Assembly (NCBI GenBank): GCA_965237675.1
Contig: OZ250150.1
Location: 1,696,001-1,760,000 of the forward strand
From: Candidatus Latescibacterota bacterium
Lineage (GTDB): Bacteria > Latescibacterota > UBA2968 > GCA-2709665
DNA length: 64,000 bases
Reading direction: 5' to 3'
This document shows positions 1 through 64,000 of this stretch, piece after piece (the first letter of the stretch is position 1; each line of letters starts with the position of its first letter). The notes under the pieces were generated by a model, which was not told where the DNA came from, made no database searches, and saw only the letters and a list, made by a program, of their open reading frames with translations. Made by a program: the position numbers and the translations under genes.

Positions 1-642
1 GTGCGCGTCTCTTTATTGCATGTAGAAGACGTGAAGGGATACGGCTTTTTGCTACAATACGATACGGACAGGTATGACTTCCTGGAGGCCAGAGAATTGG
101 CCGACAGTTTTCTAAAATCGGGCTCCGGCGGGAAGCCGGTGTCGATGGCTTCGAACCGCACGCCGGGAAAGTTGGAAATCGGCGCCGTTAAGATCGATGG
201 CCAAGTCGCCGGCGGGGAGGGCGATCTGGTGGACCTCGTCTTCAGGACGAGCGTCACGCCGTCCGCGGAAGATTTCCAGATAACAGAGAGCGTGCTGGTG
301 GGGCTGGACGGTGCGGTCGAACCGTTTACAAACGTTGAGATAGGCGACTTGAGACCGCTTCCAGACGCCCACGGTCTGGATCGGAACGCGCCGAATCCGT
401 TCAATCCGTCCACGGTCATCGGATTTCGGCTTCCCGAGGCCGGCAGGGTGCGGCTGGTGGTCTACAATCTTCTGGGCCAGGAGGTGCGTGTTCTGGTGAA
501 CGAAAAAATGGAGGCGGGTTATTTCACGATGACATGGGATGGGACCGATGAACTGGGCCGGCGCGTTGCCAGCGGTGTGTATATCTACCGTATGAAGGCC
601 GGCGCCTTCTCGGCGACCCGGAGGATGTTGTTGTTGAAATAG
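1..642 (+). CDS. 5'-truncated secreted protein: cohesin-like domain followed by FlgD-Ig/T9SS type A-like C-terminal sorting domain
   Basis: ORF runs in from the window edge. GYGFLLQYDTDRYDFLEA...GEGDLVDLVF resembles a cohesin beta-sandwich. The C-terminus NAPNPFNPSTVIGFRLP...VYNLLGQEVRVLV...WDGTDELGRRVASGVYIYRM...RRMLLLK is the typical FlgD_ig/T9SS-A CTD. Confidence 0.85.
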   Translation: MRVSLLHVEDVKGYGFLLQYDTDRYDFLEARELADSFLKSGSGGKPVSMASNRTPGKLEIGAVKIDGQVAGGEGDLVDLVFRTSVTPSAEDFQITESVLVGLDGAVEPFTNVEIGDLRPLPDAHGLDRNAPNPFNPSTVIGFRLPEAGRVRLVVYNLLGQEVRVLVNEKMEAGYFTMTWDGTDELGRRVASGVYIYRMKAGAFSATRRMLLLK

Positions 643-815
643 GCTTGTCGACACGCGTCACGTCGATGTGGATGCGCCGGGAGGCTTTTTGTTCGTTCGG
701 GAGTTCCCGGTTGCTCGTTCAGGCTGTGTTGCCCGAAACACCAGAATCACGAAATGAACGTTGAGGCATTCGCTGATTCGCAAGCTTACCCGGTGCAACC
801 GGGACACCCTGTGTC

Positions 816-859
816 AAGGCGCGCCGGTTTCCCCAATCCTTCCGGGCGTCGCCTTTTTT
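816..859 (+). terminator. Possible intrinsic terminator
   Basis: AAGGCG (816-821) pairs with CGCCTT (850-855) around a GC-rich imperfect stem, followed by a T run (854-859). Confidence 0.45.
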
Positions 860-901
860 CCTGAATCCACCTGAGCTTTTTAGATTTCCCACTTACAATA
901 C

Positions 902-954
902 AGTGCCGGGACGCAGGTCTTGATCGTAGGACGCGGGTTCCGGCGCTTTTTTTT
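902..954 (+). terminator. Possible intrinsic terminator
   Basis: AGTGCCGGGAC (902-912) pairs with GTTCCGGCGCT (937-947, G-U pairs allowed), followed by T8 (947-954). Confidence 0.55.
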
Positions 955-959
955 GCCAG

Positions 960-1068
960 GAATCCCTCTGTTTCCGGGGATTCTTCGACTTCGCTCAGAA
1001 TGACATGCTATGCAATCACCATTGGCGAAACCTTTCTGTCAGGTGTCGGCACGAACTGTCATCCTGAG
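960..1068. repeat. REP-like palindromic repeat remnants (TGTCATyCTGAG...CTCAGAATGACA type)
   Basis: Hairpin GAATCCC...GGGATTC (960-983) runs into GATTCTTCGACTTCGCTCAGAATGACA (979-1005). TGTCATCCTGAG (1057-1068) is an 11/12 inverted copy of 994-1005. Confidence 0.55.
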
Positions 1069-1271
1069 GAAGGCCTGCCTGCTGAAGCATGCGAAACAGG
1101 CAGCAGAACCGCGCATTCTTCTGGTTTATCTGGAAGCCGCACCAGGCTTGATCTGTGAGGTGTCGTAGCACCTTCCGTAGCGATACATCCATCAGATTTT
1201 CCTCTGACAGAGCCCGTGCACGACCTCGCCACGCTGTTTGGAGACCTCGACACCCCGAAAACGAAAACCAG

Positions 1272-3160
1272 TCCTAAAATAAGCGAGTATTGATGTTTGG
1301 TGAACAGAATTGCAGATTTGTGCGACGTTGTGGTTGAATGACGTATGTGTGTTGTCTATTGAGGTGCGCGTGAGGTCGTTTTGAGGTTTGTGGAGTGTAA
1401 GTTGGTGAGGTAAAGCGCAGCGTTAGGGGTGTGTTGTTGGTGTCTGGTTGTGGTGTAGGCGTATTTGTCCGTTACGTCGCCGTGGGCGTCGTGGATCCCG
1501 TGGTATGTGATCACGGTTCGTGCGGGTGTCATGTGAATCCGGTGCGTTCGATGGTGGCCCAGGCGCTCAAGAGTCTTTTCAGGGATGGCTGATAGCCGAT
1601 GATGCGCACGGTGGTGCTTCGGGCGTGTCTCACGACACGACAGGGATAAAGGATGATGTGTGTGAGGAAGGTGCGAAAGTCCATTCGGATATATTTTCGG
1701 CGATGGTTTTTGCGATGCATCATCAGGGCAAACCACGACTTGATGTTCCAGGCCAGGGCGGCGATGACCATGTAGGCCCAGTTGCTGATCAGGTCATACA
1801 AGGGCACGCGCAGGGCATTGACGCCGTTTTTGAGCTGTTCGATCACGTTTTCCTGGTCGCATCGTTTGTTGGCAGCAACGACGACCTCGGCGGGCGTGAG
1901 GTCGTCGCGCGTGGTGATGTAGAAGAAGTATCGGAACGTGTCGAAGAGGGTCTGCTGGCCTTGGGTCTCACGGATGTTTTTGCGCAGCGCCACGACGCGG
2001 TAGGGGCGTTTGCACTTGCCGGGCTGGTAGTCAAACTCAGCCACGTCTTCGAAGGTGAGCGTCAGCTTGCGGTAGCCCCGCGCTTTGACGATACGCTGCT
2101 TCTCATTGTCCCGTCGCTGCCTTTTCTGGGGCGCGCGAGGGCGGTGCAGGCGCTGCCAGTTGGCTTCGTCAAGGGCCTCGGCGCGTGTTCGTAAGGTGCT
2201 ATTGCAGTCCATGCCGAAGATGAAATCGACGTCCTTCGCCCAGCGGTCCAAGTGAGCCGTAAGCGAAAAGTCCGTGTCGCCGCGTAGGCACACGCGCGGC
2301 GCGTGGGGCTTCACCAGCGCGATGGCCGCATCGATCCAGGGTGCGGCCCCCTGGTGAGAAGACGCGTTGCCCGGACGGTTGACCACGTACAGCACCTCTT
2401 TGGTGTTGGCCAACGATACGATCAGGGGCGCATAACCCCCACACGCCCTTGTAGGAGATGTCCATACCGCCCTTCTTCTCCCCATACGTCGGAGCGGTCG
2501 TACCATCCACATCGATGTAGGCGACCGGTTCCAGGAGTCTGGCAGCGCGTGTGCGCCACAACTTGGGGCGTACCGCGTTAATGCAGTCCATCAGCCCGAT
2601 CACGTCCGCCTCAGAAAAGCGACGCGTGAAGTCGCCCGCAGTGGTCGGGTCCGGGATCAACTCCGCGTTCAAGGCATTCATGTACGCCTCGTTGTGACGC
2701 AAACGCTCGATGTCCTCCAGACACGTGCCACCGCACATCACGTTGTAGGAAAGGTTCAACACGTGATCCGACTCATGATACGGCAGATGCACCTTCAGCA
2801 ACGCCAACGTCCCGTCGATCTGCTTGACCAATCCCAACTTGGTCACCAGTCGATGCACCGCCGCAATGCCACCAAAGCTCATCGCTTCTCCGTGCGCGCT
2901 GACCTCGTAATGCACATTACCGCTGCCAAACATCGGCTTGGCTTGCGCACAAAATCCACGGGCAAGCTTATGCCGAGCACGTACCCGACGCCCACATTTT
3001 TCACTGTTCCTGCGGCTGTTTTTTGTCGATATTCTTTTCACCGGAAAGGCCCCCTTCGTTGGAGTAGCAATTTCTCGTCCGATACTGCTAACTCCAACTA
3101 AGATAAGTCTTTCCGGTACTTTTGTACACAAAAATCTGAAAAAACCCGCTTATTTAGGGA
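1272..3160 (-). mobile_element. IS1380-family insertion sequence (~1.9 kb)
   Basis: Terminal inverted repeats: TCCTAAAATAAGCG (1272-1285) versus the reverse complement of 3147-3160, TCCCTAAATAAGCG (12/14). Flanked by CCAG (1268-1271) and CTAG (3161-3164). Encloses the transposase, the only minus-strand gene. Confidence 0.85.
1529..3041 (-). pseudogene. IS1380-family DDE transposase, split by a +1 frameshift
   Basis: ORF 2199..3131 gives ...PDPTTAGDFTRRF...YIDVDGT...DISYKGVWG. ORF 1529..2512 continues GYAPLIVSLANTKEVL...CLRGDTDFS...RCDQENVIEQLKNG. Joining them needs one base removed from the C5 run at 2436-2440. GTG start at 3041 follows GAAGGGG. Confidence 0.85.
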
Positions 3161-3180
3161 CTAGACACCCCATTTTTCTC

Positions 3181-3210
3181 TTGACAACATCCGCTCGTTA
3201 GTGTTATCAT
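3181..3210 (+). promoter_or_regulatory. Putative sigma70 promoter for the outer-membrane cassette
   Basis: TTGACA (3181-3186), 18-nt spacer, extended -10 TGtTATCAT (3202-3210). A second TATAAT lies at 3222-3227 in an AT-rich patch. Confidence 0.6.
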
Positions 3211-3513
3211 TTAGCTAATACTATAATGAATCAGTTATGTACTCGTTTCACCGGCGGGTATCGAAACGGCATCGCGAGGGCTTTCTCTGTGGGAGGGGCG
3301 CCGTATTGCCGTATCCGTAATTGTTGGCCCTTCCCCGGTATTTGCTGACGCCCGTTCCAACTGCCGCCGAACGGACTCCGGAAGCAACGCCGGGAACGTT
3401 ACCGGGGGAATCGGTGACAGGTTAAGCCACAGTACTGCAAACGGACCTGGTCCTGCGGGAATTGTCGGCGGCGGCGCTCGCGCGACCTGATCCATCACTA
3501 AGGAGGGCAGTCT

Positions 3514-4257
3514 ATGGGCACATGGAGGGTTACGGCTGTTGTCGGATTTCTGGCGTTGTTTCTCGCAACGGATTCCGGCGCACAGGAGTATCACCGGATC
3601 GGCGGGCGGATAATGCTGGGTTACAACCTGCCCGTTATGGGCCTGCGAACCAACTGGTACAACCAGGCCGTGCGGTGGGGCGGCAGCGTGGTTTACAACC
3701 GGGATGCCAACACCGCGCTCGAGTTTGAATATCATCGGCTGAAATACACCGACGGCAAGATCGAGAGTAAGACGTTCACCTGGAACGAAGACAAGAGAGA
3801 TTATTCAAGCCCGAATTCCGAAGCCAGTATGCGGATCAACAGCGTGCTGTGCAACGTGATTTTTCGACTCGGTGACAAATCAAACCTTTTCTCTAGCCAG
3901 ATGACGTCCCCCTACGTCGTTGCCGGTGGAGGGTTTCACAGCTACAGCAATCGCGTGAGCGGCCTGATTTATCCCGGGCAGAAGGGCATCGCTGTCGAGG
4001 GCGCCGATGAGAACGTACTGGACCCAGGCGTGGTCCTCACACCGGTGGTCGAGAGCCGGTGGGCGCTGGGGGCACATTTCGGGTTCGGCGTCGAACGGTT
4101 CATGACGAACAATTTTTCACTGGATTTCCGGGCTCAGCACAATTTCCTGGTCGGGGACCTCGGTCCGCGGGAGGCCTGGGGCATAAAAGGGGTTATGCCA
4201 CTGCTGCAGATGCTGGATCTGGAGGTCGCTGTCAAATTCTACGAATCGGGAAGGTAG
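3514..4257 (+). CDS. Small outer-membrane beta-barrel (OmpA/PorT-like) protein
   Basis: RBS AAGGAGGG and signal peptide (…FLATDSGA-QE). Alternating strands such as PYVVAGGGF, GAHFGFGVERF, FSLDFRAQH, LEVAVKFY. Confidence 0.75.
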   Translation: MGTWRVTAVVGFLALFLATDSGAQEYHRIGGRIMLGYNLPVMGLRTNWYNQAVRWGGSVVYNRDANTALEFEYHRLKYTDGKIESKTFTWNEDKRDYSSPNSEASMRINSVLCNVIFRLGDKSNLFSSQMTSPYVVAGGGFHSYSNRVSGLIYPGQKGIAVEGADENVLDPGVVLTPVVESRWALGAHFGFGVERFMTNNFSLDFRAQHNFLVGDLGPREAWGIKGVMPLLQMLDLEVAVKFYESGR

Positions 4258-4353
4258 CTCGTCTGGCAGGCCCGGGAAAGGAGGAGGCGTATTCCGAGAC
4301 GGGCATGTAGGCGAATCGTTAATTGGAGAGACCATCAATGCGGAGGTTCGGCA

Positions 4354-7300
4354 ATGAAGAAGTGTGTTTTGTTTATCGGAATTCTTTCCCTCTGCACGGC
4401 ACTGGCTTTAAGCGGAAGCGCCTGGGCCGGCACGACCGGAAAGATCGTTGGGAAGGTCCTGGACAGACAGGGCGAATCGCTGCCTGGCGCCAACGTGGTC
4501 ATCGAGGGCCTGAACCAGGGGTCCACGGCCGATGCGGAGGGGTTCTACGTGATCCTGCGCGCCGATCCGGGGCTTTATACCGTTAAGGCGTCCCTGATCG
4601 GATATCAGACCGAGTCCCAGACGGATGTTCGGGTGCAGGCCGACGTGACCACGGAAGTTGATTTCACGCTCTATGAGGCGACGCTGGAATTGGGGGAGAT
4701 GGTTGTCAAGGCGGAACGCCCTCTCGTAGAGGTCGACAAGACCTTCAGCAAATACATCGTCGGCGCCGATGAGATCGAGCAACTTCCCATCGTGCGCACC
4801 ACCGCCGAAATGATCACGCTGCAGCCGGGCGTTCACCTCGACGGCTCCGACCGCATGCGGGGAAGCAACCGCCCCGGTGAGTGGCGAAGCCGCACGGGCG
4901 GAGACGTGGCCTATTACGTGGACGGTGTGAAAATTGTGAACAGCGACGGCGCCGGCTCCCACAACTGGAAGAGCATCAACCGGTCGACCGTCCAGGAGAT
5001 TTCCGTGGTTACGGGCGGGATGAACGCCGAGTACGGCAATGCTCAGGCCGGGGTCGTCAGTATAATTACGAAAGACGGCGGCCAGAACTTCCACGGATGG
5101 GCGGAGTACCGCCGGCAGCCGCCCGGACAGAAACACTGGGGCGCAAACGTCTACGAAAGCCCGATGCACCTCGACAAGATGCAATGGGGCGAGGGCGTAT
5201 GGGAGAACGAGCGTGATCCCGATACGGGCCGACTCACCCACCAGCGCGCGAACTACGACGAAATCATCGGGCACGAGGTGGAGGGAAATATCTCGGGCCC
5301 GCTTTCCAAGAGCGCTTCGTTCATCGTTTCGGGCAAGACGGCCCGGCTGGCGCCCACGTATCCCAGCGGCACGGCGAGGGGCTATTACGACGACATCGGT
5401 CGGTTTATTCCCTCGCTGACCAATTATCAGGGGTCATACAGCGTCACTGTCCGCGCATCCGAAAATATGAAGATGAAGATCGGCGGGTTGTTCGAGTACA
5501 ACAAGAAGTATATCGGAACCGACCGGGACACCTACCGGAACGAACGGTCCGCGGGTACCTCCAGCGGCGTCATCCGTGGCATTGTGTACGACAACGGGAA
5601 GAACATCTTCCTGCCGGAGGATTGGAGCGCGGCGGGCAAGATGAGCACGAACAACAATATGCAATACCTGGCCATCACCCATTCCCTTTCGCCCAGGACA
5701 TTTTACGACCTCCGGATTTCACGTTATTCAACCGTCGACGACACGAGCGACATTGCGAACACAACGACGGACGTGCGTACGGATGGGGACGGCTGGTTCG
5801 CCGTGGACCGGCAGGTGCGCCAGTACCAGGTTGCGGAACGGAATCGGTACCAGGTCAAGCTGGATCTGGCCAGCCAGATCACCAAGGGGCATTACGTGAA
5901 GGCCGGTTTCGAATTCATCAAGTACAGCATGTTTCTTACCCGCTACACGGGAGAGAGCGCGCAGGCCAGGCGGCTGGAGTTCGCGGGCGCGCAAGGCGTT
6001 ATCGGAGAGCCTGTCAAGCCCCAGCATCTCGCCATCTACGCGCAGGACAAGATGGAGTTCGAAGGCATGGTCATCAATGCCGGTCTGCGCCTGGATCTGT
6101 TCGATCCGGTATCCAAATTTCCGGCCTCGGGCGCTTACGCGTTCTCGCCCATGTACAACTCGCCGCTACGTTTCCAGAATGCGCCCCACCGTAAGCCGGT
6201 CGTGTTCAAGAACCTGAGCCCACGGTTGGGGGTGTCGCATCCCATTACGGCGCGTTCGTCCATGCACTATTTCGCGGGGCTGTTCCTGGCCTATCCGGAC
6301 ATTTATTATCTGTTCAACGGAGATTGGCGGACTTCGGGCCCGGACCAGGACTGGAACGGGAACGGCGTTATCGACTCGGGTGAGCAGTATAACGCCATGC
6401 GGCCGTCATACCCGATACGCAGCGGGCAGGGCACCACCGAAATCCGACCCGAAAAGACCGTGTCGATGGAGGTGGGCGCGGACTGGAACTTCGTGCAGGA
6501 CTATACCGGTGCGATCGCTCTATTTTACAAGAGCGCCAAAGATCAGTACCACTATCATTCCGACGTCCGTTTTTACGCGCCGCACAAGCAGGGCTACGTA
6601 CATCCCTACGCCCGGATCCTCCATAACAACGGGTTCGAAGAGCAGCGGGGACTGGAACTTTCCGTGCGGAAGCCGCTCAGCCACAACTTTGCCATAAACG
6701 TGGCCTACAACATGACCTGGGCGCAGGCCGGGTGGGGCAACTTCGACGCCTGGTTCAACTTCCTCTTTCCCGACTCCCTCTATGTCGCCAGCGGCCGCTA
6801 CTGGTACGAATACAGCGTGGAGAACGGCGTTGAGGTGCCGGTGCCCCTCACTCAGGACCAAATCCGAACGATCGGTCACAATGCCAACATTGCGATTCGG
6901 AGAAACGCCCGGCGGGACGGTAACCCGGGTGGCCGGGGTTACGAGCAGACCAGGATGACCGCCAGGGAGTACGGGCTCATCGGTCTGGACGACTTCGAAC
7001 TGGATCACATCCACGTATGGGCCAGGGGTTACCAGACCGGCCTGAACGCCGACGGCGGCGACATCCGAAACCAGGGCAGCCTGCAGTTCCTCTACCTCAC
7101 GCCGGGGGACTATGGCCCGAATTTCAACGTGTTCGGTAGCAAGATACTCGCCAACTGGCGGGTCAACCTGCTCTGGCGCATGCAGAATACCGGATCGTTC
7201 TGGTACACGCCCGCGAATGCCGGCCGGGAGCGGCGCCTGAGGCCCATCCGCACCTGGACCGACCTGGCCGTTGAGAAGCGCTTTCCGTTCGGCCGGGGGC

Positions 7301-7506
7301 GCGGCGATATAAGCCTGTTCCTGGAGGTGCGAAACCTGTTCAACCAGCAGGACGACAGTTCCTTCAATTCCACCGACTGGACCAACTGGGGCCTGCATAC
7401 GGCCCGTCCGGACAACTCTGAATTCCTCCTGTACGGGGATACCGACGACCGCAGATACTACAGCCATCCCCGGCGCATGGAAATGGGTCTGAGAATGCAG
7501 TTCTGA
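4354..7506 (+). CDS. TonB-dependent receptor with N-terminal carboxypeptidase-regulatory-like domain
   Basis: Signal peptide, then GTTGKIVGKV...LPGANVVIEG...GLYTVKASLIGY. Plug motif ISVVTGGMNAEYGNAQAGVVSIITKDG. Barrel motifs YAQDKMEFEGMVINAGLRLD and SPRLGVSHPIT. C-terminal Phe. Confidence 0.93.
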   Translation: MKKCVLFIGILSLCTALALSGSAWAGTTGKIVGKVLDRQGESLPGANVVIEGLNQGSTADAEGFYVILRADPGLYTVKASLIGYQTESQTDVRVQADVTTEVDFTLYEATLELGEMVVKAERPLVEVDKTFSKYIVGADEIEQLPIVRTTAEMITLQPGVHLDGSDRMRGSNRPGEWRSRTGGDVAYYVDGVKIVNSDGAGSHNWKSINRSTVQEISVVTGGMNAEYGNAQAGVVSIITKDGGQNFHGWAEYRRQPPGQKHWGANVYESPMHLDKMQWGEGVWENERDPDTGRLTHQRANYDEIIGHEVEGNISGPLSKSASFIVSGKTARLAPTYPSGTARGYYDDIGRFIPSLTNYQGSYSVTVRASENMKMKIGGLFEYNKKYIGTDRDTYRNERSAGTSSGVIRGIVYDNGKNIFLPEDWSAAGKMSTNNNMQYLAITHSLSPRTFYDLRISRYSTVDDTSDIANTTTDVRTDGDGWFAVDRQVRQYQVAERNRYQVKLDLASQITKGHYVKAGFEFIKYSMFLTRYTGESAQARRLEFAGAQGVIGEPVKPQHLAIYAQDKMEFEGMVINAGLRLDLFDPVSKFPASGAYAFSPMYNSPLRFQNAPHRKPVVFKNLSPRLGVSHPITARSSMHYFAGLFLAYPDIYYLFNGDWRTSGPDQDWNGNGVIDSGEQYNAMRPSYPIRSGQGTTEIRPEKTVSMEVGADWNFVQDYTGAIALFYKSAKDQYHYHSDVRFYAPHKQGYVHPYARILHNNGFEEQRGLELSVRKPLSHNFAINVAYNMTWAQAGWGNFDAWFNFLFPDSLYVASGRYWYEYSVENGVEVPVPLTQDQIRTIGHNANIAIRRNARRDGNPGGRGYEQTRMTAREYGLIGLDDFELDHIHVWARGYQTGLNADGGDIRNQGSLQFLYLTPGDYGPNFNVFGSKILANWRVNLLWRMQNTGSFWYTPANAGRERRLRPIRTWTDLAVEKRFPFGRGRGDISLFLEVRNLFNQQDDSSFNSTDWTNWGLHTARPDNSEFLLYGDTDDRRYYSHPRRMEMGLRMQF

Positions 7507-7531
7507 TCCATTCCGGTAAACGTCACGAACG

Positions 7532-7563
7532 GCGGGAGCCCGGAGCCGTATGCGGGTTCCCGC
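7532..7563 (+). other. Intergenic stem-loop between the TonB receptor and the next gene
   Basis: GCGGGAGCCCG (7532-7542) pairs with CGGGTTCCCGC (7553-7563). No long U tail, so possibly mRNA-stabilising. Confidence 0.4.
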
Positions 7564-7611
7564 TACCATGCGATTTTTTACTGAGGAACTACAAATGCTA
7601 AGGAGGATACG

Positions 7612-10044
7612 ATGCATTCGAAACGTTTGAACGCCGTCCTGAAAGGGCGCGGCGGATGGGCGTTCGCAGTAGTCCTGGCGATATCCTGGTCCGGACAGGT
7701 CTGGGGCCAGGCGAATCATCCGGGGTCCGCGGGCAGGGCCGCCCTGGAGCGCGGGATGCTGTATACGTCCGTGACCAATTTGGGCACGCAGGGAGGCTCC
7801 ATCGGCGCTGCGCTCTCACGATCTTCCAGCATGGTGTACCCCGCCACGGTGGGCGGCGATATCATTACAGGTGATGGCTGGGCGAGCCAGCTGCCCTTTT
7901 TCCGCGTCGACTGCAACAGCGAAGGGCGAATCGAGAGCACGTCGCACGGGGAGGGCATCGGCCTGGCATTGCGGCTGCCGTCGAGCTTTGCGGGCACGAG
8001 AGCGTACGATTCTTTCTCCCAAAACGAGTTCTACGTGGTATTGACCGGCCCGCGGTCGGACATGCTCGACGAGATCGTGCCCATGGTGGCAGACCCCATG
8101 ATGGACGAGAACCTGGCGTATCTGGGCGGGGAGCCACGGGTGCAACCCTCGTCCGCCGAGGATCCGGGCGAGGAGTGGCGTAAAGGCGCGCCATGGTACT
8201 ACGCGCCCACCTGGAGCGAGAACCTGGCGCAGATTTTGGTGGACGATGCGCTGAATAGGGCCCCCGTGAGGATCAGCAACTGGTCGTTCGGGGAATACGC
8301 GACCGCGGGGCCGCCGGCCGCGCCGTCGTCTCGTTCCGACGAATGGCCTGAAGAAATCATCCTCACCAAGTGGACCACGCTTGCGGGGGTTACCTTTACG
8401 CGGAGGACGATGACCTGGAGCTATCCGGCGTGGGACGACTTTATCATTACGGAGATCGAGTTCGAAAACACGGGCGACAGCAACGGGGACGGCGAGAGGG
8501 ACCTGCCCGCGGAAACGCTGGACGACGTCTTCATTCCCATCATCAACGCCTGGATGCTCACGGACGCGGGGCTTTCCCACTACAACCGGTCGGATGCCTG
8601 GCACTGGTACAATGTGGGCGGTCTCGACGACTGGATCGTTTATACGGAGAATGCCGGCTATTCGGGTCCGGCCAAGGGGCTGAAGATGATCGTGGACTGG
8701 GACGGCGACAGTCCCGAGTTTCCTTGGGACGATACGGGCGATCCCGTCAACCTGCGGATTATTTCGCCGTCGTGCGATACAGGCCGCAAGGACGGTGAGT
8801 TTGCCTCCTACCAATATATGGGCTTCGGTCCGCTGGCCTATCAGGACGGCGGTGAATGGGGCTTCAACTCCCGGGATATCGGCAAGTACGCGCAGCCTGA
8901 GGGTGACCAGCCGCACGCCGTTCGCTTCTGGCGGATCGAAGGCCCTACCGTGTCGGCGGACCCCCGGCCGGGCGCGCACGACCGGCAGACCATGTACAAC
9001 ATGATAACGGAACAGGGCTATCAATCCAATCCTGGAGAGATCGGTGTGTTCTACAGCGCCGAGACCTTCGGCCCGTATTCGCTGGCGCCGGGCGAAAAGG
9101 CCAAACTGGTCGTGGCCTGGGTGGGCGGTTCGGGTGCCGGAGAGAGCGACCTATACACCTGGACGCGGTCGCATCTGTATGACTTCGACGGTCTGAAGAA
9201 GGGCGAGGAATGGATGGTGGAGTTCTTCAAGCGGGCGAAGTGGGCCTATCAGAATGAGTACGACGTGCCCGATTCGCCGCCGGACGTTTACGTGGCGGTC
9301 TCAAACAGCCCGGATGCGCAGAACCTGCTCACCTGGAACTCGGCCGACGGCGCAATGAACCCGGACTATATGGGCGCGGAGGCACAGGACGTGGCGGGTT
9401 ACCGCATTTTCCGCTCCGAGTGGAACCCGGACGGGCCGTGGGACAGGATCGGCGAGGTTTCGGCGGGGACCCATACGTTTACGGACGAGTCGTCGGTAGC
9501 CGGCTTCAACTACTGGTATTCGGTGCGGCCGTTTTCCAGTGGCCACGAAGACTGGGTGGGCCGGGTGGGCACCATGGCCACGCTGCCTGAATTGGTGCAG
9601 GCGCAGGTGAGGGCCGGCCTGGAGGGCGGCCAGTGGGCGCGGTCACAGCGCAAGCCACCGTTTTACAGCCCGAAGCAGCCCGCGGTGGGTGAAACCGAGC
9701 AGTTGGGCCGGGAGGTTTTCGTGGTACCCAATCCGTTCCGGGTTGGCGACGCCAATCTGCAATACCCTGGCAAACCGCAGATCCGGTTCGTCAATGTACC
9801 GAGCAAGTGCTGGATCTACGTGTTCAACAGCGCGGGCGACATGGTCGGAAAGATCCTGCACGACGACCGCACGGATGCGCCGAACGATTCCAATTTGTGG
9901 CTGGGCGAAGCGCAGTGGGACCAGTTGGCGATGTCGCTGGGTACGGGGTCGATTTCAGCGGGCGTCTACTTCTTCGTCGTGGAATCTCTCGTGTCCGAAA
10001 GTCAGGGGAAGAAGCGGATAGGCAAATTCATGGTCATCCGATAA
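7612..10044 (+). CDS. Secreted 810-aa protein with FnIII-like domain and T9SS-type C-terminal sorting domain
   Basis: RBS AGGAGG and N-terminal signal peptide. FnIII-like NLLTWNS...GYRIFRS...FTDESSVAGFNYWYSVRPF. CTD VFVVPNPF...IRFVNVPSKCWIYVFNSAGDMV...QWD...SAGVYFFVVE...GKFMVIR. Confidence 0.8.
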   Translation: MHSKRLNAVLKGRGGWAFAVVLAISWSGQVWGQANHPGSAGRAALERGMLYTSVTNLGTQGGSIGAALSRSSSMVYPATVGGDIITGDGWASQLPFFRVDCNSEGRIESTSHGEGIGLALRLPSSFAGTRAYDSFSQNEFYVVLTGPRSDMLDEIVPMVADPMMDENLAYLGGEPRVQPSSAEDPGEEWRKGAPWYYAPTWSENLAQILVDDALNRAPVRISNWSFGEYATAGPPAAPSSRSDEWPEEIILTKWTTLAGVTFTRRTMTWSYPAWDDFIITEIEFENTGDSNGDGERDLPAETLDDVFIPIINAWMLTDAGLSHYNRSDAWHWYNVGGLDDWIVYTENAGYSGPAKGLKMIVDWDGDSPEFPWDDTGDPVNLRIISPSCDTGRKDGEFASYQYMGFGPLAYQDGGEWGFNSRDIGKYAQPEGDQPHAVRFWRIEGPTVSADPRPGAHDRQTMYNMITEQGYQSNPGEIGVFYSAETFGPYSLAPGEKAKLVVAWVGGSGAGESDLYTWTRSHLYDFDGLKKGEEWMVEFFKRAKWAYQNEYDVPDSPPDVYVAVSNSPDAQNLLTWNSADGAMNPDYMGAEAQDVAGYRIFRSEWNPDGPWDRIGEVSAGTHTFTDESSVAGFNYWYSVRPFSSGHEDWVGRVGTMATLPELVQAQVRAGLEGGQWARSQRKPPFYSPKQPAVGETEQLGREVFVVPNPFRVGDANLQYPGKPQIRFVNVPSKCWIYVFNSAGDMVGKILHDDRTDAPNDSNLWLGEAQWDQLAMSLGTGSISAGVYFFVVESLVSESQGKKRIGKFMVIR

Positions 10045-10081
10045 CCGGCGCGTGGCAATTCCGGGAAGGAGCAATAAGCTT

Positions 10082-11062
10082 ATGAAGCGGATACTTTGTA
10101 TGACACTGATGACCGTTCTCGTGGCCGGCGCATTCTGGAATCCGCCCGCAGAAGCGCGGGACGCACCCGAGATCCTGAAGTCGGAGGACTTCCGGAAGCT
10201 TGGACTGGCGTCGTTTCCATGGATGAAGGTGAACCAGTCCTCACGTGCGGCGGCTATGGGAGATGCATTTACGGCAGTGTCGAACGACATAAACGCGATC
10301 TTTTTCAACCCGGCCGGTCTGGTCCACCTGAAGCGGTTCGGTTACCAGCTTTCCCACACCATGTGGCTGGTCGACACCGGATTTTACAGCGGTGCGTTTG
10401 CCTACAGGACGGGTTGGGGCGTGTTGGGCGTCAACGTCGTGAATTACGACGTGGGCGATATGCCGGTGCGGACCATTTACAACCCCGAGGGCACCGGGGA
10501 AATGGTCAAAGGCGGCGGAATGTCGTTCGGCGTGGCCTATGCGTTTCAGGCAACCGATAAACTGGGGTTGGGCATCCGGGGGGTGTATATTTCCGAGACC
10601 CTGCACACCGACAATATGTCTTCGATCGTACTGGACGCCGGCACGCACTTCTATACCGGTTTTCGTAGCTCCCGAATCGCCTTGGCCATGCGGAATTTCG
10701 GGCCTGATACCAAGGTGCTGGCGGAAGACCAGAAATTCCTGATGCCGATGAATTTCGATATCGGCGTGGCGATGGAAATATTCGGCGAGATGGCCGATCC
10801 GAATTACCTGACGGTCTCTTTCGAGAGTTCCTATCAGGTGGACTACGAACAGAGGTGGCAGATCGGCGGGGAACTCTGGCTGTCAAACGCCGTGGCCCTG
10901 CGAGCAGGATACAAGTTCAACCACGACCTTGAAAGCTATAGCTTTGGCGCGGGTTTCAAGGGCAACTGGGGAGGCCGAACGGTGCTTGTCGACGTCGCCT
11001 ATACCAATGTCGGCGAACTGCTCGATGCACCGCTCCGGTTCAGCATTGGAGGCGCATTTTAA
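10082..11062 (+). CDS. PorV/PorQ-family (FadL-like, UPF0164-like) outer-membrane barrel
   Basis: Hallmark SSRAAAMGDAFTAVSNDINAIFFNPAGL. Also ALRAGYKF...SFGAGF and a C-terminal Phe. ATG at 10082 follows GGAAGGAG, then a signal peptide. Confidence 0.88.
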   Translation: MKRILCMTLMTVLVAGAFWNPPAEARDAPEILKSEDFRKLGLASFPWMKVNQSSRAAAMGDAFTAVSNDINAIFFNPAGLVHLKRFGYQLSHTMWLVDTGFYSGAFAYRTGWGVLGVNVVNYDVGDMPVRTIYNPEGTGEMVKGGGMSFGVAYAFQATDKLGLGIRGVYISETLHTDNMSSIVLDAGTHFYTGFRSSRIALAMRNFGPDTKVLAEDQKFLMPMNFDIGVAMEIFGEMADPNYLTVSFESSYQVDYEQRWQIGGELWLSNAVALRAGYKFNHDLESYSFGAGFKGNWGGRTVLVDVAYTNVGELLDAPLRFSIGGAF

Positions 11063-11115
11063 CTTCCAATGCCGTCGCAGCCCTCTCGTTAGGGCCATTT
11101 GACGTGAACAGAGCT

Positions 11116-11174
11116 AACGGCGGCGCAATGTGTCTCCGGCCGGGTCGGCGGGAAGGGGCATTGGCCGCCGTTTT
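11116..11174 (+). terminator. Long stem-loop, possible terminator after the PorV-family gene
   Basis: AACGGCGGC-G-CAATG (11116-11130) pairs with CATTG-GCCGCCGTT (11159-11172), followed by TTTT. Confidence 0.4.
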
Positions 11175-11267
11175 GTTATCGACGCACGGATCGGTAAGGG
11201 GTATAGACAGGCCCGGGTATGATGGGACTGGACTGGCGTTTTCCCATCGACTTGGCGCGAGGTGGTC

Positions 11268-12155
11268 ATGCGGGCCATCGGATTGTTCTGTGTTTGTCTG
11301 ATTTGGTGGGGCGTTGCGGGTTGTGGGGGTGCGGACGAGCCGCCCACCAGCGCCGTGGAGGAAGTCGACCCGAACAAAGATCGGCCCCTTCCGGTGGGTC
11401 TGGCGCGGCGGTTCGGAGGGGTGGAAATGGTACGGGTGCCCTCCGGTAACTTCACCATGGGCATGGAAAGGGGACCGGCGGATCAGCAGCCCGCCCGGCA
11501 GGTGTACCTGAATGCATTCTACATCGACCGTTTTGAAGTGACCAATGCCGAGTATTTCAAATTCTGGGCGGCTCCTGACGGCGGCATTCGGGAACGTCAT
11601 ACGCCAGCCAGCCACGGTTCCAAGGACGGCATCGGAGACTGGCCTGAGCGTGCCAACACCAGGCCGAACTTTCCCATTGTGGGGATCAACTGGTTCGACG
11701 CGGGCGCCTATTGCGCCTGGCGGGGCGTCCGATTGCCCACGGAGGCGGAATGGGAGAAGACCGCCCGCGGCGATGAGGCGAGGGAGCCGTATCCATGGAA
11801 CAAGGGCCTGAATGGTTCCCGGGCGAATTACAGGGACGGCGACGACGGCTATGACAATACCCTGGCCCCCGTGGGCAATTATACCGAAGGCGTGAGTTTT
11901 TACGGGGCCATGGACCTGGTGGGAAACGTGTGGGAGTGGTGCGCGGACTACTACGATTCCGAATATTACAAGGTGGGCGCCACCACCGGCCCCGAGGGAC
12001 CGGTGGTGGGCCGGTTCCGGGTACTTCGGGGAGGGTCCTGGCGGACAGCCGCGTTCCAGGATCCGAACAAACTCAGCATCACCTACCGGAGTTGGTCGGA
12101 TCCCGAGGGCGCCACCGATGGATGGGGCGTCCGGTGCGCCAGGGACGTAAACTGA
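11268..12155 (+). CDS. FGE-sulfatase/SUMF1-fold lipoprotein
   Basis: Motifs PSGNFTMG, FYIDRFEVTNAEY, RLPTEAEWEKTARG, DLVGNVWEWC, RVLRGGSW, GVRCA. Lipobox VAGC. Start 11268 (or 11262). Confidence 0.88.
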   Translation: MRAIGLFCVCLIWWGVAGCGGADEPPTSAVEEVDPNKDRPLPVGLARRFGGVEMVRVPSGNFTMGMERGPADQQPARQVYLNAFYIDRFEVTNAEYFKFWAAPDGGIRERHTPASHGSKDGIGDWPERANTRPNFPIVGINWFDAGAYCAWRGVRLPTEAEWEKTARGDEAREPYPWNKGLNGSRANYRDGDDGYDNTLAPVGNYTEGVSFYGAMDLVGNVWEWCADYYDSEYYKVGATTGPEGPVVGRFRVLRGGSWRTAAFQDPNKLSITYRSWSDPEGATDGWGVRCARDVN

Positions 12156-12157
12156 AA

Positions 12158-13015
12158 ATGCGGGGGTGGAGGCGGTGGCAGGCTGCCTGGTATGGTCTCC
12201 TGGTGTGTGCCGGGTGCAGAGGCGGGTCCCTGCTGGACGACCTTCCGGAGGGCGTCTTCCTGGACCGGACACCTGCCGGTACGGTCGATACGATGCTGGT
12301 CGTACCCTCGGGCGATTTCCTGATGGGCACGAATCGTGGATTCGACCCGGAAGGTCCTGCGCATGTCGTCTATCTCAATGCGTTTTATATTGACAAATAC
12401 GAGGTGACGAACGCTCAATTCCGTGCGTATGCCCGTGCGACGGGAGTTTCGTTGCCGCTGGAAACCCGGAATCCGTTATTTTCCAATGACCGTCAGCCGG
12501 TTGTGGGGGTGATGTGGACCGAAGCGGATGCCTATTGCAGGTGGCGCGGCGGACGCCTGCCCACGGAGGCGCAGTGGGAAAAGGCGGCTCGGGGGACGGA
12601 CGGACGGACATATTCGTGGGGTGAAGAGGCGCCCGGAGGGAACTACGCGATCATGGATCTGGGCGGGAGGTGCGGGCGTACCAACTGGGCCAACCCGTCC
12701 GCCGGTCCGGTGCCCGGGGAGTTCTGTCATACCATGCCGGTGGGTTCGAGGCCCAGGGGCGCGAGCCCGTACGGGTTGCTGGACATGGCGGGCAATGCCT
12801 GGGAGTGGTGCAACGACTGGTACGACGATACTTACTACAGTCGAAGTCCCAAAGAAGATCCATCCGGCCCGGCGACCGGGACGTTCCGTGTGGTGAGAGG
12901 CAGTTCCTGGCACCACCTGCCCCATTATCTGAAGACGTCGGCCCGGTTCAGATTTTATCCGGACCAGAAGGGCAATTTCATCGGGTTTCGCTGTGTGCGG
13001 GACGTACATCAATAA
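12158..13015 (+). CDS. Second FGE-sulfatase/SUMF1-fold lipoprotein
   Basis: Motifs PSGDFLMG, FYIDKYEVTNAQF, RLPTEAQWEKAARG, DMAGNAWEWC, RGSSW, IGFRCV. Lipobox-like CAGC. ATG at 12158 lies 2 nt after the upstream stop. Confidence 0.87.
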   Translation: MRGWRRWQAAWYGLLVCAGCRGGSLLDDLPEGVFLDRTPAGTVDTMLVVPSGDFLMGTNRGFDPEGPAHVVYLNAFYIDKYEVTNAQFRAYARATGVSLPLETRNPLFSNDRQPVVGVMWTEADAYCRWRGGRLPTEAQWEKAARGTDGRTYSWGEEAPGGNYAIMDLGGRCGRTNWANPSAGPVPGEFCHTMPVGSRPRGASPYGLLDMAGNAWEWCNDWYDDTYYSRSPKEDPSGPATGTFRVVRGSSWHHLPHYLKTSARFRFYPDQKGNFIGFRCVRDVHQ

Positions 13016-14162
13016 CCTGTGCGTCGGCGCGGTGGGCCGGGCGCTGTGGCGGGGTACGCTGGTGGTCTGCGTGATGTCTGCGCAACCTCTCCTCGCGAGC
13101 ACGGAAAGGGTCGCTCTTAACGATAGCGCGGCCAGCCGGTTGACCGAGGCGATTGGCCTGATGCCGCCGGCGGCAACCGGATTGGGGGCGGGAGCGACAC
13201 CCGGCGCGTATCCGCCATTTGCAGAGGCCGCCGGCCTCGTGGCCGGGAGCCGAGGTGAGAGTGAGGCGGAATGGAATCTGACCCAGGCGGCGCTCGGCCT
13301 CACGGTTGCGCACCTGCGTAAAGCCCTGGTGGCCGCTCCGGATTTCGCCGCGGCGCACTACCTTCTGGGCCTGATGGATGCGAGACAGCGCAGGTACGGG
13401 GACGCGCTTGCAGCCTATCGGCGGGCCGCCAGGGCGGGGATGCCCTTTTCCGGCGATCCGTTGAAGGCGCTTTTCCTGCGGGCGGTCTCCCGTTGTCAGT
13501 CCGCCGCGGAGCAGGTTGCGACGGGCACCCAGTTCCTGGATCGGGGGAAAGTTGAGGAGGCGCGGGCGGCGTATCGGGAGGCCGTCGCGCTGATGCCGGA
13601 CTACGCTGAGGCGCACGCGAACCTGGGCCTTGTCCATATGCTCGCGGGAGATCTTGAAGGGGCCGTTTCCCGGCAACTGGAGGCTATCCGCCTGAAGCCG
13701 GACCTGGCCGAGGCGCATTACAACCTGGGCAATGTATATTCCCGGCAGGGCAGGTACACGGAGGCGGTGCTCTCGTACCGCGAGGCCATCCGGCTGAAAC
13801 CGGGAAGCGCGCCGCCCGATTCGCTCGTGTCGGTTGTCGACGCGCACCAGGGGGCGTATACCCGGTCGGTGGCCGGGTACCAGCATGCCAGGCGCTACGC
13901 GGGTCTGGCAAACGCGTATTTCAATCTCGGAAACAACGAAGCGGCGATTGCGGCCTACGAGCGCGCGATCGGTTTCGCGCCCGATTTTGCCGACGGGCAC
14001 TACAATCTGGCCGTTATCCACGAACGGACGGGCGACGTGGGGAGCGCCATCGTCCACTGGCGGGCTTATCTGAAGCTTGCCCGGCGGGATTCCGCACAGC
14101 AGGCGTGGGTTGCCGACGCCAGGGCAAGACTGAATCGGCTGGAAGAATCTCAAAAAAAGTGA
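12993..14162 (+). CDS. Tetratricopeptide repeat protein
   Basis: Repeated TPR consensus (PDYAEAHANLG, PDLAEAHYNLGNVY, PDFADGHYNLAVI). Start codon uncertain. Confidence 0.8.
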   Translation: MCGTYINNLCVGAVGRALWRGTLVVCVMSAQPLLASTERVALNDSAASRLTEAIGLMPPAATGLGAGATPGAYPPFAEAAGLVAGSRGESEAEWNLTQAALGLTVAHLRKALVAAPDFAAAHYLLGLMDARQRRYGDALAAYRRAARAGMPFSGDPLKALFLRAVSRCQSAAEQVATGTQFLDRGKVEEARAAYREAVALMPDYAEAHANLGLVHMLAGDLEGAVSRQLEAIRLKPDLAEAHYNLGNVYSRQGRYTEAVLSYREAIRLKPGSAPPDSLVSVVDAHQGAYTRSVAGYQHARRYAGLANAYFNLGNNEAAIAAYERAIGFAPDFADGHYNLAVIHERTGDVGSAIVHWRAYLKLARRDSAQQAWVADARARLNRLEESQKK

Positions 14163-15892
14163 TACGCTTCTGTATTATATGGACCTTTTCTGTGTTCCTG
14201 ACGTGCATGGAGGGAAACAGCCTCGCGCAGGGGGTGGTCTTCAAGGATGTGACCGAGGCCGCAGGGATCCGGTTCAGGCACGATAACGGCGGGTCCGGCA
14301 GGGAATATATGCCGGAATCGATGGGGTCGGGATGCGCGTTCTGGGATTACGACGGCGATGGGGATGCGGATATTCTCCTGATCAACGGCGCCCCGTTGCG
14401 GGAGCGCGGATCGGGGCCGCCATCGACGATGGCGCTTTACCGCAACGATGGAGACGGGAGCTTTTCGGATGTAACGGCGCAGGCGGGGCTCAAGCAGCCC
14501 GTGTACGGCATGGGCTGCGCGGCTGGAGACTATGACAACGACGGAGACGGCGACCTGTACGTGGCCTGCCTGGGCGTCAACCGGCTGTACCGGAATCGGG
14601 GAGACGGTACATTTGAGGACGCCACGACGCGGATGGGGGTGGGAGATTCGACCTGGAGCGTGTGCGCGGTCTGGCTGGACTACGATCGGGATGGGGATCT
14701 GGACCTGTTTGTCGGCAATTACCTGAAATGGACGGCGGAACGGGATAATTGGCTATCCGAGCGATCGGACGCGCGATCGTACGCACCCCAGCTGTACGAT
14801 CCGGAGTATTCGCGGTTATACCGCAACGACGGTGACCGTTTTTCCGACGTCACGGCAGTATCCGGAATCGGGGAAAAACCGGGAAAGGGAATGTCGGCCG
14901 TCGCGGTGGATTACAATGGGGACGGATGGCCGGACATTCTGATGTCCAACGACACCATGCCGGACTATCTTTACCGTAACAACGGAGACGGCACGTTCAC
15001 GGAGGACGGCCTACTGGCCGGCGTGGCGTTCAGCGCCGCGGGAGAGGCGAAATCCGGCATGGGGGTAGACGCCGGAGACATCCGAAACACCGGCCGGGCG
15101 GACGTGGCAATCGGAAATTTCGCCTTTGAGATGATTTCGCTGTTTCAATGCCAGGAAGGCGGGTACTTCACGGATTGGACCCTGCCTTCCGGCGTGGGTC
15201 ACCCGAGTGCGCAGTTCGTGACTTTTGGCGTGTTTTTTTTCGACTTTGACCTGGACGGCCACCTGGACCTCTTCGCGGCAAACGGACATGTGGACGACCG
15301 GATCGAGGAGGCCAAACCTCACCTCAGGTACGCCCAGCGCCCGCTGCTGTACCGTAACACCGGGGGTGGCCGCTTTGCGGAAGTCGGAGCGAAGAGCGGC
15401 GACCTTGAACGCCCGCTGGTGGGTCGAGGGGCGGCGTACGCGGACTACGACGGAGACGGAGACCTGGACGTACTGGTGTCCACCAACAACGGCCGTCCCG
15501 CGCTATTTCGCAACGACGGGGGAAACAGGAACCGTTGCCTGCGGGTGAAACTGGTCGGAGGTGTCCCACCCACGGGCGACCGGCTTCGGAAGCCGATCGG
15601 AGAACCGTCCTGGTCCAACCGGGATGGGATCGGCTCGGTCGTTCGGGTGCGGGTGGCGGGCAAGTTGCAAACGCGCTCCGTCAGGGCGGGATCCAGCTAT
15701 TGTTCGCAGAGTGAGCAGATATTGACATTCGGGCTGGCAGGCGCCCGGGCCGCCGATGCGGTTGAGGTGGTCTGGCCCTCCGGCCGGATAGAACGGATCA
15801 ACAACGTTGCAGCCGGGCAGACGGTGACCGTTCGGGAGGGACGGGGAATTGTTGCCAGGGCGCCGCTAAGGGCTATATCGGCGGCGGATTGA
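14159..15892 (+). CDS. CRTAC1-family protein (FG-GAP/VCBS propeller + ASPIC/UnbV)
   Basis: Repeated DYDxDGxxD and LYRNxGDGTFxDVT. C-terminal NRDGIGSVVRV...GSSYCSQS...FGL...VVWPSG. GTG start overlaps the TPR stop (GTGA). Confidence 0.9.
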   Translation: MIRFCIIWTFSVFLTCMEGNSLAQGVVFKDVTEAAGIRFRHDNGGSGREYMPESMGSGCAFWDYDGDGDADILLINGAPLRERGSGPPSTMALYRNDGDGSFSDVTAQAGLKQPVYGMGCAAGDYDNDGDGDLYVACLGVNRLYRNRGDGTFEDATTRMGVGDSTWSVCAVWLDYDRDGDLDLFVGNYLKWTAERDNWLSERSDARSYAPQLYDPEYSRLYRNDGDRFSDVTAVSGIGEKPGKGMSAVAVDYNGDGWPDILMSNDTMPDYLYRNNGDGTFTEDGLLAGVAFSAAGEAKSGMGVDAGDIRNTGRADVAIGNFAFEMISLFQCQEGGYFTDWTLPSGVGHPSAQFVTFGVFFFDFDLDGHLDLFAANGHVDDRIEEAKPHLRYAQRPLLYRNTGGGRFAEVGAKSGDLERPLVGRGAAYADYDGDGDLDVLVSTNNGRPALFRNDGGNRNRCLRVKLVGGVPPTGDRLRKPIGEPSWSNRDGIGSVVRVRVAGKLQTRSVRAGSSYCSQSEQILTFGLAGARAADAVEVVWPSGRIERINNVAAGQTVTVREGRGIVARAPLRAISAAD

Positions 15893-15951
15893 GGGATCTC
15901 AACAAATAGTGTCCCGTCCCAGAAATATGTTACCATTCATCCGCCGATTCA

Positions 15952-16010
15952 TCCCGTCTCGCTACGCCCGTTCTGGTCCCGTCTCGCTACGCCCGTTCTG
16001 GTCCCGTCTC
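15952..16010. repeat. 25-bp perfect tandem repeat (2.4 copies)
   Basis: TCCCGTCTCGCTACGCCCGTTCTGG at 15952-15976 and 15977-16001, plus TCCCGTCTC at 16002-16010. Confidence 0.9.
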
Positions 16011-16050
16011 TTCACGGCGCTGATGTCAACTGATTGGGTTTTTGGTTCAA

Positions 16051-16075
16051 GCTGACGGCTGAGAGCTGATAGCTG
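16051..16075. repeat. Heptamer tandem repeat (GCTGANN)n
   Basis: GCTGACG GCTGAGA GCTGATA GCTG. Confidence 0.7.
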
Positions 16076-16143
16076 TTTTTGCTGCTTCTGATCGGCCGAA
16101 TTTAGCCAATCTATTTCAGGGACAGAACACTAGGGGGCGCGAC

Positions 16144-18615
16144 ATGGACACCGGACATCGATTCCAGCCTGTCCTTCTTCAGCAATTCTGTACCGCGGTT
16201 CTGTTGCTTGGATTGTGCGTACCGACGACAGCGGGTACGCTTTCGAGGAGGGATTCAATACTCGCCGTCGGTGATCGGCAGATGGATAACCGCCAACCCG
16301 GGGAGGCCGTGGTCACCTTCACCCGGCTTGCCGAGGCCTTTCCCGGTGACGCGCACGTACTGACCCGCCTGGGACGTGCACAACTCAAGGTTGGAGACTT
16401 CAAGGCGGCCAAGAGGTCCTTTGAGGCGGCCCTCGAACTGGATGAGGAAAATGCGGCGGCCCACGCCGGCCTTGCACTTTCGTACGCCGAGATGCCCGCC
16501 AAGGGGATCAGCGCCTTTCATAACTTCCGCCGGTCCGTGAGCGCGGCAAAAAAGGCCATCGAGCTGGATCCCGGACAGGCTGAGGCCTACCGGGCCCTTG
16601 GAGAGGCTCACGAACGATTCAAGGAGAACTACGAGAAAGCGCTTGAGTATTTCGATACGTACCTGGAGATGGAGCCGGACGATCCCGACGGTCTTTACTA
16701 TTTCGGGCTGGCCTGCATACAGGCCGAGACCTACGAGAGAATCGCCAGGCACATAATCCCCTATATGGAGACGAACGCCGAGGATGTCCGGCTGTTTCCC
16801 ATCGGCGCGCAGGGCTTTTTCTTCGAGGAAAGGTACAAAGAGGCGCTGGACTATTTCGAACGCTTCCTGGGCACTGTTGACCCGCAGGAACGCGAAATGT
16901 ACACCGATATTGCGAACGTGGCTTCCGCGGAGGAACTCCGGGAGTTCCAGGCGCTGCCAGACACGACGGAGCGCCAGGCCTTCCTTGAGCGGTTCTGGCT
17001 GCGGCGGGATCCCGATATGATGACCCGCGTCAACGAACGCATCGTCGAGCACTACCGGCGGGTCTGGTATGCCCGCACCTTTTTTGCGGAGAAGGTCTCG
17101 CCCTGGGACAAGCGCGGGGAAGTCTACATCCGTTACGGCAAGCCGGACTACCGGTCGCGGTCCTACGATCGCGACCTGACCCTCACCCCCGACGTGGAAG
17201 CGGTCCGCATGCGCATGGCATACAGCCTCTACGGGGCCGAGGCTTCCTTTATGACGTTTACCGGTCCGGTTTTTCCAATCCGGGCGTTTCGCCATCCCAT
17301 TACCCAGCGCACGCTGGACGACCTCCACGGTTTCGGTTCCGTCGATCAACGCGACGCCAGTTTTCAGGATGACGGCTTCACCTCCAATACCGATGCCGCG
17401 GACGAGGAGGAATTTCAGGAACGCAACCTGGAGGGAACCCCGCTGACTACGCCGCTCACCCGGAGCGACTACGATGACCAGGACGGGGCGCGGTTCGACG
17501 AGTTCGGAAATCAGATCGCCCGGATCAAGTTCGGCGACTATATCCCCGTAACGATCCACACCGACCTGGCCACCGTACCCTGGGAAACCTGGATCTACAC
17601 GCAGATACAGGGGGGAATCGAGATTGTGTTTACGGATGAAAACAAGAGCGGTCAATTCAATTTCGCCCCGATTCCCCCGGTTACCTCCCTGAACAGGCAA
17701 CTCGTCAACGTAACCCGTCTGGTCAAATACGCGCCCGAGATCATATACCAGAACGCCGCGCACGAGACCCCCGACTATTACCGGCCGGGCATCCAGGGAC
17801 CTGCGCTGAACTTTTATTACGATCTCGCCAACTTCCAGGGTTCCGATGGGCAAACCAGCGTAGAAGTCTACTACGGCATTCCACCGGAACAGGTCCGGAT
17901 TGCCGAGCAGGCCGATTCCGCGCAGGTCAGAGTGCAGTGCGCCATGGCCCTGGCCGACGCGGCCCACAAGACGATTTACCGCGATACCCGGGAGTTTTTC
18001 TATGAGGGTCGGGCGGACTTCGCCAGGGACAAAGGCGCGTTTCTGCCCGAAATGCTAAGGACCCGCGTTCCGCCGGGGAAATACGAACTCCAGGTGCAGG
18101 TCAAGGACCTGTCTTCCGGACATACCGGGCTATACAAGCAGGCTGTCCAGGTTCCGGACTACAACGTCGAAAAGCTCAAGATCAGCGATATCCTGCTGGC
18201 TTCGGAAATCGGTGACGCGGATTCAGCCGGCAAGTTCAGCAGGGGCGATATCCGGGTTGTACCGATGCCCACGAGGAATTACAGGAAGGCACAGAAGGTG
18301 TATGCCTACTACGAGATCTACAACCTGGAAAAGAACCGTTTCGGACAAACAGACTACGAGGTGAAGTATGTTGTCCGAAACGTCGTCGGGCGGTCGGAAG
18401 GCGTGGCGGGCGCCATCACCTCGCTCTTCAAGCGCAGAAAGACGCAGGTGTCGGTGTCGTACGAACACGCCGGAACGGCCACCACCGAACAGCAGTACTT
18501 TGAAATCGACCTGGACAAAGCCAAACCGGGCGTGCAGGTCCTGGAGGTAAAGATCAAGGACAGGGTCAGCGGGGATACCGGGACCCGCGAGATTCAGTTC
18601 CGATACGGGATTTGA
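16144..18615 (+). CDS. TPR + GWxTD-domain protein
   Basis: Signal peptide and N-terminal TPRs. FLERFWLRRDPD...NERIVEHYRRVWYARTFF...WDKRGEVYIRYGKPD is the GWxTD-domain signature with a variant core. Beta-rich C-terminal domains follow. Confidence 0.85.
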   Translation: MDTGHRFQPVLLQQFCTAVLLLGLCVPTTAGTLSRRDSILAVGDRQMDNRQPGEAVVTFTRLAEAFPGDAHVLTRLGRAQLKVGDFKAAKRSFEAALELDEENAAAHAGLALSYAEMPAKGISAFHNFRRSVSAAKKAIELDPGQAEAYRALGEAHERFKENYEKALEYFDTYLEMEPDDPDGLYYFGLACIQAETYERIARHIIPYMETNAEDVRLFPIGAQGFFFEERYKEALDYFERFLGTVDPQEREMYTDIANVASAEELREFQALPDTTERQAFLERFWLRRDPDMMTRVNERIVEHYRRVWYARTFFAEKVSPWDKRGEVYIRYGKPDYRSRSYDRDLTLTPDVEAVRMRMAYSLYGAEASFMTFTGPVFPIRAFRHPITQRTLDDLHGFGSVDQRDASFQDDGFTSNTDAADEEEFQERNLEGTPLTTPLTRSDYDDQDGARFDEFGNQIARIKFGDYIPVTIHTDLATVPWETWIYTQIQGGIEIVFTDENKSGQFNFAPIPPVTSLNRQLVNVTRLVKYAPEIIYQNAAHETPDYYRPGIQGPALNFYYDLANFQGSDGQTSVEVYYGIPPEQVRIAEQADSAQVRVQCAMALADAAHKTIYRDTREFFYEGRADFARDKGAFLPEMLRTRVPPGKYELQVQVKDLSSGHTGLYKQAVQVPDYNVEKLKISDILLASEIGDADSAGKFSRGDIRVVPMPTRNYRKAQKVYAYYEIYNLEKNRFGQTDYEVKYVVRNVVGRSEGVAGAITSLFKRRKTQVSVSYEHAGTATTEQQYFEIDLDKAKPGVQVLEVKIKDRVSGDTGTREIQFRYGI

Positions 18616-18661
18616 TACCAGGGCGGGCGCGGTAGATCGAGCGCCGTTCTGAACGTGAGGA

Positions 18662-18699
18662 ATGCAAGTAGGGCGCAGTGTACTGCGCCCTACTTGCAT
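18662..18699. repeat. GTAG-type REP-like perfect palindrome
   Basis: ATGCAAGTAGGGCGCAGT-gt-ACTGCGCCCTACTTGCAT: 18-bp perfect arms with a GTAGGGCG...CGCCCTAC core. Confidence 0.8.
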
Positions 18700-18810
18700 C
18701 TGAATAGGCTCCCGGCGAGAATAAGAACCGTGTCAGGTGAGAATAGAACGCATTGGCGGATCGGAGACGTGGCAACACACGCAGGATTGTCATCAGGGAG
18801 GAGCCGGGAA

Positions 18811-19791
18811 ATGACGGAACTTCGTGCGGGGCTGATCGGATGCGGAGCGATCGGGGGTGTGCATAGCGAGGCGGTGGCCGGGCTGGACGGCATACGAATG
18901 CTGGCGTTCTGCGACGTGGTTGAAGAGAAGGCCCAAGCGTTGTGCGCTCGCTACGGGGGAATCTACGCGACCACCGATGCGGACCGCATCTTCTCCGACG
19001 CTTCGCTGGACGTCGTCTATATCTGCACGCACCATGACACCCATGCCGACTTTTGTATCCGCGCCGCGGAGGCGGGGAAAAATATGCTGGTTGAAAAGCC
19101 TCTTGCGCTGACGGTGGAAGACTGCCGGAGGATCGGGGACGCGGTGGAGCGGCATAGAGTCAAGCTGTTTACGGCCTTCAAGATGCGGTACTATCCGATG
19201 GTTCAGAAAGCCCGCGAGCTTGTTCCCGAACCGTTGATGGTGGTGATGCAGATGATGGACAACCGATGGGGGGATACCTGGGCAAACGATCCCATTCTGG
19301 GTGGAGGCAACGTATTCAGCCAGGGATGCCATTCGTGCGATATCCTGCGATATGTGGCCGGGTCCGATCCGGTGGAGGTCTACGCGGCGGGTGGGAACTA
19401 CTATCAGGCAAACGGCAGACTGGACAATCTGACGGCCACGTTCAGGTTTGAAAATGGCGCAGCCGGTTGCTGGATCCAGGGAGATGCCAACCGGCCGGCG
19501 TTAACCAGCAAGCTTTTTATGGAGATTTTCTCCGAAAATCGTTCCGTTCTACTTACCGACCGGTTCTGTACGCTGACGTATACGGAAACCGGGAAGGAGC
19601 CGGTGGAGTACCGTGGTGAAGAGGGTGGATTCGTCGAGGAGAACCGGCTGTTTGTCGAGGCGCTTCGAACCGGCGCACCCATGGCCGCGGACCACGTGGA
19701 CGGGCTGATGGCCACACTGATGATGATTCAGGCCGGTACGAGCATCCGGACCGGGCGGCCGGAGTGCGTGGCGTCGCTTGCGAGATCTTGA
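18811..19791 (+). CDS. Gfo/Idh/MocA family NAD(P)-dependent oxidoreductase
   Basis: GLIGCGAIG Rossmann motif, DVVYICTHHDTHA, LVEKPLA. ATG at 18811 follows GGAGGAG. Confidence 0.9.
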   Translation: MTELRAGLIGCGAIGGVHSEAVAGLDGIRMLAFCDVVEEKAQALCARYGGIYATTDADRIFSDASLDVVYICTHHDTHADFCIRAAEAGKNMLVEKPLALTVEDCRRIGDAVERHRVKLFTAFKMRYYPMVQKARELVPEPLMVVMQMMDNRWGDTWANDPILGGGNVFSQGCHSCDILRYVAGSDPVEVYAAGGNYYQANGRLDNLTATFRFENGAAGCWIQGDANRPALTSKLFMEIFSENRSVLLTDRFCTLTYTETGKEPVEYRGEEGGFVEENRLFVEALRTGAPMAADHVDGLMATLMMIQAGTSIRTGRPECVASLARS

Positions 19792-19819
19792 GGCCGCCGC
19801 GGAGGGCGGGAGATTTGAA

Positions 19820-22072
19820 ATGAAATCGAGTCGTAATAACGGGTATGGGGTCGTCCTTGTCTTCGCCATAATGACCGTATCGGCAGGAGGGGAAACGATG
19901 CACCCCGTCGGCCATAAACAGGCTGCCGGAACGCGGCGCATGGTCGAACGGCTGGAAAGGGTCGCCCGCAACACGGATCTCGAACTCAACAAATATGGAA
20001 ATGCGGAACGCGCGCGTTATTTTCGTCAAAGGCTCGAGGAACCCCTTGAGCGAACGGAACTGGTGATGGTCCGTGCGCTGCTGGCCGAGGAACTGTTGAA
20101 TGCGGGGCAGACCGGGGAGGCGATCCGCCACTTCCGGGTGGTGCGGGCGGCTGTGGACCGGGGTCCGGCCGAGTTCCCGTCGGGGTTTTCGGAGACGATC
20201 GAGGAACTGCTGGCTATTTCGCACCTGCGGATCGGCGAGCAGGAAAACTGCGTCGTCCACGGGGGAATCGAGGCCTGTCTGCTCCCCATCGGAAGCGCGG
20301 GTATCCACGCCCGTCAACGCGGATCGCGGGCCGCCATTGGCGCCTATACGGCCATCCTCAATCGGGATGCGGGGGATCTGACGGCCCGGTGGCTGCTGAA
20401 CGTGGCGTATATGACTGTCGGGAAGTACCCGAACGGTGTGCCCGAAGCGTGGATTATTCCCCCGGAGGCATTCGATTCCGATTACGATATCGGACGATTC
20501 CGGGATGTTGCGCCGGCGGTGGGCCTCGACGTAATGGGCCTTGCCGGGGGATGCGTGATGGAGGATTTCGACGGAGACGGTCTGCTGGACCTGATGGTAT
20601 CCTCCTGGGGACTTCGAGACCAGATCCGTTTCTTCCGGAACGACGGAGACGGCACGTTTTCGGACCGCACGGAAGCGGCGGGCCTGTTTGGAATCGTCGG
20701 CGGGTTGAACCTGGTCCACGCCGATTACAATAACGACGGATACACGGATGTGCTTGTGTTGCGCGGGGCCTGGTTGAGGCGGGCTGGAGCCCATCCGAAT
20801 TCGTTGTTGCGCAACAACGGGGACGGCACGTTTGACGATGTGACGGCGGCGGCGGGGTTGCTCAGCTTTCATCCCACGCAGACTGCCGCTTGGGCGGATT
20901 ACGACAACGACGGATGGGTTGACCTGTTTATAGGTAACGAAACGGTCGATGGCGACGTTCACCTCTGCGAGCTTTTCCGCAACAACGGAGACGGAACCTT
21001 TACGGACGCGGCGCGGGAGGCGGGGGTCGCGACGGAGGGCTACGTAAAGGGATGTATATGGGGGGATTACGATAACGACGGGTTTCCGGATCTGTACGTC
21101 TCACGCCTGCTGGAGCCCAATCTCCTTTACCGGAACGCCGGCAGGGATTCGGAGGGCCGGTGGCGTTTCGAGGATGTGAGCGAGGCGGCCGGCGTCACGG
21201 AGCCGCTGAACAGCTTCCCGGCCTGGTTCTGGGACTACGACAATGACGGCTGGCTGGATCTGTTCGTTTCCGGATACCGTGCCAACTCCGGCGACGTGGC
21301 CGCCGAATACCTGGGAATTACCACGGACGCGGAGCGGCCCCGGCTTTACCGGAACCGGCGGGACGGTACGTTCGCCGATGTGACACGAGAATGCGGTCTG
21401 GATAAAGTGATGTATACCATGGGGTGCAATTTCGGCGACCTGGACAACGACGGATTTCAGGATTTCTACGTGGGCACCGGGGACCCGGACTACCGTGAGA
21501 TCATGCCGAACCGGATGTTTCGCAACGCGGGAGGCGCGTTTTTCCAGGATGTGACGACTTCCGGCGGGTTCGGGCATTTGCAGAAAGGGCACGGCGTGGC
21601 TTTCGGCGATATCGATAACGACGGCGACCAGGACATCTACGCTGTGATGGGCGGGGCGTATTCGGGTGACGTGTTTCAGAATGTGCTTTTCGAAAATCCT
21701 GGACACGGCAACCGATGGATCGTGCTCAAGCTGGAGGGATTGCGGTCCAACCGGGCGGCGATCGGAGCGCGGATAACGGTGCGGGTGGAGACGGGCGAGG
21801 GGGTTGCCGACGTCCACGCGAGCGTAACCGCCGGCGGGAGCTTCGGCGCGTCCCCCCTGCAACAGGAGATCGGACTCGGAAGGGCAACGCGTATCCGGGA
21901 GGTGGGGATCACGTGGCCCGCGACGGGTCAGGTCCAGGTTTTCAAGGAGGTGGAGATGGACCGCGCATATCGGGTACGGGAGGGCCACCCCGTGCTCATG
22001 CCAATGCCATTCAAACGCCTGCGCATGTCTCCCCTGACGGGACGGAAGCGAGCTTCTCACCATCATCACTGA
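19820..22072 (+). CDS. CRTAC1-family protein (helical N-domain + FG-GAP/VCBS + ASPIC/UnbV)
   Basis: Many DYDNDGxxD / RNNGDGTFxD repeats. GFGHLQKGHGVAFGDIDNDGDQD, SNRAAIGARITV, GGSFG...EIGLG. Ends in HHHH. Confidence 0.9.
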   Translation: MKSSRNNGYGVVLVFAIMTVSAGGETMHPVGHKQAAGTRRMVERLERVARNTDLELNKYGNAERARYFRQRLEEPLERTELVMVRALLAEELLNAGQTGEAIRHFRVVRAAVDRGPAEFPSGFSETIEELLAISHLRIGEQENCVVHGGIEACLLPIGSAGIHARQRGSRAAIGAYTAILNRDAGDLTARWLLNVAYMTVGKYPNGVPEAWIIPPEAFDSDYDIGRFRDVAPAVGLDVMGLAGGCVMEDFDGDGLLDLMVSSWGLRDQIRFFRNDGDGTFSDRTEAAGLFGIVGGLNLVHADYNNDGYTDVLVLRGAWLRRAGAHPNSLLRNNGDGTFDDVTAAAGLLSFHPTQTAAWADYDNDGWVDLFIGNETVDGDVHLCELFRNNGDGTFTDAAREAGVATEGYVKGCIWGDYDNDGFPDLYVSRLLEPNLLYRNAGRDSEGRWRFEDVSEAAGVTEPLNSFPAWFWDYDNDGWLDLFVSGYRANSGDVAAEYLGITTDAERPRLYRNRRDGTFADVTRECGLDKVMYTMGCNFGDLDNDGFQDFYVGTGDPDYREIMPNRMFRNAGGAFFQDVTTSGGFGHLQKGHGVAFGDIDNDGDQDIYAVMGGAYSGDVFQNVLFENPGHGNRWIVLKLEGLRSNRAAIGARITVRVETGEGVADVHASVTAGGSFGASPLQQEIGLGRATRIREVGITWPATGQVQVFKEVEMDRAYRVREGHPVLMPMPFKRLRMSPLTGRKRASHHHH

Positions 22073-22092
22073 AATCATCGCGAGGTAACGCC

Positions 22093-24447
22093 ATGAAGGA
22101 ACACAGACATCCGCACCCGCACAAGGATCCGCGCCAGCCCAGGGCAGACGCCAGGCCGGGGACCAACCCCCCCGTTTTTGCGTGGCTGCCGGTGCCCTCG
22201 GTATCGGGCTATCGCCTGCAGGTGGCGCGGGATTCGAGCTTTGAGACTATCTGCCTGGACAAGGGTGATTTGCAGGATCCCTTATTCCTTCCCGAAACGG
22301 CATTTGAGCCCGGGAGGTATTTCTGGCGGTGGTCCTCGGGGCCTGCCGCGACGTCCGAGGTTTTCGCGTTTGATATCGGGGCCGAGGCGGCGGTGGTGGA
22401 GGTGCCGCCGGCAAGCGAGTGGCTGAAGCGATTCCCGGCGGAACACCCGCGCATCTACGTCCGTCCGGAGGAGGTGCCGGCGCTGCGGGCGGCGGTACGC
22501 GGCGCCCTGGCCCCCGCATGGGAAACCCTTCGGAGCAGCGCCCAGTCCGTTTTGGCCGAGGCGCATGAGATCGACGAGCCGCCCTTTCTGCCCGACCGAA
22601 GCAAGAACTATCAGGCATACCACGAGACCTGGGCGCCGGTGATGTGGAACTCACGGCGGTTCGTCAAAGGCGCCGAGACCCTGGCGTTGGCCCATCTCGT
22701 GGGCGGGGAGGATCGATATGCCCGCGCCGCGTGCCGGAGGTTGGCGTCCATATCCCGTTGGGACCCGGAGGGGTCCAGCCACCTTGCCCACAATGACGAA
22801 GCCCACATGTCGGTGATCTGGAACGGCTCGAACGCGTGCGACTGGGTGTGGGACCGTTTTATCGACAAGGAACGGGACGCCGTCGTGGAACAATTCCGGC
22901 AGCGGGGACAGATTACGTTCGACCATATGCACAACAGGGGATCCTACGGGGTAACGCGTTTCGACTCGCACGCAGGCCGCGAGATCGTGTTCCTGGCGCA
23001 CATCGCTCTGGTATTCCACGAGCATATTCCCGAGGCGCAGACATGGCTGGAATGGCTGAGGCCGGTGCTGTGCGGCGTGTGGCCGATCTGGTCGGGTGAC
23101 GACGGGGCATGGGCGGAAGGACCTTCATACGGATTGGCTTACGTGACGATTATGTCCATGTTCGCCACGGCGCTGAAGCGGGGCGCCGGCGTGGACCTGT
23201 ACCGGCGGCCTTTCTGGAAAAACCACGCCCGATGGCGACAGTACTGTCTGCCGCCCTATGCCGAATGGATGGGCTTCGGCGACCATACGGAGCGTTGGGC
23301 CGGCACGTGGAGGTCCAACGCGGATCTCGTGGATCTGATCGGACGCGAGACGGGTACGGATGAGTTCACGGAATACGTGAAGGCGTTCCGGGCGGAGGCG
23401 GAGCGTATGCAGACGCCGAAGGAGCGGCGCAGCGCGGGGGTTACGTCACAGCTCTTCCTGGCAGCGACTGAAAGTGCGCCACCGCCGTCCGACGCGGCGG
23501 ATTCAAGGTTCCGCGTGTTTCCCGCCGCGGGCTGGTGCGCGGTACGAACCGATCTGGACGATCCCGCCCGCGATATCGCGCTGATCTTTCGCTCTTCTCC
23601 ACTGGGCGCCATCAGTCACTCTCACGCGAATAACAACGATTTCATTCTGCACGCCGGGGGCAAGGTGATGGCGATGCCGAGCGGCTATTACGCCGGGTAC
23701 GGTTCGGACCACCACACCCACTGGGTGTGGCACACCCGGTCTCACAACTGCGTGACGCTCTCGGACGCCTCCCAGATCATGCGATCGCACGAATCGCGGG
23801 GGAGCATTGAGAATCCATTCGAGGACGAGCGGCTCGTTTACTTTGTGGGCATCGCGGACGCCAGCTACAGCGAACGCGCGAAACGGTGCCGGAGGCATGT
23901 AATTTTCCTGAAGGCGCAGAGCTGTTTTGTGATGATCGACGAGTTTGTCGCGGTTACCGGCATCGATTCGGCGCTCCAGTGGAATATCCACTCCTGGAAT
24001 CGTTTCGCGGTGGACGAGCAGGAAAGAACTTTCCTGCTGGAGCGTGAAGGAAGTTCACTCGAAGGGCATTTCATGTACCACAATAACGCGTTTTTCTCCC
24101 TGAGCGAGGGTTGGGACCCTCCGCCGATGCGGACCGGCAAGGACGAATCACAGTGGCACCAGCAGTACCACCTGTGTTTTACGCCATCCGGACTGGTCAA
24201 CCGCCGGAACCTGGGCGTCGTGCTGTGCCCGGGGCATGGGTCTCTTGACCGCGCGGAGGTGCAGACCGAGCGATCGGGTAAAACGGAAGTCGCGCGGATC
24301 GGGGAGGACCTTGTGCTGGTGGGCGGTCGAGATGGCGTGGCATACGGCAACCATCGCTCAGACGGGCTGGCGCTGCTGGTCGTGCAGGGCCGGGGGTACG
24401 AACTTCGGGATAAGGGCCTTGTAACGGGACGCGGCGAGGTGCATTAG
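22093..24447 (+). CDS. DUF4962-like + heparinase II/III-like polysaccharide lyase (PL15 oligo-alginate-lyase-like), no signal peptide
   Basis: Motifs NPPVFAW, EHPRIY, DSHAGR, WAEGPSYG, MGFGD, FRSSPLGAISHSHANNNDF...SGYY...HTRSHNC. ATG at 22093 follows GAGG. Confidence 0.85.
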   Translation: MKEHRHPHPHKDPRQPRADARPGTNPPVFAWLPVPSVSGYRLQVARDSSFETICLDKGDLQDPLFLPETAFEPGRYFWRWSSGPAATSEVFAFDIGAEAAVVEVPPASEWLKRFPAEHPRIYVRPEEVPALRAAVRGALAPAWETLRSSAQSVLAEAHEIDEPPFLPDRSKNYQAYHETWAPVMWNSRRFVKGAETLALAHLVGGEDRYARAACRRLASISRWDPEGSSHLAHNDEAHMSVIWNGSNACDWVWDRFIDKERDAVVEQFRQRGQITFDHMHNRGSYGVTRFDSHAGREIVFLAHIALVFHEHIPEAQTWLEWLRPVLCGVWPIWSGDDGAWAEGPSYGLAYVTIMSMFATALKRGAGVDLYRRPFWKNHARWRQYCLPPYAEWMGFGDHTERWAGTWRSNADLVDLIGRETGTDEFTEYVKAFRAEAERMQTPKERRSAGVTSQLFLAATESAPPPSDAADSRFRVFPAAGWCAVRTDLDDPARDIALIFRSSPLGAISHSHANNNDFILHAGGKVMAMPSGYYAGYGSDHHTHWVWHTRSHNCVTLSDASQIMRSHESRGSIENPFEDERLVYFVGIADASYSERAKRCRRHVIFLKAQSCFVMIDEFVAVTGIDSALQWNIHSWNRFAVDEQERTFLLEREGSSLEGHFMYHNNAFFSLSEGWDPPPMRTGKDESQWHQQYHLCFTPSGLVNRRNLGVVLCPGHGSLDRAEVQTERSGKTEVARIGEDLVLVGGRDGVAYGNHRSDGLALLVVQGRGYELRDKGLVTGRGEVH

Positions 24448-24669
24448 CGCCATACGTGTGCCGCCGAAGGATAGGATTTCCGTACGTCTGCAGCAGGTCG
24501 GACGCTCTGTAGAGTCTGGCTTGGCCGTAGCAAGGGAGAGGGGTTACGTTTGTATTGCGGGACCGCGGGGTAGGTGTCTAGGACCCCGTATATCCAATGT
24601 AACCCGGCGTGGTGTTTCATCCGTATTGTTGGAAAAATCCCTTGAAACAGTCTTTACGAGGAGGTGGCC

Positions 24670-27600
24670 GTGAAAAATGGATCGGCGGGTCTGAAGGTGG
24701 ATGAGTTGAAAGACCTGTGTCTGGAGACGGCACTGGTGGTCAACGGTGAGCCTCAGGCGAAGATCGTCATCGGGGGGGATGGAGCGCACGAGCGGTTGGC
24801 GGGACGGATCGTTGAGCGGGTCGAGGCGGCGACGGGCGCGCGGCTGGAGGTGGTCCGGGCGGGCGAGGCGGCGCCCGGGATGCTGTTGGAGGGGCACGTG
24901 GTGGCGCTGGGGAATATGGCTGACAACGCCTTTATCCGGTGGCTGTATTACCAGTGGTGGGCGGTGGAAGACCGCTGTTATCCCGGCAGGGGCGGGTACG
25001 CGCTGCGGACGATGCACAATCCCCTGGGGAACGGAAAGAACGTGGTGCTGCTCGGGGCCAGCGACGCCGCCGGGCTGGAGCGTGTGACGTCGCGTTTTGT
25101 GGGGCTTGTGCCCGACGAAAAGACGCTCAGCTTCGGGTGGTTGATGGACATCAGGCTCGGTTCCGGGTTCGACGCTTTTGGCTGTCCGCCGGAGGGGTGG
25201 TTGCAGGAGCGGCGGGAGGACTTCATTGCGCGTGCCACCGCACCGCACGCTTCCGAATCAGGCGCGGGCTTTGAGCTGATTTCGGAGGCGGGCGCGTACG
25301 GGTTGATGTATCACCGGACCGGGCACGAGGCCTATGCGGCGGCCGTTCGGGAGATCGCAGAGGCGCATCTGAGGATGGGCGAGCACGGGGTGATGGCGCA
25401 CTTTCACGTCTGGTGGCTGGCGGTGGTCTGGGACCTGATCGAGGAGAGCCCGGTGTTCTCGGACGAGGACCGGCTGAAGATCACGCAATATCTGCTGTGG
25501 ATCATGGATTCCGCGGAGGGGGCGTATACCCAGTTCTTCCGCCAGGGTGTGGGGCACCGGATGATCCGGCAGAACCACCAGACGCTGGTGGCGCTGGCGG
25601 CGTGGTTCGGAGGGCGGTATTTTTCAACGCACTACGGTTTTGAGGAATCGAAGGAGTGGATGGCTGCGTCTGCGGACGTGTTCAAGGGGCAGGCGGTGTC
25701 GTTCAAGCCGATTGAGGACGCCAACGCTTACCAGTGGATGACGCTGGACCACATGTTGACCTATTCGCTGGCAAGCGGGGATACCACGTATATCGACAAT
25801 GGAAACTGCAAGCGGTCGCTGGACCAGGCGGTGCTTTACTGCAACAACCGGGGAGCGCTGCCCGCGTTTGGAGATACGGGCGCTCCGATGGACGGATACC
25901 CGACGAATTTCCTGGTCAAAGCGGGGCATGTGCTGCAGGACGGACGCGCGGCGTTCCTGCTCGGCAAACGGTTCGACAGGCCGTCGGACTATTTTCGGCC
26001 GCAGCCGCCGGGAGAGCGCTACGAGAGCGTGAGCGATCCGTTGCTGGTGAGGAGTTTTGAGAAGTACTTCTGCGACGGACTGGCGCCCGAGGTTCCCGAC
26101 GGGATGGCCGGCGTGCAGGTGCTGGAGGTTGCTGGCGGGTTCTACGATTTCGCGGAAGACCCGCAGGCGAAAGAGCGCGAAGTGAAGCCGCTGAACATGC
26201 AAAGAGAAGACGCGTTCGATACGGTCTGTTTCCGGGAGGGGTTCGAGCGGGAGGACCAGTACCTGATGCTCCACGGGATCTTTTACGGCAACCACAGCCA
26301 CGAAGACGGGAATACCATACCGGAATTTTCGGCGAACGATCGGATTTTCCTGGTGGATGCGTCGTATACGGAGGGGCCGACGCTTAAGCACCACAATGGC
26401 GTGACGGCGGTCCGGGATGGAGAGGCGTGGGAAGTACCTGCACTGTGCCGGCTGGAGGGTGTGGCGGATCTGGGTCGCGTGGGCATGAGCCGGACGTCCG
26501 TGACAGGGGACTGGGGCGCGTTGTGGGTTCGGAACGTGGTGTGGCGCAGGGGGCGTTATTTTGTGGTGGTGGATGAGGTTGAAGCGACAAAGGCGGGCGC
26601 GTTCGCGCTGCAGTGTCACTGGCGCACATTGGGGACACCCGCTTTGAGGGACGGTACGCTCGAGGTGGTGCAGCAAGACCCGGACAGCGGGCGGGAAGAT
26701 CGGTTTGTTCTGCAGAGCGTGGGCGGTGGCCGGATGTCGCTGGAGCGGGACTGGGAGAATTTCGGCCACTGGTGGGATGCATATCCCTATGCGGATGACT
26801 ATGTGAATATCCTGCGCGAGTCGGCCAACCGGGAGATGGCGGTCGGAGACCGGCACACGTTTATCAACCTGTTCTATGCGTCGAGCCCGCACAAGCCCGT
26901 GGACGACCGGATGCGTCGCGTGGGCGATTCGGCCGTGGTGGTCGAAGGGTCGGACGGCCGGATGGTAGTGGGGACGGGGAGCGGGACCGGCGCGTTTGCG
27001 GTTGGGCCTCTTTCCGGCCGCGCCGGGATCTATGCGGCCGGCGATGGGTGGTTTGCGCTGTGCAACGGGACGTCGCTGTCGACGCAAGACACGATTTTTG
27101 AAAGCGAGCTTCCTGTTTCGATCGAGTTCGATCTGGAGTCGGGTGAGGGCGTGGTCGTGGCGCCGGAACCCGTTGAGATCACGCTGTGCGGAGAACGGTT
27201 ACGCGTTATGGCCGGAAGGCAGGCGGTGAAAACGAGGAAGCCCGGGGCGGGTGTATTGTCGCTGGACGGGGTTGCAGACCTGCCGGCGTGGGAGGCGGGC
27301 TCCCGGGCGCGAGCGCAGGCGGCATCGGTTCCCGGGCTGCGCAGGGTTTGGACCTACGATGCCGGTTCGGGCGTACGTTGCGCCGCTGCCGGAGAGGATG
27401 GGGTGGTTCTGGGTACGGAGGACGGACGGGTGGTGGCTCTGGACGAAAACGGAAAGCCGGCCTGGTCCTTCCAGGCGGAAGGGCGCGTGCTTTCGGTGTG
27501 CCCGGTGGTCATGGACGGCCGGCGTTGTGTGATTGCAGGCGCGGACGACCGGCGCCTCTATCTGCTGGAGGAAGGCGGAGGCGTGCGGTGGTCGCGCGCG

Positions 27601-28407
27601 TTTGAGGTCTACAGGGGGACGTGGGACCGGTACGCCCGGAATTCCGCGGTGGAGTTCGTGACGGCGGCGGACCTGCGTGGAGACGGGCGGTTGGATATTC
27701 TGGCGGCGGTCTCGGACCGGAAGCTTCACTGTTTTGACGCGAGTGGAAACGAGCGGTGGAGCTTTATGATCTACGGGATTTTTGCGCCGCTTCGCGCGGC
27801 GGATATCAACGGGGATGGGAAGCAGGAGGTGATCGGCGGTCCGGGCCGGATCACCTGCGGGGGGACCTGCTATGTGCTGGACGCCGACGGCGGCCAAACT
27901 GCGAGCCATGGGCTGGACGGGTGGGCGTCGATGATGCCTGCCTGCGACGTGTGGGTGCAGGGGGAAGATCACCTGGTTGTGTGCGGCACGAACCGGTCGA
28001 ATGTCTTTGCGTTGAAACTCGAATGCGGTCGATTGGAGACGCTCTGGAAGCAGAGAGTGGGAGAGGAAGTCAACGCGATCTGTGCGGTGGACGTGGATGG
28101 GGACGACAGGCCGGAGGTCGTGGTCGGGTCGGACTGTTTTTATCTCTATTTGCTGGATGAGCACGGTACGGAGCGGTGGCGGCGTAACCTGGGGGCGCCC
28201 GTGGAGCGGGTGATCGTCGGTGATCTGAACGGGAGCCCGAAGATTGTGGCGGGGTGTGAGGACGGGACCGTATGGGTTCTGGACGGGGAGGGCACGCCGG
28301 TTGCCAGACACCAGCAACAGGGCGCGGTCCACGCCTTGACTGCCGACGGCAGGGGCCATCTGATGCTGGGTGGGTCGGATGGGACGCTTTCGGTGCTGGG
28401 GGTGTGA
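24670..28407 (+). CDS. Large heparinase II/III-like protein with N-terminal alpha/beta domain and C-terminal PQQ/FG-GAP-like beta-propeller (paralog 1)
   Basis: Motifs WDLIEESPVFS, QNHQT, EDANAYQW, PAFGD, HSHEDGN, LVDASY...HHNG, VVVDE. Propeller repeats ADINGDGKQEVI and VDVDGDDRPEVV. GTG at 24670 follows AGGAGGT (24664 also possible). Confidence 0.8.
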   Translation: MKNGSAGLKVDELKDLCLETALVVNGEPQAKIVIGGDGAHERLAGRIVERVEAATGARLEVVRAGEAAPGMLLEGHVVALGNMADNAFIRWLYYQWWAVEDRCYPGRGGYALRTMHNPLGNGKNVVLLGASDAAGLERVTSRFVGLVPDEKTLSFGWLMDIRLGSGFDAFGCPPEGWLQERREDFIARATAPHASESGAGFELISEAGAYGLMYHRTGHEAYAAAVREIAEAHLRMGEHGVMAHFHVWWLAVVWDLIEESPVFSDEDRLKITQYLLWIMDSAEGAYTQFFRQGVGHRMIRQNHQTLVALAAWFGGRYFSTHYGFEESKEWMAASADVFKGQAVSFKPIEDANAYQWMTLDHMLTYSLASGDTTYIDNGNCKRSLDQAVLYCNNRGALPAFGDTGAPMDGYPTNFLVKAGHVLQDGRAAFLLGKRFDRPSDYFRPQPPGERYESVSDPLLVRSFEKYFCDGLAPEVPDGMAGVQVLEVAGGFYDFAEDPQAKEREVKPLNMQREDAFDTVCFREGFEREDQYLMLHGIFYGNHSHEDGNTIPEFSANDRIFLVDASYTEGPTLKHHNGVTAVRDGEAWEVPALCRLEGVADLGRVGMSRTSVTGDWGALWVRNVVWRRGRYFVVVDEVEATKAGAFALQCHWRTLGTPALRDGTLEVVQQDPDSGREDRFVLQSVGGGRMSLERDWENFGHWWDAYPYADDYVNILRESANREMAVGDRHTFINLFYASSPHKPVDDRMRRVGDSAVVVEGSDGRMVVGTGSGTGAFAVGPLSGRAGIYAAGDGWFALCNGTSLSTQDTIFESELPVSIEFDLESGEGVVVAPEPVEITLCGERLRVMAGRQAVKTRKPGAGVLSLDGVADLPAWEAGSRARAQAASVPGLRRVWTYDAGSGVRCAAAGEDGVVLGTEDGRVVALDENGKPAWSFQAEGRVLSVCPVVMDGRRCVIAGADDRRLYLLEEGGGVRWSRAFEVYRGTWDRYARNSAVEFVTAADLRGDGRLDILAAVSDRKLHCFDASGNERWSFMIYGIFAPLRAADINGDGKQEVIGGPGRITCGGTCYVLDADGGQTASHGLDGWASMMPACDVWVQGEDHLVVCGTNRSNVFALKLECGRLETLWKQRVGEEVNAICAVDVDGDDRPEVVVGSDCFYLYLLDEHGTERWRRNLGAPVERVIVGDLNGSPKIVAGCEDGTVWVLDGEGTPVARHQQQGAVHALTADGRGHLMLGGSDGTLSVLGV

Positions 28408-28452
28408 GGGTTTTGGGGAAGGCAGTCGGTTATATCTGCGAGAGGTGCAAAG

Positions 28453-31400
28453 ATGGGCGGGCACAGGATTGTTGAAGTGAAGCCGATGTCGCTGGAGATT
28501 CCGTTCGACGCGCGGGCTGTGGAGGTGGTGGCCGGTGGCGGAGACGCTCAGCAGGCCGCTGCCCTGCGCATCGCAGGAGCGTTGGCGCGGGCGTGCGGTT
28601 CGGAGGTCGTGGTGGCGGACGATTCGGCGTACGCCGCGTGGGATATCCGGCCGGAACGCCACGCGATTCTCGTGGGCAGCCTGGGGGACAACCGGGGGAT
28701 CGAGTACCTCTACTATCGATGGTTGACATTCGTGGACGGGTCCTATCCGGGTCGAGGGGGGTACGTGCTGACCACGGTCCGGGACCCGTGGGGGACGGGT
28801 CATAACGCGCTCGTGGTGGGAGCCGCGGACGAGGTGGGCCTGGATGCGGCTGTTGCACGCCTGACAAACGCTATCGCAGCAGCAGACGGGGGCATTCCCG
28901 GGCTTTACGAAGTGGTCTATGGGTCATCCCGGCCAGAGGAGGTGGCCGACGTGGCGCGCTGGGCAAGTGTGGGTCCCACCCCCGAAGGGTGGGTTTACGA
29001 TTTCACGGGATACGGGGGCCTGTCGCACGTTCCGTCGGCGGCGTGGGCATATGTGCGGAGTGGAGACACAAGAATCGCGGAGGGACTGAAACAGGGACTG
29101 ATGGCATTGATGGAGACGCCCGTTCTGCACACGCCCGAAAGCCAGCTTCACCTGGGATTCTGGCCGGTGATGATGATGTGGCCGATCGTGGAGACGTCTC
29201 CCGTGTTTTCCGAACCGGACCGGCTGAAGATCGTCCGGTTTCTGTACAATGTGCTGGTGTCACCCGAAGGGTCCGGGAACAGAGGGTTGAGGCATACGGC
29301 CGGGTCGGAGCTGCCGCGCCAGAACCACCAGACGCGGTGCGCGCTGGGCGTGCTGTTCGGGTCGATTTATTTTGAGCGGCACTATCATCTTCCCGAAGCT
29401 CGGGAATGGCGTGCGCTTGTTGACGAGCTGTTCCGTATCGGCGCCTATTGTTCCAAACAGATCTGCGACGACAACGCCCACGGGTGGAACCAGAGCATCG
29501 GGGATTTCGCGACCTATGCCCTGCTGACGGGGAATACGGTGTTTTTCGACAATGGAATGGCGCGCCTGGCAGCGGACCGCGCAGTGGGGAACTGTACGAG
29601 CAACGGGTTTGCCGCTACCATAGGAGACGGAGACGTGAAGTCGTATCCGAACGGGTTCCTGGCCCAGGTGTCCTTCTATCTGCGGGATGCCGGGCTGCGC
29701 TATGCCCTGGAAAATATGGCGCCCGAGATTGCACCCTCCGGCGGCCTGATGCCGTGCCGACAGCTCTACGATGCGGGGGTGGAGGTGGCGCCGCCCAGCG
29801 ATCAGGTTGGAACGCGCGTGTTTCCGCTGGACCGGCTGTATTACGATATTCCCAAGCATTCTCCCGGCGCGGTTGCGCTCAGGCCTCCGGGCGTGCCGTA
29901 TGGGCAGACGTTCGATATTCTGACAATGCGGAGCGGGTGGGAGAAGACGTCACAGTATCTGATCCTGGACGGCACGGGCGGAGGGTCGCATTCCTACGAG
30001 GACGCCAATGCCATTCTCACACTCACGCAGGACGACCGGTTTCTGCTGCTGTCCGCGGACCAGCTTTATTTTACCGCGCCCAAGTATCACAATATGGTGA
30101 CGGTGACACGGAACGGGCTGGGGGAGGAACTTCCAAGCTACTGCCGGGTGGACGGGAAGGCGGATCTGCAGACGTTCGGATTCTCCGCGACGACGCTTCC
30201 GGACTATGTGGGTATGGACTGGACGCGGGTGCTGCTGTGGAAAAAGGGGGACTTTTTCCTGGTGGTCGACCGGCTGGTGGCGAAGGAGAGGGCAACGTAC
30301 AGCGGTATGTGCCGCTGGTTCAGTCTGGGACAGCCGGAGCTGTCGGATCATGCATGTATTTTCCACCAGAGTGAGTGGAAGGGCAGCCGGACCGATTTTG
30401 TGGTTCAGAATCTGTCGGGACAGGCCTGCCGCACCCAGGAGGCGTTCTACGGCCCCACGGCGTCGTGGAAGTCGGGCTATGATCCTGAGCTCGGCGAGCA
30501 ATTGAGAACGGACCGGACGCTGCTTAGGGAGCTGGATCAGAGCCAGAGCGCCGTGCTGGAAGCGGGTGAGGCGCTGCGTTTTGTGAACTTGCTTTACGCC
30601 CGGTCCGGGGACCGGGTTGGAGACCGGCTCGAAGCGCAGTGCAACGCGTCGGGATGGATGCAGGTGAAAGCGCCGGAAGGGACATTTGCTATTTGTACAG
30701 GCGAGGTTCGGGGTGATGGCCTGCGCGCGGTGTGTGACGTGCTGGCGGTCTGGCGCGAGGGGGTTTTTGCGGCGAACTGCACGGCGTTGAAAGTTGGCGG
30801 GCTATCGGTTCAGTTTTCCAGGCCGTGCGGTGTGGAGGTGGATGCATCGGGCAGGCTTGAGGTGGACGCCGCAGAAGACCTGGCGGTTCTGTGGCGGGTT
30901 GAGGGCGGGGCGTCGGGGGAGTGCGAACTGGACGGCGGAGTCGTTCATACGCTGAATATCGGGTCCGTTGCCCTGCCCGATCCGGAGGATCTGTTCGATG
31001 CAGTGGGCGGACAGGAGGCGGTTGCCCCGGCGCGGCCAGGTCTAACGGCAGCGCCGCAGTCCGCGTGGACGGCGCAGGGAAGAGGGCGAATCAATGCTCT
31101 GCATATCGCGGAAGGGGATGTGGTGCTGGCCGCGTGTGAGGGAGACGCGCTGGTGGCCTTCGGGTTGGACGGAGCGTCCGCGTGGACTCTTGAGACGGGT
31201 AGTCCGGTCAATACGGTCCACACCGGGGTGCTGTGCGAGGGGGACCCCGCCCGGATCGTTCTGGGATGCGAGGACACGTTCGTGCGCGCGCTGGATTCCG
31301 CCACCCGCGAGGAGATCTGGCGGTATCATCCCGAATACGGCAACCAGTACTGGGACTACTGGTCCTGGTACAAATCGAGTATCAAACGCGTGTGGGTGGA

Positions 31401-32127
31401 AGACCTGGACGGCGACGGGAGCGGTGAGGTGGTTGTAACCCCTGGAAATATGCGGCTGCACCTGGTCGACGCCGCGGGGAATGAAAGGTGGGAGTACCGT
31501 ACGGACCACGGGACGTTTCTGACCTTTGAGACGTACGATCTGGATGGGGATGGGCAGAAGGAGATTGTGGGGGGGTGCGATATCCTGTCGTCGGGGAGTG
31601 TCTGCCGCGTGATCGGTATGGACGGACTGCAGAAGCATGCATTTTCCAATGCGGGATGGACATCGCAGGTGAAGGATGTGCTGATCGCGGACCTGGACGG
31701 CGACGGCAAGGTGGAGGTGGCCTGCGCGGTCAACCGGCAGGAGAACCTGAGGGTGCACAGCTTTGCTGAGAAGGCGAGGCGCTGGGGCCACTGCCTGGGC
31801 GAGGTGCCGGCGGGGCTGGCGCTTCTGGCCGGTTCCGGAGGAAAGGTCCTTTTTGCAGCTACGGAAGGGTCGACGGCAATCGGCTTTGGCCCGGAGGGTA
31901 CGCCGCTGTGGACTGTGGACGTGGCCCCCGGAGCGGCACGGGTCGTCCGCACGGGGAGTACAGCTGCTGTGGTGTGCGTGGACGGCCGCGTTCTGCGGGT
32001 GAATGGCGACGGGGAGACGGCGTTGATGGGGGTTCTGCCCGCGGGTGCGACCGCCTCGGCGTTTGTGGAGGGATGGCTGGTGCTGGGGTGTGAGGACGGC
32101 TCGATTGTCGCGTACTCCACGTTGTGA
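28453..32127 (+). CDS. Large heparinase II/III-like protein with C-terminal beta-propeller (paralog 2)
   Basis: Same architecture as paralog 1: YPGRGGY...DPWGTGHN, VETSPVFS, QNHQT, TIGD, SHSYEDAN, YHN, LVVDRL and DLDGDG repeats. Confidence 0.78.
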   Translation: MGGHRIVEVKPMSLEIPFDARAVEVVAGGGDAQQAAALRIAGALARACGSEVVVADDSAYAAWDIRPERHAILVGSLGDNRGIEYLYYRWLTFVDGSYPGRGGYVLTTVRDPWGTGHNALVVGAADEVGLDAAVARLTNAIAAADGGIPGLYEVVYGSSRPEEVADVARWASVGPTPEGWVYDFTGYGGLSHVPSAAWAYVRSGDTRIAEGLKQGLMALMETPVLHTPESQLHLGFWPVMMMWPIVETSPVFSEPDRLKIVRFLYNVLVSPEGSGNRGLRHTAGSELPRQNHQTRCALGVLFGSIYFERHYHLPEAREWRALVDELFRIGAYCSKQICDDNAHGWNQSIGDFATYALLTGNTVFFDNGMARLAADRAVGNCTSNGFAATIGDGDVKSYPNGFLAQVSFYLRDAGLRYALENMAPEIAPSGGLMPCRQLYDAGVEVAPPSDQVGTRVFPLDRLYYDIPKHSPGAVALRPPGVPYGQTFDILTMRSGWEKTSQYLILDGTGGGSHSYEDANAILTLTQDDRFLLLSADQLYFTAPKYHNMVTVTRNGLGEELPSYCRVDGKADLQTFGFSATTLPDYVGMDWTRVLLWKKGDFFLVVDRLVAKERATYSGMCRWFSLGQPELSDHACIFHQSEWKGSRTDFVVQNLSGQACRTQEAFYGPTASWKSGYDPELGEQLRTDRTLLRELDQSQSAVLEAGEALRFVNLLYARSGDRVGDRLEAQCNASGWMQVKAPEGTFAICTGEVRGDGLRAVCDVLAVWREGVFAANCTALKVGGLSVQFSRPCGVEVDASGRLEVDAAEDLAVLWRVEGGASGECELDGGVVHTLNIGSVALPDPEDLFDAVGGQEAVAPARPGLTAAPQSAWTAQGRGRINALHIAEGDVVLAACEGDALVAFGLDGASAWTLETGSPVNTVHTGVLCEGDPARIVLGCEDTFVRALDSATREEIWRYHPEYGNQYWDYWSWYKSSIKRVWVEDLDGDGSGEVVVTPGNMRLHLVDAAGNERWEYRTDHGTFLTFETYDLDGDGQKEIVGGCDILSSGSVCRVIGMDGLQKHAFSNAGWTSQVKDVLIADLDGDGKVEVACAVNRQENLRVHSFAEKARRWGHCLGEVPAGLALLAGSGGKVLFAATEGSTAIGFGPEGTPLWTVDVAPGAARVVRTGSTAAVVCVDGRVLRVNGDGETALMGVLPAGATASAFVEGWLVLGCEDGSIVAYSTL

Positions 32128-32197
32128 TAGCGGTCGGTGGCAGGACGAAGGTGACGGTCGGCTCCGAATTTTAGGGACTGAGGAGGGAGTCGGAGAG

Positions 32198-34936
32198 ATG
32201 CTGCGAATTTTCTTTTTGTTCCTTTCCTGCCTTTTGTGGATCGAACGACCCGCGCTCGCCCTGCCGGACGATCCGTCGACGAGCGATCTTATCCGGGAAG
32301 AAGTGCTCTTTTCAGCAGAGGGTGAAGCGCTGAAACAGGTGGCTTCAGGGGGGTTCGATCTGGTGCAGCGGGAGGTGGGTACGGTAGTTCGCACTCTGAC
32401 GGCGGATTTCGCGTTAACGTTCGAGCCGGAACTGATGCCGGGGATCTACCGCCTGAGCGTTCTCTGTTCCGCCCCGACCACGTCGACCGATTCGTTCTGG
32501 CTGGAAGTGAAAGGCGAGCGTCTGCCGCACCCGATCGTGTTGCCCAGGGGCGCGTACGGGGAGGCGTACCGCGCGTTTCGGCTGGATGTGCAAGGAAAAA
32601 CGAACATACGCCTTGTGCTGCGGGAGCGGCCCGGTGTCAGCGTGGCTCGCCTGAAGCTCACGCATTTGACGGTACAGGTCGATGCGGCATCGGTGATCCG
32701 GCCGGCCCTGGCGGAGGAGCGCCCGCGTCTGTTTATGACGCGGTGGGACGCCGAGCGTTTGCGCAACGCACAACGCAGCGCGGCCGGCCAGCGGCTCTAT
32801 CGCCGGCCGGGGATGTTGAGGGGCACGCCGCCTCCCCCATCGGGTCCGCCAAAGCGCGCGGGGTGGGCGTGGAGGATGGAGAGCCAGGCGATTCCCTGTC
32901 TGCTCTCCAATTCGCCGGATGCGACCGAGCGTTTCGAGGCTATCCGGCGCCACATACTCGCGATCTGTACATACGATAAGTGGCTTCCGGACGGCTGGTC
33001 GCACAGCACACCGGATCTGGACCTGGACGCGGCCTATATGATCCACGGGACCGCGATTGCCTACGACTGGCTTTACAACTGGTTCACCGACGAGGAGCGG
33101 CGGATCATCCGGGAGAAGCTGGCGTACCAGGCCCGGCTCATGTTCGAGGCGTCCTTTATGGAGCGGATGTACTGGGCGCGCACGGTGCAGCAGAACCACT
33201 ACTGGTTCGATAATTACGCCATCGGCGTGGCCGGCGCAGCGCTTTACGGCGAGGTCCCCGAGGCCGAGGTGTGGATGGCCTGGAGCTGGGACCGCCTGCA
33301 GGGGACGCTGAAGACCTTTGCGGAGGACGGGGGGTTCCACGAGGGACCTGCCTACTGGAACTTCTCCGTGGGGTCGCTGTTTCGATGGATCGACCTGTAT
33401 GAGCATACAACGGGGCAGACCATCGCCCATGCGGACGCGTGGCTGAGAAAGACAGGCTATTTTCCGATCCATTACGTGTATCCCGATCTGCGTTCCGGCG
33501 CGGCGATCGAAGATACGTTTCGGCCCGGGGTTGTACCCGCGCTGGAGAGCCTGCTCTGGCTGGCCGGGCGCAATGGCGACGCCCGGCTGTTTCGTGTTGC
33601 CGAGTTGATTCACGCGGGCAGGCAGAGTACCCACTGGTGGACGTTGAAGGCACTGGCCGGGGACATGGGCACGGCGTTCGGACCGTTGGACGACCTGATG
33701 CCGAAGCTGGCCTATTACCCGGATGTGGAGATGTACTTTGCACGGACCTCGTGGCAGCCGGAGGCCACGATGTTGGCGCTTGGCGCGCGGCCTCTGGGGG
33801 GCCACACACTGGCTCGGTTGATCGAGGCGTATCCCTGGATCGGCGGTGTGGGGCACAACCATCCCGCGCAGAACAGCTTTGTGCTTTACGGTAGCGGGAA
33901 GGAGTTGGTGATCGACCCGGGCTATACGCTGAAGAAGGAAACGGCGAACCACAATACGGTTCTGGTGGACGGGCAGGGGCAGTACGGCGATGGAGAGCGG
34001 TGGCAGCGCTGGTATCCGGGATGGGCGCACATCGGGTACGCTTCCACGCAGTTTCCCTATGTGCGGGGGGAAGCGGCATCGGCGTACCCGCCCCAGTTGG
34101 GTCTGAAGCGCTTTACGCGCCAGATATTGATGGTGGACCGCCAGCGGGTCTTGATTGCCGATCACCTGGAGGCGGAACGACCGCGGCGGTTCACGTGGCT
34201 GCTGCATTTCGATGAGGACGCGGAGATAGTGTCGGCGGGCGAGGGGCGGTTTGCAGCGACTTACGAAGGCGCTTCGCTGCAGGTCGATATCCTGACCCCC
34301 GCGGGCATGGTCGCACGGATCGACCGCTACGAGCCGACGTGGAACAATATCCTTCGGCCTGACTATCACCCCCGGATCGGACAGCTCGCATTGACGACCG
34401 GTCCGGTAACGGCCACGCCGATAGTGGCCGCGTTGGGCCTCGACCCCGCGGCGGCGCGTCCGGCGCTGGAGATCAGGCCCCGCGTCCTGCTGGTGACGTT
34501 TGCGGACAGTACCCGCGTGGGTTTCAATCGAACGGGCGACGTGGTCACGGTGGATGGGCTCGAGACCGACGGGCGCGCCGTGGTGATCGCGCTGGATGAA
34601 ACCGGGGGACGCAGGGCCCGGGTTCTGGACATGCTTCGGTATCGCGACGGGTCCGGTCGGTTGCGCGACTTCTCGGAGGGCGAGGGAGAATTCGTCCTGA
34701 CGGACGGGGTCTGGCTGCCGACTTTCCAGGAGGGGCCCGTTGCGTTGCGGGGGGACTTCGACGGGAACGGTACGGTGGGTTTCAGCGACTTCGTGGCGTT
34801 CGCGCAGGGGTTCGGGTCCCGCGCCGGGACGGCGGGATGGGACGCCAGGTTCGACCTGAACGGCGACGGCGACGTGGGCTTTCAGGATTTCCTCATCCTT
34901 GCGGCTCAATTTGGACGGCGTGGTTACGGGGATTGA
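32198..34936 (+). CDS. Secreted DUF4962-like/heparinase II/III-like lyase with C-terminal dockerin-like (double EF-hand) module
   Basis: Signal peptide MLRIFFLFLSCLLWIERPALA. Motifs RPRLF, AIAYDWLY, QQNHYW, HEGPAYW, HNHPAQNSF...IDPGY...TANHNT. C-terminal GDFDGNGTVGFSDF...FDLNGDGDVGFQDF. Confidence 0.85.
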   Translation: MLRIFFLFLSCLLWIERPALALPDDPSTSDLIREEVLFSAEGEALKQVASGGFDLVQREVGTVVRTLTADFALTFEPELMPGIYRLSVLCSAPTTSTDSFWLEVKGERLPHPIVLPRGAYGEAYRAFRLDVQGKTNIRLVLRERPGVSVARLKLTHLTVQVDAASVIRPALAEERPRLFMTRWDAERLRNAQRSAAGQRLYRRPGMLRGTPPPPSGPPKRAGWAWRMESQAIPCLLSNSPDATERFEAIRRHILAICTYDKWLPDGWSHSTPDLDLDAAYMIHGTAIAYDWLYNWFTDEERRIIREKLAYQARLMFEASFMERMYWARTVQQNHYWFDNYAIGVAGAALYGEVPEAEVWMAWSWDRLQGTLKTFAEDGGFHEGPAYWNFSVGSLFRWIDLYEHTTGQTIAHADAWLRKTGYFPIHYVYPDLRSGAAIEDTFRPGVVPALESLLWLAGRNGDARLFRVAELIHAGRQSTHWWTLKALAGDMGTAFGPLDDLMPKLAYYPDVEMYFARTSWQPEATMLALGARPLGGHTLARLIEAYPWIGGVGHNHPAQNSFVLYGSGKELVIDPGYTLKKETANHNTVLVDGQGQYGDGERWQRWYPGWAHIGYASTQFPYVRGEAASAYPPQLGLKRFTRQILMVDRQRVLIADHLEAERPRRFTWLLHFDEDAEIVSAGEGRFAATYEGASLQVDILTPAGMVARIDRYEPTWNNILRPDYHPRIGQLALTTGPVTATPIVAALGLDPAAARPALEIRPRVLLVTFADSTRVGFNRTGDVVTVDGLETDGRAVVIALDETGGRRARVLDMLRYRDGSGRLRDFSEGEGEFVLTDGVWLPTFQEGPVALRGDFDGNGTVGFSDFVAFAQGFGSRAGTAGWDARFDLNGDGDVGFQDFLILAAQFGRRGYGD

Positions 34937-35071
34937 CCGTGGATCGTGCGGTTCCACGATACGCGACAAGGAAGCCAATATTTCCGTGCGACCCGGCGCC
35001 CGAATTCCCGCAACCTGTTTCCGGGACAATACACTCATGGTTCTTTCTTCAGGTGCAGGAGGTGGACTGAA

Positions 35072-36106
35072 TTGTTCGAACTCGTTGTTTCGGTAAGCAC
35101 CGTAATTGTCGTCTCAGCAATCTGCTCTCTTTTCGAGGCGGTACTCTACGCCGTTCCCGTCAGCTACATTGAAAGCCTCTCCCAGAGGGGTGGCGTCTCC
35201 GGCAGGATCTTGAAGAACCTGCGTATGCAGAATGTGGATCGTCCCATTTCGGCCATCCTTTCCCTGAATACCATTGCGAATACCGGCGGCGCTTTTGTGG
35301 CCGGCGCGGCGTTTATCAAGGTTTTCGGAGGGCAGTGGGAGCATTATTTCACCATTTTTATCACACTGTCCGTCCTGGTCCTCTCGGAAGTCATCCCCAA
35401 GACCATAGGCGTGGTCTATAATCGATCCCTGGCGAAATTTATCGCGATTCCAGTCCAACTCCTGGTCTGGGTCTTATTTCCCTTTGTCGAGATGTGCCGG
35501 CTGGTGACCCGGACGTTTTCAAAGGGCCGGGCAAGCCAGGAGGTCTCCGAGGAAGAGATCACCGTTATGGCGCGTATGGGTCGACGGACCGGGGCCATAC
35601 AGCCGGATGAAGCACGCGTCATGCAGAACATCCTTTCTCTCAAACGCAAGACCGCGAGGGACGTGATGACACCGCGAACGGTCGTATTCGCGCTGAGCGC
35701 CGATCTGACCGTGGAACAGGCCCAGAAAGAGGCGGGCGTCTGGCCGTACAGCCGCGTTCCCGTTTACGAGAATGAATTCGAGGATTTGATCGGCGTCGTG
35801 ATGCGTCGCGATGCATTCAATGCGTTGACGGATGGGCGTGGGCAAACGCCTATCTCGGAACTGATGCATCCGGTTCACTTTGTAACCGAGACGGTCTCGC
35901 TGGACCGCGTTCTCGAGATGTTCCTGGTACGCAAGCAGCACCTCTTTGCGGTGATCGACGAATATGGCGGGCTGGCCGGGATCCTCACGCTGGAAGACGT
36001 GCTGGAAGAGATTCTGGGCAGGGAGATCGTGGATGAGTCCGATACCGTCACGGACATGCGGGAACTCGCGCGTCGCCGCCGCCGGCAGGTTGCTGAGGGC
36101 GAGTAA
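35072..36106 (+). CDS. CNNM/DUF21 + CBS-pair membrane protein (hemolysin/CorC-like)
   Basis: Motifs SAICSLFEA, AILSLNTIANT, SEVIPKTIG, DVMTPRT, YSRVPVY, VIDEYGGLAGILTLEDVLEEILG. Likely TTG start at 35072 after AGGAGG. Confidence 0.9.
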   Translation: MFELVVSVSTVIVVSAICSLFEAVLYAVPVSYIESLSQRGGVSGRILKNLRMQNVDRPISAILSLNTIANTGGAFVAGAAFIKVFGGQWEHYFTIFITLSVLVLSEVIPKTIGVVYNRSLAKFIAIPVQLLVWVLFPFVEMCRLVTRTFSKGRASQEVSEEEITVMARMGRRTGAIQPDEARVMQNILSLKRKTARDVMTPRTVVFALSADLTVEQAQKEAGVWPYSRVPVYENEFEDLIGVVMRRDAFNALTDGRGQTPISELMHPVHFVTETVSLDRVLEMFLVRKQHLFAVIDEYGGLAGILTLEDVLEEILGREIVDESDTVTDMRELARRRRRQVAEGE

Positions 36107-36220
36107 CCGTTACCTCGACCGAGAGTGTCGGGGGCGCCTGGACACGGATTTCCGGTTGGTGCGGAAATCGCTGTGAGTTTTTTTCGGCGCCATGCGCTTG
36201 AACTATTCGGGAGGATGTGA

Positions 36221-37492
36221 GTGGCGGCCAGACAGTTAGAGCTCTTCGACCGGCCTGACATGTCAAAAGGACGACTATCTTACGACGATTTCCTGGACGA
36301 AATTGAGAGTTTCGCCGAATTCCACAAGGAAACAGCAATCCTCGAATTCCCCGATTCGGACTTCGATATTCCTGTCTATGTCAATGAGTTCTGGACATCC
36401 AAACAGAGGGCGGCCCACTCGCTTCACGAGATCTCGTATCGCGCCTGCTTCAAGCCCCAGTTGCCGCGGTTTTTCGTTGAACGCCTGACTTCTCCCGGCG
36501 ACGTGGTCTACGATCCCTTCCTGGGGCGCGGCACGACCGTCATCGAAGCCGCATTGCTGGGGCGGACGCCCGTGGGGACGGACATCAATCCACTAAGCGA
36601 AATCATCGTGGCGCCGCGGCTCGACCCACCCCCGCTTGCGGCCGTTTCAGAAAGGCTGAAAGGGCTGACGCTTGAGAGCGAATGCGACACGTGGGACGAC
36701 TTGCTGGCGTTCTATCATCCGAATACATTGCGCCAGATAACGAATCTGAGGAAATACCTGCTGGGAAAAGGGGAAGACGGCAGCCTGGACGCGACCGACA
36801 GGTGGATCAGGATGGTGGCGACGAACCGGCTGACGGGTCATTCTTCGGGTTTCTTCTCGGTCTACACGTTGCCGCCGAACCAGGCCGTCACGGTCGAGCG
36901 GCAGCGGAGCATAAATGAGAGCCGAAAGCAGACACCTCCCGAACGGGATGTTCGGGTATCGATCCTGAAGAAATCCGGATCGCTCCTCAGTAAACTGGAA
37001 CAACACGACGCCGAACGGCTGCGCGAGATTTCCCGGATGGCGTTGCTCATCACCGGATCGTCGGACAATACGCCCGGGATTGGGAGCGATTCCGTCAGCC
37101 TTGTCGTCACGTCGCCCCCGTTTCTGGACGTGGTGGACTACCAGACGGACAACTGGTTACGATGCTGGTTCAACGGCATCGACGTGCAAACCGTCGACGT
37201 ATGGCATTACAAGAACCTGGAAGCGTGGCAGGCGGGAATGACGCGGGTATTCGTCGAGCTCAAACGCGTTCTGAAGCCTGGGGGCTATGTCGCATTCGAA
37301 GTCGGTGAAGTCCGCGGCGGGAGAGTCCTCCTTGAAACGCTGGTCGTTCCCGCGGCGTCCGAAGCGGGCCTGGTGCCGCTCATGGTTCTGGTGAATGATC
37401 AGGTGTTCACCAAGACGTCGAACTGCTGGGGCGTGGACAACCTGAAAAAGGGAACCAATACCAACAGGATCGTGCTGCTGAGGAAGTCCTGA
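36221..37492 (+). CDS. Site-specific DNA methyltransferase (N4-cytosine/N6-adenine type), orphan
   Basis: Motif I VYDPFLGRGTT near the N-terminus and catalytic motif IV VVTSPPF near the C-terminus (alpha-type order). Also RVLKPGG. Confidence 0.88.
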   Translation: MAARQLELFDRPDMSKGRLSYDDFLDEIESFAEFHKETAILEFPDSDFDIPVYVNEFWTSKQRAAHSLHEISYRACFKPQLPRFFVERLTSPGDVVYDPFLGRGTTVIEAALLGRTPVGTDINPLSEIIVAPRLDPPPLAAVSERLKGLTLESECDTWDDLLAFYHPNTLRQITNLRKYLLGKGEDGSLDATDRWIRMVATNRLTGHSSGFFSVYTLPPNQAVTVERQRSINESRKQTPPERDVRVSILKKSGSLLSKLEQHDAERLREISRMALLITGSSDNTPGIGSDSVSLVVTSPPFLDVVDYQTDNWLRCWFNGIDVQTVDVWHYKNLEAWQAGMTRVFVELKRVLKPGGYVAFEVGEVRGGRVLLETLVVPAASEAGLVPLMVLVNDQVFTKTSNCWGVDNLKKGTNTNRIVLLRKS

Positions 37493-37608
37493 AGGTGCTT
37501 CGCAGACTACGCTACTTTCGCCCGTTTCATGTCAAAATCGCTGTTTGCAAAGGCGTTACCGCCCTGGCCGATCCCGGCTTTCATATGGACATAAGGAAAG
37601 CCGACGCC

Positions 37609-37776
37609 CTAACAGCCCGTTGAAAAAGTCCATCCGGGCTGCGGCCGGCTCTTGTAGCCGAATTACTGCGTTGCGCTTCCTCCCCGAATCCCCCGATTCG
37701 ACTCGGTCGCGCGCCTTGTCTTCGGTCACAATGGCTCGGCCTCGCCTGCAGAGCAACTTTATCAACGGACTGCTAA
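37609..37776. mobile_element. 160-bp MITE with IS5-like ends and CTAA target duplication
   Basis: CTAA (37609-37612), then CAGCCCGTTGAAAAAGT ... ACTTTATCAACGGACTG (reverse complement CAGTCCGTTGATAAAGT, 15/17), then CTAA (37773-37776). Internal sub-terminal fold-back and no credible ORF. Confidence 0.8.
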
Positions 37777-37955
37777 CCATCTGTCACGAAAAGCAGGATG
37801 GGAGATCAAACGATGAACTGTGACCTGTCTCCGCAGCCATTTTTTCGACAAGCCCTTTAGAGTCAGGAACGGGTCGGAATATCGGCATCACGTTTACCAC
37901 ACCACTCTTTTTAACCGCGTTAGCATCACCGTACTACTGGGGAGGATCGCACCGG

Positions 37956-39989
37956 ATGTTTTCAAAAAAGAATATTGTGTTCATTGCCACTTTGGCGTTG
38001 CTGGTATTCGTGGCATTCGTCGCTGCGGGTTCGGACGCGGATGCTGATCGCACGACAGTACAAGGGATCTCCGTCAATTCCTATGACCATGTCACCGCGT
38101 TTCTTCCGGACTTCGACGGCGACGGGACGGTTAGCTTCAGTGATTTCTTGCAGTTTGCGGCAAAATTCGGACTAAGTCAGGGCGATGACCGATATGATGC
38201 GATGTTCGATCTGAATGGCGACGGGGAAATCGGGTTTTCGGACTTTGTGATCTTTGCACGGAACTACGGGAAGGACCTTTCTTTCGGGATGCTCCTGCCC
38301 TGGGACCTTTCCAGGATTGTGCCGATCGAATCCGTCCGGTCCGTGCCTGCGGGCACGCGTGTTTTTATGCGGACCGAATTCGCCAACGGCGAACTCGCCG
38401 ACCTGGAAATGAAGTTCATCCAGGTCGTGGACGATTTCATGCCGCCCATGCCGGTCTACATGGTGGAAGCCTCCGATTCGGTCCTGGTAAGCCTGGGAGG
38501 CATTTCCAAGGGCATGAGCGGTTCCCCCATTTTTTCTGAGCAGGGCGCGTGGGGCGCGATCGCCTTCGGCTTTAACGCCCAGGACAGCCCACCTTATTAC
38601 TTTTTCGCCACGCCCATGGAATGGGTCATTGGCGCCAGGGGAACGGTACCCCTGGCCAAACGCGCAGCCACGTGGGGCGGAAGCAGCATCGTACCTCTGG
38701 ACGTTCCGCTGTTGAGTACCGGTCTCAGCCGTGGCCAGCTAACGCCGGAAGGGCGTCCGTCTCTCCTGAGCGACGCGGTCGCCGCCGGTTTGACGACGGA
38801 CCGCCAGACCAGCTTCGCGCCGGGCAGGCCGCTGGCGGTGGGTTTGCTGCTGGGCGAACTGACACGCGCCGCCTTCGGGACCATCTCCTTCGTGGACGGC
38901 GACCGGATCTATGGTTTCGGACATTCCATGCGGGATGCAGGACCTGTGGCGCTTCCCATTATTGAAGCAAAGGTGCTCGGAGAAATCTCCAATCTGTCGG
39001 CGCCCTTCAAATTCGCAACACTGAACCCGACGGTGCGTGGCACGCTGACAGAAGACCGCTTGCCGGGGGTTCGGGGCGTGCTCGGCGACGGGCCGACCCT
39101 GGTGTCGATCAAGAGCGTGTATGTGTTTCCATCGGGCGGCGACGTGGAGCTCTTGCATCGGATGCCCACCGCCGGCGTGAGCCCGAATATGTCTGTCGAT
39201 CTGGTCGTCAATGCGTTTTTCAGACCTCTGTCCAACCGGGTCGAGCAGGATCCGGACCACAGTATCCGCGTTACCGCGGACGTTTCCTTTGACGGTACCG
39301 ACTCCACGCTCTCGCGTACCCGTCTCCATGCCTCGCCCGACGGACGGCTCGGCTCCCTGATCCGGAATGCCGCTTCCGACGTGTCCTTCGCGCTCTCCGG
39401 TCTGATGACGAGGGACGATTACGCATTGCAGGTGAGGGATGCCGGTGTCCACCTCGAAATAATCTCCGAGCCTCGTTTCGCCAGGGTCGTTGAAGTGACT
39501 GCGGACACCGTCATCAGTCCCGGCGACATGCTCGCGGTTACCGCAGCATTGCGCGTAGGGCGGCGCAGCGACCGGGAGATCGAATTGTCGCTCAGTGTGC
39601 CGGATTCGTTTCCCGCCGGCGTCTACCGGCTCGAAGCGGGTTCGGTTGCGGCTTTGGGGGAAGACGACGCCGGTGGCGGCGGACCGCCTTCGTTTTTCGG
39701 CCCCTTCAGGGGCGAGGAGACGGTCGACGAAGTCTTTGCGAGGGTCAATAGCGAGGACGACAACATCGTGTTGAAAGCCCGGCTGACGTTCGAAATGCCG
39801 CTCGAAGCGCCCGGGGGTGCGGGCTCCCCGCCGGGCTCCGGGTCTGGGGGCGCATCACCGCCCGGTCGAGGGAGAGGCGTTCCGCGCCAGGCGCCCCCGC
39901 CGATTCTTTCCGCACAAAAGGACGTCGATCTGTTTCTGGAGGGCTCAAAGAGCCTGAACATAAAGGTCGTCACCTCGACAGGGCCGTGA
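37956..39989 (+). CDS. Secreted SpoIVB/S55-like serine peptidase with N-terminal dockerin-like module
   Basis: Signal peptide. PDFDGDGTVSFSDF...FDLNGDGEIGFSDF, then GGISKGMSGSPIF and GTISFVDGDRIYGFGH. Confidence 0.82.
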   Translation: MFSKKNIVFIATLALLVFVAFVAAGSDADADRTTVQGISVNSYDHVTAFLPDFDGDGTVSFSDFLQFAAKFGLSQGDDRYDAMFDLNGDGEIGFSDFVIFARNYGKDLSFGMLLPWDLSRIVPIESVRSVPAGTRVFMRTEFANGELADLEMKFIQVVDDFMPPMPVYMVEASDSVLVSLGGISKGMSGSPIFSEQGAWGAIAFGFNAQDSPPYYFFATPMEWVIGARGTVPLAKRAATWGGSSIVPLDVPLLSTGLSRGQLTPEGRPSLLSDAVAAGLTTDRQTSFAPGRPLAVGLLLGELTRAAFGTISFVDGDRIYGFGHSMRDAGPVALPIIEAKVLGEISNLSAPFKFATLNPTVRGTLTEDRLPGVRGVLGDGPTLVSIKSVYVFPSGGDVELLHRMPTAGVSPNMSVDLVVNAFFRPLSNRVEQDPDHSIRVTADVSFDGTDSTLSRTRLHASPDGRLGSLIRNAASDVSFALSGLMTRDDYALQVRDAGVHLEIISEPRFARVVEVTADTVISPGDMLAVTAALRVGRRSDREIELSLSVPDSFPAGVYRLEAGSVAALGEDDAGGGGPPSFFGPFRGEETVDEVFARVNSEDDNIVLKARLTFEMPLEAPGGAGSPPGSGSGGASPPGRGRGVPRQAPPPILSAQKDVDLFLEGSKSLNIKVVTSTGP

Positions 39990-40071
39990 TATTGAGGCGA
40001 ACCTCGTTACCACGGGCGCTGTTGGCGAATTGACCCGCAAATACCGGAATCAAACGGATGAGGGTGTTGTC

Positions 40072-41094
40072 ATGTCCGATAGCAAAATAGGGATTGGAAT
40101 CATCGGTGGAGGCAAGGCGGGACGGAACTTCGCCCTGGCCATCCGGTCCTGCGCGGGCGCCGAAGTGCGGATGCTCTGCACCCGGCACGAGGCGTCGGCC
40201 AGGGAGGCGGCGGAGTCCTGCGGGGTTGGGGGATGGACCACCGATTATCACGCGATGTTGCGGGATCCGCACATCCAGGCGATCATCGTTGCCACGCCCG
40301 ATGAATTTCACTGCGAGCACACGGTCCTGGCCGCCCGGGCGAAAAAACACGTGTTGTGCGAGAAACCGATGTGCCGCTCTCCCGAAGAGGCGGATCGGAT
40401 GATTCGAGCGGCGCGGGAGAACGGCGTGATTCTGATGGTTGGATTTACGGAGCGGTACAGCCATCCCTGCGCCGAAGCCAAAAGGCGGATCGATGCCGGA
40501 GAGATCGGCACGCCCAGGATGATGCTTGCCAGGCGATGCCATCCGCTTTCCGTGCTGAGAGGCAGGGCATGGGTGAATGACGATGAGACTGGCGGCGTTC
40601 TGAACTATGCCGGCCCGCACAATATCGATCTGGTTTGCTGGTTGATGGGAGGGGCGCCGGAACGGGTGTACGGTGAGATGGGCCAACTCATTCTGAAGGA
40701 TCAGAATTTCACGGATTGCGCGGTGATGACGTTCAAGTTTCCCAATGGGTCCATCGCGGCGCTCTATGAGACCTTTGCGTATCCGGGTACCTATCCCCAC
40801 GGCGTGGACAGGAACATCGAGATCCTGGGAGACCGGGGGGTCCTGCACGTGGATTTCATGTCCCAGCCACTGAAGGTGTTTACGGATGCGGGTTACCAGG
40901 TGGCCGATTCGATTACGTGGCCGATGGCCGAACGGGGGATTCAGGGGGCGTTGCTGGCCGAAGTCGAGCATTTCATCGGTTGCGTACGAGAGGGAAAAAC
41001 GCCCCTGACGACCGGTGAGGATGGCAAACTCGCCATGAAGATCGCGCTTGCGGCAAGAGCGGCCGCCAACTCGGGAAGAGCGATACCCATCTAA
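40072..41094 (+). CDS. Gfo/Idh/MocA family oxidoreductase
   Basis: Motifs GIIGGGKAG, IVATPDEFH, VLCEKPM, VGFTERY, GEIG. Confidence 0.9.
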   Translation: MSDSKIGIGIIGGGKAGRNFALAIRSCAGAEVRMLCTRHEASAREAAESCGVGGWTTDYHAMLRDPHIQAIIVATPDEFHCEHTVLAARAKKHVLCEKPMCRSPEEADRMIRAARENGVILMVGFTERYSHPCAEAKRRIDAGEIGTPRMMLARRCHPLSVLRGRAWVNDDETGGVLNYAGPHNIDLVCWLMGGAPERVYGEMGQLILKDQNFTDCAVMTFKFPNGSIAALYETFAYPGTYPHGVDRNIEILGDRGVLHVDFMSQPLKVFTDAGYQVADSITWPMAERGIQGALLAEVEHFIGCVREGKTPLTTGEDGKLAMKIALAARAAANSGRAIPI

Positions 41095-41150
41095 GGCGCG
41101 TTCGAGCACTTAAGGGCGTTGTGCACAAATTCGATGGAAAGGGAGAGCTT

Positions 41151-44100
41151 ATGTTGCCTATCGATCAGGAAGCGCCGGTGCCACGGCCGGGAAGGTCCAT
41201 CTGGTACACGGAGGATGGGATTCGCCGGGCCCGGGAGAATATCCGTACGCAGGCGTGGGCCGCGAAGGAATGGGAGCGGATCAGTGAGGTCGCAGAGAGG
41301 TGGGTCCGGGTGTCCGACGAGGATATACGGGCGCTGGTGCCGGCTCGAGGGTCGATCTTCTGCAGCGGACGGAACGGAAGCCCCTGCTGCAAGGCGGCCT
41401 GGCGGTGCGACGTGTCGCAACCCCGGAGGGCTTTCTGTGCGGACTGCGGTCGCGAATATCCGGAGAACCGGAAAGGGTCCGGGTTCCGCGACGAAGGACA
41501 CGGCTTTTACTACGAAGGCAAATGGTTCGCGCCGGTGCCCGTGTGGAACAGCTACGTCGTGAGTATGCTGAGTACCTATTCGTACGGGTCCGGCGGGCCC
41601 ACGGACAACGCGCTGTTGAATCTGGCCCTGGCCTATGCGATTAACGGCGAGACCAGGTTTGGCGAAAAAGCTCTGCTGATTTACGACGCGCTGGCCACGC
41701 TGGCGCCCACGACGATCGGTCCACTCGATATTCCCGAGGGTCAGGAGCGGGAGATGGGGCGCATGCACGCGGAGACGTGCCACGTCAACCGGCAGCGTTT
41801 TGTGGACATGCAGGCGTACGACCTGATCTCCGGTCTTGCAGAGATGGATGAGCCGTCTCCGACACGGGGCGACCGGCGCGTGAGCATCCGGGAAAATATC
41901 GCCGAAGGCATGCTGGAAGACTACGTGATGACAGAGGGAGGCGGGTATAACCTGCGTGAGGGAAATCTCACCCATTTCCAGAATCACGAACTGGACGGAT
42001 TCCGGGCGCTGCTGTCCATCGGGCTGGCAACGGACAGACCCGATTACATCACCTGGGCCGGCAGCGCGTTCCGGTCTTTTCTGGAGAATGTCCTCGGGCG
42101 GGACGGGGGATACTACGAGAATTCCGAGATGTACGCGTATTTCTCCGGTACGTTGATGCAGGACGTGGCGGAATTGTTGTACCACTACGATCCCGGCAAG
42201 TACGCTTCGCCCGAGGATTACCCGCGGGCGGAAGCGATGGTGGGACTGAAGAACGCCTTCGATCATCCGCGCCTTGTCCGGTTGTGTCTGGAATACACGG
42301 AATTGATCCGGGCGTGCGGTCGCATCCCCTCTTATGGAAATACAAACGCGCTCCCGGGTTACCGGCCGCCTTCGGAACGCCAGGTGATGCCCTCGCACTG
42401 GTCGCTGCTGGAACGGCTCTATTTCCGGAGCGGCGACGCGGAGACACGGCTGCAGGCGAAGGAATTGATGCTGGATCTGTCGGGTGGCGCGGCGGAGAAC
42501 GTCCGTAACGGCGCATGGGCGCTGTTCAATACTGAACCCGGGCCTGCCGGGGAAGCCCGGGCCGAGCCCGCATCCGGCTCTTCATTTGTCGGCCATAAAG
42601 GCGTGGTGGTCCTGCGCAGCGGGACAGGAGATCGGTCGCGTGCGCTGATCGTGCGGGGAGGCGCGAATCTGCTGTCGCAGGACGACCAGTTGGCGGTATT
42701 TCTGTACGACAAGGGCCGGACGGTCATCGAAGACGTGGGTTATGCCCTGGCCGGTTCGCACGTGCACAAAGGATGGGGCATGCGGGCGATCTCCCACGCG
42801 ATGGTAACCGTGGACGAGGATATTCCCACATCTCAGGGTTACGAATTCGCGCCGAGCGCGGACCTGGTCGCCTTTGAGGATCTGGGCGGCGTGAAGATCG
42901 CGGAGTACTCCGCGCCGCTGTCGCGGATTCACCAGGGAGCAACCGAGTACCGCCGGGCACTGGTCTTTTGTGACGTGGACGAGGAGACGTCCTACACGCT
43001 GGACCTGTTCCTGGTGGCCGGCGGGCGAATCCACGACTATGCGATGAACGGCCCCAGATTCTTCGAGGAGGACTCAGGGTCGTATTCGCTGGAGGGCGTG
43101 TCGCCGGAGGCCCGCGCGGGCGTCTGGACGCTTGCGGCGCTTGGGACCATGGACGGTTCCGAAGAGGCGAACGCACCCGGAAAAAGCTGGGGGGAACGGA
43201 TCGGTCCCAACGATCGCATCCAGGGCGTGGCCGCTCCGGACGGAAGCCCGTTGCCCTACGGATGGCTGTCGCCCCCCGGAAACGGGTACGCGTTCATCCA
43301 CGACGTGAAGACCGCCGCGCTGGAACGCGATGCGTACGCGCACTGGCGTTTCGGGGACGCGCGGGATACCCATTACGGTGTCTGGTTTCCCGCCGATCCC
43401 GCGGCGACCCTGATCGCTGCGAAGGGACCCGATTTGAGAGGCGAACAACAGATCCATCGCCTGATCGTCCGGAGGGAAGGCCAGGATCTGAAGAGCCTGT
43501 TTGTCAGTGTATTCGAGGCGTTTTCCGGTTCGCGCAACGTGATGGGCGTCAGGGTGCTTGCTCGCGACGCAGAAACAGGCAGCGCCGCGGTTCGGGTCGA
43601 ACTGGCGGACGGCAGGCGGGATACGCATCTCTTTTCGAGGGACGGTTCGATCGAAATCCGGGATCGCGACGGAGTTCCCATCGCGCTCTCAGGGCGGTTC
43701 GGAGTCGTACGCGAACGGGGCGGAGAGGTGGCGCTTTGCCTGGTGGAAGGGACGCGCCTGCGGTTTGGAGACGCAGAGACGACACTTCCTCTAACGCATT
43801 TCGAAGCTCGGATCACGGCATTGGATGCCGATGCGGAAACCGTGTCGATCGACCGGGGCCTGCCGGAAGGGATGCCTCTGGAGGGACGGTTGTGCCGCGT
43901 GGAAGCAGACGCCGGGGACACGGCCTATTCCCACGGATCGGGCTACCGGGTTACGGCCGCCGTGGACGGGCGAAACGCCCGGCTTGTTCTTCAGCACGGC
44001 GATCCCCGGCTGGTGCGGGGTACGGTTGTGGAGGTCGAGGCCCCGGATATTCTGGTCTGCGACGTACCGCTTGCGTTTGCATGGGGGTTCAACAACAGCG

Positions 44101-44312
44101 GCGACAAGGGTGAATACAGGGGAAAGGTGCTGCGTACGGAAGACGGGTCGTTCATGTCCCGGATCGTCGAACTGCTGGCGTTCAAAAAAATCCGGCTGGA
44201 ATCGGTTGTGGGGCTGCGGGAGGGCAGCCGGTTTGAGATTCTGGACTTCAAGCCGGGCGATCGGATTTCGATTCCGAATTCCGGGAGCGAAAGCCCGTCC
44301 CGGAGGCTGTGA
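41151..44312 (+). CDS. Heparinase II/III-like protein with Cys-rich N-terminal (Zn-ribbon-like) segment, no signal peptide
   Basis: PCC...FCADCGREYP, FQNH, DGGYYENSEMY, PSYGN, VVLRSG, DVGY...SHAMVTVD, YRRAL...YTLDLFLVAGGRIHDY. ATG at 41151 follows GGGAG. Confidence 0.8.
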   Translation: MLPIDQEAPVPRPGRSIWYTEDGIRRARENIRTQAWAAKEWERISEVAERWVRVSDEDIRALVPARGSIFCSGRNGSPCCKAAWRCDVSQPRRAFCADCGREYPENRKGSGFRDEGHGFYYEGKWFAPVPVWNSYVVSMLSTYSYGSGGPTDNALLNLALAYAINGETRFGEKALLIYDALATLAPTTIGPLDIPEGQEREMGRMHAETCHVNRQRFVDMQAYDLISGLAEMDEPSPTRGDRRVSIRENIAEGMLEDYVMTEGGGYNLREGNLTHFQNHELDGFRALLSIGLATDRPDYITWAGSAFRSFLENVLGRDGGYYENSEMYAYFSGTLMQDVAELLYHYDPGKYASPEDYPRAEAMVGLKNAFDHPRLVRLCLEYTELIRACGRIPSYGNTNALPGYRPPSERQVMPSHWSLLERLYFRSGDAETRLQAKELMLDLSGGAAENVRNGAWALFNTEPGPAGEARAEPASGSSFVGHKGVVVLRSGTGDRSRALIVRGGANLLSQDDQLAVFLYDKGRTVIEDVGYALAGSHVHKGWGMRAISHAMVTVDEDIPTSQGYEFAPSADLVAFEDLGGVKIAEYSAPLSRIHQGATEYRRALVFCDVDEETSYTLDLFLVAGGRIHDYAMNGPRFFEEDSGSYSLEGVSPEARAGVWTLAALGTMDGSEEANAPGKSWGERIGPNDRIQGVAAPDGSPLPYGWLSPPGNGYAFIHDVKTAALERDAYAHWRFGDARDTHYGVWFPADPAATLIAAKGPDLRGEQQIHRLIVRREGQDLKSLFVSVFEAFSGSRNVMGVRVLARDAETGSAAVRVELADGRRDTHLFSRDGSIEIRDRDGVPIALSGRFGVVRERGGEVALCLVEGTRLRFGDAETTLPLTHFEARITALDADAETVSIDRGLPEGMPLEGRLCRVEADAGDTAYSHGSGYRVTAAVDGRNARLVLQHGDPRLVRGTVVEVEAPDILVCDVPLAFAWGFNNSGDKGEYRGKVLRTEDGSFMSRIVELLAFKKIRLESVVGLREGSRFEILDFKPGDRISIPNSGSESPSRRL

Positions 44313-44495
44313 AATTGTTCGATATAGAGCCTCAGGCCTGCTGACGTAAAGGCGGGGCACGCGACCTGAAGTTCCGGCATCGGAATCTTTTTCCCTATGA
44401 ACACTCAAGACATTTCGATATGTTGCGCTTGGTGGTTTCCGACCCCGTGCGACGCGAAATAAAGCAGGCGGCGCGGCGGGTCAGGCGCGAGGTCA

Positions 44496-46499
44496 GTGAC
44501 CACCGATTCGAACCAGGTTGCGTGGGAGACGGTTATGCAGCAAGCACAACAGGATTCACACCCTGAAACGTCAGTGGCCCAGGAGCGACGGGGCGTAACC
44601 GTGCGTGCGGTCGCCATCGGTCTTGGCGTGGCCCTTTTCATTCAGGGATGGGGCATTTTCTCCAGCCGGGTGATCCGGTCGTCCGGCGTGACGTCGGGTT
44701 TTCTTTCGCCAGCCCTCTTCATTGCGATCCTGCTTGTACTGTTCGTCCTGAATCCCCTCCTGAAACGGGTCCTGCGGTCTCGTGGGCTGAACCTTGCGGA
44801 GATACTTACGATTTTCGCGATGGGGCTGATGGGCGGCGCTCCCATCGCTGCATTGTATGCCTTTATCACGATTCCCTATTACCTGGCCACTCCCGAGAAC
44901 CAGTGGGGCAACCTCCTTCACCCCCACCTGCCTTCCTGGGTCGCGCCCCTCGACGTGGACGGCGCCGTCACACTTCTCTTCAACGGTTTGCCGGACGGTC
45001 GGGGGACGGTTCCCTGGGGTGCGTGGGTCGTGCCCATGTTCTGGTGGGTGCTGCTGTTCTGTGTGCTGGGGTTCGCGGCGGCCTCGCTTGCGGTTGTACT
45101 CCGGAAACAATGGGTGGAACACGAGCGGCTGCGGTACCCGGTCCTGGAACCGATCGTGGAAATGGCCAGGGGATCCGACACCGACGCTTGGTGGCCGCAG
45201 TTCGCCCGGGGTAAGCTGTTCTGGTTCGGCACGGGGATCGCGTTCGTGTTTATTTTCTGGAATGCGTTGCCCTGGATCTCACCGGCCTTTCCCGAGATGC
45301 CGGTTCGGGGACGGGTGTATGCCTTCTTCGGGCGGGATATGCCGCCGATGTTCAGCTATATCGATCCGTTCACCTTCGCGTTTTCCTATTTTGCAAATCT
45401 GGATGTCCTGTTCAGCGTCTGGTTCTTCTTCGCGGTGTTCGTGCTGGAATTCGGGATTTTCAACCGGCTGGGCTACAGCATCGGCGGGCGCGGCGACCGG
45501 TATGGTTCCTACGACGCGGCGTCGAGCTGGCAGGGTCTTGGCGCGTTCTGCGTTTTCGTGTTATTCGGACTTTGGATGGCCAGGCGCCATCTGAAAGACG
45601 TAGCGATGAAGGCGTGGCGGTCGGACCATCCCGTGGACGATTCGCGCGAGATGCTGTCGTATCGTACCGCGGTTGTGGGCATTGTGGTGGGTATTGTATT
45701 CACGGTCGTGTGGCTGAATCGGGCTGGGATGGACCTGCAGATGGCGATTCCACTGGTGGCGATGCTGTTCATTCTCTACATCGGAGTCGCGCGGATCATC
45801 GCCGAGTCGGGCCTGTTGTATGTGCAGGGGCCGATGACGGCGCAGAGCTTTTCGGTGTATCTGCTCGGCGCCAAAGCGGTGTCGCCGTCGAGTTTGACCA
45901 CGCTTCTGTTTTCCTATCCGATCCACGCGAATTCGACGTCGCAGATGTCGCACGTAGCCAAGGTGGCCGAAGGGATACGGGATCGGGGAAGGCGGCTGTT
46001 CTGGGCGGTCGTCCTGTCGTTCCTGGCGACGACCATAGTTGTGATCGTTGGGACGCTCTACCTGGGCTATGAACGGGGCGCCGAGAATTTCGGACACGGT
46101 TTTATCTGCGGGGGCGTGCACAATTTTCCGGATACGGTGAGCAAGATCAAGGAGCCATTCGACGTCGATTGGAATCGGATTATGTTTTTCGGTATCGGCG
46201 CCGCGGCCATGGCGGTCCTGACGTTCCTCCGCTACCGGTTTCCGTGGTGGCCGATTCATCCGGTCGGGTTCGCGATTATGGGGACGGATCTGGTACGGAA
46301 TTTTGCGTTGACGTTGTTTCTGGCATGGTCGTGCAAGTCGGTTATCCTGCGGGTGGGCGGGAACTCGCTGTTTCGACAGGCGCAGCCGTTTTTTCTTGGC
46401 CTGCTCGTAGGACACGTGCTGGGGATAACGGGTGCGTTTCTCGTGGATATGTTTATGTTTCCCGGGGCCGGACATAGCATCCACCCGTGGATTGAATAG
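44496..46499 (+). CDS. DUF6785/DUF6784-like multipass membrane protein (putative OPT-like transporter)
   Basis: Many hydrophobic helices. Motifs RGVTVRAV, YLATPENQW, PWGAWVVPMFWW, LRKQWVEHERLRYP, ARIIAESG, RYRFPWWPIHPVGF, PFFLGL. Start may be the ATG at 44535. Confidence 0.82.
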   Translation: MTTDSNQVAWETVMQQAQQDSHPETSVAQERRGVTVRAVAIGLGVALFIQGWGIFSSRVIRSSGVTSGFLSPALFIAILLVLFVLNPLLKRVLRSRGLNLAEILTIFAMGLMGGAPIAALYAFITIPYYLATPENQWGNLLHPHLPSWVAPLDVDGAVTLLFNGLPDGRGTVPWGAWVVPMFWWVLLFCVLGFAAASLAVVLRKQWVEHERLRYPVLEPIVEMARGSDTDAWWPQFARGKLFWFGTGIAFVFIFWNALPWISPAFPEMPVRGRVYAFFGRDMPPMFSYIDPFTFAFSYFANLDVLFSVWFFFAVFVLEFGIFNRLGYSIGGRGDRYGSYDAASSWQGLGAFCVFVLFGLWMARRHLKDVAMKAWRSDHPVDDSREMLSYRTAVVGIVVGIVFTVVWLNRAGMDLQMAIPLVAMLFILYIGVARIIAESGLLYVQGPMTAQSFSVYLLGAKAVSPSSLTTLLFSYPIHANSTSQMSHVAKVAEGIRDRGRRLFWAVVLSFLATTIVVIVGTLYLGYERGAENFGHGFICGGVHNFPDTVSKIKEPFDVDWNRIMFFGIGAAAMAVLTFLRYRFPWWPIHPVGFAIMGTDLVRNFALTLFLAWSCKSVILRVGGNSLFRQAQPFFLGLLVGHVLGITGAFLVDMFMFPGAGHSIHPWIE

Positions 46500-46517
46500 G
46501 CTGGCGTGCGAGGGTGA

Positions 46518-49500
46518 ATGATGTTTAATCGTCTCAAGAGGGTTCTTCTGGTTCTGCTGACGCTCGGCGTCCTCTCGCTCGTGGTGGTGTACGATCCCGA
46601 GGACGTGTCCGACGTGATACGGGATGCGCTCCATATCCGGCAGGTGGCGCCCCCCGAGCAAGCCCGGGGGGATCTCTCGGCCGAGGATCGGGCCGTTCGC
46701 CGGGTTGTGGATGCGATCACCGAAGAGGAGGTCCGGTCTCACGTGGCGGCATTAACCCGGATGCCGTCCCGCGTGGTGGGGTATGGCGGGGAGCGGCAGG
46801 CGCGGGATTACGTCCGGTCGCAATTCGAGGCGCTGGGTCTGGAGCGAATTACCACGGAAACGTTCGACGTGACCGTGCCAATCGACGCGGGAGGCGCGCT
46901 GAAGTTGACGGCAACCGGGGAGGAGATGCCCATTTACTGCCTCTGGCCTAACGATGTGCGTACCTCCACGCTTCCGGCCGACGGGGTTGGCGGGCCGCTG
47001 ATCTACGGGCGAAAGGGGGAATTCTCGGATTTCAACGGGTCGGTTGTGGACGGCAGCGTCGTGTTGATGGACTTCGGCTGCGGGCAGAATTACGTGAACG
47101 CACTGGCCCTCGGCGCCAAGGCGATTCTGTTCTTCGACGACGGCAACGTGACGCGCGGGGAGGCGGAGGACAAATTCCTGGAGGTGCCCGTGAATGCGCC
47201 CCGGTTCTGGGTAAACCGGGAGGATGCGCAGCGCCTCCTGAAGTGGATCCGGCGGGGGGATGCGCGGGTCCACCTGACGGGCAGGATGGACTGGAAGACG
47301 GTGGAGGCGGCAAATGTGTACGGGTATCTGCCCGGATCCGGGGAGCGCATTCCGGGAGGGACGGGCCGCAGGTGGAAGGACCGCCTGATTGTGGTGGGCG
47401 CGTATTACGACGCGATGTCGGTGGTGCCGGCGCTCGCTCCCGGCGCGGAAAGCGCCTCGGGAGTTGCCGCGTTGCTTGAGGTGGTCCGGTCGTTGAAGCA
47501 ACACGGTTCGAGGTACTCCTTCCTCTTTCTGGCGACATCCGCGCACTTTGAGGGATTGACGGGAATCAACGATTTCCTCTATCGACATTCCCGGCGAAGC
47601 GATTATTTCAGGGACCGGATTCCCGAAGGGGACCGCATTGACTTCAGCCTGTTCGTCGGGCTGGATCTGTCCAGCCGCAGCAGACAGGTGGGCGGATTTG
47701 CGATGGGAACATTCTACAACGCCGGCAAGGGAACGGACGAATACCTGAAGAATCTGCTGACGCCCTATTCGCACAGGTTCCGAGAGTACGCAACTGCGCT
47801 TTTCCAGGGTGAGGAGCGCTACGTGGACGTGGTGGCTCCGGCCAAGCGCCCCTGGACGTCGTTTATGCCGGTCCCCCTGGCCCTGGAGAGCGAGGCGGCG
47901 GTATTCGTGGGTCAGGAGGCCATGACGCTGGCGACCCTGTATGACGGCCGCGTCCGCACGGATACGCCAGCGGATCGTCCGGAGAAGATGGCGTTCGACC
48001 GGTTGACCGACCAGGTGCGTTCGGTGGCTGCAATGATGATCAGGGCGGGTAACGATCCGGGCTTTTTCCGGGAGACCCAGCTTCTCCTGATGGACCGGGG
48101 ACATCGCCTGGCCGGGCGTGTTCTCTGGTTCGACCGGGACGTGGACTTCGCGATTCCAAGGGTGCCGGTGCCGGGCGCGCTGGTGACGTACAAACAGCCG
48201 GGGCCCGGTAGCCTGGCCGGCGTTCGGACGCTGATGGTCACCCAGACCACCCGGGGCCCGATCTATGAAGCTCCGGACTCGAAAGGGGCGCTGTACGGTT
48301 CGCGGAACGCGATTGCGCAGACCGGTCGGTTTGCATTCGACATCGTAAGAAACCGGTTTTCCAACCAGATACTGGCTTACGAGATCGACGGAGAGGGGCG
48401 GATCGTTTCGGCCCCGGATATGGGAAGAGAGGGCGCCGGTCCGGATGGGAAAAACGGGAAATTTCCCCTGGTGCAGAGATACGGCTGGTGGGACAACGAG
48501 ATGATGAGTGTGCTGTTCAGGTGCCGGTCGCTGAGCCTCTTCGAAATTGTGGATTCGAGCTATCTCTCGGTGCTGGATCATATGAAGGTGCTGGGGCGGG
48601 ACAACAGCGAGCCGATCGAGTACGGTTTTCGGTACGTGGCCAACCAGGGCCGGAAGGAGGGAAAGGTCACGCAGGCGTCGGTGGCATTCGCTCCGCCGGG
48701 GGAACGAATCAAGATCCTGATGAGCAGCGGGCTCTTCGGAATCAAGTACCTGCTCATCAACGCGCCGGATGATCTGCTGACCGATCCCGTCGCTCCGCGG
48801 CAAGTGGATGCAGCCACGGTGAAACGTTCCATGGGAACAGGCTACGTCCCGGACGGGAACGTGATTTCCCTGCCTTCGTACAGGGCGGCGCGGGATATGT
48901 GGATCGTGGATGACGTGCGGATGAAGCAACTGGCTCGATACGGCGTGGAAAACCAGCGGCTTTCACGGCTTCACGATGACGCACGCGCGTCTCTTTTGGA
49001 GGCGAAACGCCACCTGGATAATCGCAGCTACGACCGGTTCATCGCAGCGGCCAGGAAAGGTTGGGGGCTGGAGGCGCGCGGCTACCCCGAGGTCAAGGAG
49101 ACGGCCAACGACACCGTGCGGGGCGTCATTTTCTATTTCGTCCTGTTGCTGCCGTTTTCGTTCTTTTGCGAGCGGCTGTTTTTCGGGTTTCCCGACGTCC
49201 AGCGACGGATCGTCGGATTCGCCGCGATTCTCGTCGCCATGTTCCTTGCGCTGCGGTGGGTGCATCCCGCGTTTCAGCTGTCCGGGTCTCCATACATCAT
49301 CTTTCTTGCGTTTGTGATTCTGTGCCTGGGAGGGATGGCGATGGTGATTGTGGTTTCCAGGTTCGCGGATCAGGTCAGGCGTTTGAAGCAGGCGGCTACG
49401 GGCGTGTACGAGGAGGATGTGGGGCGGATTTCCGCAACGATCGTGGCCTTTACACTGGGCGTATCGAATCTGCGAAAGCGCCCGTTGCGCAGCGGGCTGA

Positions 49501-51233
49501 CGGCCGTCACACTCACGTTGTTGACGTTCACGGTGCTTTCGTTCACGTCAGTTCAGACGTATCTGCGCTTTTATAAGCTGCCGAGGGACAACCGCCCGCC
49601 CTACCAGGGCGCGCTGGTGAGAGACCGCAATTGGAGAGGGATGCAGCCTTCCGTGCTGACCTACATCCAGAGCCATTTTGGCGGTTTCGCCAGGGTGGCG
49701 CCCCGGGCATTCTACATTTCCGAAAAGCGGGGCGAGCGTGCGTATATCGACTTTGAGGAACCGGTAAGCGGCCGGCGGAGTTTCGCGAACGGTTTGTTGG
49801 GTGTGACGCCACAGGAACCGAAGATAATGGGTATGGACCGGCTGCTGGCGGCTGGCCGGTGGTTCATGGAGGGAGAACGCCACGCGGTCATCCTGCCTGG
49901 AGAACTGGCGGAACTGGTGGGGATCTCTCACGCGGACGTGGAAGCCGGGCGGGCGCGGGTGCGTATGTTGGGGGTCGAGCTTGCCGTTATCGGCATCCTG
50001 GATTCCAGGGCGGTCGACAGGCTGGCGGACATGGACGACGAACGGTTGACGCCCATCGACACCACAATGGAGACAGCGGGGACGAGCGACTGGCGCAACC
50101 TGAGCCAGGACCCGAGGTTGATGGGAGCGGAGCCGATCGAGGCGTTTATCCACCTGGACGCCAGCAATACGGCGTTGCTTCCGTACGAATTCGTCGTTGA
50201 AATGGGGGGCACGCTCCGGTCGATTGCGATCACCGATTTCAGAGATGCGCAGGGCAACCCGAGCCCGGACGTCCGGCGGCAGATCGAAGAGTTCATGTCC
50301 CGTGTGGCGCTGACCATGTTTGTTGGGATCGGCGAAGAGGTGGCCGTCTACAGTTCGATCGGAACCACGTCGCTTTCAGGCATCGCGAATCTCTTCATAC
50401 CGCTTTTGATCGCCTCCCTGATCGTTCTGAATACGATGATGGGCGCCGTATACGAAAGGTTCCGGGAAATCGGTGTGTACTCGGCCGTGGGGCTGGCGCC
50501 GAGCCACATTTCCGCGCTGTTTCTCGCCGAAGCGGCCGTGTTCGCCACGCTGGGCGCGGCGTTCGGTTACCTGATCGGCCAGGCCGTGGCGATGTTTCTG
50601 TACGAGCGCGGTGCGCTGGGTGGGTTGTCGTTGAACTATTCGTCGCTTTCGGCCGTTTCTTCAACGCTGCTGGTGATGTTGGCGGTGTTCCTGTCCACCC
50701 TCTATCCGGCCAGGAAGGCCGAGCAGATGTCCGTGCCCGACGTGACCCGGCGGTGGCAGTTTCCACATCCGAAGGGAGACGAATGGACTTTTGACTTTCC
50801 GTTTACACTGGCCGGATCGGAAGCCCTTGGGATGTATACGTATCTCTTTCGGTGTTTCGAGTCCTTCGGCGAGGGCTCTCTTGGCAGGTTTGTTTCGCGG
50901 GATGTGCGCTTTCAGTCCGAGCCACTTTCGGCTGGCACGGGGTACAAGATCGCGCTGCGGATGTGGCTGGCTCCCTACGATATGGGCATCAGCCAGGATG
51001 TCCAGATGAATGCGATTTCCACGGGAGAACACGAGATATACCGCATCGAGGTTCGAATCCATCGCCTGAGCGGAGACGTGAACTCCTGGCAGCGGGTGAA
51101 TCGAGGCTTCCTGAACGACATCCGCAAGCTCTTTCTGGTATGGAAAACAATGCCTCCGGAAACAAAGACGGACTATGCCCGGCAGGGCCAGGCGGAACTG
51201 GAGACGTCGGCGGGCCGGGAGGTCGTGTCTTGA
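46518..51233 (+). CDS. 1571-aa fusion: M28 peptidase-like/PA extracytoplasmic domain + FtsX/MacB-like ABC permease
   Basis: N-terminal TM. SRVVGYGGE, a PA-like insert and IVVGAYYD...APGAESASGVAALLE. Then a TM bundle, NLRKRPLRSGLT, AGRWF and LNTMMGAVYERFREIGVYSAVGLAP...FLAEA...YPARKA (FtsX/MacB C-terminal signature). Confidence 0.85.
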   Translation: MMFNRLKRVLLVLLTLGVLSLVVVYDPEDVSDVIRDALHIRQVAPPEQARGDLSAEDRAVRRVVDAITEEEVRSHVAALTRMPSRVVGYGGERQARDYVRSQFEALGLERITTETFDVTVPIDAGGALKLTATGEEMPIYCLWPNDVRTSTLPADGVGGPLIYGRKGEFSDFNGSVVDGSVVLMDFGCGQNYVNALALGAKAILFFDDGNVTRGEAEDKFLEVPVNAPRFWVNREDAQRLLKWIRRGDARVHLTGRMDWKTVEAANVYGYLPGSGERIPGGTGRRWKDRLIVVGAYYDAMSVVPALAPGAESASGVAALLEVVRSLKQHGSRYSFLFLATSAHFEGLTGINDFLYRHSRRSDYFRDRIPEGDRIDFSLFVGLDLSSRSRQVGGFAMGTFYNAGKGTDEYLKNLLTPYSHRFREYATALFQGEERYVDVVAPAKRPWTSFMPVPLALESEAAVFVGQEAMTLATLYDGRVRTDTPADRPEKMAFDRLTDQVRSVAAMMIRAGNDPGFFRETQLLLMDRGHRLAGRVLWFDRDVDFAIPRVPVPGALVTYKQPGPGSLAGVRTLMVTQTTRGPIYEAPDSKGALYGSRNAIAQTGRFAFDIVRNRFSNQILAYEIDGEGRIVSAPDMGREGAGPDGKNGKFPLVQRYGWWDNEMMSVLFRCRSLSLFEIVDSSYLSVLDHMKVLGRDNSEPIEYGFRYVANQGRKEGKVTQASVAFAPPGERIKILMSSGLFGIKYLLINAPDDLLTDPVAPRQVDAATVKRSMGTGYVPDGNVISLPSYRAARDMWIVDDVRMKQLARYGVENQRLSRLHDDARASLLEAKRHLDNRSYDRFIAAARKGWGLEARGYPEVKETANDTVRGVIFYFVLLLPFSFFCERLFFGFPDVQRRIVGFAAILVAMFLALRWVHPAFQLSGSPYIIFLAFVILCLGGMAMVIVVSRFADQVRRLKQAATGVYEEDVGRISATIVAFTLGVSNLRKRPLRSGLTAVTLTLLTFTVLSFTSVQTYLRFYKLPRDNRPPYQGALVRDRNWRGMQPSVLTYIQSHFGGFARVAPRAFYISEKRGERAYIDFEEPVSGRRSFANGLLGVTPQEPKIMGMDRLLAAGRWFMEGERHAVILPGELAELVGISHADVEAGRARVRMLGVELAVIGILDSRAVDRLADMDDERLTPIDTTMETAGTSDWRNLSQDPRLMGAEPIEAFIHLDASNTALLPYEFVVEMGGTLRSIAITDFRDAQGNPSPDVRRQIEEFMSRVALTMFVGIGEEVAVYSSIGTTSLSGIANLFIPLLIASLIVLNTMMGAVYERFREIGVYSAVGLAPSHISALFLAEAAVFATLGAAFGYLIGQAVAMFLYERGALGGLSLNYSSLSAVSSTLLVMLAVFLSTLYPARKAEQMSVPDVTRRWQFPHPKGDEWTFDFPFTLAGSEALGMYTYLFRCFESFGEGSLGRFVSRDVRFQSEPLSAGTGYKIALRMWLAPYDMGISQDVQMNAISTGEHEIYRIEVRIHRLSGDVNSWQRVNRGFLNDIRKLFLVWKTMPPETKTDYARQGQAELETSAGREVVS

Positions 51234-51258
51234 ACGCACACGCGAGGGAAAACGCGGT

Positions 51259-53226
51259 ATGCCGAGACCTGCCGGGCAACGCGAAGCGGCGGTAGCCGGC
51301 ACGAAGTCGGCTTTGCGCGGGGTTTCGGTGCGCGCCCTGAGCGTTGGTCTGGGTATTGCCGCCCTGCACAATTTCTGGAGCCTGCACTCGCTCTATATCA
51401 TCCGGGGATCATGGCTTAACCGGACGCACTTCCCCATGGGCGTGTTCGTGCCGTTCCTGATCCTTGTTCTGACGGTGCCCGCCCTCCGGCGGTTCGTTCC
51501 CAGGATGGCGTTGTCCGGCCCGGAACTCCTGGTGGCGCTGTGCGCGGGCCTGGCGGGTGGGATGGTGCCCACGTTCGGTCTGTCCACGACCTGGATCGGG
51601 ATGCTGGCGATCCCCCACTATCTTGCCACGCCCGAGAATATGTGGGGAGAGTACCTGCTGCCCCACGTACCCGGCTGGATGTTGCCTTCAAACGCGCAGG
51701 GGGCCATGAGATGGCTCTTTGAGGGTCTGCCGCCCGGTGAGGGGATTCCCTGGCACGCGTGGGCGGCCCCGATGTTCTGGTGGACGGCGCTGCTAGGCGG
51801 GATGGCGCTGGTTTCTTTCTGCACGGTCGTGGTGTTGCACCGTCAGTGGTCGGGGCACGAACGCCTGGCCTATCCCATTCCCGCGGTGGCCGTGGATATG
51901 GCGGAGGGAGCCGAGGGCAGAGGCGAGTGGGCCGGGTTGTTGCGGAACCGGTTGTTCATTGCGGGGATGCTTGCCGCGCTGACGATCAAGGTCTGGAACC
52001 TGGTTCCGGCCTTTGTTCACGGATTTCCGATGATCCGGTTGTTTCACCAGCAGTTGTGGGTGCACTTTACGCAATACACACAGGTCCATGTGAGCCTGAA
52101 TTTCTATACCATCGGGTTCGCGTATTTGACCGGCCTGGACCTGCTGCTGAGTATCTGGCTGTTCCATCTGTTTTACATTCTGGAGATCGCGGCTTTCGCA
52201 CGGGTTGGGCTGGGGATTGCCGGATTTTCCGGCGGGGTCGTATCCTGGCAGGGCGGCGGCGCGATGATGTGCTACGTGGGCCTGGCGTTATGGACCGCCC
52301 GGGGGCACCTCAAACGCGTGGTTCGCCGGGCACTGGGGCAGGGGGGCGGAGCGGACGACGCCGGGGCGCTGATGGGCTACAGGTGGGCGGTTTCGGGTCT
52401 GATTCTGGGGGTGGCCTTTGTGATCTGCTGGTTGCGGATGGCGGGCATGGGTCTTCCCCTGGCCACGGCGCTGACCGTGTTCCTGTTCACAAGCTACCTG
52501 GGCCTCGCCAGGGTTGTCGCGCAGACCGGCCTGCTTTACGTCAACTTCCCCCTCAGCGGGCAGGCGCTGATTCTGGGCACGTTGGGCGCGGCCTCCATCC
52601 CGGCGCCGGGGCTCACGGCCATGGCCTTTACAAACGTGTTCGCCAATGACAGCATGGGCCTGTTCATGCCGGCCTTCGCGCAGATCGCAAAGCTGGCCGA
52701 ACGGGTGGAGCGGCACCGGAGGCGTTTGGGCTGGGTTGTGGCGCTGGGCCTGTTGACCAGCATTGCGGCGTCGGTGGTGCTGACACTGTATTGGGGGTAT
52801 TTCGGCGGGGCGTACAATTTTGGAAGTATCGCGCTTTTCCGAAGGACGGTGCCCAGCGTGAACGGGTACGTAAGCCATATGCGCAGCCCGGATCCCGTTC
52901 AGGCGGCGCCGTTTATTCTCTTTGCGGCCGGCGCGGCGGGCATGGCCCTGCTGGCGTTCCTGCGATACCGGTTCAACTGGTGGCCGGTGCACCCGGCCGG
53001 GTTGGCCGTGGCCTACACGGGGTTGACGAAGCACGCTGCTTTCAGCATCTTTGCCGCCTGGATCTGCAAGTTTATCGTGATCAAGACCGGGGGGATGCTG
53101 CTCTATCGACGGACGGTACCATTTTTTATCGGGACGATCGTGGGCTATGCGCTGTCCGTCGCCCTCGGATACGTACTGGATGTGATCTGGTTCGAAGGGC
53201 AGGGGCACGCCGTGCACGCATATTGA
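51259..53226 (+). CDS. Second DUF6785/DUF6784-like multipass membrane protein
   Basis: Paralog of 44496..46499: RGVSVRAL, YLATPENMW, PWHAWAAPMFWW, LHRQWSGHERLAYP, ARVVAQTG, RYRFNWWPVHPAGL, PFFIG. Confidence 0.82.
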   Translation: MPRPAGQREAAVAGTKSALRGVSVRALSVGLGIAALHNFWSLHSLYIIRGSWLNRTHFPMGVFVPFLILVLTVPALRRFVPRMALSGPELLVALCAGLAGGMVPTFGLSTTWIGMLAIPHYLATPENMWGEYLLPHVPGWMLPSNAQGAMRWLFEGLPPGEGIPWHAWAAPMFWWTALLGGMALVSFCTVVVLHRQWSGHERLAYPIPAVAVDMAEGAEGRGEWAGLLRNRLFIAGMLAALTIKVWNLVPAFVHGFPMIRLFHQQLWVHFTQYTQVHVSLNFYTIGFAYLTGLDLLLSIWLFHLFYILEIAAFARVGLGIAGFSGGVVSWQGGGAMMCYVGLALWTARGHLKRVVRRALGQGGGADDAGALMGYRWAVSGLILGVAFVICWLRMAGMGLPLATALTVFLFTSYLGLARVVAQTGLLYVNFPLSGQALILGTLGAASIPAPGLTAMAFTNVFANDSMGLFMPAFAQIAKLAERVERHRRRLGWVVALGLLTSIAASVVLTLYWGYFGGAYNFGSIALFRRTVPSVNGYVSHMRSPDPVQAAPFILFAAGAAGMALLAFLRYRFNWWPVHPAGLAVAYTGLTKHAAFSIFAAWICKFIVIKTGGMLLYRRTVPFFIGTIVGYALSVALGYVLDVIWFEGQGHAVHAY

Positions 53227-53257
53227 CGCTAACGCACGTAACGGAGGGTATGATCTG

Positions 53258-56200
53258 ATGCGTATTCCACCGGTGTACACGGAACGGAAGGATCTCAATC
53301 TCGATACGGAACTGGTCCGAAACGGCCGGGCGAACGTCACGATCGTGGTTCCGGAAGGGCGGCTTTACGGTGGCCCGTCGAAACGCCTGCAGGCGGCTAT
53401 TCAGGCGCGGACCGGCGTGCGCGTGCCCATTGCCGAGGAAACGTCCAAGGCAGGAGCCGCGCCCATTTCCGCACACGTGATCGTGCTGGGCAACCGGTCC
53501 AGCAGCCGCACGATAGAAGCGCTCTACAACCAATACTACACGCTGCTGGATCTGCGCTATCCGGGGCCGGGCGGGTACGAGGTCCGGTCGCTTCACAATC
53601 CGTTCGGTAACGGGTACAATGTGATCTTCGTGGGCGGTAGCGATGAAGACGGTGTGTCGGCGGCAGCCGATGCGCTGGCGAGAAGGGTGTCCGAAGCGGA
53701 GGGCGAAGAAGGCGCGCTTTCGCTGGGTTGGCTGATGGAGATTGAACTGGGACGGGGGATCGCGGTACCACGGGACATCCGGGATTTTGAGACCTGGGAG
53801 GCCTCCGCGGGATACGGATCGGTGGGGTATTTCGGGTGGAACAGCATCAGCAAGCGGATGGCCATGTACTATATGACGGGAGACCCCTTCCACGCGCGGG
53901 AAGCCCTCCGGCTGGCCTTCCCGGACGATCGGGCAAAGGCAGAGATAACCGAGATCGACGGGGAACGGATCGAGAACAAGGACGAGCCGCTCGGCGGTCC
54001 CTACCACTACAACGCGCATATGATGATTCTGTACTGGGATCTGATTGAGGAAAGTCCGGTGTTTACGGATGATGAACGCCTGCGGGTGACAAACGCCTTC
54101 GCGTCTCAGTTCGGCCACGCGCAGGACCAGGGCGCGCGCAGGCAGGTGGCGGAGAATGTGCGACGCGGCGCGAGGGGTTTCGGAGACCCGCCGCGCAGCG
54201 TGGGGTCGCGGCACGGGCAGTGGTCCGCGATTTCGCTCTACTGCCTGGGGCGTTACTTCCAGACCCATTACCCGCATGAACTCTGGGAGCAGTCCATGGA
54301 GGCGGCGAGGTGGCATTTTGCATCGCTGCATCGCCACGCCTGGGTCGACGGGGAGCAGGACAATCTGTTCTGGTACAATACCGGGATGGCCCCCGTTCTG
54401 AGTTATATGCTGATTACCGGGGACCGCAAGCCGATGGATAACGGGGTGCTGGACACCCTCCTTCGCGGGCAGGAGATCCTGGCCTCGGGACGTGAGCCGG
54501 ACTGGGCGTTGAATTCGGCGTCAATCGGTTTTCTCAACAAGGCCGCCTATCTGACGAAGGACGGCCGCTACCTCGAATACCTGCGCCGTACCGGCATGGA
54601 CCTGGACGTCTTCCGGCTGGGGCAGTCCTTCTGGCCTGAGGGCGGCCTTACGGCGAAGCAGCCCACGGATCTTGTGAACAGGTGGTGCATCCATCCCATC
54701 CCGGAGCCGATGTGGCGGGAACGCGCGGGCGGATTGCCACTGGAAGAGTCCTTCCTGTTCGGAAGCTTTCGGAGCGCGGCCGATGCCACGGGCGATTTCA
54801 TCCTGGTGAAGGGGATGAACGGCGCGTCGCGTAACGCGTACCATACCTTTGTGATTCTGGAACTGCGACTGGGCGGACAGACGCTGCTGGAAGGCTATTT
54901 GAACCAGGTGCTGACCCGGTCGGACGGGACCGTGGAGCCGGCGGTGGCGATGGATTCGGCGTTGAAGTATCGGGGTGTGGTTGGAGGCGCCGCCGTGGTT
55001 GTCGGCGAAGTGCCGAGAGCGGCGTTCTGTTCCTGGCGGCGAACACTGGTTCAGCGCATCGGCCGGTACGCGTTGTTTGCGGACGAACTGACCTTTCGCG
55101 CGGACAGCGCAGAGTTGGAGGTGGAGGTCCTGTGGCAGGGCAAGGGCGCGTGGGAGGTGTTGCCGGACCGGGGCGCGGTCCGGATTCGGGATGTCGCGGA
55201 GATCCGCATGTCGGATCCGATGGAGACTGCCGTTGCTGACGGGCAGGCACGCATGGCCTGGCGGGGAATCGTGGAAAAGGGAAGCGGGAGATGCTTTTTC
55301 TCGCTGGTGGGAGGGACGGGGACAGCATGCGCGCGGCTGGGTGTCAATGCGGCGGCCCTGGCGCTGCCCGAGCCGGCGGTTGCCGCCCTGGGCGAATACC
55401 AGGGACTTCATGGAGATCTGGTCGTTCTGGCGTCCAGCCACCTCCATGGCGTCAATGCGACCGATGTCGCTTTTGGCGATCTGCTGTTCCACGCAAGCGC
55501 GCCGGTGCAGGTCGACTGGGACTTTCATAGCGGCACCCTGGAGGTGGTTGCGGGTGAGGAGGTCGAATTACGCCTGGCCGTCGCCGATCCGGGTAGCGCG
55601 CGCGTGGGCGGAAGCGTTCCCGGGGGCGGTTCGGATGACTCCGGTATGTTGACCATCGGAATCCCCGCGGGGCGGCATACGGTTTCGGGCGTGTTACCCG
55701 ATGCGGATACGATTGAAAAGGTGACCGCACGGCTCGAGGGCCTTCTGGAGCAGGGCCGCGAGGCCAGAAGGCTATCCGCGGCCGCGCCATCGCCTGTTCT
55801 GCCGGATGTACCCTCCATGGCGCCTGTTTTCGCCACCGGCGTGGGTGGTGCGGTGGTAGACCTCGTCGTCGCCGATTCTGGCGAGGAAACGCGAATCTGT
55901 GCGGCTGAGGCTAAGAATGTCCACGTGTTGTCACAGGAGGGGAAAGAACTCCGAACCCTGCGGACGGATGGTCCCATCCGTCTCCTCCACTGGTGGGCGG
56001 AGCACAACCTGCTCCTGGCGGGATGTGTGGACGAGAAGGTCATTGCGTTCGATCCGGATACGGGAGATCGGCAATGGACGTTTGTGTCCGAGGAAGACCC
56101 GGCGGTGTTCCAGGCCGCAAAACCGTACTGGTTCAAGACGGCGCCGGGGCACGCGGGCGTTCATGGACTCCATTCCGGCGTGTTCCTGGATGGCGAAAGC

Positions 56201-56974
56201 CAGGCATTCGTGGGCAGCGCCTGCACACTCGAAATACTGGATCATGATGGAAATCTCGTGAAACGGCTTCCGGTATTCTGGGGCCCGGGTTCGCGGTTTG
56301 CCCTGATGGACCGACCCGACGGCAGCATTGATCTTCTGATTGCACGGCAGCCCACGGATTCGCACGCGATGGCCGTTGTGAACAACCGCGAGTTGGACCC
56401 GAAACAGCGCGGCTTCCAAGACGTGCCGGACGGACATACGAATATAGGCGGGTGGGCGTGCATGAGCCGGAAGCACATCTTTAACGAGGATCTGGACGGG
56501 GACGGCAGGAGGGAAGTGGTCAGCGAGATCAACGGGACCTGGAACCGGGTGACGGTCTGGACGGAGGATGGGCGGGCGCTGCACAACGTCCACCTCGGCC
56601 CGGGGCAGCGCATTCCGGCGGACAACGTGCGGGATTTCGACGTTGTCGACCTGGATGGCGATGGCAGAAAAGAGCTCCTCGCGGCGCTTTCGGGCGGGCT
56701 GATACTTGCCCTCGATCACCAATGTGAGAAGGTCTGGGCAAGGCGGCTGCCTTTTCCACCGACGGTGATGGCAGGCATTGGAGCCGGGGGCGGCGCCAGG
56801 GTCGTGGCCGGCTGCGAAGACGGTACGCTGGTCGTCCTGGATGGCGGTGGCAAGGTCGTCGGGTCGGGCAGGATGACGGGGAGGCCGACCGGAATTGTCC
56901 GTGTGGATGGAAATGTCGTTCTGGCAACGGATCAGGGGGAGGTCACGGGATGGCGGGTGGATAACCGCAGGTAA
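53258..56974 (+). CDS. Large heparinase II/III-like-fold protein with C-terminal beta-propeller (paralog 3, divergent)
   Basis: Shares YPGPGGYEVRSLHNPFGNGYNVI, LSLGWLM, WDLIEESPVFTDDERLRVT and DLDGDG propeller repeats with paralogs 1, 2 and 4. Confidence 0.75.
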   Translation: MRIPPVYTERKDLNLDTELVRNGRANVTIVVPEGRLYGGPSKRLQAAIQARTGVRVPIAEETSKAGAAPISAHVIVLGNRSSSRTIEALYNQYYTLLDLRYPGPGGYEVRSLHNPFGNGYNVIFVGGSDEDGVSAAADALARRVSEAEGEEGALSLGWLMEIELGRGIAVPRDIRDFETWEASAGYGSVGYFGWNSISKRMAMYYMTGDPFHAREALRLAFPDDRAKAEITEIDGERIENKDEPLGGPYHYNAHMMILYWDLIEESPVFTDDERLRVTNAFASQFGHAQDQGARRQVAENVRRGARGFGDPPRSVGSRHGQWSAISLYCLGRYFQTHYPHELWEQSMEAARWHFASLHRHAWVDGEQDNLFWYNTGMAPVLSYMLITGDRKPMDNGVLDTLLRGQEILASGREPDWALNSASIGFLNKAAYLTKDGRYLEYLRRTGMDLDVFRLGQSFWPEGGLTAKQPTDLVNRWCIHPIPEPMWRERAGGLPLEESFLFGSFRSAADATGDFILVKGMNGASRNAYHTFVILELRLGGQTLLEGYLNQVLTRSDGTVEPAVAMDSALKYRGVVGGAAVVVGEVPRAAFCSWRRTLVQRIGRYALFADELTFRADSAELEVEVLWQGKGAWEVLPDRGAVRIRDVAEIRMSDPMETAVADGQARMAWRGIVEKGSGRCFFSLVGGTGTACARLGVNAAALALPEPAVAALGEYQGLHGDLVVLASSHLHGVNATDVAFGDLLFHASAPVQVDWDFHSGTLEVVAGEEVELRLAVADPGSARVGGSVPGGGSDDSGMLTIGIPAGRHTVSGVLPDADTIEKVTARLEGLLEQGREARRLSAAAPSPVLPDVPSMAPVFATGVGGAVVDLVVADSGEETRICAAEAKNVHVLSQEGKELRTLRTDGPIRLLHWWAEHNLLLAGCVDEKVIAFDPDTGDRQWTFVSEEDPAVFQAAKPYWFKTAPGHAGVHGLHSGVFLDGESQAFVGSACTLEILDHDGNLVKRLPVFWGPGSRFALMDRPDGSIDLLIARQPTDSHAMAVVNNRELDPKQRGFQDVPDGHTNIGGWACMSRKHIFNEDLDGDGRREVVSEINGTWNRVTVWTEDGRALHNVHLGPGQRIPADNVRDFDVVDLDGDGRKELLAALSGGLILALDHQCEKVWARRLPFPPTVMAGIGAGGGARVVAGCEDGTLVVLDGGGKVVGSGRMTGRPTGIVRVDGNVVLATDQGEVTGWRVDNRR

Positions 56975-56998
56975 GCTGGACAACGGTCAGGAGGAAAA

Positions 56999-59900
56999 AT
57001 GGACGCGGATCGAGGGCCGGTCGGACTGAAAATCGATACGTTGAGACAAATGCACCTGGAGACGGTGCTGGCGGCAGACCGCGAACCCGGTGGGAAGATC
57101 GTCATCGGGGAAAATCCGGAGCACCAGCGGCAGGCGCAACGCATCGTGGAATGTATTCAATCGGCCACGGGCGCCCGTCTGCCGGTCGTCCGCGCCGATG
57201 ACGCGACAGGGGGAGGCCTGCTTGACAGTCACGTGGTCGCTCTGGGAAATATGGCCGACAACCCCTTTGTCCGCTGGCTGTATCACCAGTGGTGGGCCAT
57301 AGAGGATCTCTGTTATCCCGGCGAGGGAGGGTATACGCTCCGTACGCTGCACAACCTGCTGGGAAACGGGAAGAATGTGGTCCTGCTGGGAGCCAGCGAC
57401 GAAAGCGGGCTGGACCGCGCGGCATCCCGTTTTTTGTCGCGGGTCGGCGCGGGCGAGAGGCTGAGTTTCGGTTGGCTGATGGACGTCGCGCCGGGCCCGG
57501 CCTTCGATTCTCTCGAACATCCGCCGGACGGGTGGCTTGAGGAGCGGCGGGAGGATTTTATCGGACGGGTAAGCCAGCCGCATGCCTCCGAAGCGGGGGC
57601 AGGCCACGGGATGGTTACGGAGGCGGGAAGGCAGGGCCTGGCATATCATCGGACGGGGTTCGAGGTCTATGCGAAGGCATTGCGCGAGGCGGTGGATGCG
57701 CATCTGAAGATGGGGGAGCACGGCGTGATGGCCCACTTCAACGTGTGGTGGCTTGCGGTGATCTGGGACCTGATCGAGGAGAGTCCGGTGTTTTCAGACG
57801 CGGATCGCCTGCGGATCACGCGGTATCTGCTGTGGATTATGGATTCGCAGGAGGGCGCGTACAACCCCTTCTTCCGCCAGGGGGTGGGTCACCGGATGGT
57901 GCGGCAGAACCACCAGACGCTGGTGGGTCTTTCGTCGTGGTTCGCGGGTCGATACTTCTCCACGCATTACGAAATGCCGGAGGCGGAGGAATGGCAGGCG
58001 GCGTCAGCGGATCTGTTCAAGGGGCAGGCGGAGTCCTTCAAGCCGACCGAGGATGCGAATGCCTACCAGTGGACGACACTGGACCATCTCCTGACCTATA
58101 CGCTGGCCAGCGGGGACAGGACGTACGTTGAAAACGGAAATTGCCGCCGGTCGCTGGACCAGGCGGTATTGTACTGCAACAATCTCGGGGCCATGCCGGC
58201 GTTCGGCGACTCGGGGGGATGCCAGGTACCTCCACCGGCCAGTTTCCTGGTGAAAGCGGGGCACGTACTGCGGGATGGCCGTGCGGAGTTCCTGATTCGC
58301 GCGCGATCGGACCGGGTTTCGCTTGTACACGGATTCGAGAAATATTTCTGCGATGGCCTGGAACCCGAGGCGCCCCGGGAAATGGCAGGCGTGCGGATAC
58401 TTGAGGTGGCGAAGGGATTCTACGATTTCGCCAGCGACCCGATGGCGCGCCCGTCGGAAGTAAAACCTCTCAATCTGCCGCTGGACACGGCGTTCGATAC
58501 GGTGTGTTTTCGAGAGGGTTTCGACCGGGCGGATCAGTACCTGATGCTGCACGGGATTTCCTACGGCAACCACGGGCACGACGACGGAAACACAATTGTG
58601 GAGTTCTCCGCGAATGACCGGGTGTTCCTGGTGGACGCCTCTTACACGGAGGGGCCCACCCTGAAACATCACAACGGGTGCACGGCGGTCCGAAACGGAG
58701 AGCCCTGGCAGGTGCCCGCGCTGTGCCGTCTGGAGGGGCTGGCGGACCTCGACCGTATGGGAATGAGCCGGACATCGATGGAAGTGGAATCGGGAGCGCG
58801 GTGGACCCGAAATATGGTATGGCGGGTCGGCCGGTTCTTCGTCGCCATCGATGAAATCCAGGCCACTGAAGCGGGTGCGTTCGCACTCCAATGCAACTGG
58901 CGGACGCTGGGGACGCCCACGCTGGACGGGAATCGGCTGGAGACCGTCCAGAAGGATCCGGACGACGGGCGGGAGGATCGGTTCGTTCTGGAAGGTGTGG
59001 GCGGTGACCGCATTGATATGGAGCGGGATTGGGAGGCTTTCGGGCATTGGTGGAAGGACTATCCGTACTCGGACGATTACGTCAATATCCTGCGTCAGTC
59101 CGTCAACCGCGAGATGGCGGCGGGAGACCGGCACACCTTCATCAATCTGTTTTACGCGACAAACGACACGAAACCGCTGGACGTGCGGATGCGTCGTGTT
59201 GGGGAGTCCGCGATCCTGGTGGAGGGATCGGAGGGGCGGATGCTGATCGGGACAGGCGGCGCCGACGGGACGTTTGCGGTTGGACCCGTGTCCGGAAAGG
59301 CCGACGTCTACGCGATCGGGCCGGGCTGGTTCACCCTGTGCGGGGGAACGCTGTTGCGCGGGGAAACAACGCTATTCGAAAGCGACGCCCCGGTGTCCGT
59401 TGAGTTCGACCTGGAGACGGGCGTCGGTGTGGCAGACGTATCGGAACCCGCAAACGCTGAGTTGTGCGGAGGGGTGCATACGCTCTCGGCCGGGAAACAG
59501 CGCGTGCGCCAGGCGCCCGCGGGCAGTGGCGGTATACCGGAACGTGTGTGGCGCCTGGACGATTGGCGGGCAGGCGCGGAGAAACGCGTACGGCCGGCAT
59601 CGGCGGCATCCCTGCGCCCTGTATGGTCGCGCGACTTCGGGTCGGCGGTACGATGTGTGGCGCGCAGGGGCGATGGCGTGGTTGCAGGTATGGAGGACGG
59701 GCGCGTGGTTGCATTGTGGGAGGGAGGAGAGCCCGACTGGACCTTCCGGGCGGGGGATGCGGTGCTGTCGGTGTGCGCGGCGGGGCAGGCCGGGGACGCC
59801 CGCTCACCGGTGGCGGCCGGGGCAAACGACCGGCGCCTCTATTTTCTGGAGCATGACGGCGCCGTGCGCTGGTCCCACGAGTTCGCGATCTTTCGAGGAG

Positions 59901-60697
59901 GGTGGGAGTGGTATACCCGGAACTCCTCGGTTGAACTGGTCAAGTCCGCGGACCTTCGCGGCACGGGACGGCCGGATATTCTCGCTGCGGTCACCGACCG
60001 GCAACTCCACTGTTTCGACGCGGACGGCAACAAACGCTGGAACTTCTTCATCTACGGGATCTTCGACCCCTTTTGCCTGGCGGATGTCAATGGAGACGGC
60101 CGTCCGGAGGTGATCGGCGGGCCGGGCCGGATTTCCTGCGGGGGAACGTGCTATGTGCTGGACGCGGACGGCAGCCAAATCGCCAGCAACGGGCTGGACG
60201 GTTGGCCGTCGATGCTACCGGGGTGCGACGTGTATCTGTACGAAAATGGCGACAATCTGATCGCGTGCGGTACGACCCGGTCGAAGGTTCACGCGCTTCG
60301 GCTTGACGGCGATTCTCTGACACCCCAGTGGTCACGGGAGGTGGGTGAAGAGGTGCACGCGGTTGCGGCGGTGGACGTGGACGGGGATGGGAGGCCCGAA
60401 GTCGCGGCCGGATCGGATTGTTTCTACATCTACCTGTTCGATGAAAACGGCGCCGAGCGATGGCGGCGCAACCTGGAGGCGCCCGTGCGCCGGCTGGTTG
60501 CCACCGACGTCAATGGAGATGGCCGGCCGGAAATTGTCGCCGGATGTGACGACGGGAGCGTATGGATACTGGACGGAGATGGACAGACCCTCGGTGTCCA
60601 CCGTTCAGAGGCGAAGATTCACGCCCTGACGCCCCACGGAGAAGGCCGCCTGCTGCTCGGGTGTTCGGACGGGACCCTTTCGATGCTGGGTCTCTGA
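56999..60697 (+). CDS. Large heparinase II/III-like protein with C-terminal beta-propeller (paralog 4, close to paralog 1)
   Basis: Colinear with 24670..28407, with long identical blocks (FDTVCFREGF, DQYLMLHGI, LVDASYTEGPTLKHHNG, GDRHTFINLFYA). RBS AGGAGG. Confidence 0.82.
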   Translation: MDADRGPVGLKIDTLRQMHLETVLAADREPGGKIVIGENPEHQRQAQRIVECIQSATGARLPVVRADDATGGGLLDSHVVALGNMADNPFVRWLYHQWWAIEDLCYPGEGGYTLRTLHNLLGNGKNVVLLGASDESGLDRAASRFLSRVGAGERLSFGWLMDVAPGPAFDSLEHPPDGWLEERREDFIGRVSQPHASEAGAGHGMVTEAGRQGLAYHRTGFEVYAKALREAVDAHLKMGEHGVMAHFNVWWLAVIWDLIEESPVFSDADRLRITRYLLWIMDSQEGAYNPFFRQGVGHRMVRQNHQTLVGLSSWFAGRYFSTHYEMPEAEEWQAASADLFKGQAESFKPTEDANAYQWTTLDHLLTYTLASGDRTYVENGNCRRSLDQAVLYCNNLGAMPAFGDSGGCQVPPPASFLVKAGHVLRDGRAEFLIRARSDRVSLVHGFEKYFCDGLEPEAPREMAGVRILEVAKGFYDFASDPMARPSEVKPLNLPLDTAFDTVCFREGFDRADQYLMLHGISYGNHGHDDGNTIVEFSANDRVFLVDASYTEGPTLKHHNGCTAVRNGEPWQVPALCRLEGLADLDRMGMSRTSMEVESGARWTRNMVWRVGRFFVAIDEIQATEAGAFALQCNWRTLGTPTLDGNRLETVQKDPDDGREDRFVLEGVGGDRIDMERDWEAFGHWWKDYPYSDDYVNILRQSVNREMAAGDRHTFINLFYATNDTKPLDVRMRRVGESAILVEGSEGRMLIGTGGADGTFAVGPVSGKADVYAIGPGWFTLCGGTLLRGETTLFESDAPVSVEFDLETGVGVADVSEPANAELCGGVHTLSAGKQRVRQAPAGSGGIPERVWRLDDWRAGAEKRVRPASAASLRPVWSRDFGSAVRCVARRGDGVVAGMEDGRVVALWEGGEPDWTFRAGDAVLSVCAAGQAGDARSPVAAGANDRRLYFLEHDGAVRWSHEFAIFRGGWEWYTRNSSVELVKSADLRGTGRPDILAAVTDRQLHCFDADGNKRWNFFIYGIFDPFCLADVNGDGRPEVIGGPGRISCGGTCYVLDADGSQIASNGLDGWPSMLPGCDVYLYENGDNLIACGTTRSKVHALRLDGDSLTPQWSREVGEEVHAVAAVDVDGDGRPEVAAGSDCFYIYLFDENGAERWRRNLEAPVRRLVATDVNGDGRPEIVAGCDDGSVWILDGDGQTLGVHRSEAKIHALTPHGEGRLLLGCSDGTLSMLGL

Positions 60698-60774
60698 TTG
60701 TGACGATCTCTGCGATGGTTCGGGTAGACTGAATTCACGAAACCCTCGAGCGGCGCTGTTCAAAGGAGAGTTCC

Positions 60775-61767
60775 ATGACGAAAATGCTGCGCGTCGGGCT
60801 GGTCGGTTGCGGGGGGCAGACCCGCCTCAATCTCGCGCCGGCGGTCGCCCGTATCGAATCCGCGCGTCTGGTTTCGTGCGCGGACGTCGATGAAGCCAGG
60901 GCGCAACAACTGGCCGAAGCGTTACGGATCGAAAGGGTGTCCGCCCGTTCCGAGGACGTCACGGAAAGCGCGGACGTGGATGCCGTAGTCGTGGCCGTCC
61001 CGCACCGCCACCTCAAGGATGTTGCGCTCTCGGCCATTGGCGCCGGCAAGCACGTGTTTATCGAAAAACCTATGGGCCTCAACGCGGCGGAGGGCGCCGA
61101 GGTGGTGGAAGCCGCCGCCCGTCGGGGCGTGGTGGCCATGGTGGGCTATTGCATGCGCTATTCTCTCAGCCGGATGTTCATCAAGTCACTGCTCGACCGC
61201 GGGGCGGTTGGCGACGTCAGCTTCGTGGCGGCCGGCAAGGGGGGCGGCCCGCTGGGCGGGTGGCTCGGGGGGCCTTACGAGAAAGGGGGCGGCCAGCTTC
61301 TCTTTCTGGGTTCCCATCTGACCGACCAGGTGCTGTGGATGACGGGCGACGACGCCGAAGCCGTGTCGGGAACCGTGCGATGGACGCCCGGCGGGACGGA
61401 CGAGACGTCGGTATACACCGTGCGCCTGAAGGGTGGGGCCGCCGCGACGTTTTCCGTCTCCCAGGCTTCCGGCGTCGGCTACGATTTCGTGGACGTGTTC
61501 GGTACCCGCGGACGCGTACGGGGAGACTGGAAGGGCGACGTCGTGACCGTGGAAAGCCGGGTGATTCCCGAATATGCGCACCCCACGGTCCTCCGCATCC
61601 CCGGCGACGATCTCGCCCAGATGTGCTATCGGGAGTTGGCCGCGTTCGTCGAGGCGGCGGCGTCGGGCGCTCCCCCGCCTATCCCGGTTTCGGACGGCCT
61701 GCGCGTGCTCCGGATCCTGGATGCCGTGGTTTCGTCATCCACGGAGAACAGATGGATCGAGTTGTAG
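60775..61767 (+). CDS. Gfo/Idh/MocA family oxidoreductase
   Basis: Motifs VGLVGCGG, VVVAVPHRHL, GKHVFIEKPM, VGYCMRY. RBS AAGGAG. Confidence 0.9.
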   Translation: MTKMLRVGLVGCGGQTRLNLAPAVARIESARLVSCADVDEARAQQLAEALRIERVSARSEDVTESADVDAVVVAVPHRHLKDVALSAIGAGKHVFIEKPMGLNAAEGAEVVEAAARRGVVAMVGYCMRYSLSRMFIKSLLDRGAVGDVSFVAAGKGGGPLGGWLGGPYEKGGGQLLFLGSHLTDQVLWMTGDDAEAVSGTVRWTPGGTDETSVYTVRLKGGAAATFSVSQASGVGYDFVDVFGTRGRVRGDWKGDVVTVESRVIPEYAHPTVLRIPGDDLAQMCYRELAAFVEAAASGAPPPIPVSDGLRVLRILDAVVSSSTENRWIEL

Positions 61768-61828
61768 GCGGTCGCCCTGGGCGGAACCTCTCCCCCCGGC
61801 CCCGCGCCGAGCGGCGCCCTTCTTTTTC

Positions 61829-61861
61829 GCCCTTTTTCTTGGGCGAAGCAAGAAAAAGGGC
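61829..61861. repeat. 13-bp perfect stem-loop (REP-like / bidirectional terminator-like)
   Basis: GCCCTTTTTCTTG-ggcgaag-CAAGAAAAAGGGC. Confidence 0.7.
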
Positions 61862-61919
61862 AAGGGAATAGGGGACGTTAGGGGGTGGTGGTTCATCTAC
61901 CTGAATAAAGGACATATAC

Positions 61920-63113
61920 GTGCCATCCGTACCACGTAGCCAATGGAAAGAACACAGAGTGATCCGATTGAGTCCGGATGCGGATCGCGTCGAACTGCCC
62001 GCCCAGTCGCAGATTGTGACCGAAAGCTGGAACCGGGTGGTGGCCGTGCCCCACATTGTGTATATGCCCGAGAAGGAACGGGTGCTCATGTTGCTCAGTT
62101 GCGACTATCCCGGCAGTCCCTGGATACACTTCGCCGTGGTCCTGTTCAGCGACGACCGGGGCGCCACGTGGAGCGATCCTGCGTACGTACACACCGACAC
62201 ACAGGGCAACCCCGGCTGCGGGCTCGGGCACGCGCTGACCTATCTGGGCGCGGGCGAATTGATCCTGGTTTCGCACCATCCGCCCCTGCGCTGGTTCAGC
62301 GCCGATTTTGGAGAGACGTGGGGAGACACGGTGCCCGTGGAGCCGGCGCCCGGCGGAAAAAGGTGGATGGCCTGGGACCCGGTACTGGTGGACCTGGATC
62401 CAAAGACGGGCAGGGTGGCCCGTCTGATGGAAACGGGATATTACGGCGATTCCGAGACCATGACCTCCCAGGCCTACGTCAGGTTCAGCTCGGACGCCGG
62501 GAGAACCTGGACCGGCGCCCATCATGTTCCGGAGTTTGTCGGCATCAACGAGGTCTGCCCGATTCGATCGGCCAACGGCGATATCGTCGCAACCTGCCGG
62601 ACCGATCCGCCCGAGGCGTACAGGAGCCTTCGATTCGATCACTACGAAGGTTTCGGAATATCCATCTCGAAAGACAACGGTTACACCTGGAGCGAGGTCC
62701 ATCAGCTCTACGACTGGGGGCGCCATCACGCCAGTACGGCGCTTCTGCCGTGTAACTACATTGTAGCCACATACGTGGTTCGCCTCGGCTATCCCGACAC
62801 CGCTGAGGGTTACCCGCGGTTCGGCATCGAGGCGGTGGTGAGCCGCGACAACGGGCGGACCTGGGACCTGGAACGCCGCTATATTCTTGCCGCCTGGACA
62901 GGAAACAAACAGGGTTCGCCCTCGCCTGCCGGAAAGCTGCGTTCCGGCGCCTGGCAGGCGAGTCCCCACACGACGTCCTCACTTGTGCTTCCCAATGGCT
63001 CGATCCTGACCGCCTACGGCACGGGCTATCGCCAGCGGGATGATGCCTACGGACCCGGACTCTACGGCCCCCGGGACGTCGGTCTGTTAAAGTGGAACAT
63101 CGAACCGGAATAG
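61920..63113 (+). CDS. BNR/Asp-box repeat, sialidase-family-like glycoside hydrolase
   Basis: Five Asp boxes: SDDRGATW, SADFGETW, SSDAGRTW, SKDNGYTW, SRDNGRTW. Also INE...NGDIVATCRT. No signal peptide. Confidence 0.82.
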   Translation: MPSVPRSQWKEHRVIRLSPDADRVELPAQSQIVTESWNRVVAVPHIVYMPEKERVLMLLSCDYPGSPWIHFAVVLFSDDRGATWSDPAYVHTDTQGNPGCGLGHALTYLGAGELILVSHHPPLRWFSADFGETWGDTVPVEPAPGGKRWMAWDPVLVDLDPKTGRVARLMETGYYGDSETMTSQAYVRFSSDAGRTWTGAHHVPEFVGINEVCPIRSANGDIVATCRTDPPEAYRSLRFDHYEGFGISISKDNGYTWSEVHQLYDWGRHHASTALLPCNYIVATYVVRLGYPDTAEGYPRFGIEAVVSRDNGRTWDLERRYILAAWTGNKQGSPSPAGKLRSGAWQASPHTTSSLVLPNGSILTAYGTGYRQRDDAYGPGLYGPRDVGLLKWNIEPE

Positions 63114-63190
63114 GGACTGCGCCCCGGCTGCATCGGGGCATCTCAACGGGGCAACAGGACAGGCGATTCGACACAGCGAAAGGGGCGGGT

Positions 63191-63961
63191 ATGATTACCG
63201 ATCAACAAGTTGAATTTTTCCGGACGTTCGGCTTTCTTGCGCTGCGCGGGGCGTTCGGCCCGGAGGAGATGGCCGAGATCACCCGTACGTTCGACGACAT
63301 GCTTGAGAACGACCGGGAAGGCCGGCCTTTTTCCGGCGAGATACGGCAGTCGCTCTATGGAATCGCCGAGCACCATCCGCTGCTGACGGATCTCGTCGAG
63401 GACGACCGCATCTATGTGACCGTGGAACGCCTGCTGGGCCCCGGGTTTCACTGGCTCTGCTCCGAGGGCAATCTGTACGTGGGCGAAACGGAATGGCATC
63501 CCGACGGTAGCCGACTGAACTTTCCGCCGATGAAGGTCTCTCTGTATCTGGATACCCTCACCAAAGACACCGGCTGTCTGCGGGTGATCCCCGGATCGCA
63601 CCGCCTGCCGTTTCATGAGGCATTGAGGCCCATGGATAAAATCGGCGTGCCCGGTGCGGACGTACCGTGCTACTTCCTGGAATCCACGCCGGGAGACGTC
63701 TTGTTCCTGAACATGAACATCTGGCATGCGGCCTACGGCGGCGCGGTGGGAAGGCGCCACCTGGCGGTGAATTTCGTTCCGGAGGCCACGGAGCAAGAGC
63801 ACATTGAGATATTGAAGGCGAACCACCGCGTCTTGATCGATCTGATGTCGCGGTTCCAGTACAGCCAGCCGGGCAGGGCCTTCACCGACGATTTTCTGAA
63901 CAGCGAAAGCCCGCGTATCCGCCGCATGGCCTCAAAGTGGGTGGAACTCGAGTTGCAATAG
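63191..63961 (+). CDS. Phytanoyl-CoA dioxygenase (PhyH) family Fe(II)/2OG oxygenase
   Basis: Motifs QVEFFRTFGFL, WHPD (HxD), GCLRVIPGSH, PGDVLF...WHA...RR. Confidence 0.9.
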   Translation: MITDQQVEFFRTFGFLALRGAFGPEEMAEITRTFDDMLENDREGRPFSGEIRQSLYGIAEHHPLLTDLVEDDRIYVTVERLLGPGFHWLCSEGNLYVGETEWHPDGSRLNFPPMKVSLYLDTLTKDTGCLRVIPGSHRLPFHEALRPMDKIGVPGADVPCYFLESTPGDVLFLNMNIWHAAYGGAVGRRHLAVNFVPEATEQEHIEILKANHRVLIDLMSRFQYSQPGRAFTDDFLNSESPRIRRMASKWVELELQ

Positions 63962-64000
63962 TGTTCTGTCCCGGAAATAGATTGCCGAATGGAGACATAT
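63959..64000. mobile_element. Terminal repeat of an IS630-like element/MITE continuing beyond the window
   Basis: TAGTGTTCTGTCCCGGAAATAGATTG (63959-63984) matches the reverse complement of 16107-16132 at 25/26 nt. Confidence 0.7.

Follow-up and report, generated by a model that had tools for sequence, protein, structure and literature searches.

A conserved gene module of OPT-fold carriers and a giant M28-like/FtsX-type membrane protein in an uncultured Latescibacterota bacterium

The locus and its carriers

Here, we describe three adjoining plus-strand genes of an uncultured Latescibacterota bacterium that encode an OPT-fold carrier, a giant membrane protein and a second OPT-fold carrier (Table 1), and that belong to a co-directional run of heparinase II/III-like and GFO oxidoreductase genes within a 64,000-nucleotide stretch of DNA (the window). 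Carrier 1 probably starts at ATG 44535 (654 aa), because its alignment with P0124, a relative of 92% identity, begins at residue 14. The carrier 2 reading frame is open from 51175 (683 aa), and its orthologues begin at the position matching ATG 51259; with this start the giant is flanked by gaps of 18 and 25 nt, as an earlier note on this DNA had given them.

Table 1. Features of the three-gene locus and its flanks
Feature	Position	Strand	Length or residues	Basis
Upstream heparinase II/III-like protein	41121..44312	+	1063 aa	hhalign 98.2%, E 2.8e-14, 481 columns
Carrier 1, OPT/YSL fold (DUF6785 + DUF6784)	44496..46499	+	667 aa from GTG 44496	
Giant membrane protein	46518..51233	+	1571 aa	Pfam, hydropathy topology, homologues
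Giant: PA-inserted M28-like domain	46689..48062	+	residues ~58-515	alignments to 2ek8/1amp; profile matches; motif counts
Giant: ectodomain region with no Pfam or PDB sequence match	48063..49112	+	residues ~516-865	
Giant: three extra transmembrane helices	49113..49352	+	residues ~866-945	hydropathy; invariant columns in alignment A2
Giant: MacB/FtsX-type unit	49416..50717	+	residues ~967-1400	
Giant: C-terminal cytoplasmic alpha+beta domain	50730..51230	+	residues ~1405-1571	
Carrier 2, OPT/YSL fold (DUF6785 + DUF6784)	51259..53226	+	655 aa	Pfam, identity to carrier 1, locus census
Two downstream paralogues	53258-56974 and 56999-60697	+	~1235 aa	Pfam, BLASTP, hhalign, hydropathy

The two carriers share 36% identity over 663 residues (E 5e-129), and both match Pfam DUF6785 (PF20581; carrier 1 336.7 bits, E 2.7e-100; carrier 2 331.8 bits, E 8.3e-99) and DUF6784 (PF20580; carrier 1 83.2 bits, E 1.6e-23; carrier 2 72.6 bits, E 3.2e-20), above gathering cut-offs of 25 and 26.4 bits, respectively. 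All three motifs by which the earlier note had recognized them as paralogues are present in both (YLATPENQW / YLATPENMW, QWVEHERLRYP / QWSGHERLAYP and WWPIHPVG / WWPVHPAG). Carrier 1 was modelled with AF2 (pLDDT 92.6); the predicted OPT/YSL three-dimensional fold spans the whole chain of the outer proteins, and hhalign comparison of DUF6785 with canonical OPT proteins from this phylum gives 92.2% (E 5.8e-7, 429 columns), taking in the ...L.YPEG / ERL.FP motif. Pfam OPT (PF03169) has no match at E <= 0.01 in either carrier, and a sub-threshold match inside a paralogue (E 0.0059, 16.7 bits). On these profiles and models, the outer proteins are classed as distant, carrier-type members of the OPT/Yellow-Stripe superfamily; they resemble OPT/YSL proteins in size (about 650 aa), but are 11-12% identical to HvYS1, belong to Pfam families of their own and, for DUF6785, are massively expanded (23 genes in the host genome). 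HvYS1 of barley (PDB 7WSR/7WST) is reported to be a proton-driven symporter, for which an elevator mechanism is proposed, and to form a homodimer via its scaffold domain (PMC9691689), so paired carriers are plausible. As this elevator-type protein is their sole structural relative, the term "channel" used earlier is not supported for the outer proteins, which by analogy are probably proton-coupled, elevator-like permeases.

No giant adjoins 19 of the 23 DUF6785 genes of the host genome. Relatives have up to 68 first-look DUF6785 candidates per genome, and canonical OPT is present in only 16/81 sampled genomes of the phylum. In a quick tree of DUF6785 with 42 labelled rows, copies beside a giant are intermingled with solo ones; the label changes 8 times, and well-supported branches force at least 6 of these changes. 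Therefore, the carriers probably function by themselves, and the giant may play an optional or regulatory part. Literature searches returned no paper naming the carrier/giant family and no experiment on any member, and the papers searched describe no partnership with an FtsX-type protein.

The giant membrane protein

By hydropathy and Pfam, the giant consists of a signal-anchor transmembrane helix (TM), a PA/M28-like ectodomain, three extra TMs, a MacB/FtsX four-TM unit with a periplasmic domain, and a C-terminal cytoplasmic domain; at least 389 full-length-type homologues were found. Pfam agrees with structure and profile matches in upholding its earlier description as an M28/PA-like ectodomain joined to a MacB/FtsX unit, with 27.1 bits for Peptidase_M28 (cut-off 21.3), 53.2 bits for FtsX (cut-off 25.5) and, slightly below the cut-off of 23.9, 21.6 bits for PA. 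The head has, by sequence profile, the PA-inserted M28 fold of M28 aminopeptidases (2EK8, 1.7e-15; YwaD, 6HC6, 5e-11), nicalin (3.6e-5) and transferrin receptor (7e-3), and differs from the aminopeptidases in its replaced ligands, membrane tether and fusion to a permease. The M28 metal site departs from the canonical one: of the ligands of the reference enzymes (H, D, E, D and H of a co-catalytic zinc site, plus a catalytic Glu), those at positions covered by the alignment to 2ek8/1amp, all but the fourth (Asp), are replaced by Y295 (AYYD, for H), E311 (PGAE, for D), H343-F344 (HFEG, for EE) and, at a position given by a weak second alignment stretch, D482 (DTPAD, for the final H). Canonical patterns at three of the sites occur in 0/117 full-length relatives, among which the replacement motifs PGAE, HF[QE]G and DTP.D are found in 108, 91 and 116, respectively; the first site varies (H/Y/F) across the family. 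Since the replacement residues are conserved, the head possibly has an altered, putative binding site.

The extra helices are strongly conserved, with the motifs PFSFFCER and HPAF, and are followed by a single FtsX unit consisting of an amphipathic helix, TM1, a periplasmic MacB_PCD-like domain and TM2-4, with the extracytoplasmic domain between TM1 and TM2. The TM2-TM3 cytoplasmic loop, which in MacB is reported to be the NBD-coupling helix (PMC5985334), reads ERFREIG and is invariant in alignment A2. In structure and sequence, the C-terminal half matches the type VII ABC proteins MacB, LolCDE, YtrEF, HrtBA, BceAB, YbbAP and FtsEX, and by analogy the giant would be expected to act by mechanotransmission (PMC5985334). 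It differs from them in that its locus has no fused or adjoining ATPase, that an N-terminal ectodomain of 865 residues and three extra TMs come before the unit and a cytoplasmic domain of 165 residues, which is no ATPase, comes after it, and that its constant partners are OPT-fold carriers, sometimes fused to it. The cytoplasmic domain is among the most conserved regions of alignment A2 and contains no Walker A motif; no transcription-factor or kinase domain was found in the giant by Pfam. FtsEX-EnvC and FtsEX-PcsB, as published accounts describe them, offer an analogy in which the cytoplasmic ATP cycle of an FtsX unit would move an extracytoplasmic, non-transporting domain; the effector of the giant is instead fused rather than recruited and peptidase-like rather than a coiled-coil/LytM activator, and its genomic partners are carriers rather than cell-wall hydrolases.

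Linkage, ATPases and neighbouring genes

A gene for DUF6785 or X (a second OPT-like family without a Pfam model) directly adjoins 44 of 47 giants, these being 46 in the locus census, which leaves out the truncated locus L031, and the window's own, with many loci orthologous and so not independent. The giants of L055, L063 and L065 have no adjoining OPT-like gene. All four giants of the host genome adjoin DUF6785 or X, and both of its X genes come after a giant. At least five paralogue groups show gene orders of D-G-D, D-G-X, G-D-X, G-X and D-G (D, DUF6785; G, giant), some neighbouring gene pairs overlap by 4 nt, and natural end-to-end giant-DUF6785 fusions of 1926-2140 aa occur in many assemblies and, when clustered at 90% identity, fall into at least 5 groups. 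Giants and DUF6785 are each present in 67/81 sampled genomes of the phylum, both are absent from family f9 (0/13), and only two genomes, 57-67% complete, have one without the other. Judged by adjacency, fusion and joint phyletic pattern, the three genes form a conserved module, in keeping with the earlier proposal. The proposed heterodimer of two paralogues does not generalize: most related loci contain one DUF6785 or DUF6785 plus X rather than a DUF6785 pair, with the carrier 2 slot filled by an X protein or a fused DUF6785, and most DUF6785 genes of the host are solo.

No ABC ATPase lies in the window (0/63 ABC_tran matches of the genome, the nearest being C1:1646055 and C1:1833603), nor is any solute-binding family found among its 29 scanned ORFs of at least 250 aa, both as first noted; the only other transport-type gene among these ORFs encodes a TonB-dependent receptor. 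A cognate ABC ATPase is absent within 10 kb in 21/22 related loci. For the LolD/FtsE-like ATPase that the earlier note had proposed to look for elsewhere, there is a candidate in an orphan 262-aa LolD/MacB-class ATPase. In the host genome and three others (G008, G015, G021), its gene immediately precedes a paralogous DUF6785-giant-X locus, with the same placement by coordinates in four more (G001, G009, G012, G014), so an ATPase may yet take part in the system. In 5/5 other genomes checked, this ATPase has no FtsX-type neighbour among 26 flanking ORFs scanned, and in small genomes a second ATPase with a small FtsX protein is encoded 4 genes downstream. Against the ATPase link, the group-A ATPase is found only in five families (f1, f2, f5, f10, f12) and is distant from any giant in three genomes (G016, G019, G026).

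The three flanking proteins have no Pfam Hepar_II_III match at E <= 0.01, and were assigned by hhalign with small alignments (5-6 sequences) against a reference built from 5 Pfam-positive proteins of the host genome. The upstream protein also has a weak PL-type alginate lyase match (E 0.03); the downstream paralogues (BLASTP 1e-43 to each other) have a heparinase II/III-like middle part (hhalign 97.2%, E 2.8e-11, for the downstream flank) and an FG-GAP/propeller C-terminus. By hydropathy, none of the three has an N-terminal hydrophobic segment, which other window genes have. The flanks are, on this evidence, remote, cytoplasm-type heparinase II/III homologues; their earlier reading as heparinase-like proteins without signal peptides thus holds by profile-profile comparison and hydropathy, and not by Pfam. 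Neighbours of paralogous DUF6785/giant genes take in both sugar-acid enzymes and amino-acid or amine enzymes: GFO/IDH/MocA, PhyH, xylose-isomerase-like, heparinase-like, sulfatase and UxuA genes occur, and also aminotransferases, gamma-glutamyltranspeptidase, amidohydrolases, OpuAC, M14 and, directly after a paralogous giant, an AdoMetDC/spermidine-synthase fusion. The expected enrichment for carbohydrate genes is therefore seen only in part, and these mixed neighbours argue against a glycan-specific family.

Proposed mechanism, alternatives and significance

We give an even chance to the three genes encoding one inner-membrane uptake module, in which OPT-type carriers translocate an oligomeric cargo with the giant as accessory. 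The two DUF6785+DUF6784 carriers would carry out translocation, possibly in a physical complex of set stoichiometry with the giant, a putative MacB/FtsX-type mechanotransmission unit bearing a large periplasmic head. This head, a predicted PA/M28 fold whose metal site is remodelled and non-canonical, together with about 350 further residues, would capture or position periplasmic substrate for the carriers, and a LolD/MacB-class ATPase with its gene at another place in the genome would probably move it. The cargo here would most likely be an oligomer from polymer breakdown, such as perhaps an acidic oligosaccharide, on its way to the heparinase II/III-like enzymes of the cytoplasm whose genes flank the locus. 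Solo DUF6785 genes, tree intermingling and mixed paralogue contexts count against such a module, and known OPT substrates, given in published abstracts as peptides, glutathione and metal chelates, count against an oligosaccharide. Only tentatively do we suggest a hybrid importer of a type not yet described, in which an ATP-driven MacB-type protein with a fused pseudo-peptidase receptor head would load periplasmic oligomers onto proton-coupled elevator carriers.

It is rather unlikely that the same module carries a peptide-like, amino-acid-derived or metal-chelate cargo, with the head as a non-hydrolysing peptide or amino-terminus receptor and the heparinase-like neighbours as one context of many. 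The OPT/YSL fold and remote homology of the carriers, the OPT substrates of those abstracts, the inactive M28/PA relatives of transferrin-receptor and nicalin type, and the amino-compound genes adjoining several paralogues are consistent with such a cargo, but the locus lies inside a run of heparinase II/III-like and GFO oxidoreductase genes, and sugar-acid catabolism (UxuA, xylose-isomerase-like TIM barrels, GH-like proteins) is encoded beside many paralogues. Less probable still is that the giant does not feed the carriers but is a sensor or regulator, whose head would report periplasmic substrate and which would gate or stabilize the carriers via its FtsX unit and cytoplasmic domain, or that the module is directed outward and serves export or upkeep of the envelope. 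Type VII ABC systems are reported not to import but to perform work or signalling outside the membrane (PMC5985334; PMC12646458), the strongly conserved cytoplasmic domain is no ATPase, and carriers occur without giants; however, covalent fusions and 4-nt overlaps point to a complex of fixed stoichiometry and not to a regulator acting transiently, transcription-factor and kinase domains are missing from the giant by Pfam, and the catabolic context favours uptake. We consider it very improbable that DUF6785 proteins act as permeases in their own right and that the giant is an unrelated envelope machine with chance synteny, as the mostly solo DUF6785 genes, the three giants without OPT-like neighbours and the many orthologous loci might suggest, given a link kept across at least five paralogue groups with differing gene orders, the placement of both host X genes after a giant, recurrent natural fusions and a common phyletic pattern.

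Extracytoplasmic binding components also serve secondary carriers in TRAP and TTT systems, which are functional analogues of the proposed giant/carrier module; they differ in sharing no homology with it, and the putative receptor here is membrane-anchored and possibly ATP-driven. The widespread, uncultured Latescibacterota degrade polymers of algal and other origin. The passages of an earlier Latescibacterota genome study on which we draw list ABC, symport and PTS transporters and leave OPT and FtsX unmentioned (PMC4454575). DUF6785, a previously unannotated OPT-fold family, is the most expanded transporter-like family seen here, and the giant, tied to part of it, would join two mechanisms so far known only separately, the secondary carrier and type VII ABC mechanotransmission. 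Natural single-chain giant-DUF6785 fusions are handy for structural work. If the module imports oligomers, it would provide a route for substrates to the many cytoplasmic heparinase-like enzymes, and the OPT superfamily would gain a new substrate class and a new type of accessory. A hybrid importer, if true, would couple receptors outside the cytoplasm with membrane carriers in a third way, alongside TRAP/TTT systems and ABC importers that depend on binding proteins, and, with DUF6785 gene numbers that reach dozens in a genome, would be a principal nutrient-uptake system of Latescibacterota.

The three-gene locus and its carriers

The three genes at 44496-53226 lie on the same strand with intergenic spacings of 18 and 25 nt, and the reading frames, spacing, motifs and domains described in the earlier note were all confirmed. 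The two outer proteins are 36% identical across 663 residues, share the motifs listed there, and both match DUF6785 and DUF6784 (Pfam) far over the cut-offs. The middle protein (the giant) matches FtsX and Peptidase_M28 over the cut-offs and PA slightly under. Of the 63 ABC_tran matches in the 5.6-Mb genome, the window (C1:1696001-1760000) contains none, which agrees with the earlier note's observation of no ABC ATPase, and no solute-binding family was found among the 29 window ORFs scanned. A weak, terminator-like hairpin (44371-44386) precedes the trio, and a sigma-70 promoter scan gave 4 sites against 3.9 in shuffled sequence, i.e. no excess. In public records, the nearest relatives carry Latescibacterota or Gemmatimonadota MAG labels. 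A DDE transposase gene lies near the window start (1529-2512) on the - strand.

Positions of the features discussed (L0xx, extracted loci; C1, own-genome contig coordinates; G044, a relative's genome)
Feature	Position	Strand	Size or basis
Outer gene 1 (carrier 1)	44496-46499	+	667 aa
Middle gene (giant)	46518-51233	+	1571 aa
Outer gene 2 (carrier 2)	51259-53226	+	655 aa; 683 aa if start 51175
N-terminal anchor	giant residues 6-24		hydropathy
Ectodomain	giant residues 25-865		hydropathy
Three TMs, then cytoplasmic linker	giant residues 866-945		hydropathy
FtsX TM1	giant residues 994-1012		hydropathy
Periplasmic domain	giant residues 1013-1283		hydropathy
Three TMs	giant residues 1286-1395		hydropathy
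Cytoplasmic tail	giant residues 1400-1571		hydropathy
Group-A ATPase	L042:12224-13012 (own C1:3152023-3152811)	-	262 aa
X gene	L049:7807-9861 (own C1:5235206-5237260)
X gene	L042:2258-4723 (own C1:3142057-3144522)
X gene	L027:16532-18520
X gene	L068:5509-7548
Compact cluster, small genomes of two other families	L077:865-13866 (G044); also L076, L078, L080	single strand

Searching 1.84 billion cluster representatives with the carrier gave 4550 matches at E <= 1e-3 (858 at E <= 1e-30) and an alignment of 117 sequences. The AlphaFold2 model built from it (pLDDT 92.6, pTM 0.92) had two significant Foldseek matches in the PDB, both to barley Yellow Stripe 1 (HvYS1; E 1e-7 and 1e-6, TM 0.58-0.64). 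Neither outer protein matches the Pfam OPT model or has an NCBIfam family. Profile comparison aligned canonical OPT proteins (8, from other genomes of the phylum) with DUF6785 over 429 columns (92.2%, E 5.8e-7), placing the ERLxYP segment, whose OPT resemblance had been suspected, on the OPT L.YPEG segment. PMC9691689 describes HvYS1 as a symporter that is driven by protons, probably follows the elevator mechanism proposed for it, and dimerizes via its scaffold domain. Given this fold match, the OPT profile homology and the symporter mechanism of HvYS1, the outer proteins are predicted to be OPT/Yellow-Stripe-fold carriers rather than the channel first proposed, and their pairing, by analogy, is plausible.

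A second OPT-like family, X (660-960 aa, 10-11 predicted TMs), lies directly 3' of giants; the own genome has two members, each in this position. X proteins are 39-78% identical to one another and share an N-terminal motif, FE.GFN.KT...PGAIYLGLVTGQ. Pfam searches up to E 10 returned nothing relevant for X, and NCBIfam has no family for it. With hhalign, X scored 95.6% (E 1.2e-8) against DUF6785 and only 19.7% against canonical OPT. Its Atlas neighbours are clusters called peptide transporter, with OPT in 15-33% of members, and the OPT-annotated clusters adjoining X come from Lentisphaerota, Armatimonadota and Verrucomicrobiota.

The giant and its association with carriers

The MacB-like and M28-like assignments of the giant were borne out: beyond the Pfam matches, sequence profiles give its head a PA-inserted M28 fold (2ek8, 1.7e-15; YwaD, 5e-11), with weaker matches to nicalin (3.6e-5) and the transferrin receptor (7e-3). 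Residue-level alignments, read against the ligand positions of reference M28 enzymes, show the first zinc His replaced by Tyr, the bridging Asp by Glu, the Glu-Glu pair by His-Phe and, in a weak second alignment stretch, the last His by Asp. Canonical M28 patterns at three sites occur in 0 of 117 full-length relatives, among which the replacements PGAE (108), HF[QE]G (91) and DTP.D (116) are found and the first ligand position varies between H, Y and F. Judged by these residues, the head is not a canonical aminopeptidase, and a remodelled binding site is possible. An Atlas search with the C-terminal domain gave no usable match.

At least 389 full-length-type proteins belong to the giant family, and their annotations go no further than hypothetical, FtsX-like or M28. 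A census covered 47 giants (21 in public-contig loci, 22 in 20 relatives' loci, three own-genome paralogues and the window copy), with locus L031 excluded because a contig end falls inside the gene. A DUF6785 gene (D) or X directly adjoins the giant (G) in 44/47, a count that overstates independence because many loci are orthologues; the exceptions are L055, L065 and L063, the last with a D gene 3.8 kb off. Gene orders differ by paralogue group (D-G-D, D-G-X, G-D-X, G-X, D-G, G-D and D-G-D-G), with 4-nt overlaps at some junctions. Loci L066 (genome G017) and L067 (genome G015) carry tandem DUF6785-giant-DUF6785-giant arrays whose genes overlap or almost abut. Natural end-to-end fusions of the giant with DUF6785+DUF6784 (1926-2140 aa) form at least 5 clusters at 90% identity and are represented at full length in many assemblies, in some cases on multi-Mb contigs; one member of the P0274 cluster has 2088 aa. 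Their halves are linked by an acidic stretch of 30-50 residues, which fits the predicted topology. Giant matches occur in 31/31 close relatives (2-9 each), and giants and DUF6785 are each present in 67/81 sampled genomes of the phylum, both being absent from family f9 (0 of 13 genomes) and discordant in two genomes only (57% and 67% complete). Since the genomes are related, this shared phyletic pattern amounts essentially to one or few events. Adjacency, fusions and phyletic pattern together support a conserved module. Complex prediction was confined to parts of the giant (residues 967-1019 and 1280-1571, entered as separate chains, hence without ectodomain, periplasmic domain or the three extra TMs) and to carrier 2 residues 20-655. 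Its scores of 0.01 and 0.09 against a mark of 0.32, with controls not run, count neither in favour of binding nor against it.

Only 4 of the 23 own-genome DUF6785 genes adjoin a giant, and relatives have as many as 68 first-look candidates. Several own-genome copies form tandem pairs, and recurrent neighbours of the copies are PhyH-like dioxygenases, GFO/IDH/MocA oxidoreductases and xylose-isomerase-like TIM barrels; no canonical OPT was found in the genome. A quick maximum-likelihood tree of 49 sequences intermixes giant-adjoining and solo copies, with 8 changes, at least 6 of them forced by well-supported branches, and places carrier 2 as sister to a solo paralogue. A single specialised clade of giant-adjoining carriers was rejected on this intermixing, from which the giant looks like an accessory gained or lost by several carrier lineages.

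Candidate ATPases

A search outside the window for a LolD/FtsE-like ATPase, as the earlier note had advised, did find one. This protein (group A; best models LolD, FtsE, DevA, YbbA and MacB, below every cut-off) is encoded directly upstream of a paralogous D-G-X locus in the own genome and in relatives G008, G015 and G021. It adjoins the giant locus by coordinates in G001, G009, G012 and G014, lies 5 kb upstream in G017, 8 kb away in G027 and 18 kb away in G023, and is far off in G016, G019 and G026. No FtsX gene was found among 26 flanking ORFs scanned in G016, G019, G023, G026 and G027; the neighbour that stays constant is a divergent gene for a xylose-isomerase-like TIM barrel. Between two families the ATPase is 82-85% identical and the giants 66%. 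The group-A ATPase is an orphan, and its class is the right one. Orthologues (>= 71% identity) were seen only in families f1, f2, f5, f10 and f12, and the idea of a universal partner is weakened by this presence in only 5/12 giant-bearing families.

A second ATPase group (56-63% identical) occurs in every giant-bearing family, was not found in f9 at E <= 1e-85, and forms a pair with an FtsX-domain protein of 228-238 aa. Four small genomes carry the pair in a same-strand compact cluster in the order DUF6785, TPR (237 aa), giant, X, 294-aa protein, PqqD-like (125-134 aa), small FtsX (228 aa) and ABC ATPase (245 aa). The giant has a single FtsX unit, and the small FtsX could join it in a heterodimer. 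The own genome has its FtsX and ATPase pair elsewhere, at C1:5516256-5517770, beside an S41 peptidase. Either ATPase group could drive the giants.

Gene context and substrate

The flanking genes, earlier called cytoplasmic lyases, are heparinase II/III-like by profile but have no match to Pfam heparinase models. Five own-genome proteins that are Pfam-positive for heparinase II/III were aligned as a reference; against it the upstream neighbour scored 98.2% (E 2.8e-14) and the family of the two downstream neighbours 97.2% (E 2.8e-11). By hydropathy, an N-terminal hydrophobic segment is absent from the flanking genes, the GFO oxidoreductases and one more heparinase-like gene (the fourth), and present in the window's TonB-dependent receptor, ASPIC/FG-GAP, TPR and two dockerin-bearing proteins, a pattern that fits oligomer uptake for cytoplasmic processing. 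Four ~1230-aa paralogues (24664-28407, 28453-32127, 53258-56974 and 56999-60697) lack such a segment; their middle shows a remote likeness to heparinase II/III and their C-terminus is FG-GAP / lambda-carrageenase-propeller-like, and a cytoplasm-type architecture is unusual for such domains.

An upstream block of envelope or secreted type (4354-22072) encodes a TonB-dependent receptor with CarboxypepD_reg, a PorV-like protein, two FGE-sulfatase (formylglycine-generating) proteins, TPR proteins (one with GWxTD) and two ASPIC/UnbV FG-GAP proteins. Two proteins carry dockerin / EF-hand-like calcium-binding modules (32045-34936 and 37956-39989): one is secreted and heparinase II/III-like, the other has 677 aa and includes a weak S55-like stretch. 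A CNNM/CBS membrane protein gene and an N6/N4 DNA methylase gene (34946-37492) break the catabolic cluster.

Near DUF6785 genes and giants elsewhere in the own genome, sugar-related genes are found (GFO/IDH/MocA, recurrent PhyH, xylose-isomerase-like TIM barrels, UxuA, sulfatase and GH-like domains). Co-occurrence with carbohydrate genes stood in part. Amino-compound genes are found there too: aminotransferases, gamma-glutamyltranspeptidase, amidohydrolases, CN hydrolase, OpuAC, M14, an AdoMetDC/spermidine-synthase fusion, BKACE and enolase-superfamily genes. Because the neighbours are mixed, the DUF6785/giant family is not glycan-specific, and we infer the substrate at the window locus from gene context only. 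Plant YSL substrates derive from S-adenosylmethionine, which makes notable the S-adenosylmethionine decarboxylase / spermidine synthase fusion (L045:16018-17325; own C1:4310117-4311424) directly 3' of a paralogous DUF6785-giant pair.

Overall, the proposed importer is partly supported: the module, its OPT-like, MacB-like and M28-like parts and its setting among heparinase-like genes of cytoplasmic type stand. As general statements, 'channel', 'heterodimer', 'anionic oligosaccharide' and 'no ATPase' are unproven or unlikely. The literature searched makes no mention of DUF6785, of DUF6784, or of FtsX together with Peptidase_M28; PMC4454575, on Latescibacteria genomes, does not mention OPT or FtsX, and PMC5985334 gives type VII ABC background. 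Each part is a member of a known superfamily, and no counterpart to the combination of OPT-like, MacB-like and M28-like parts is described in the papers covered by these searches.
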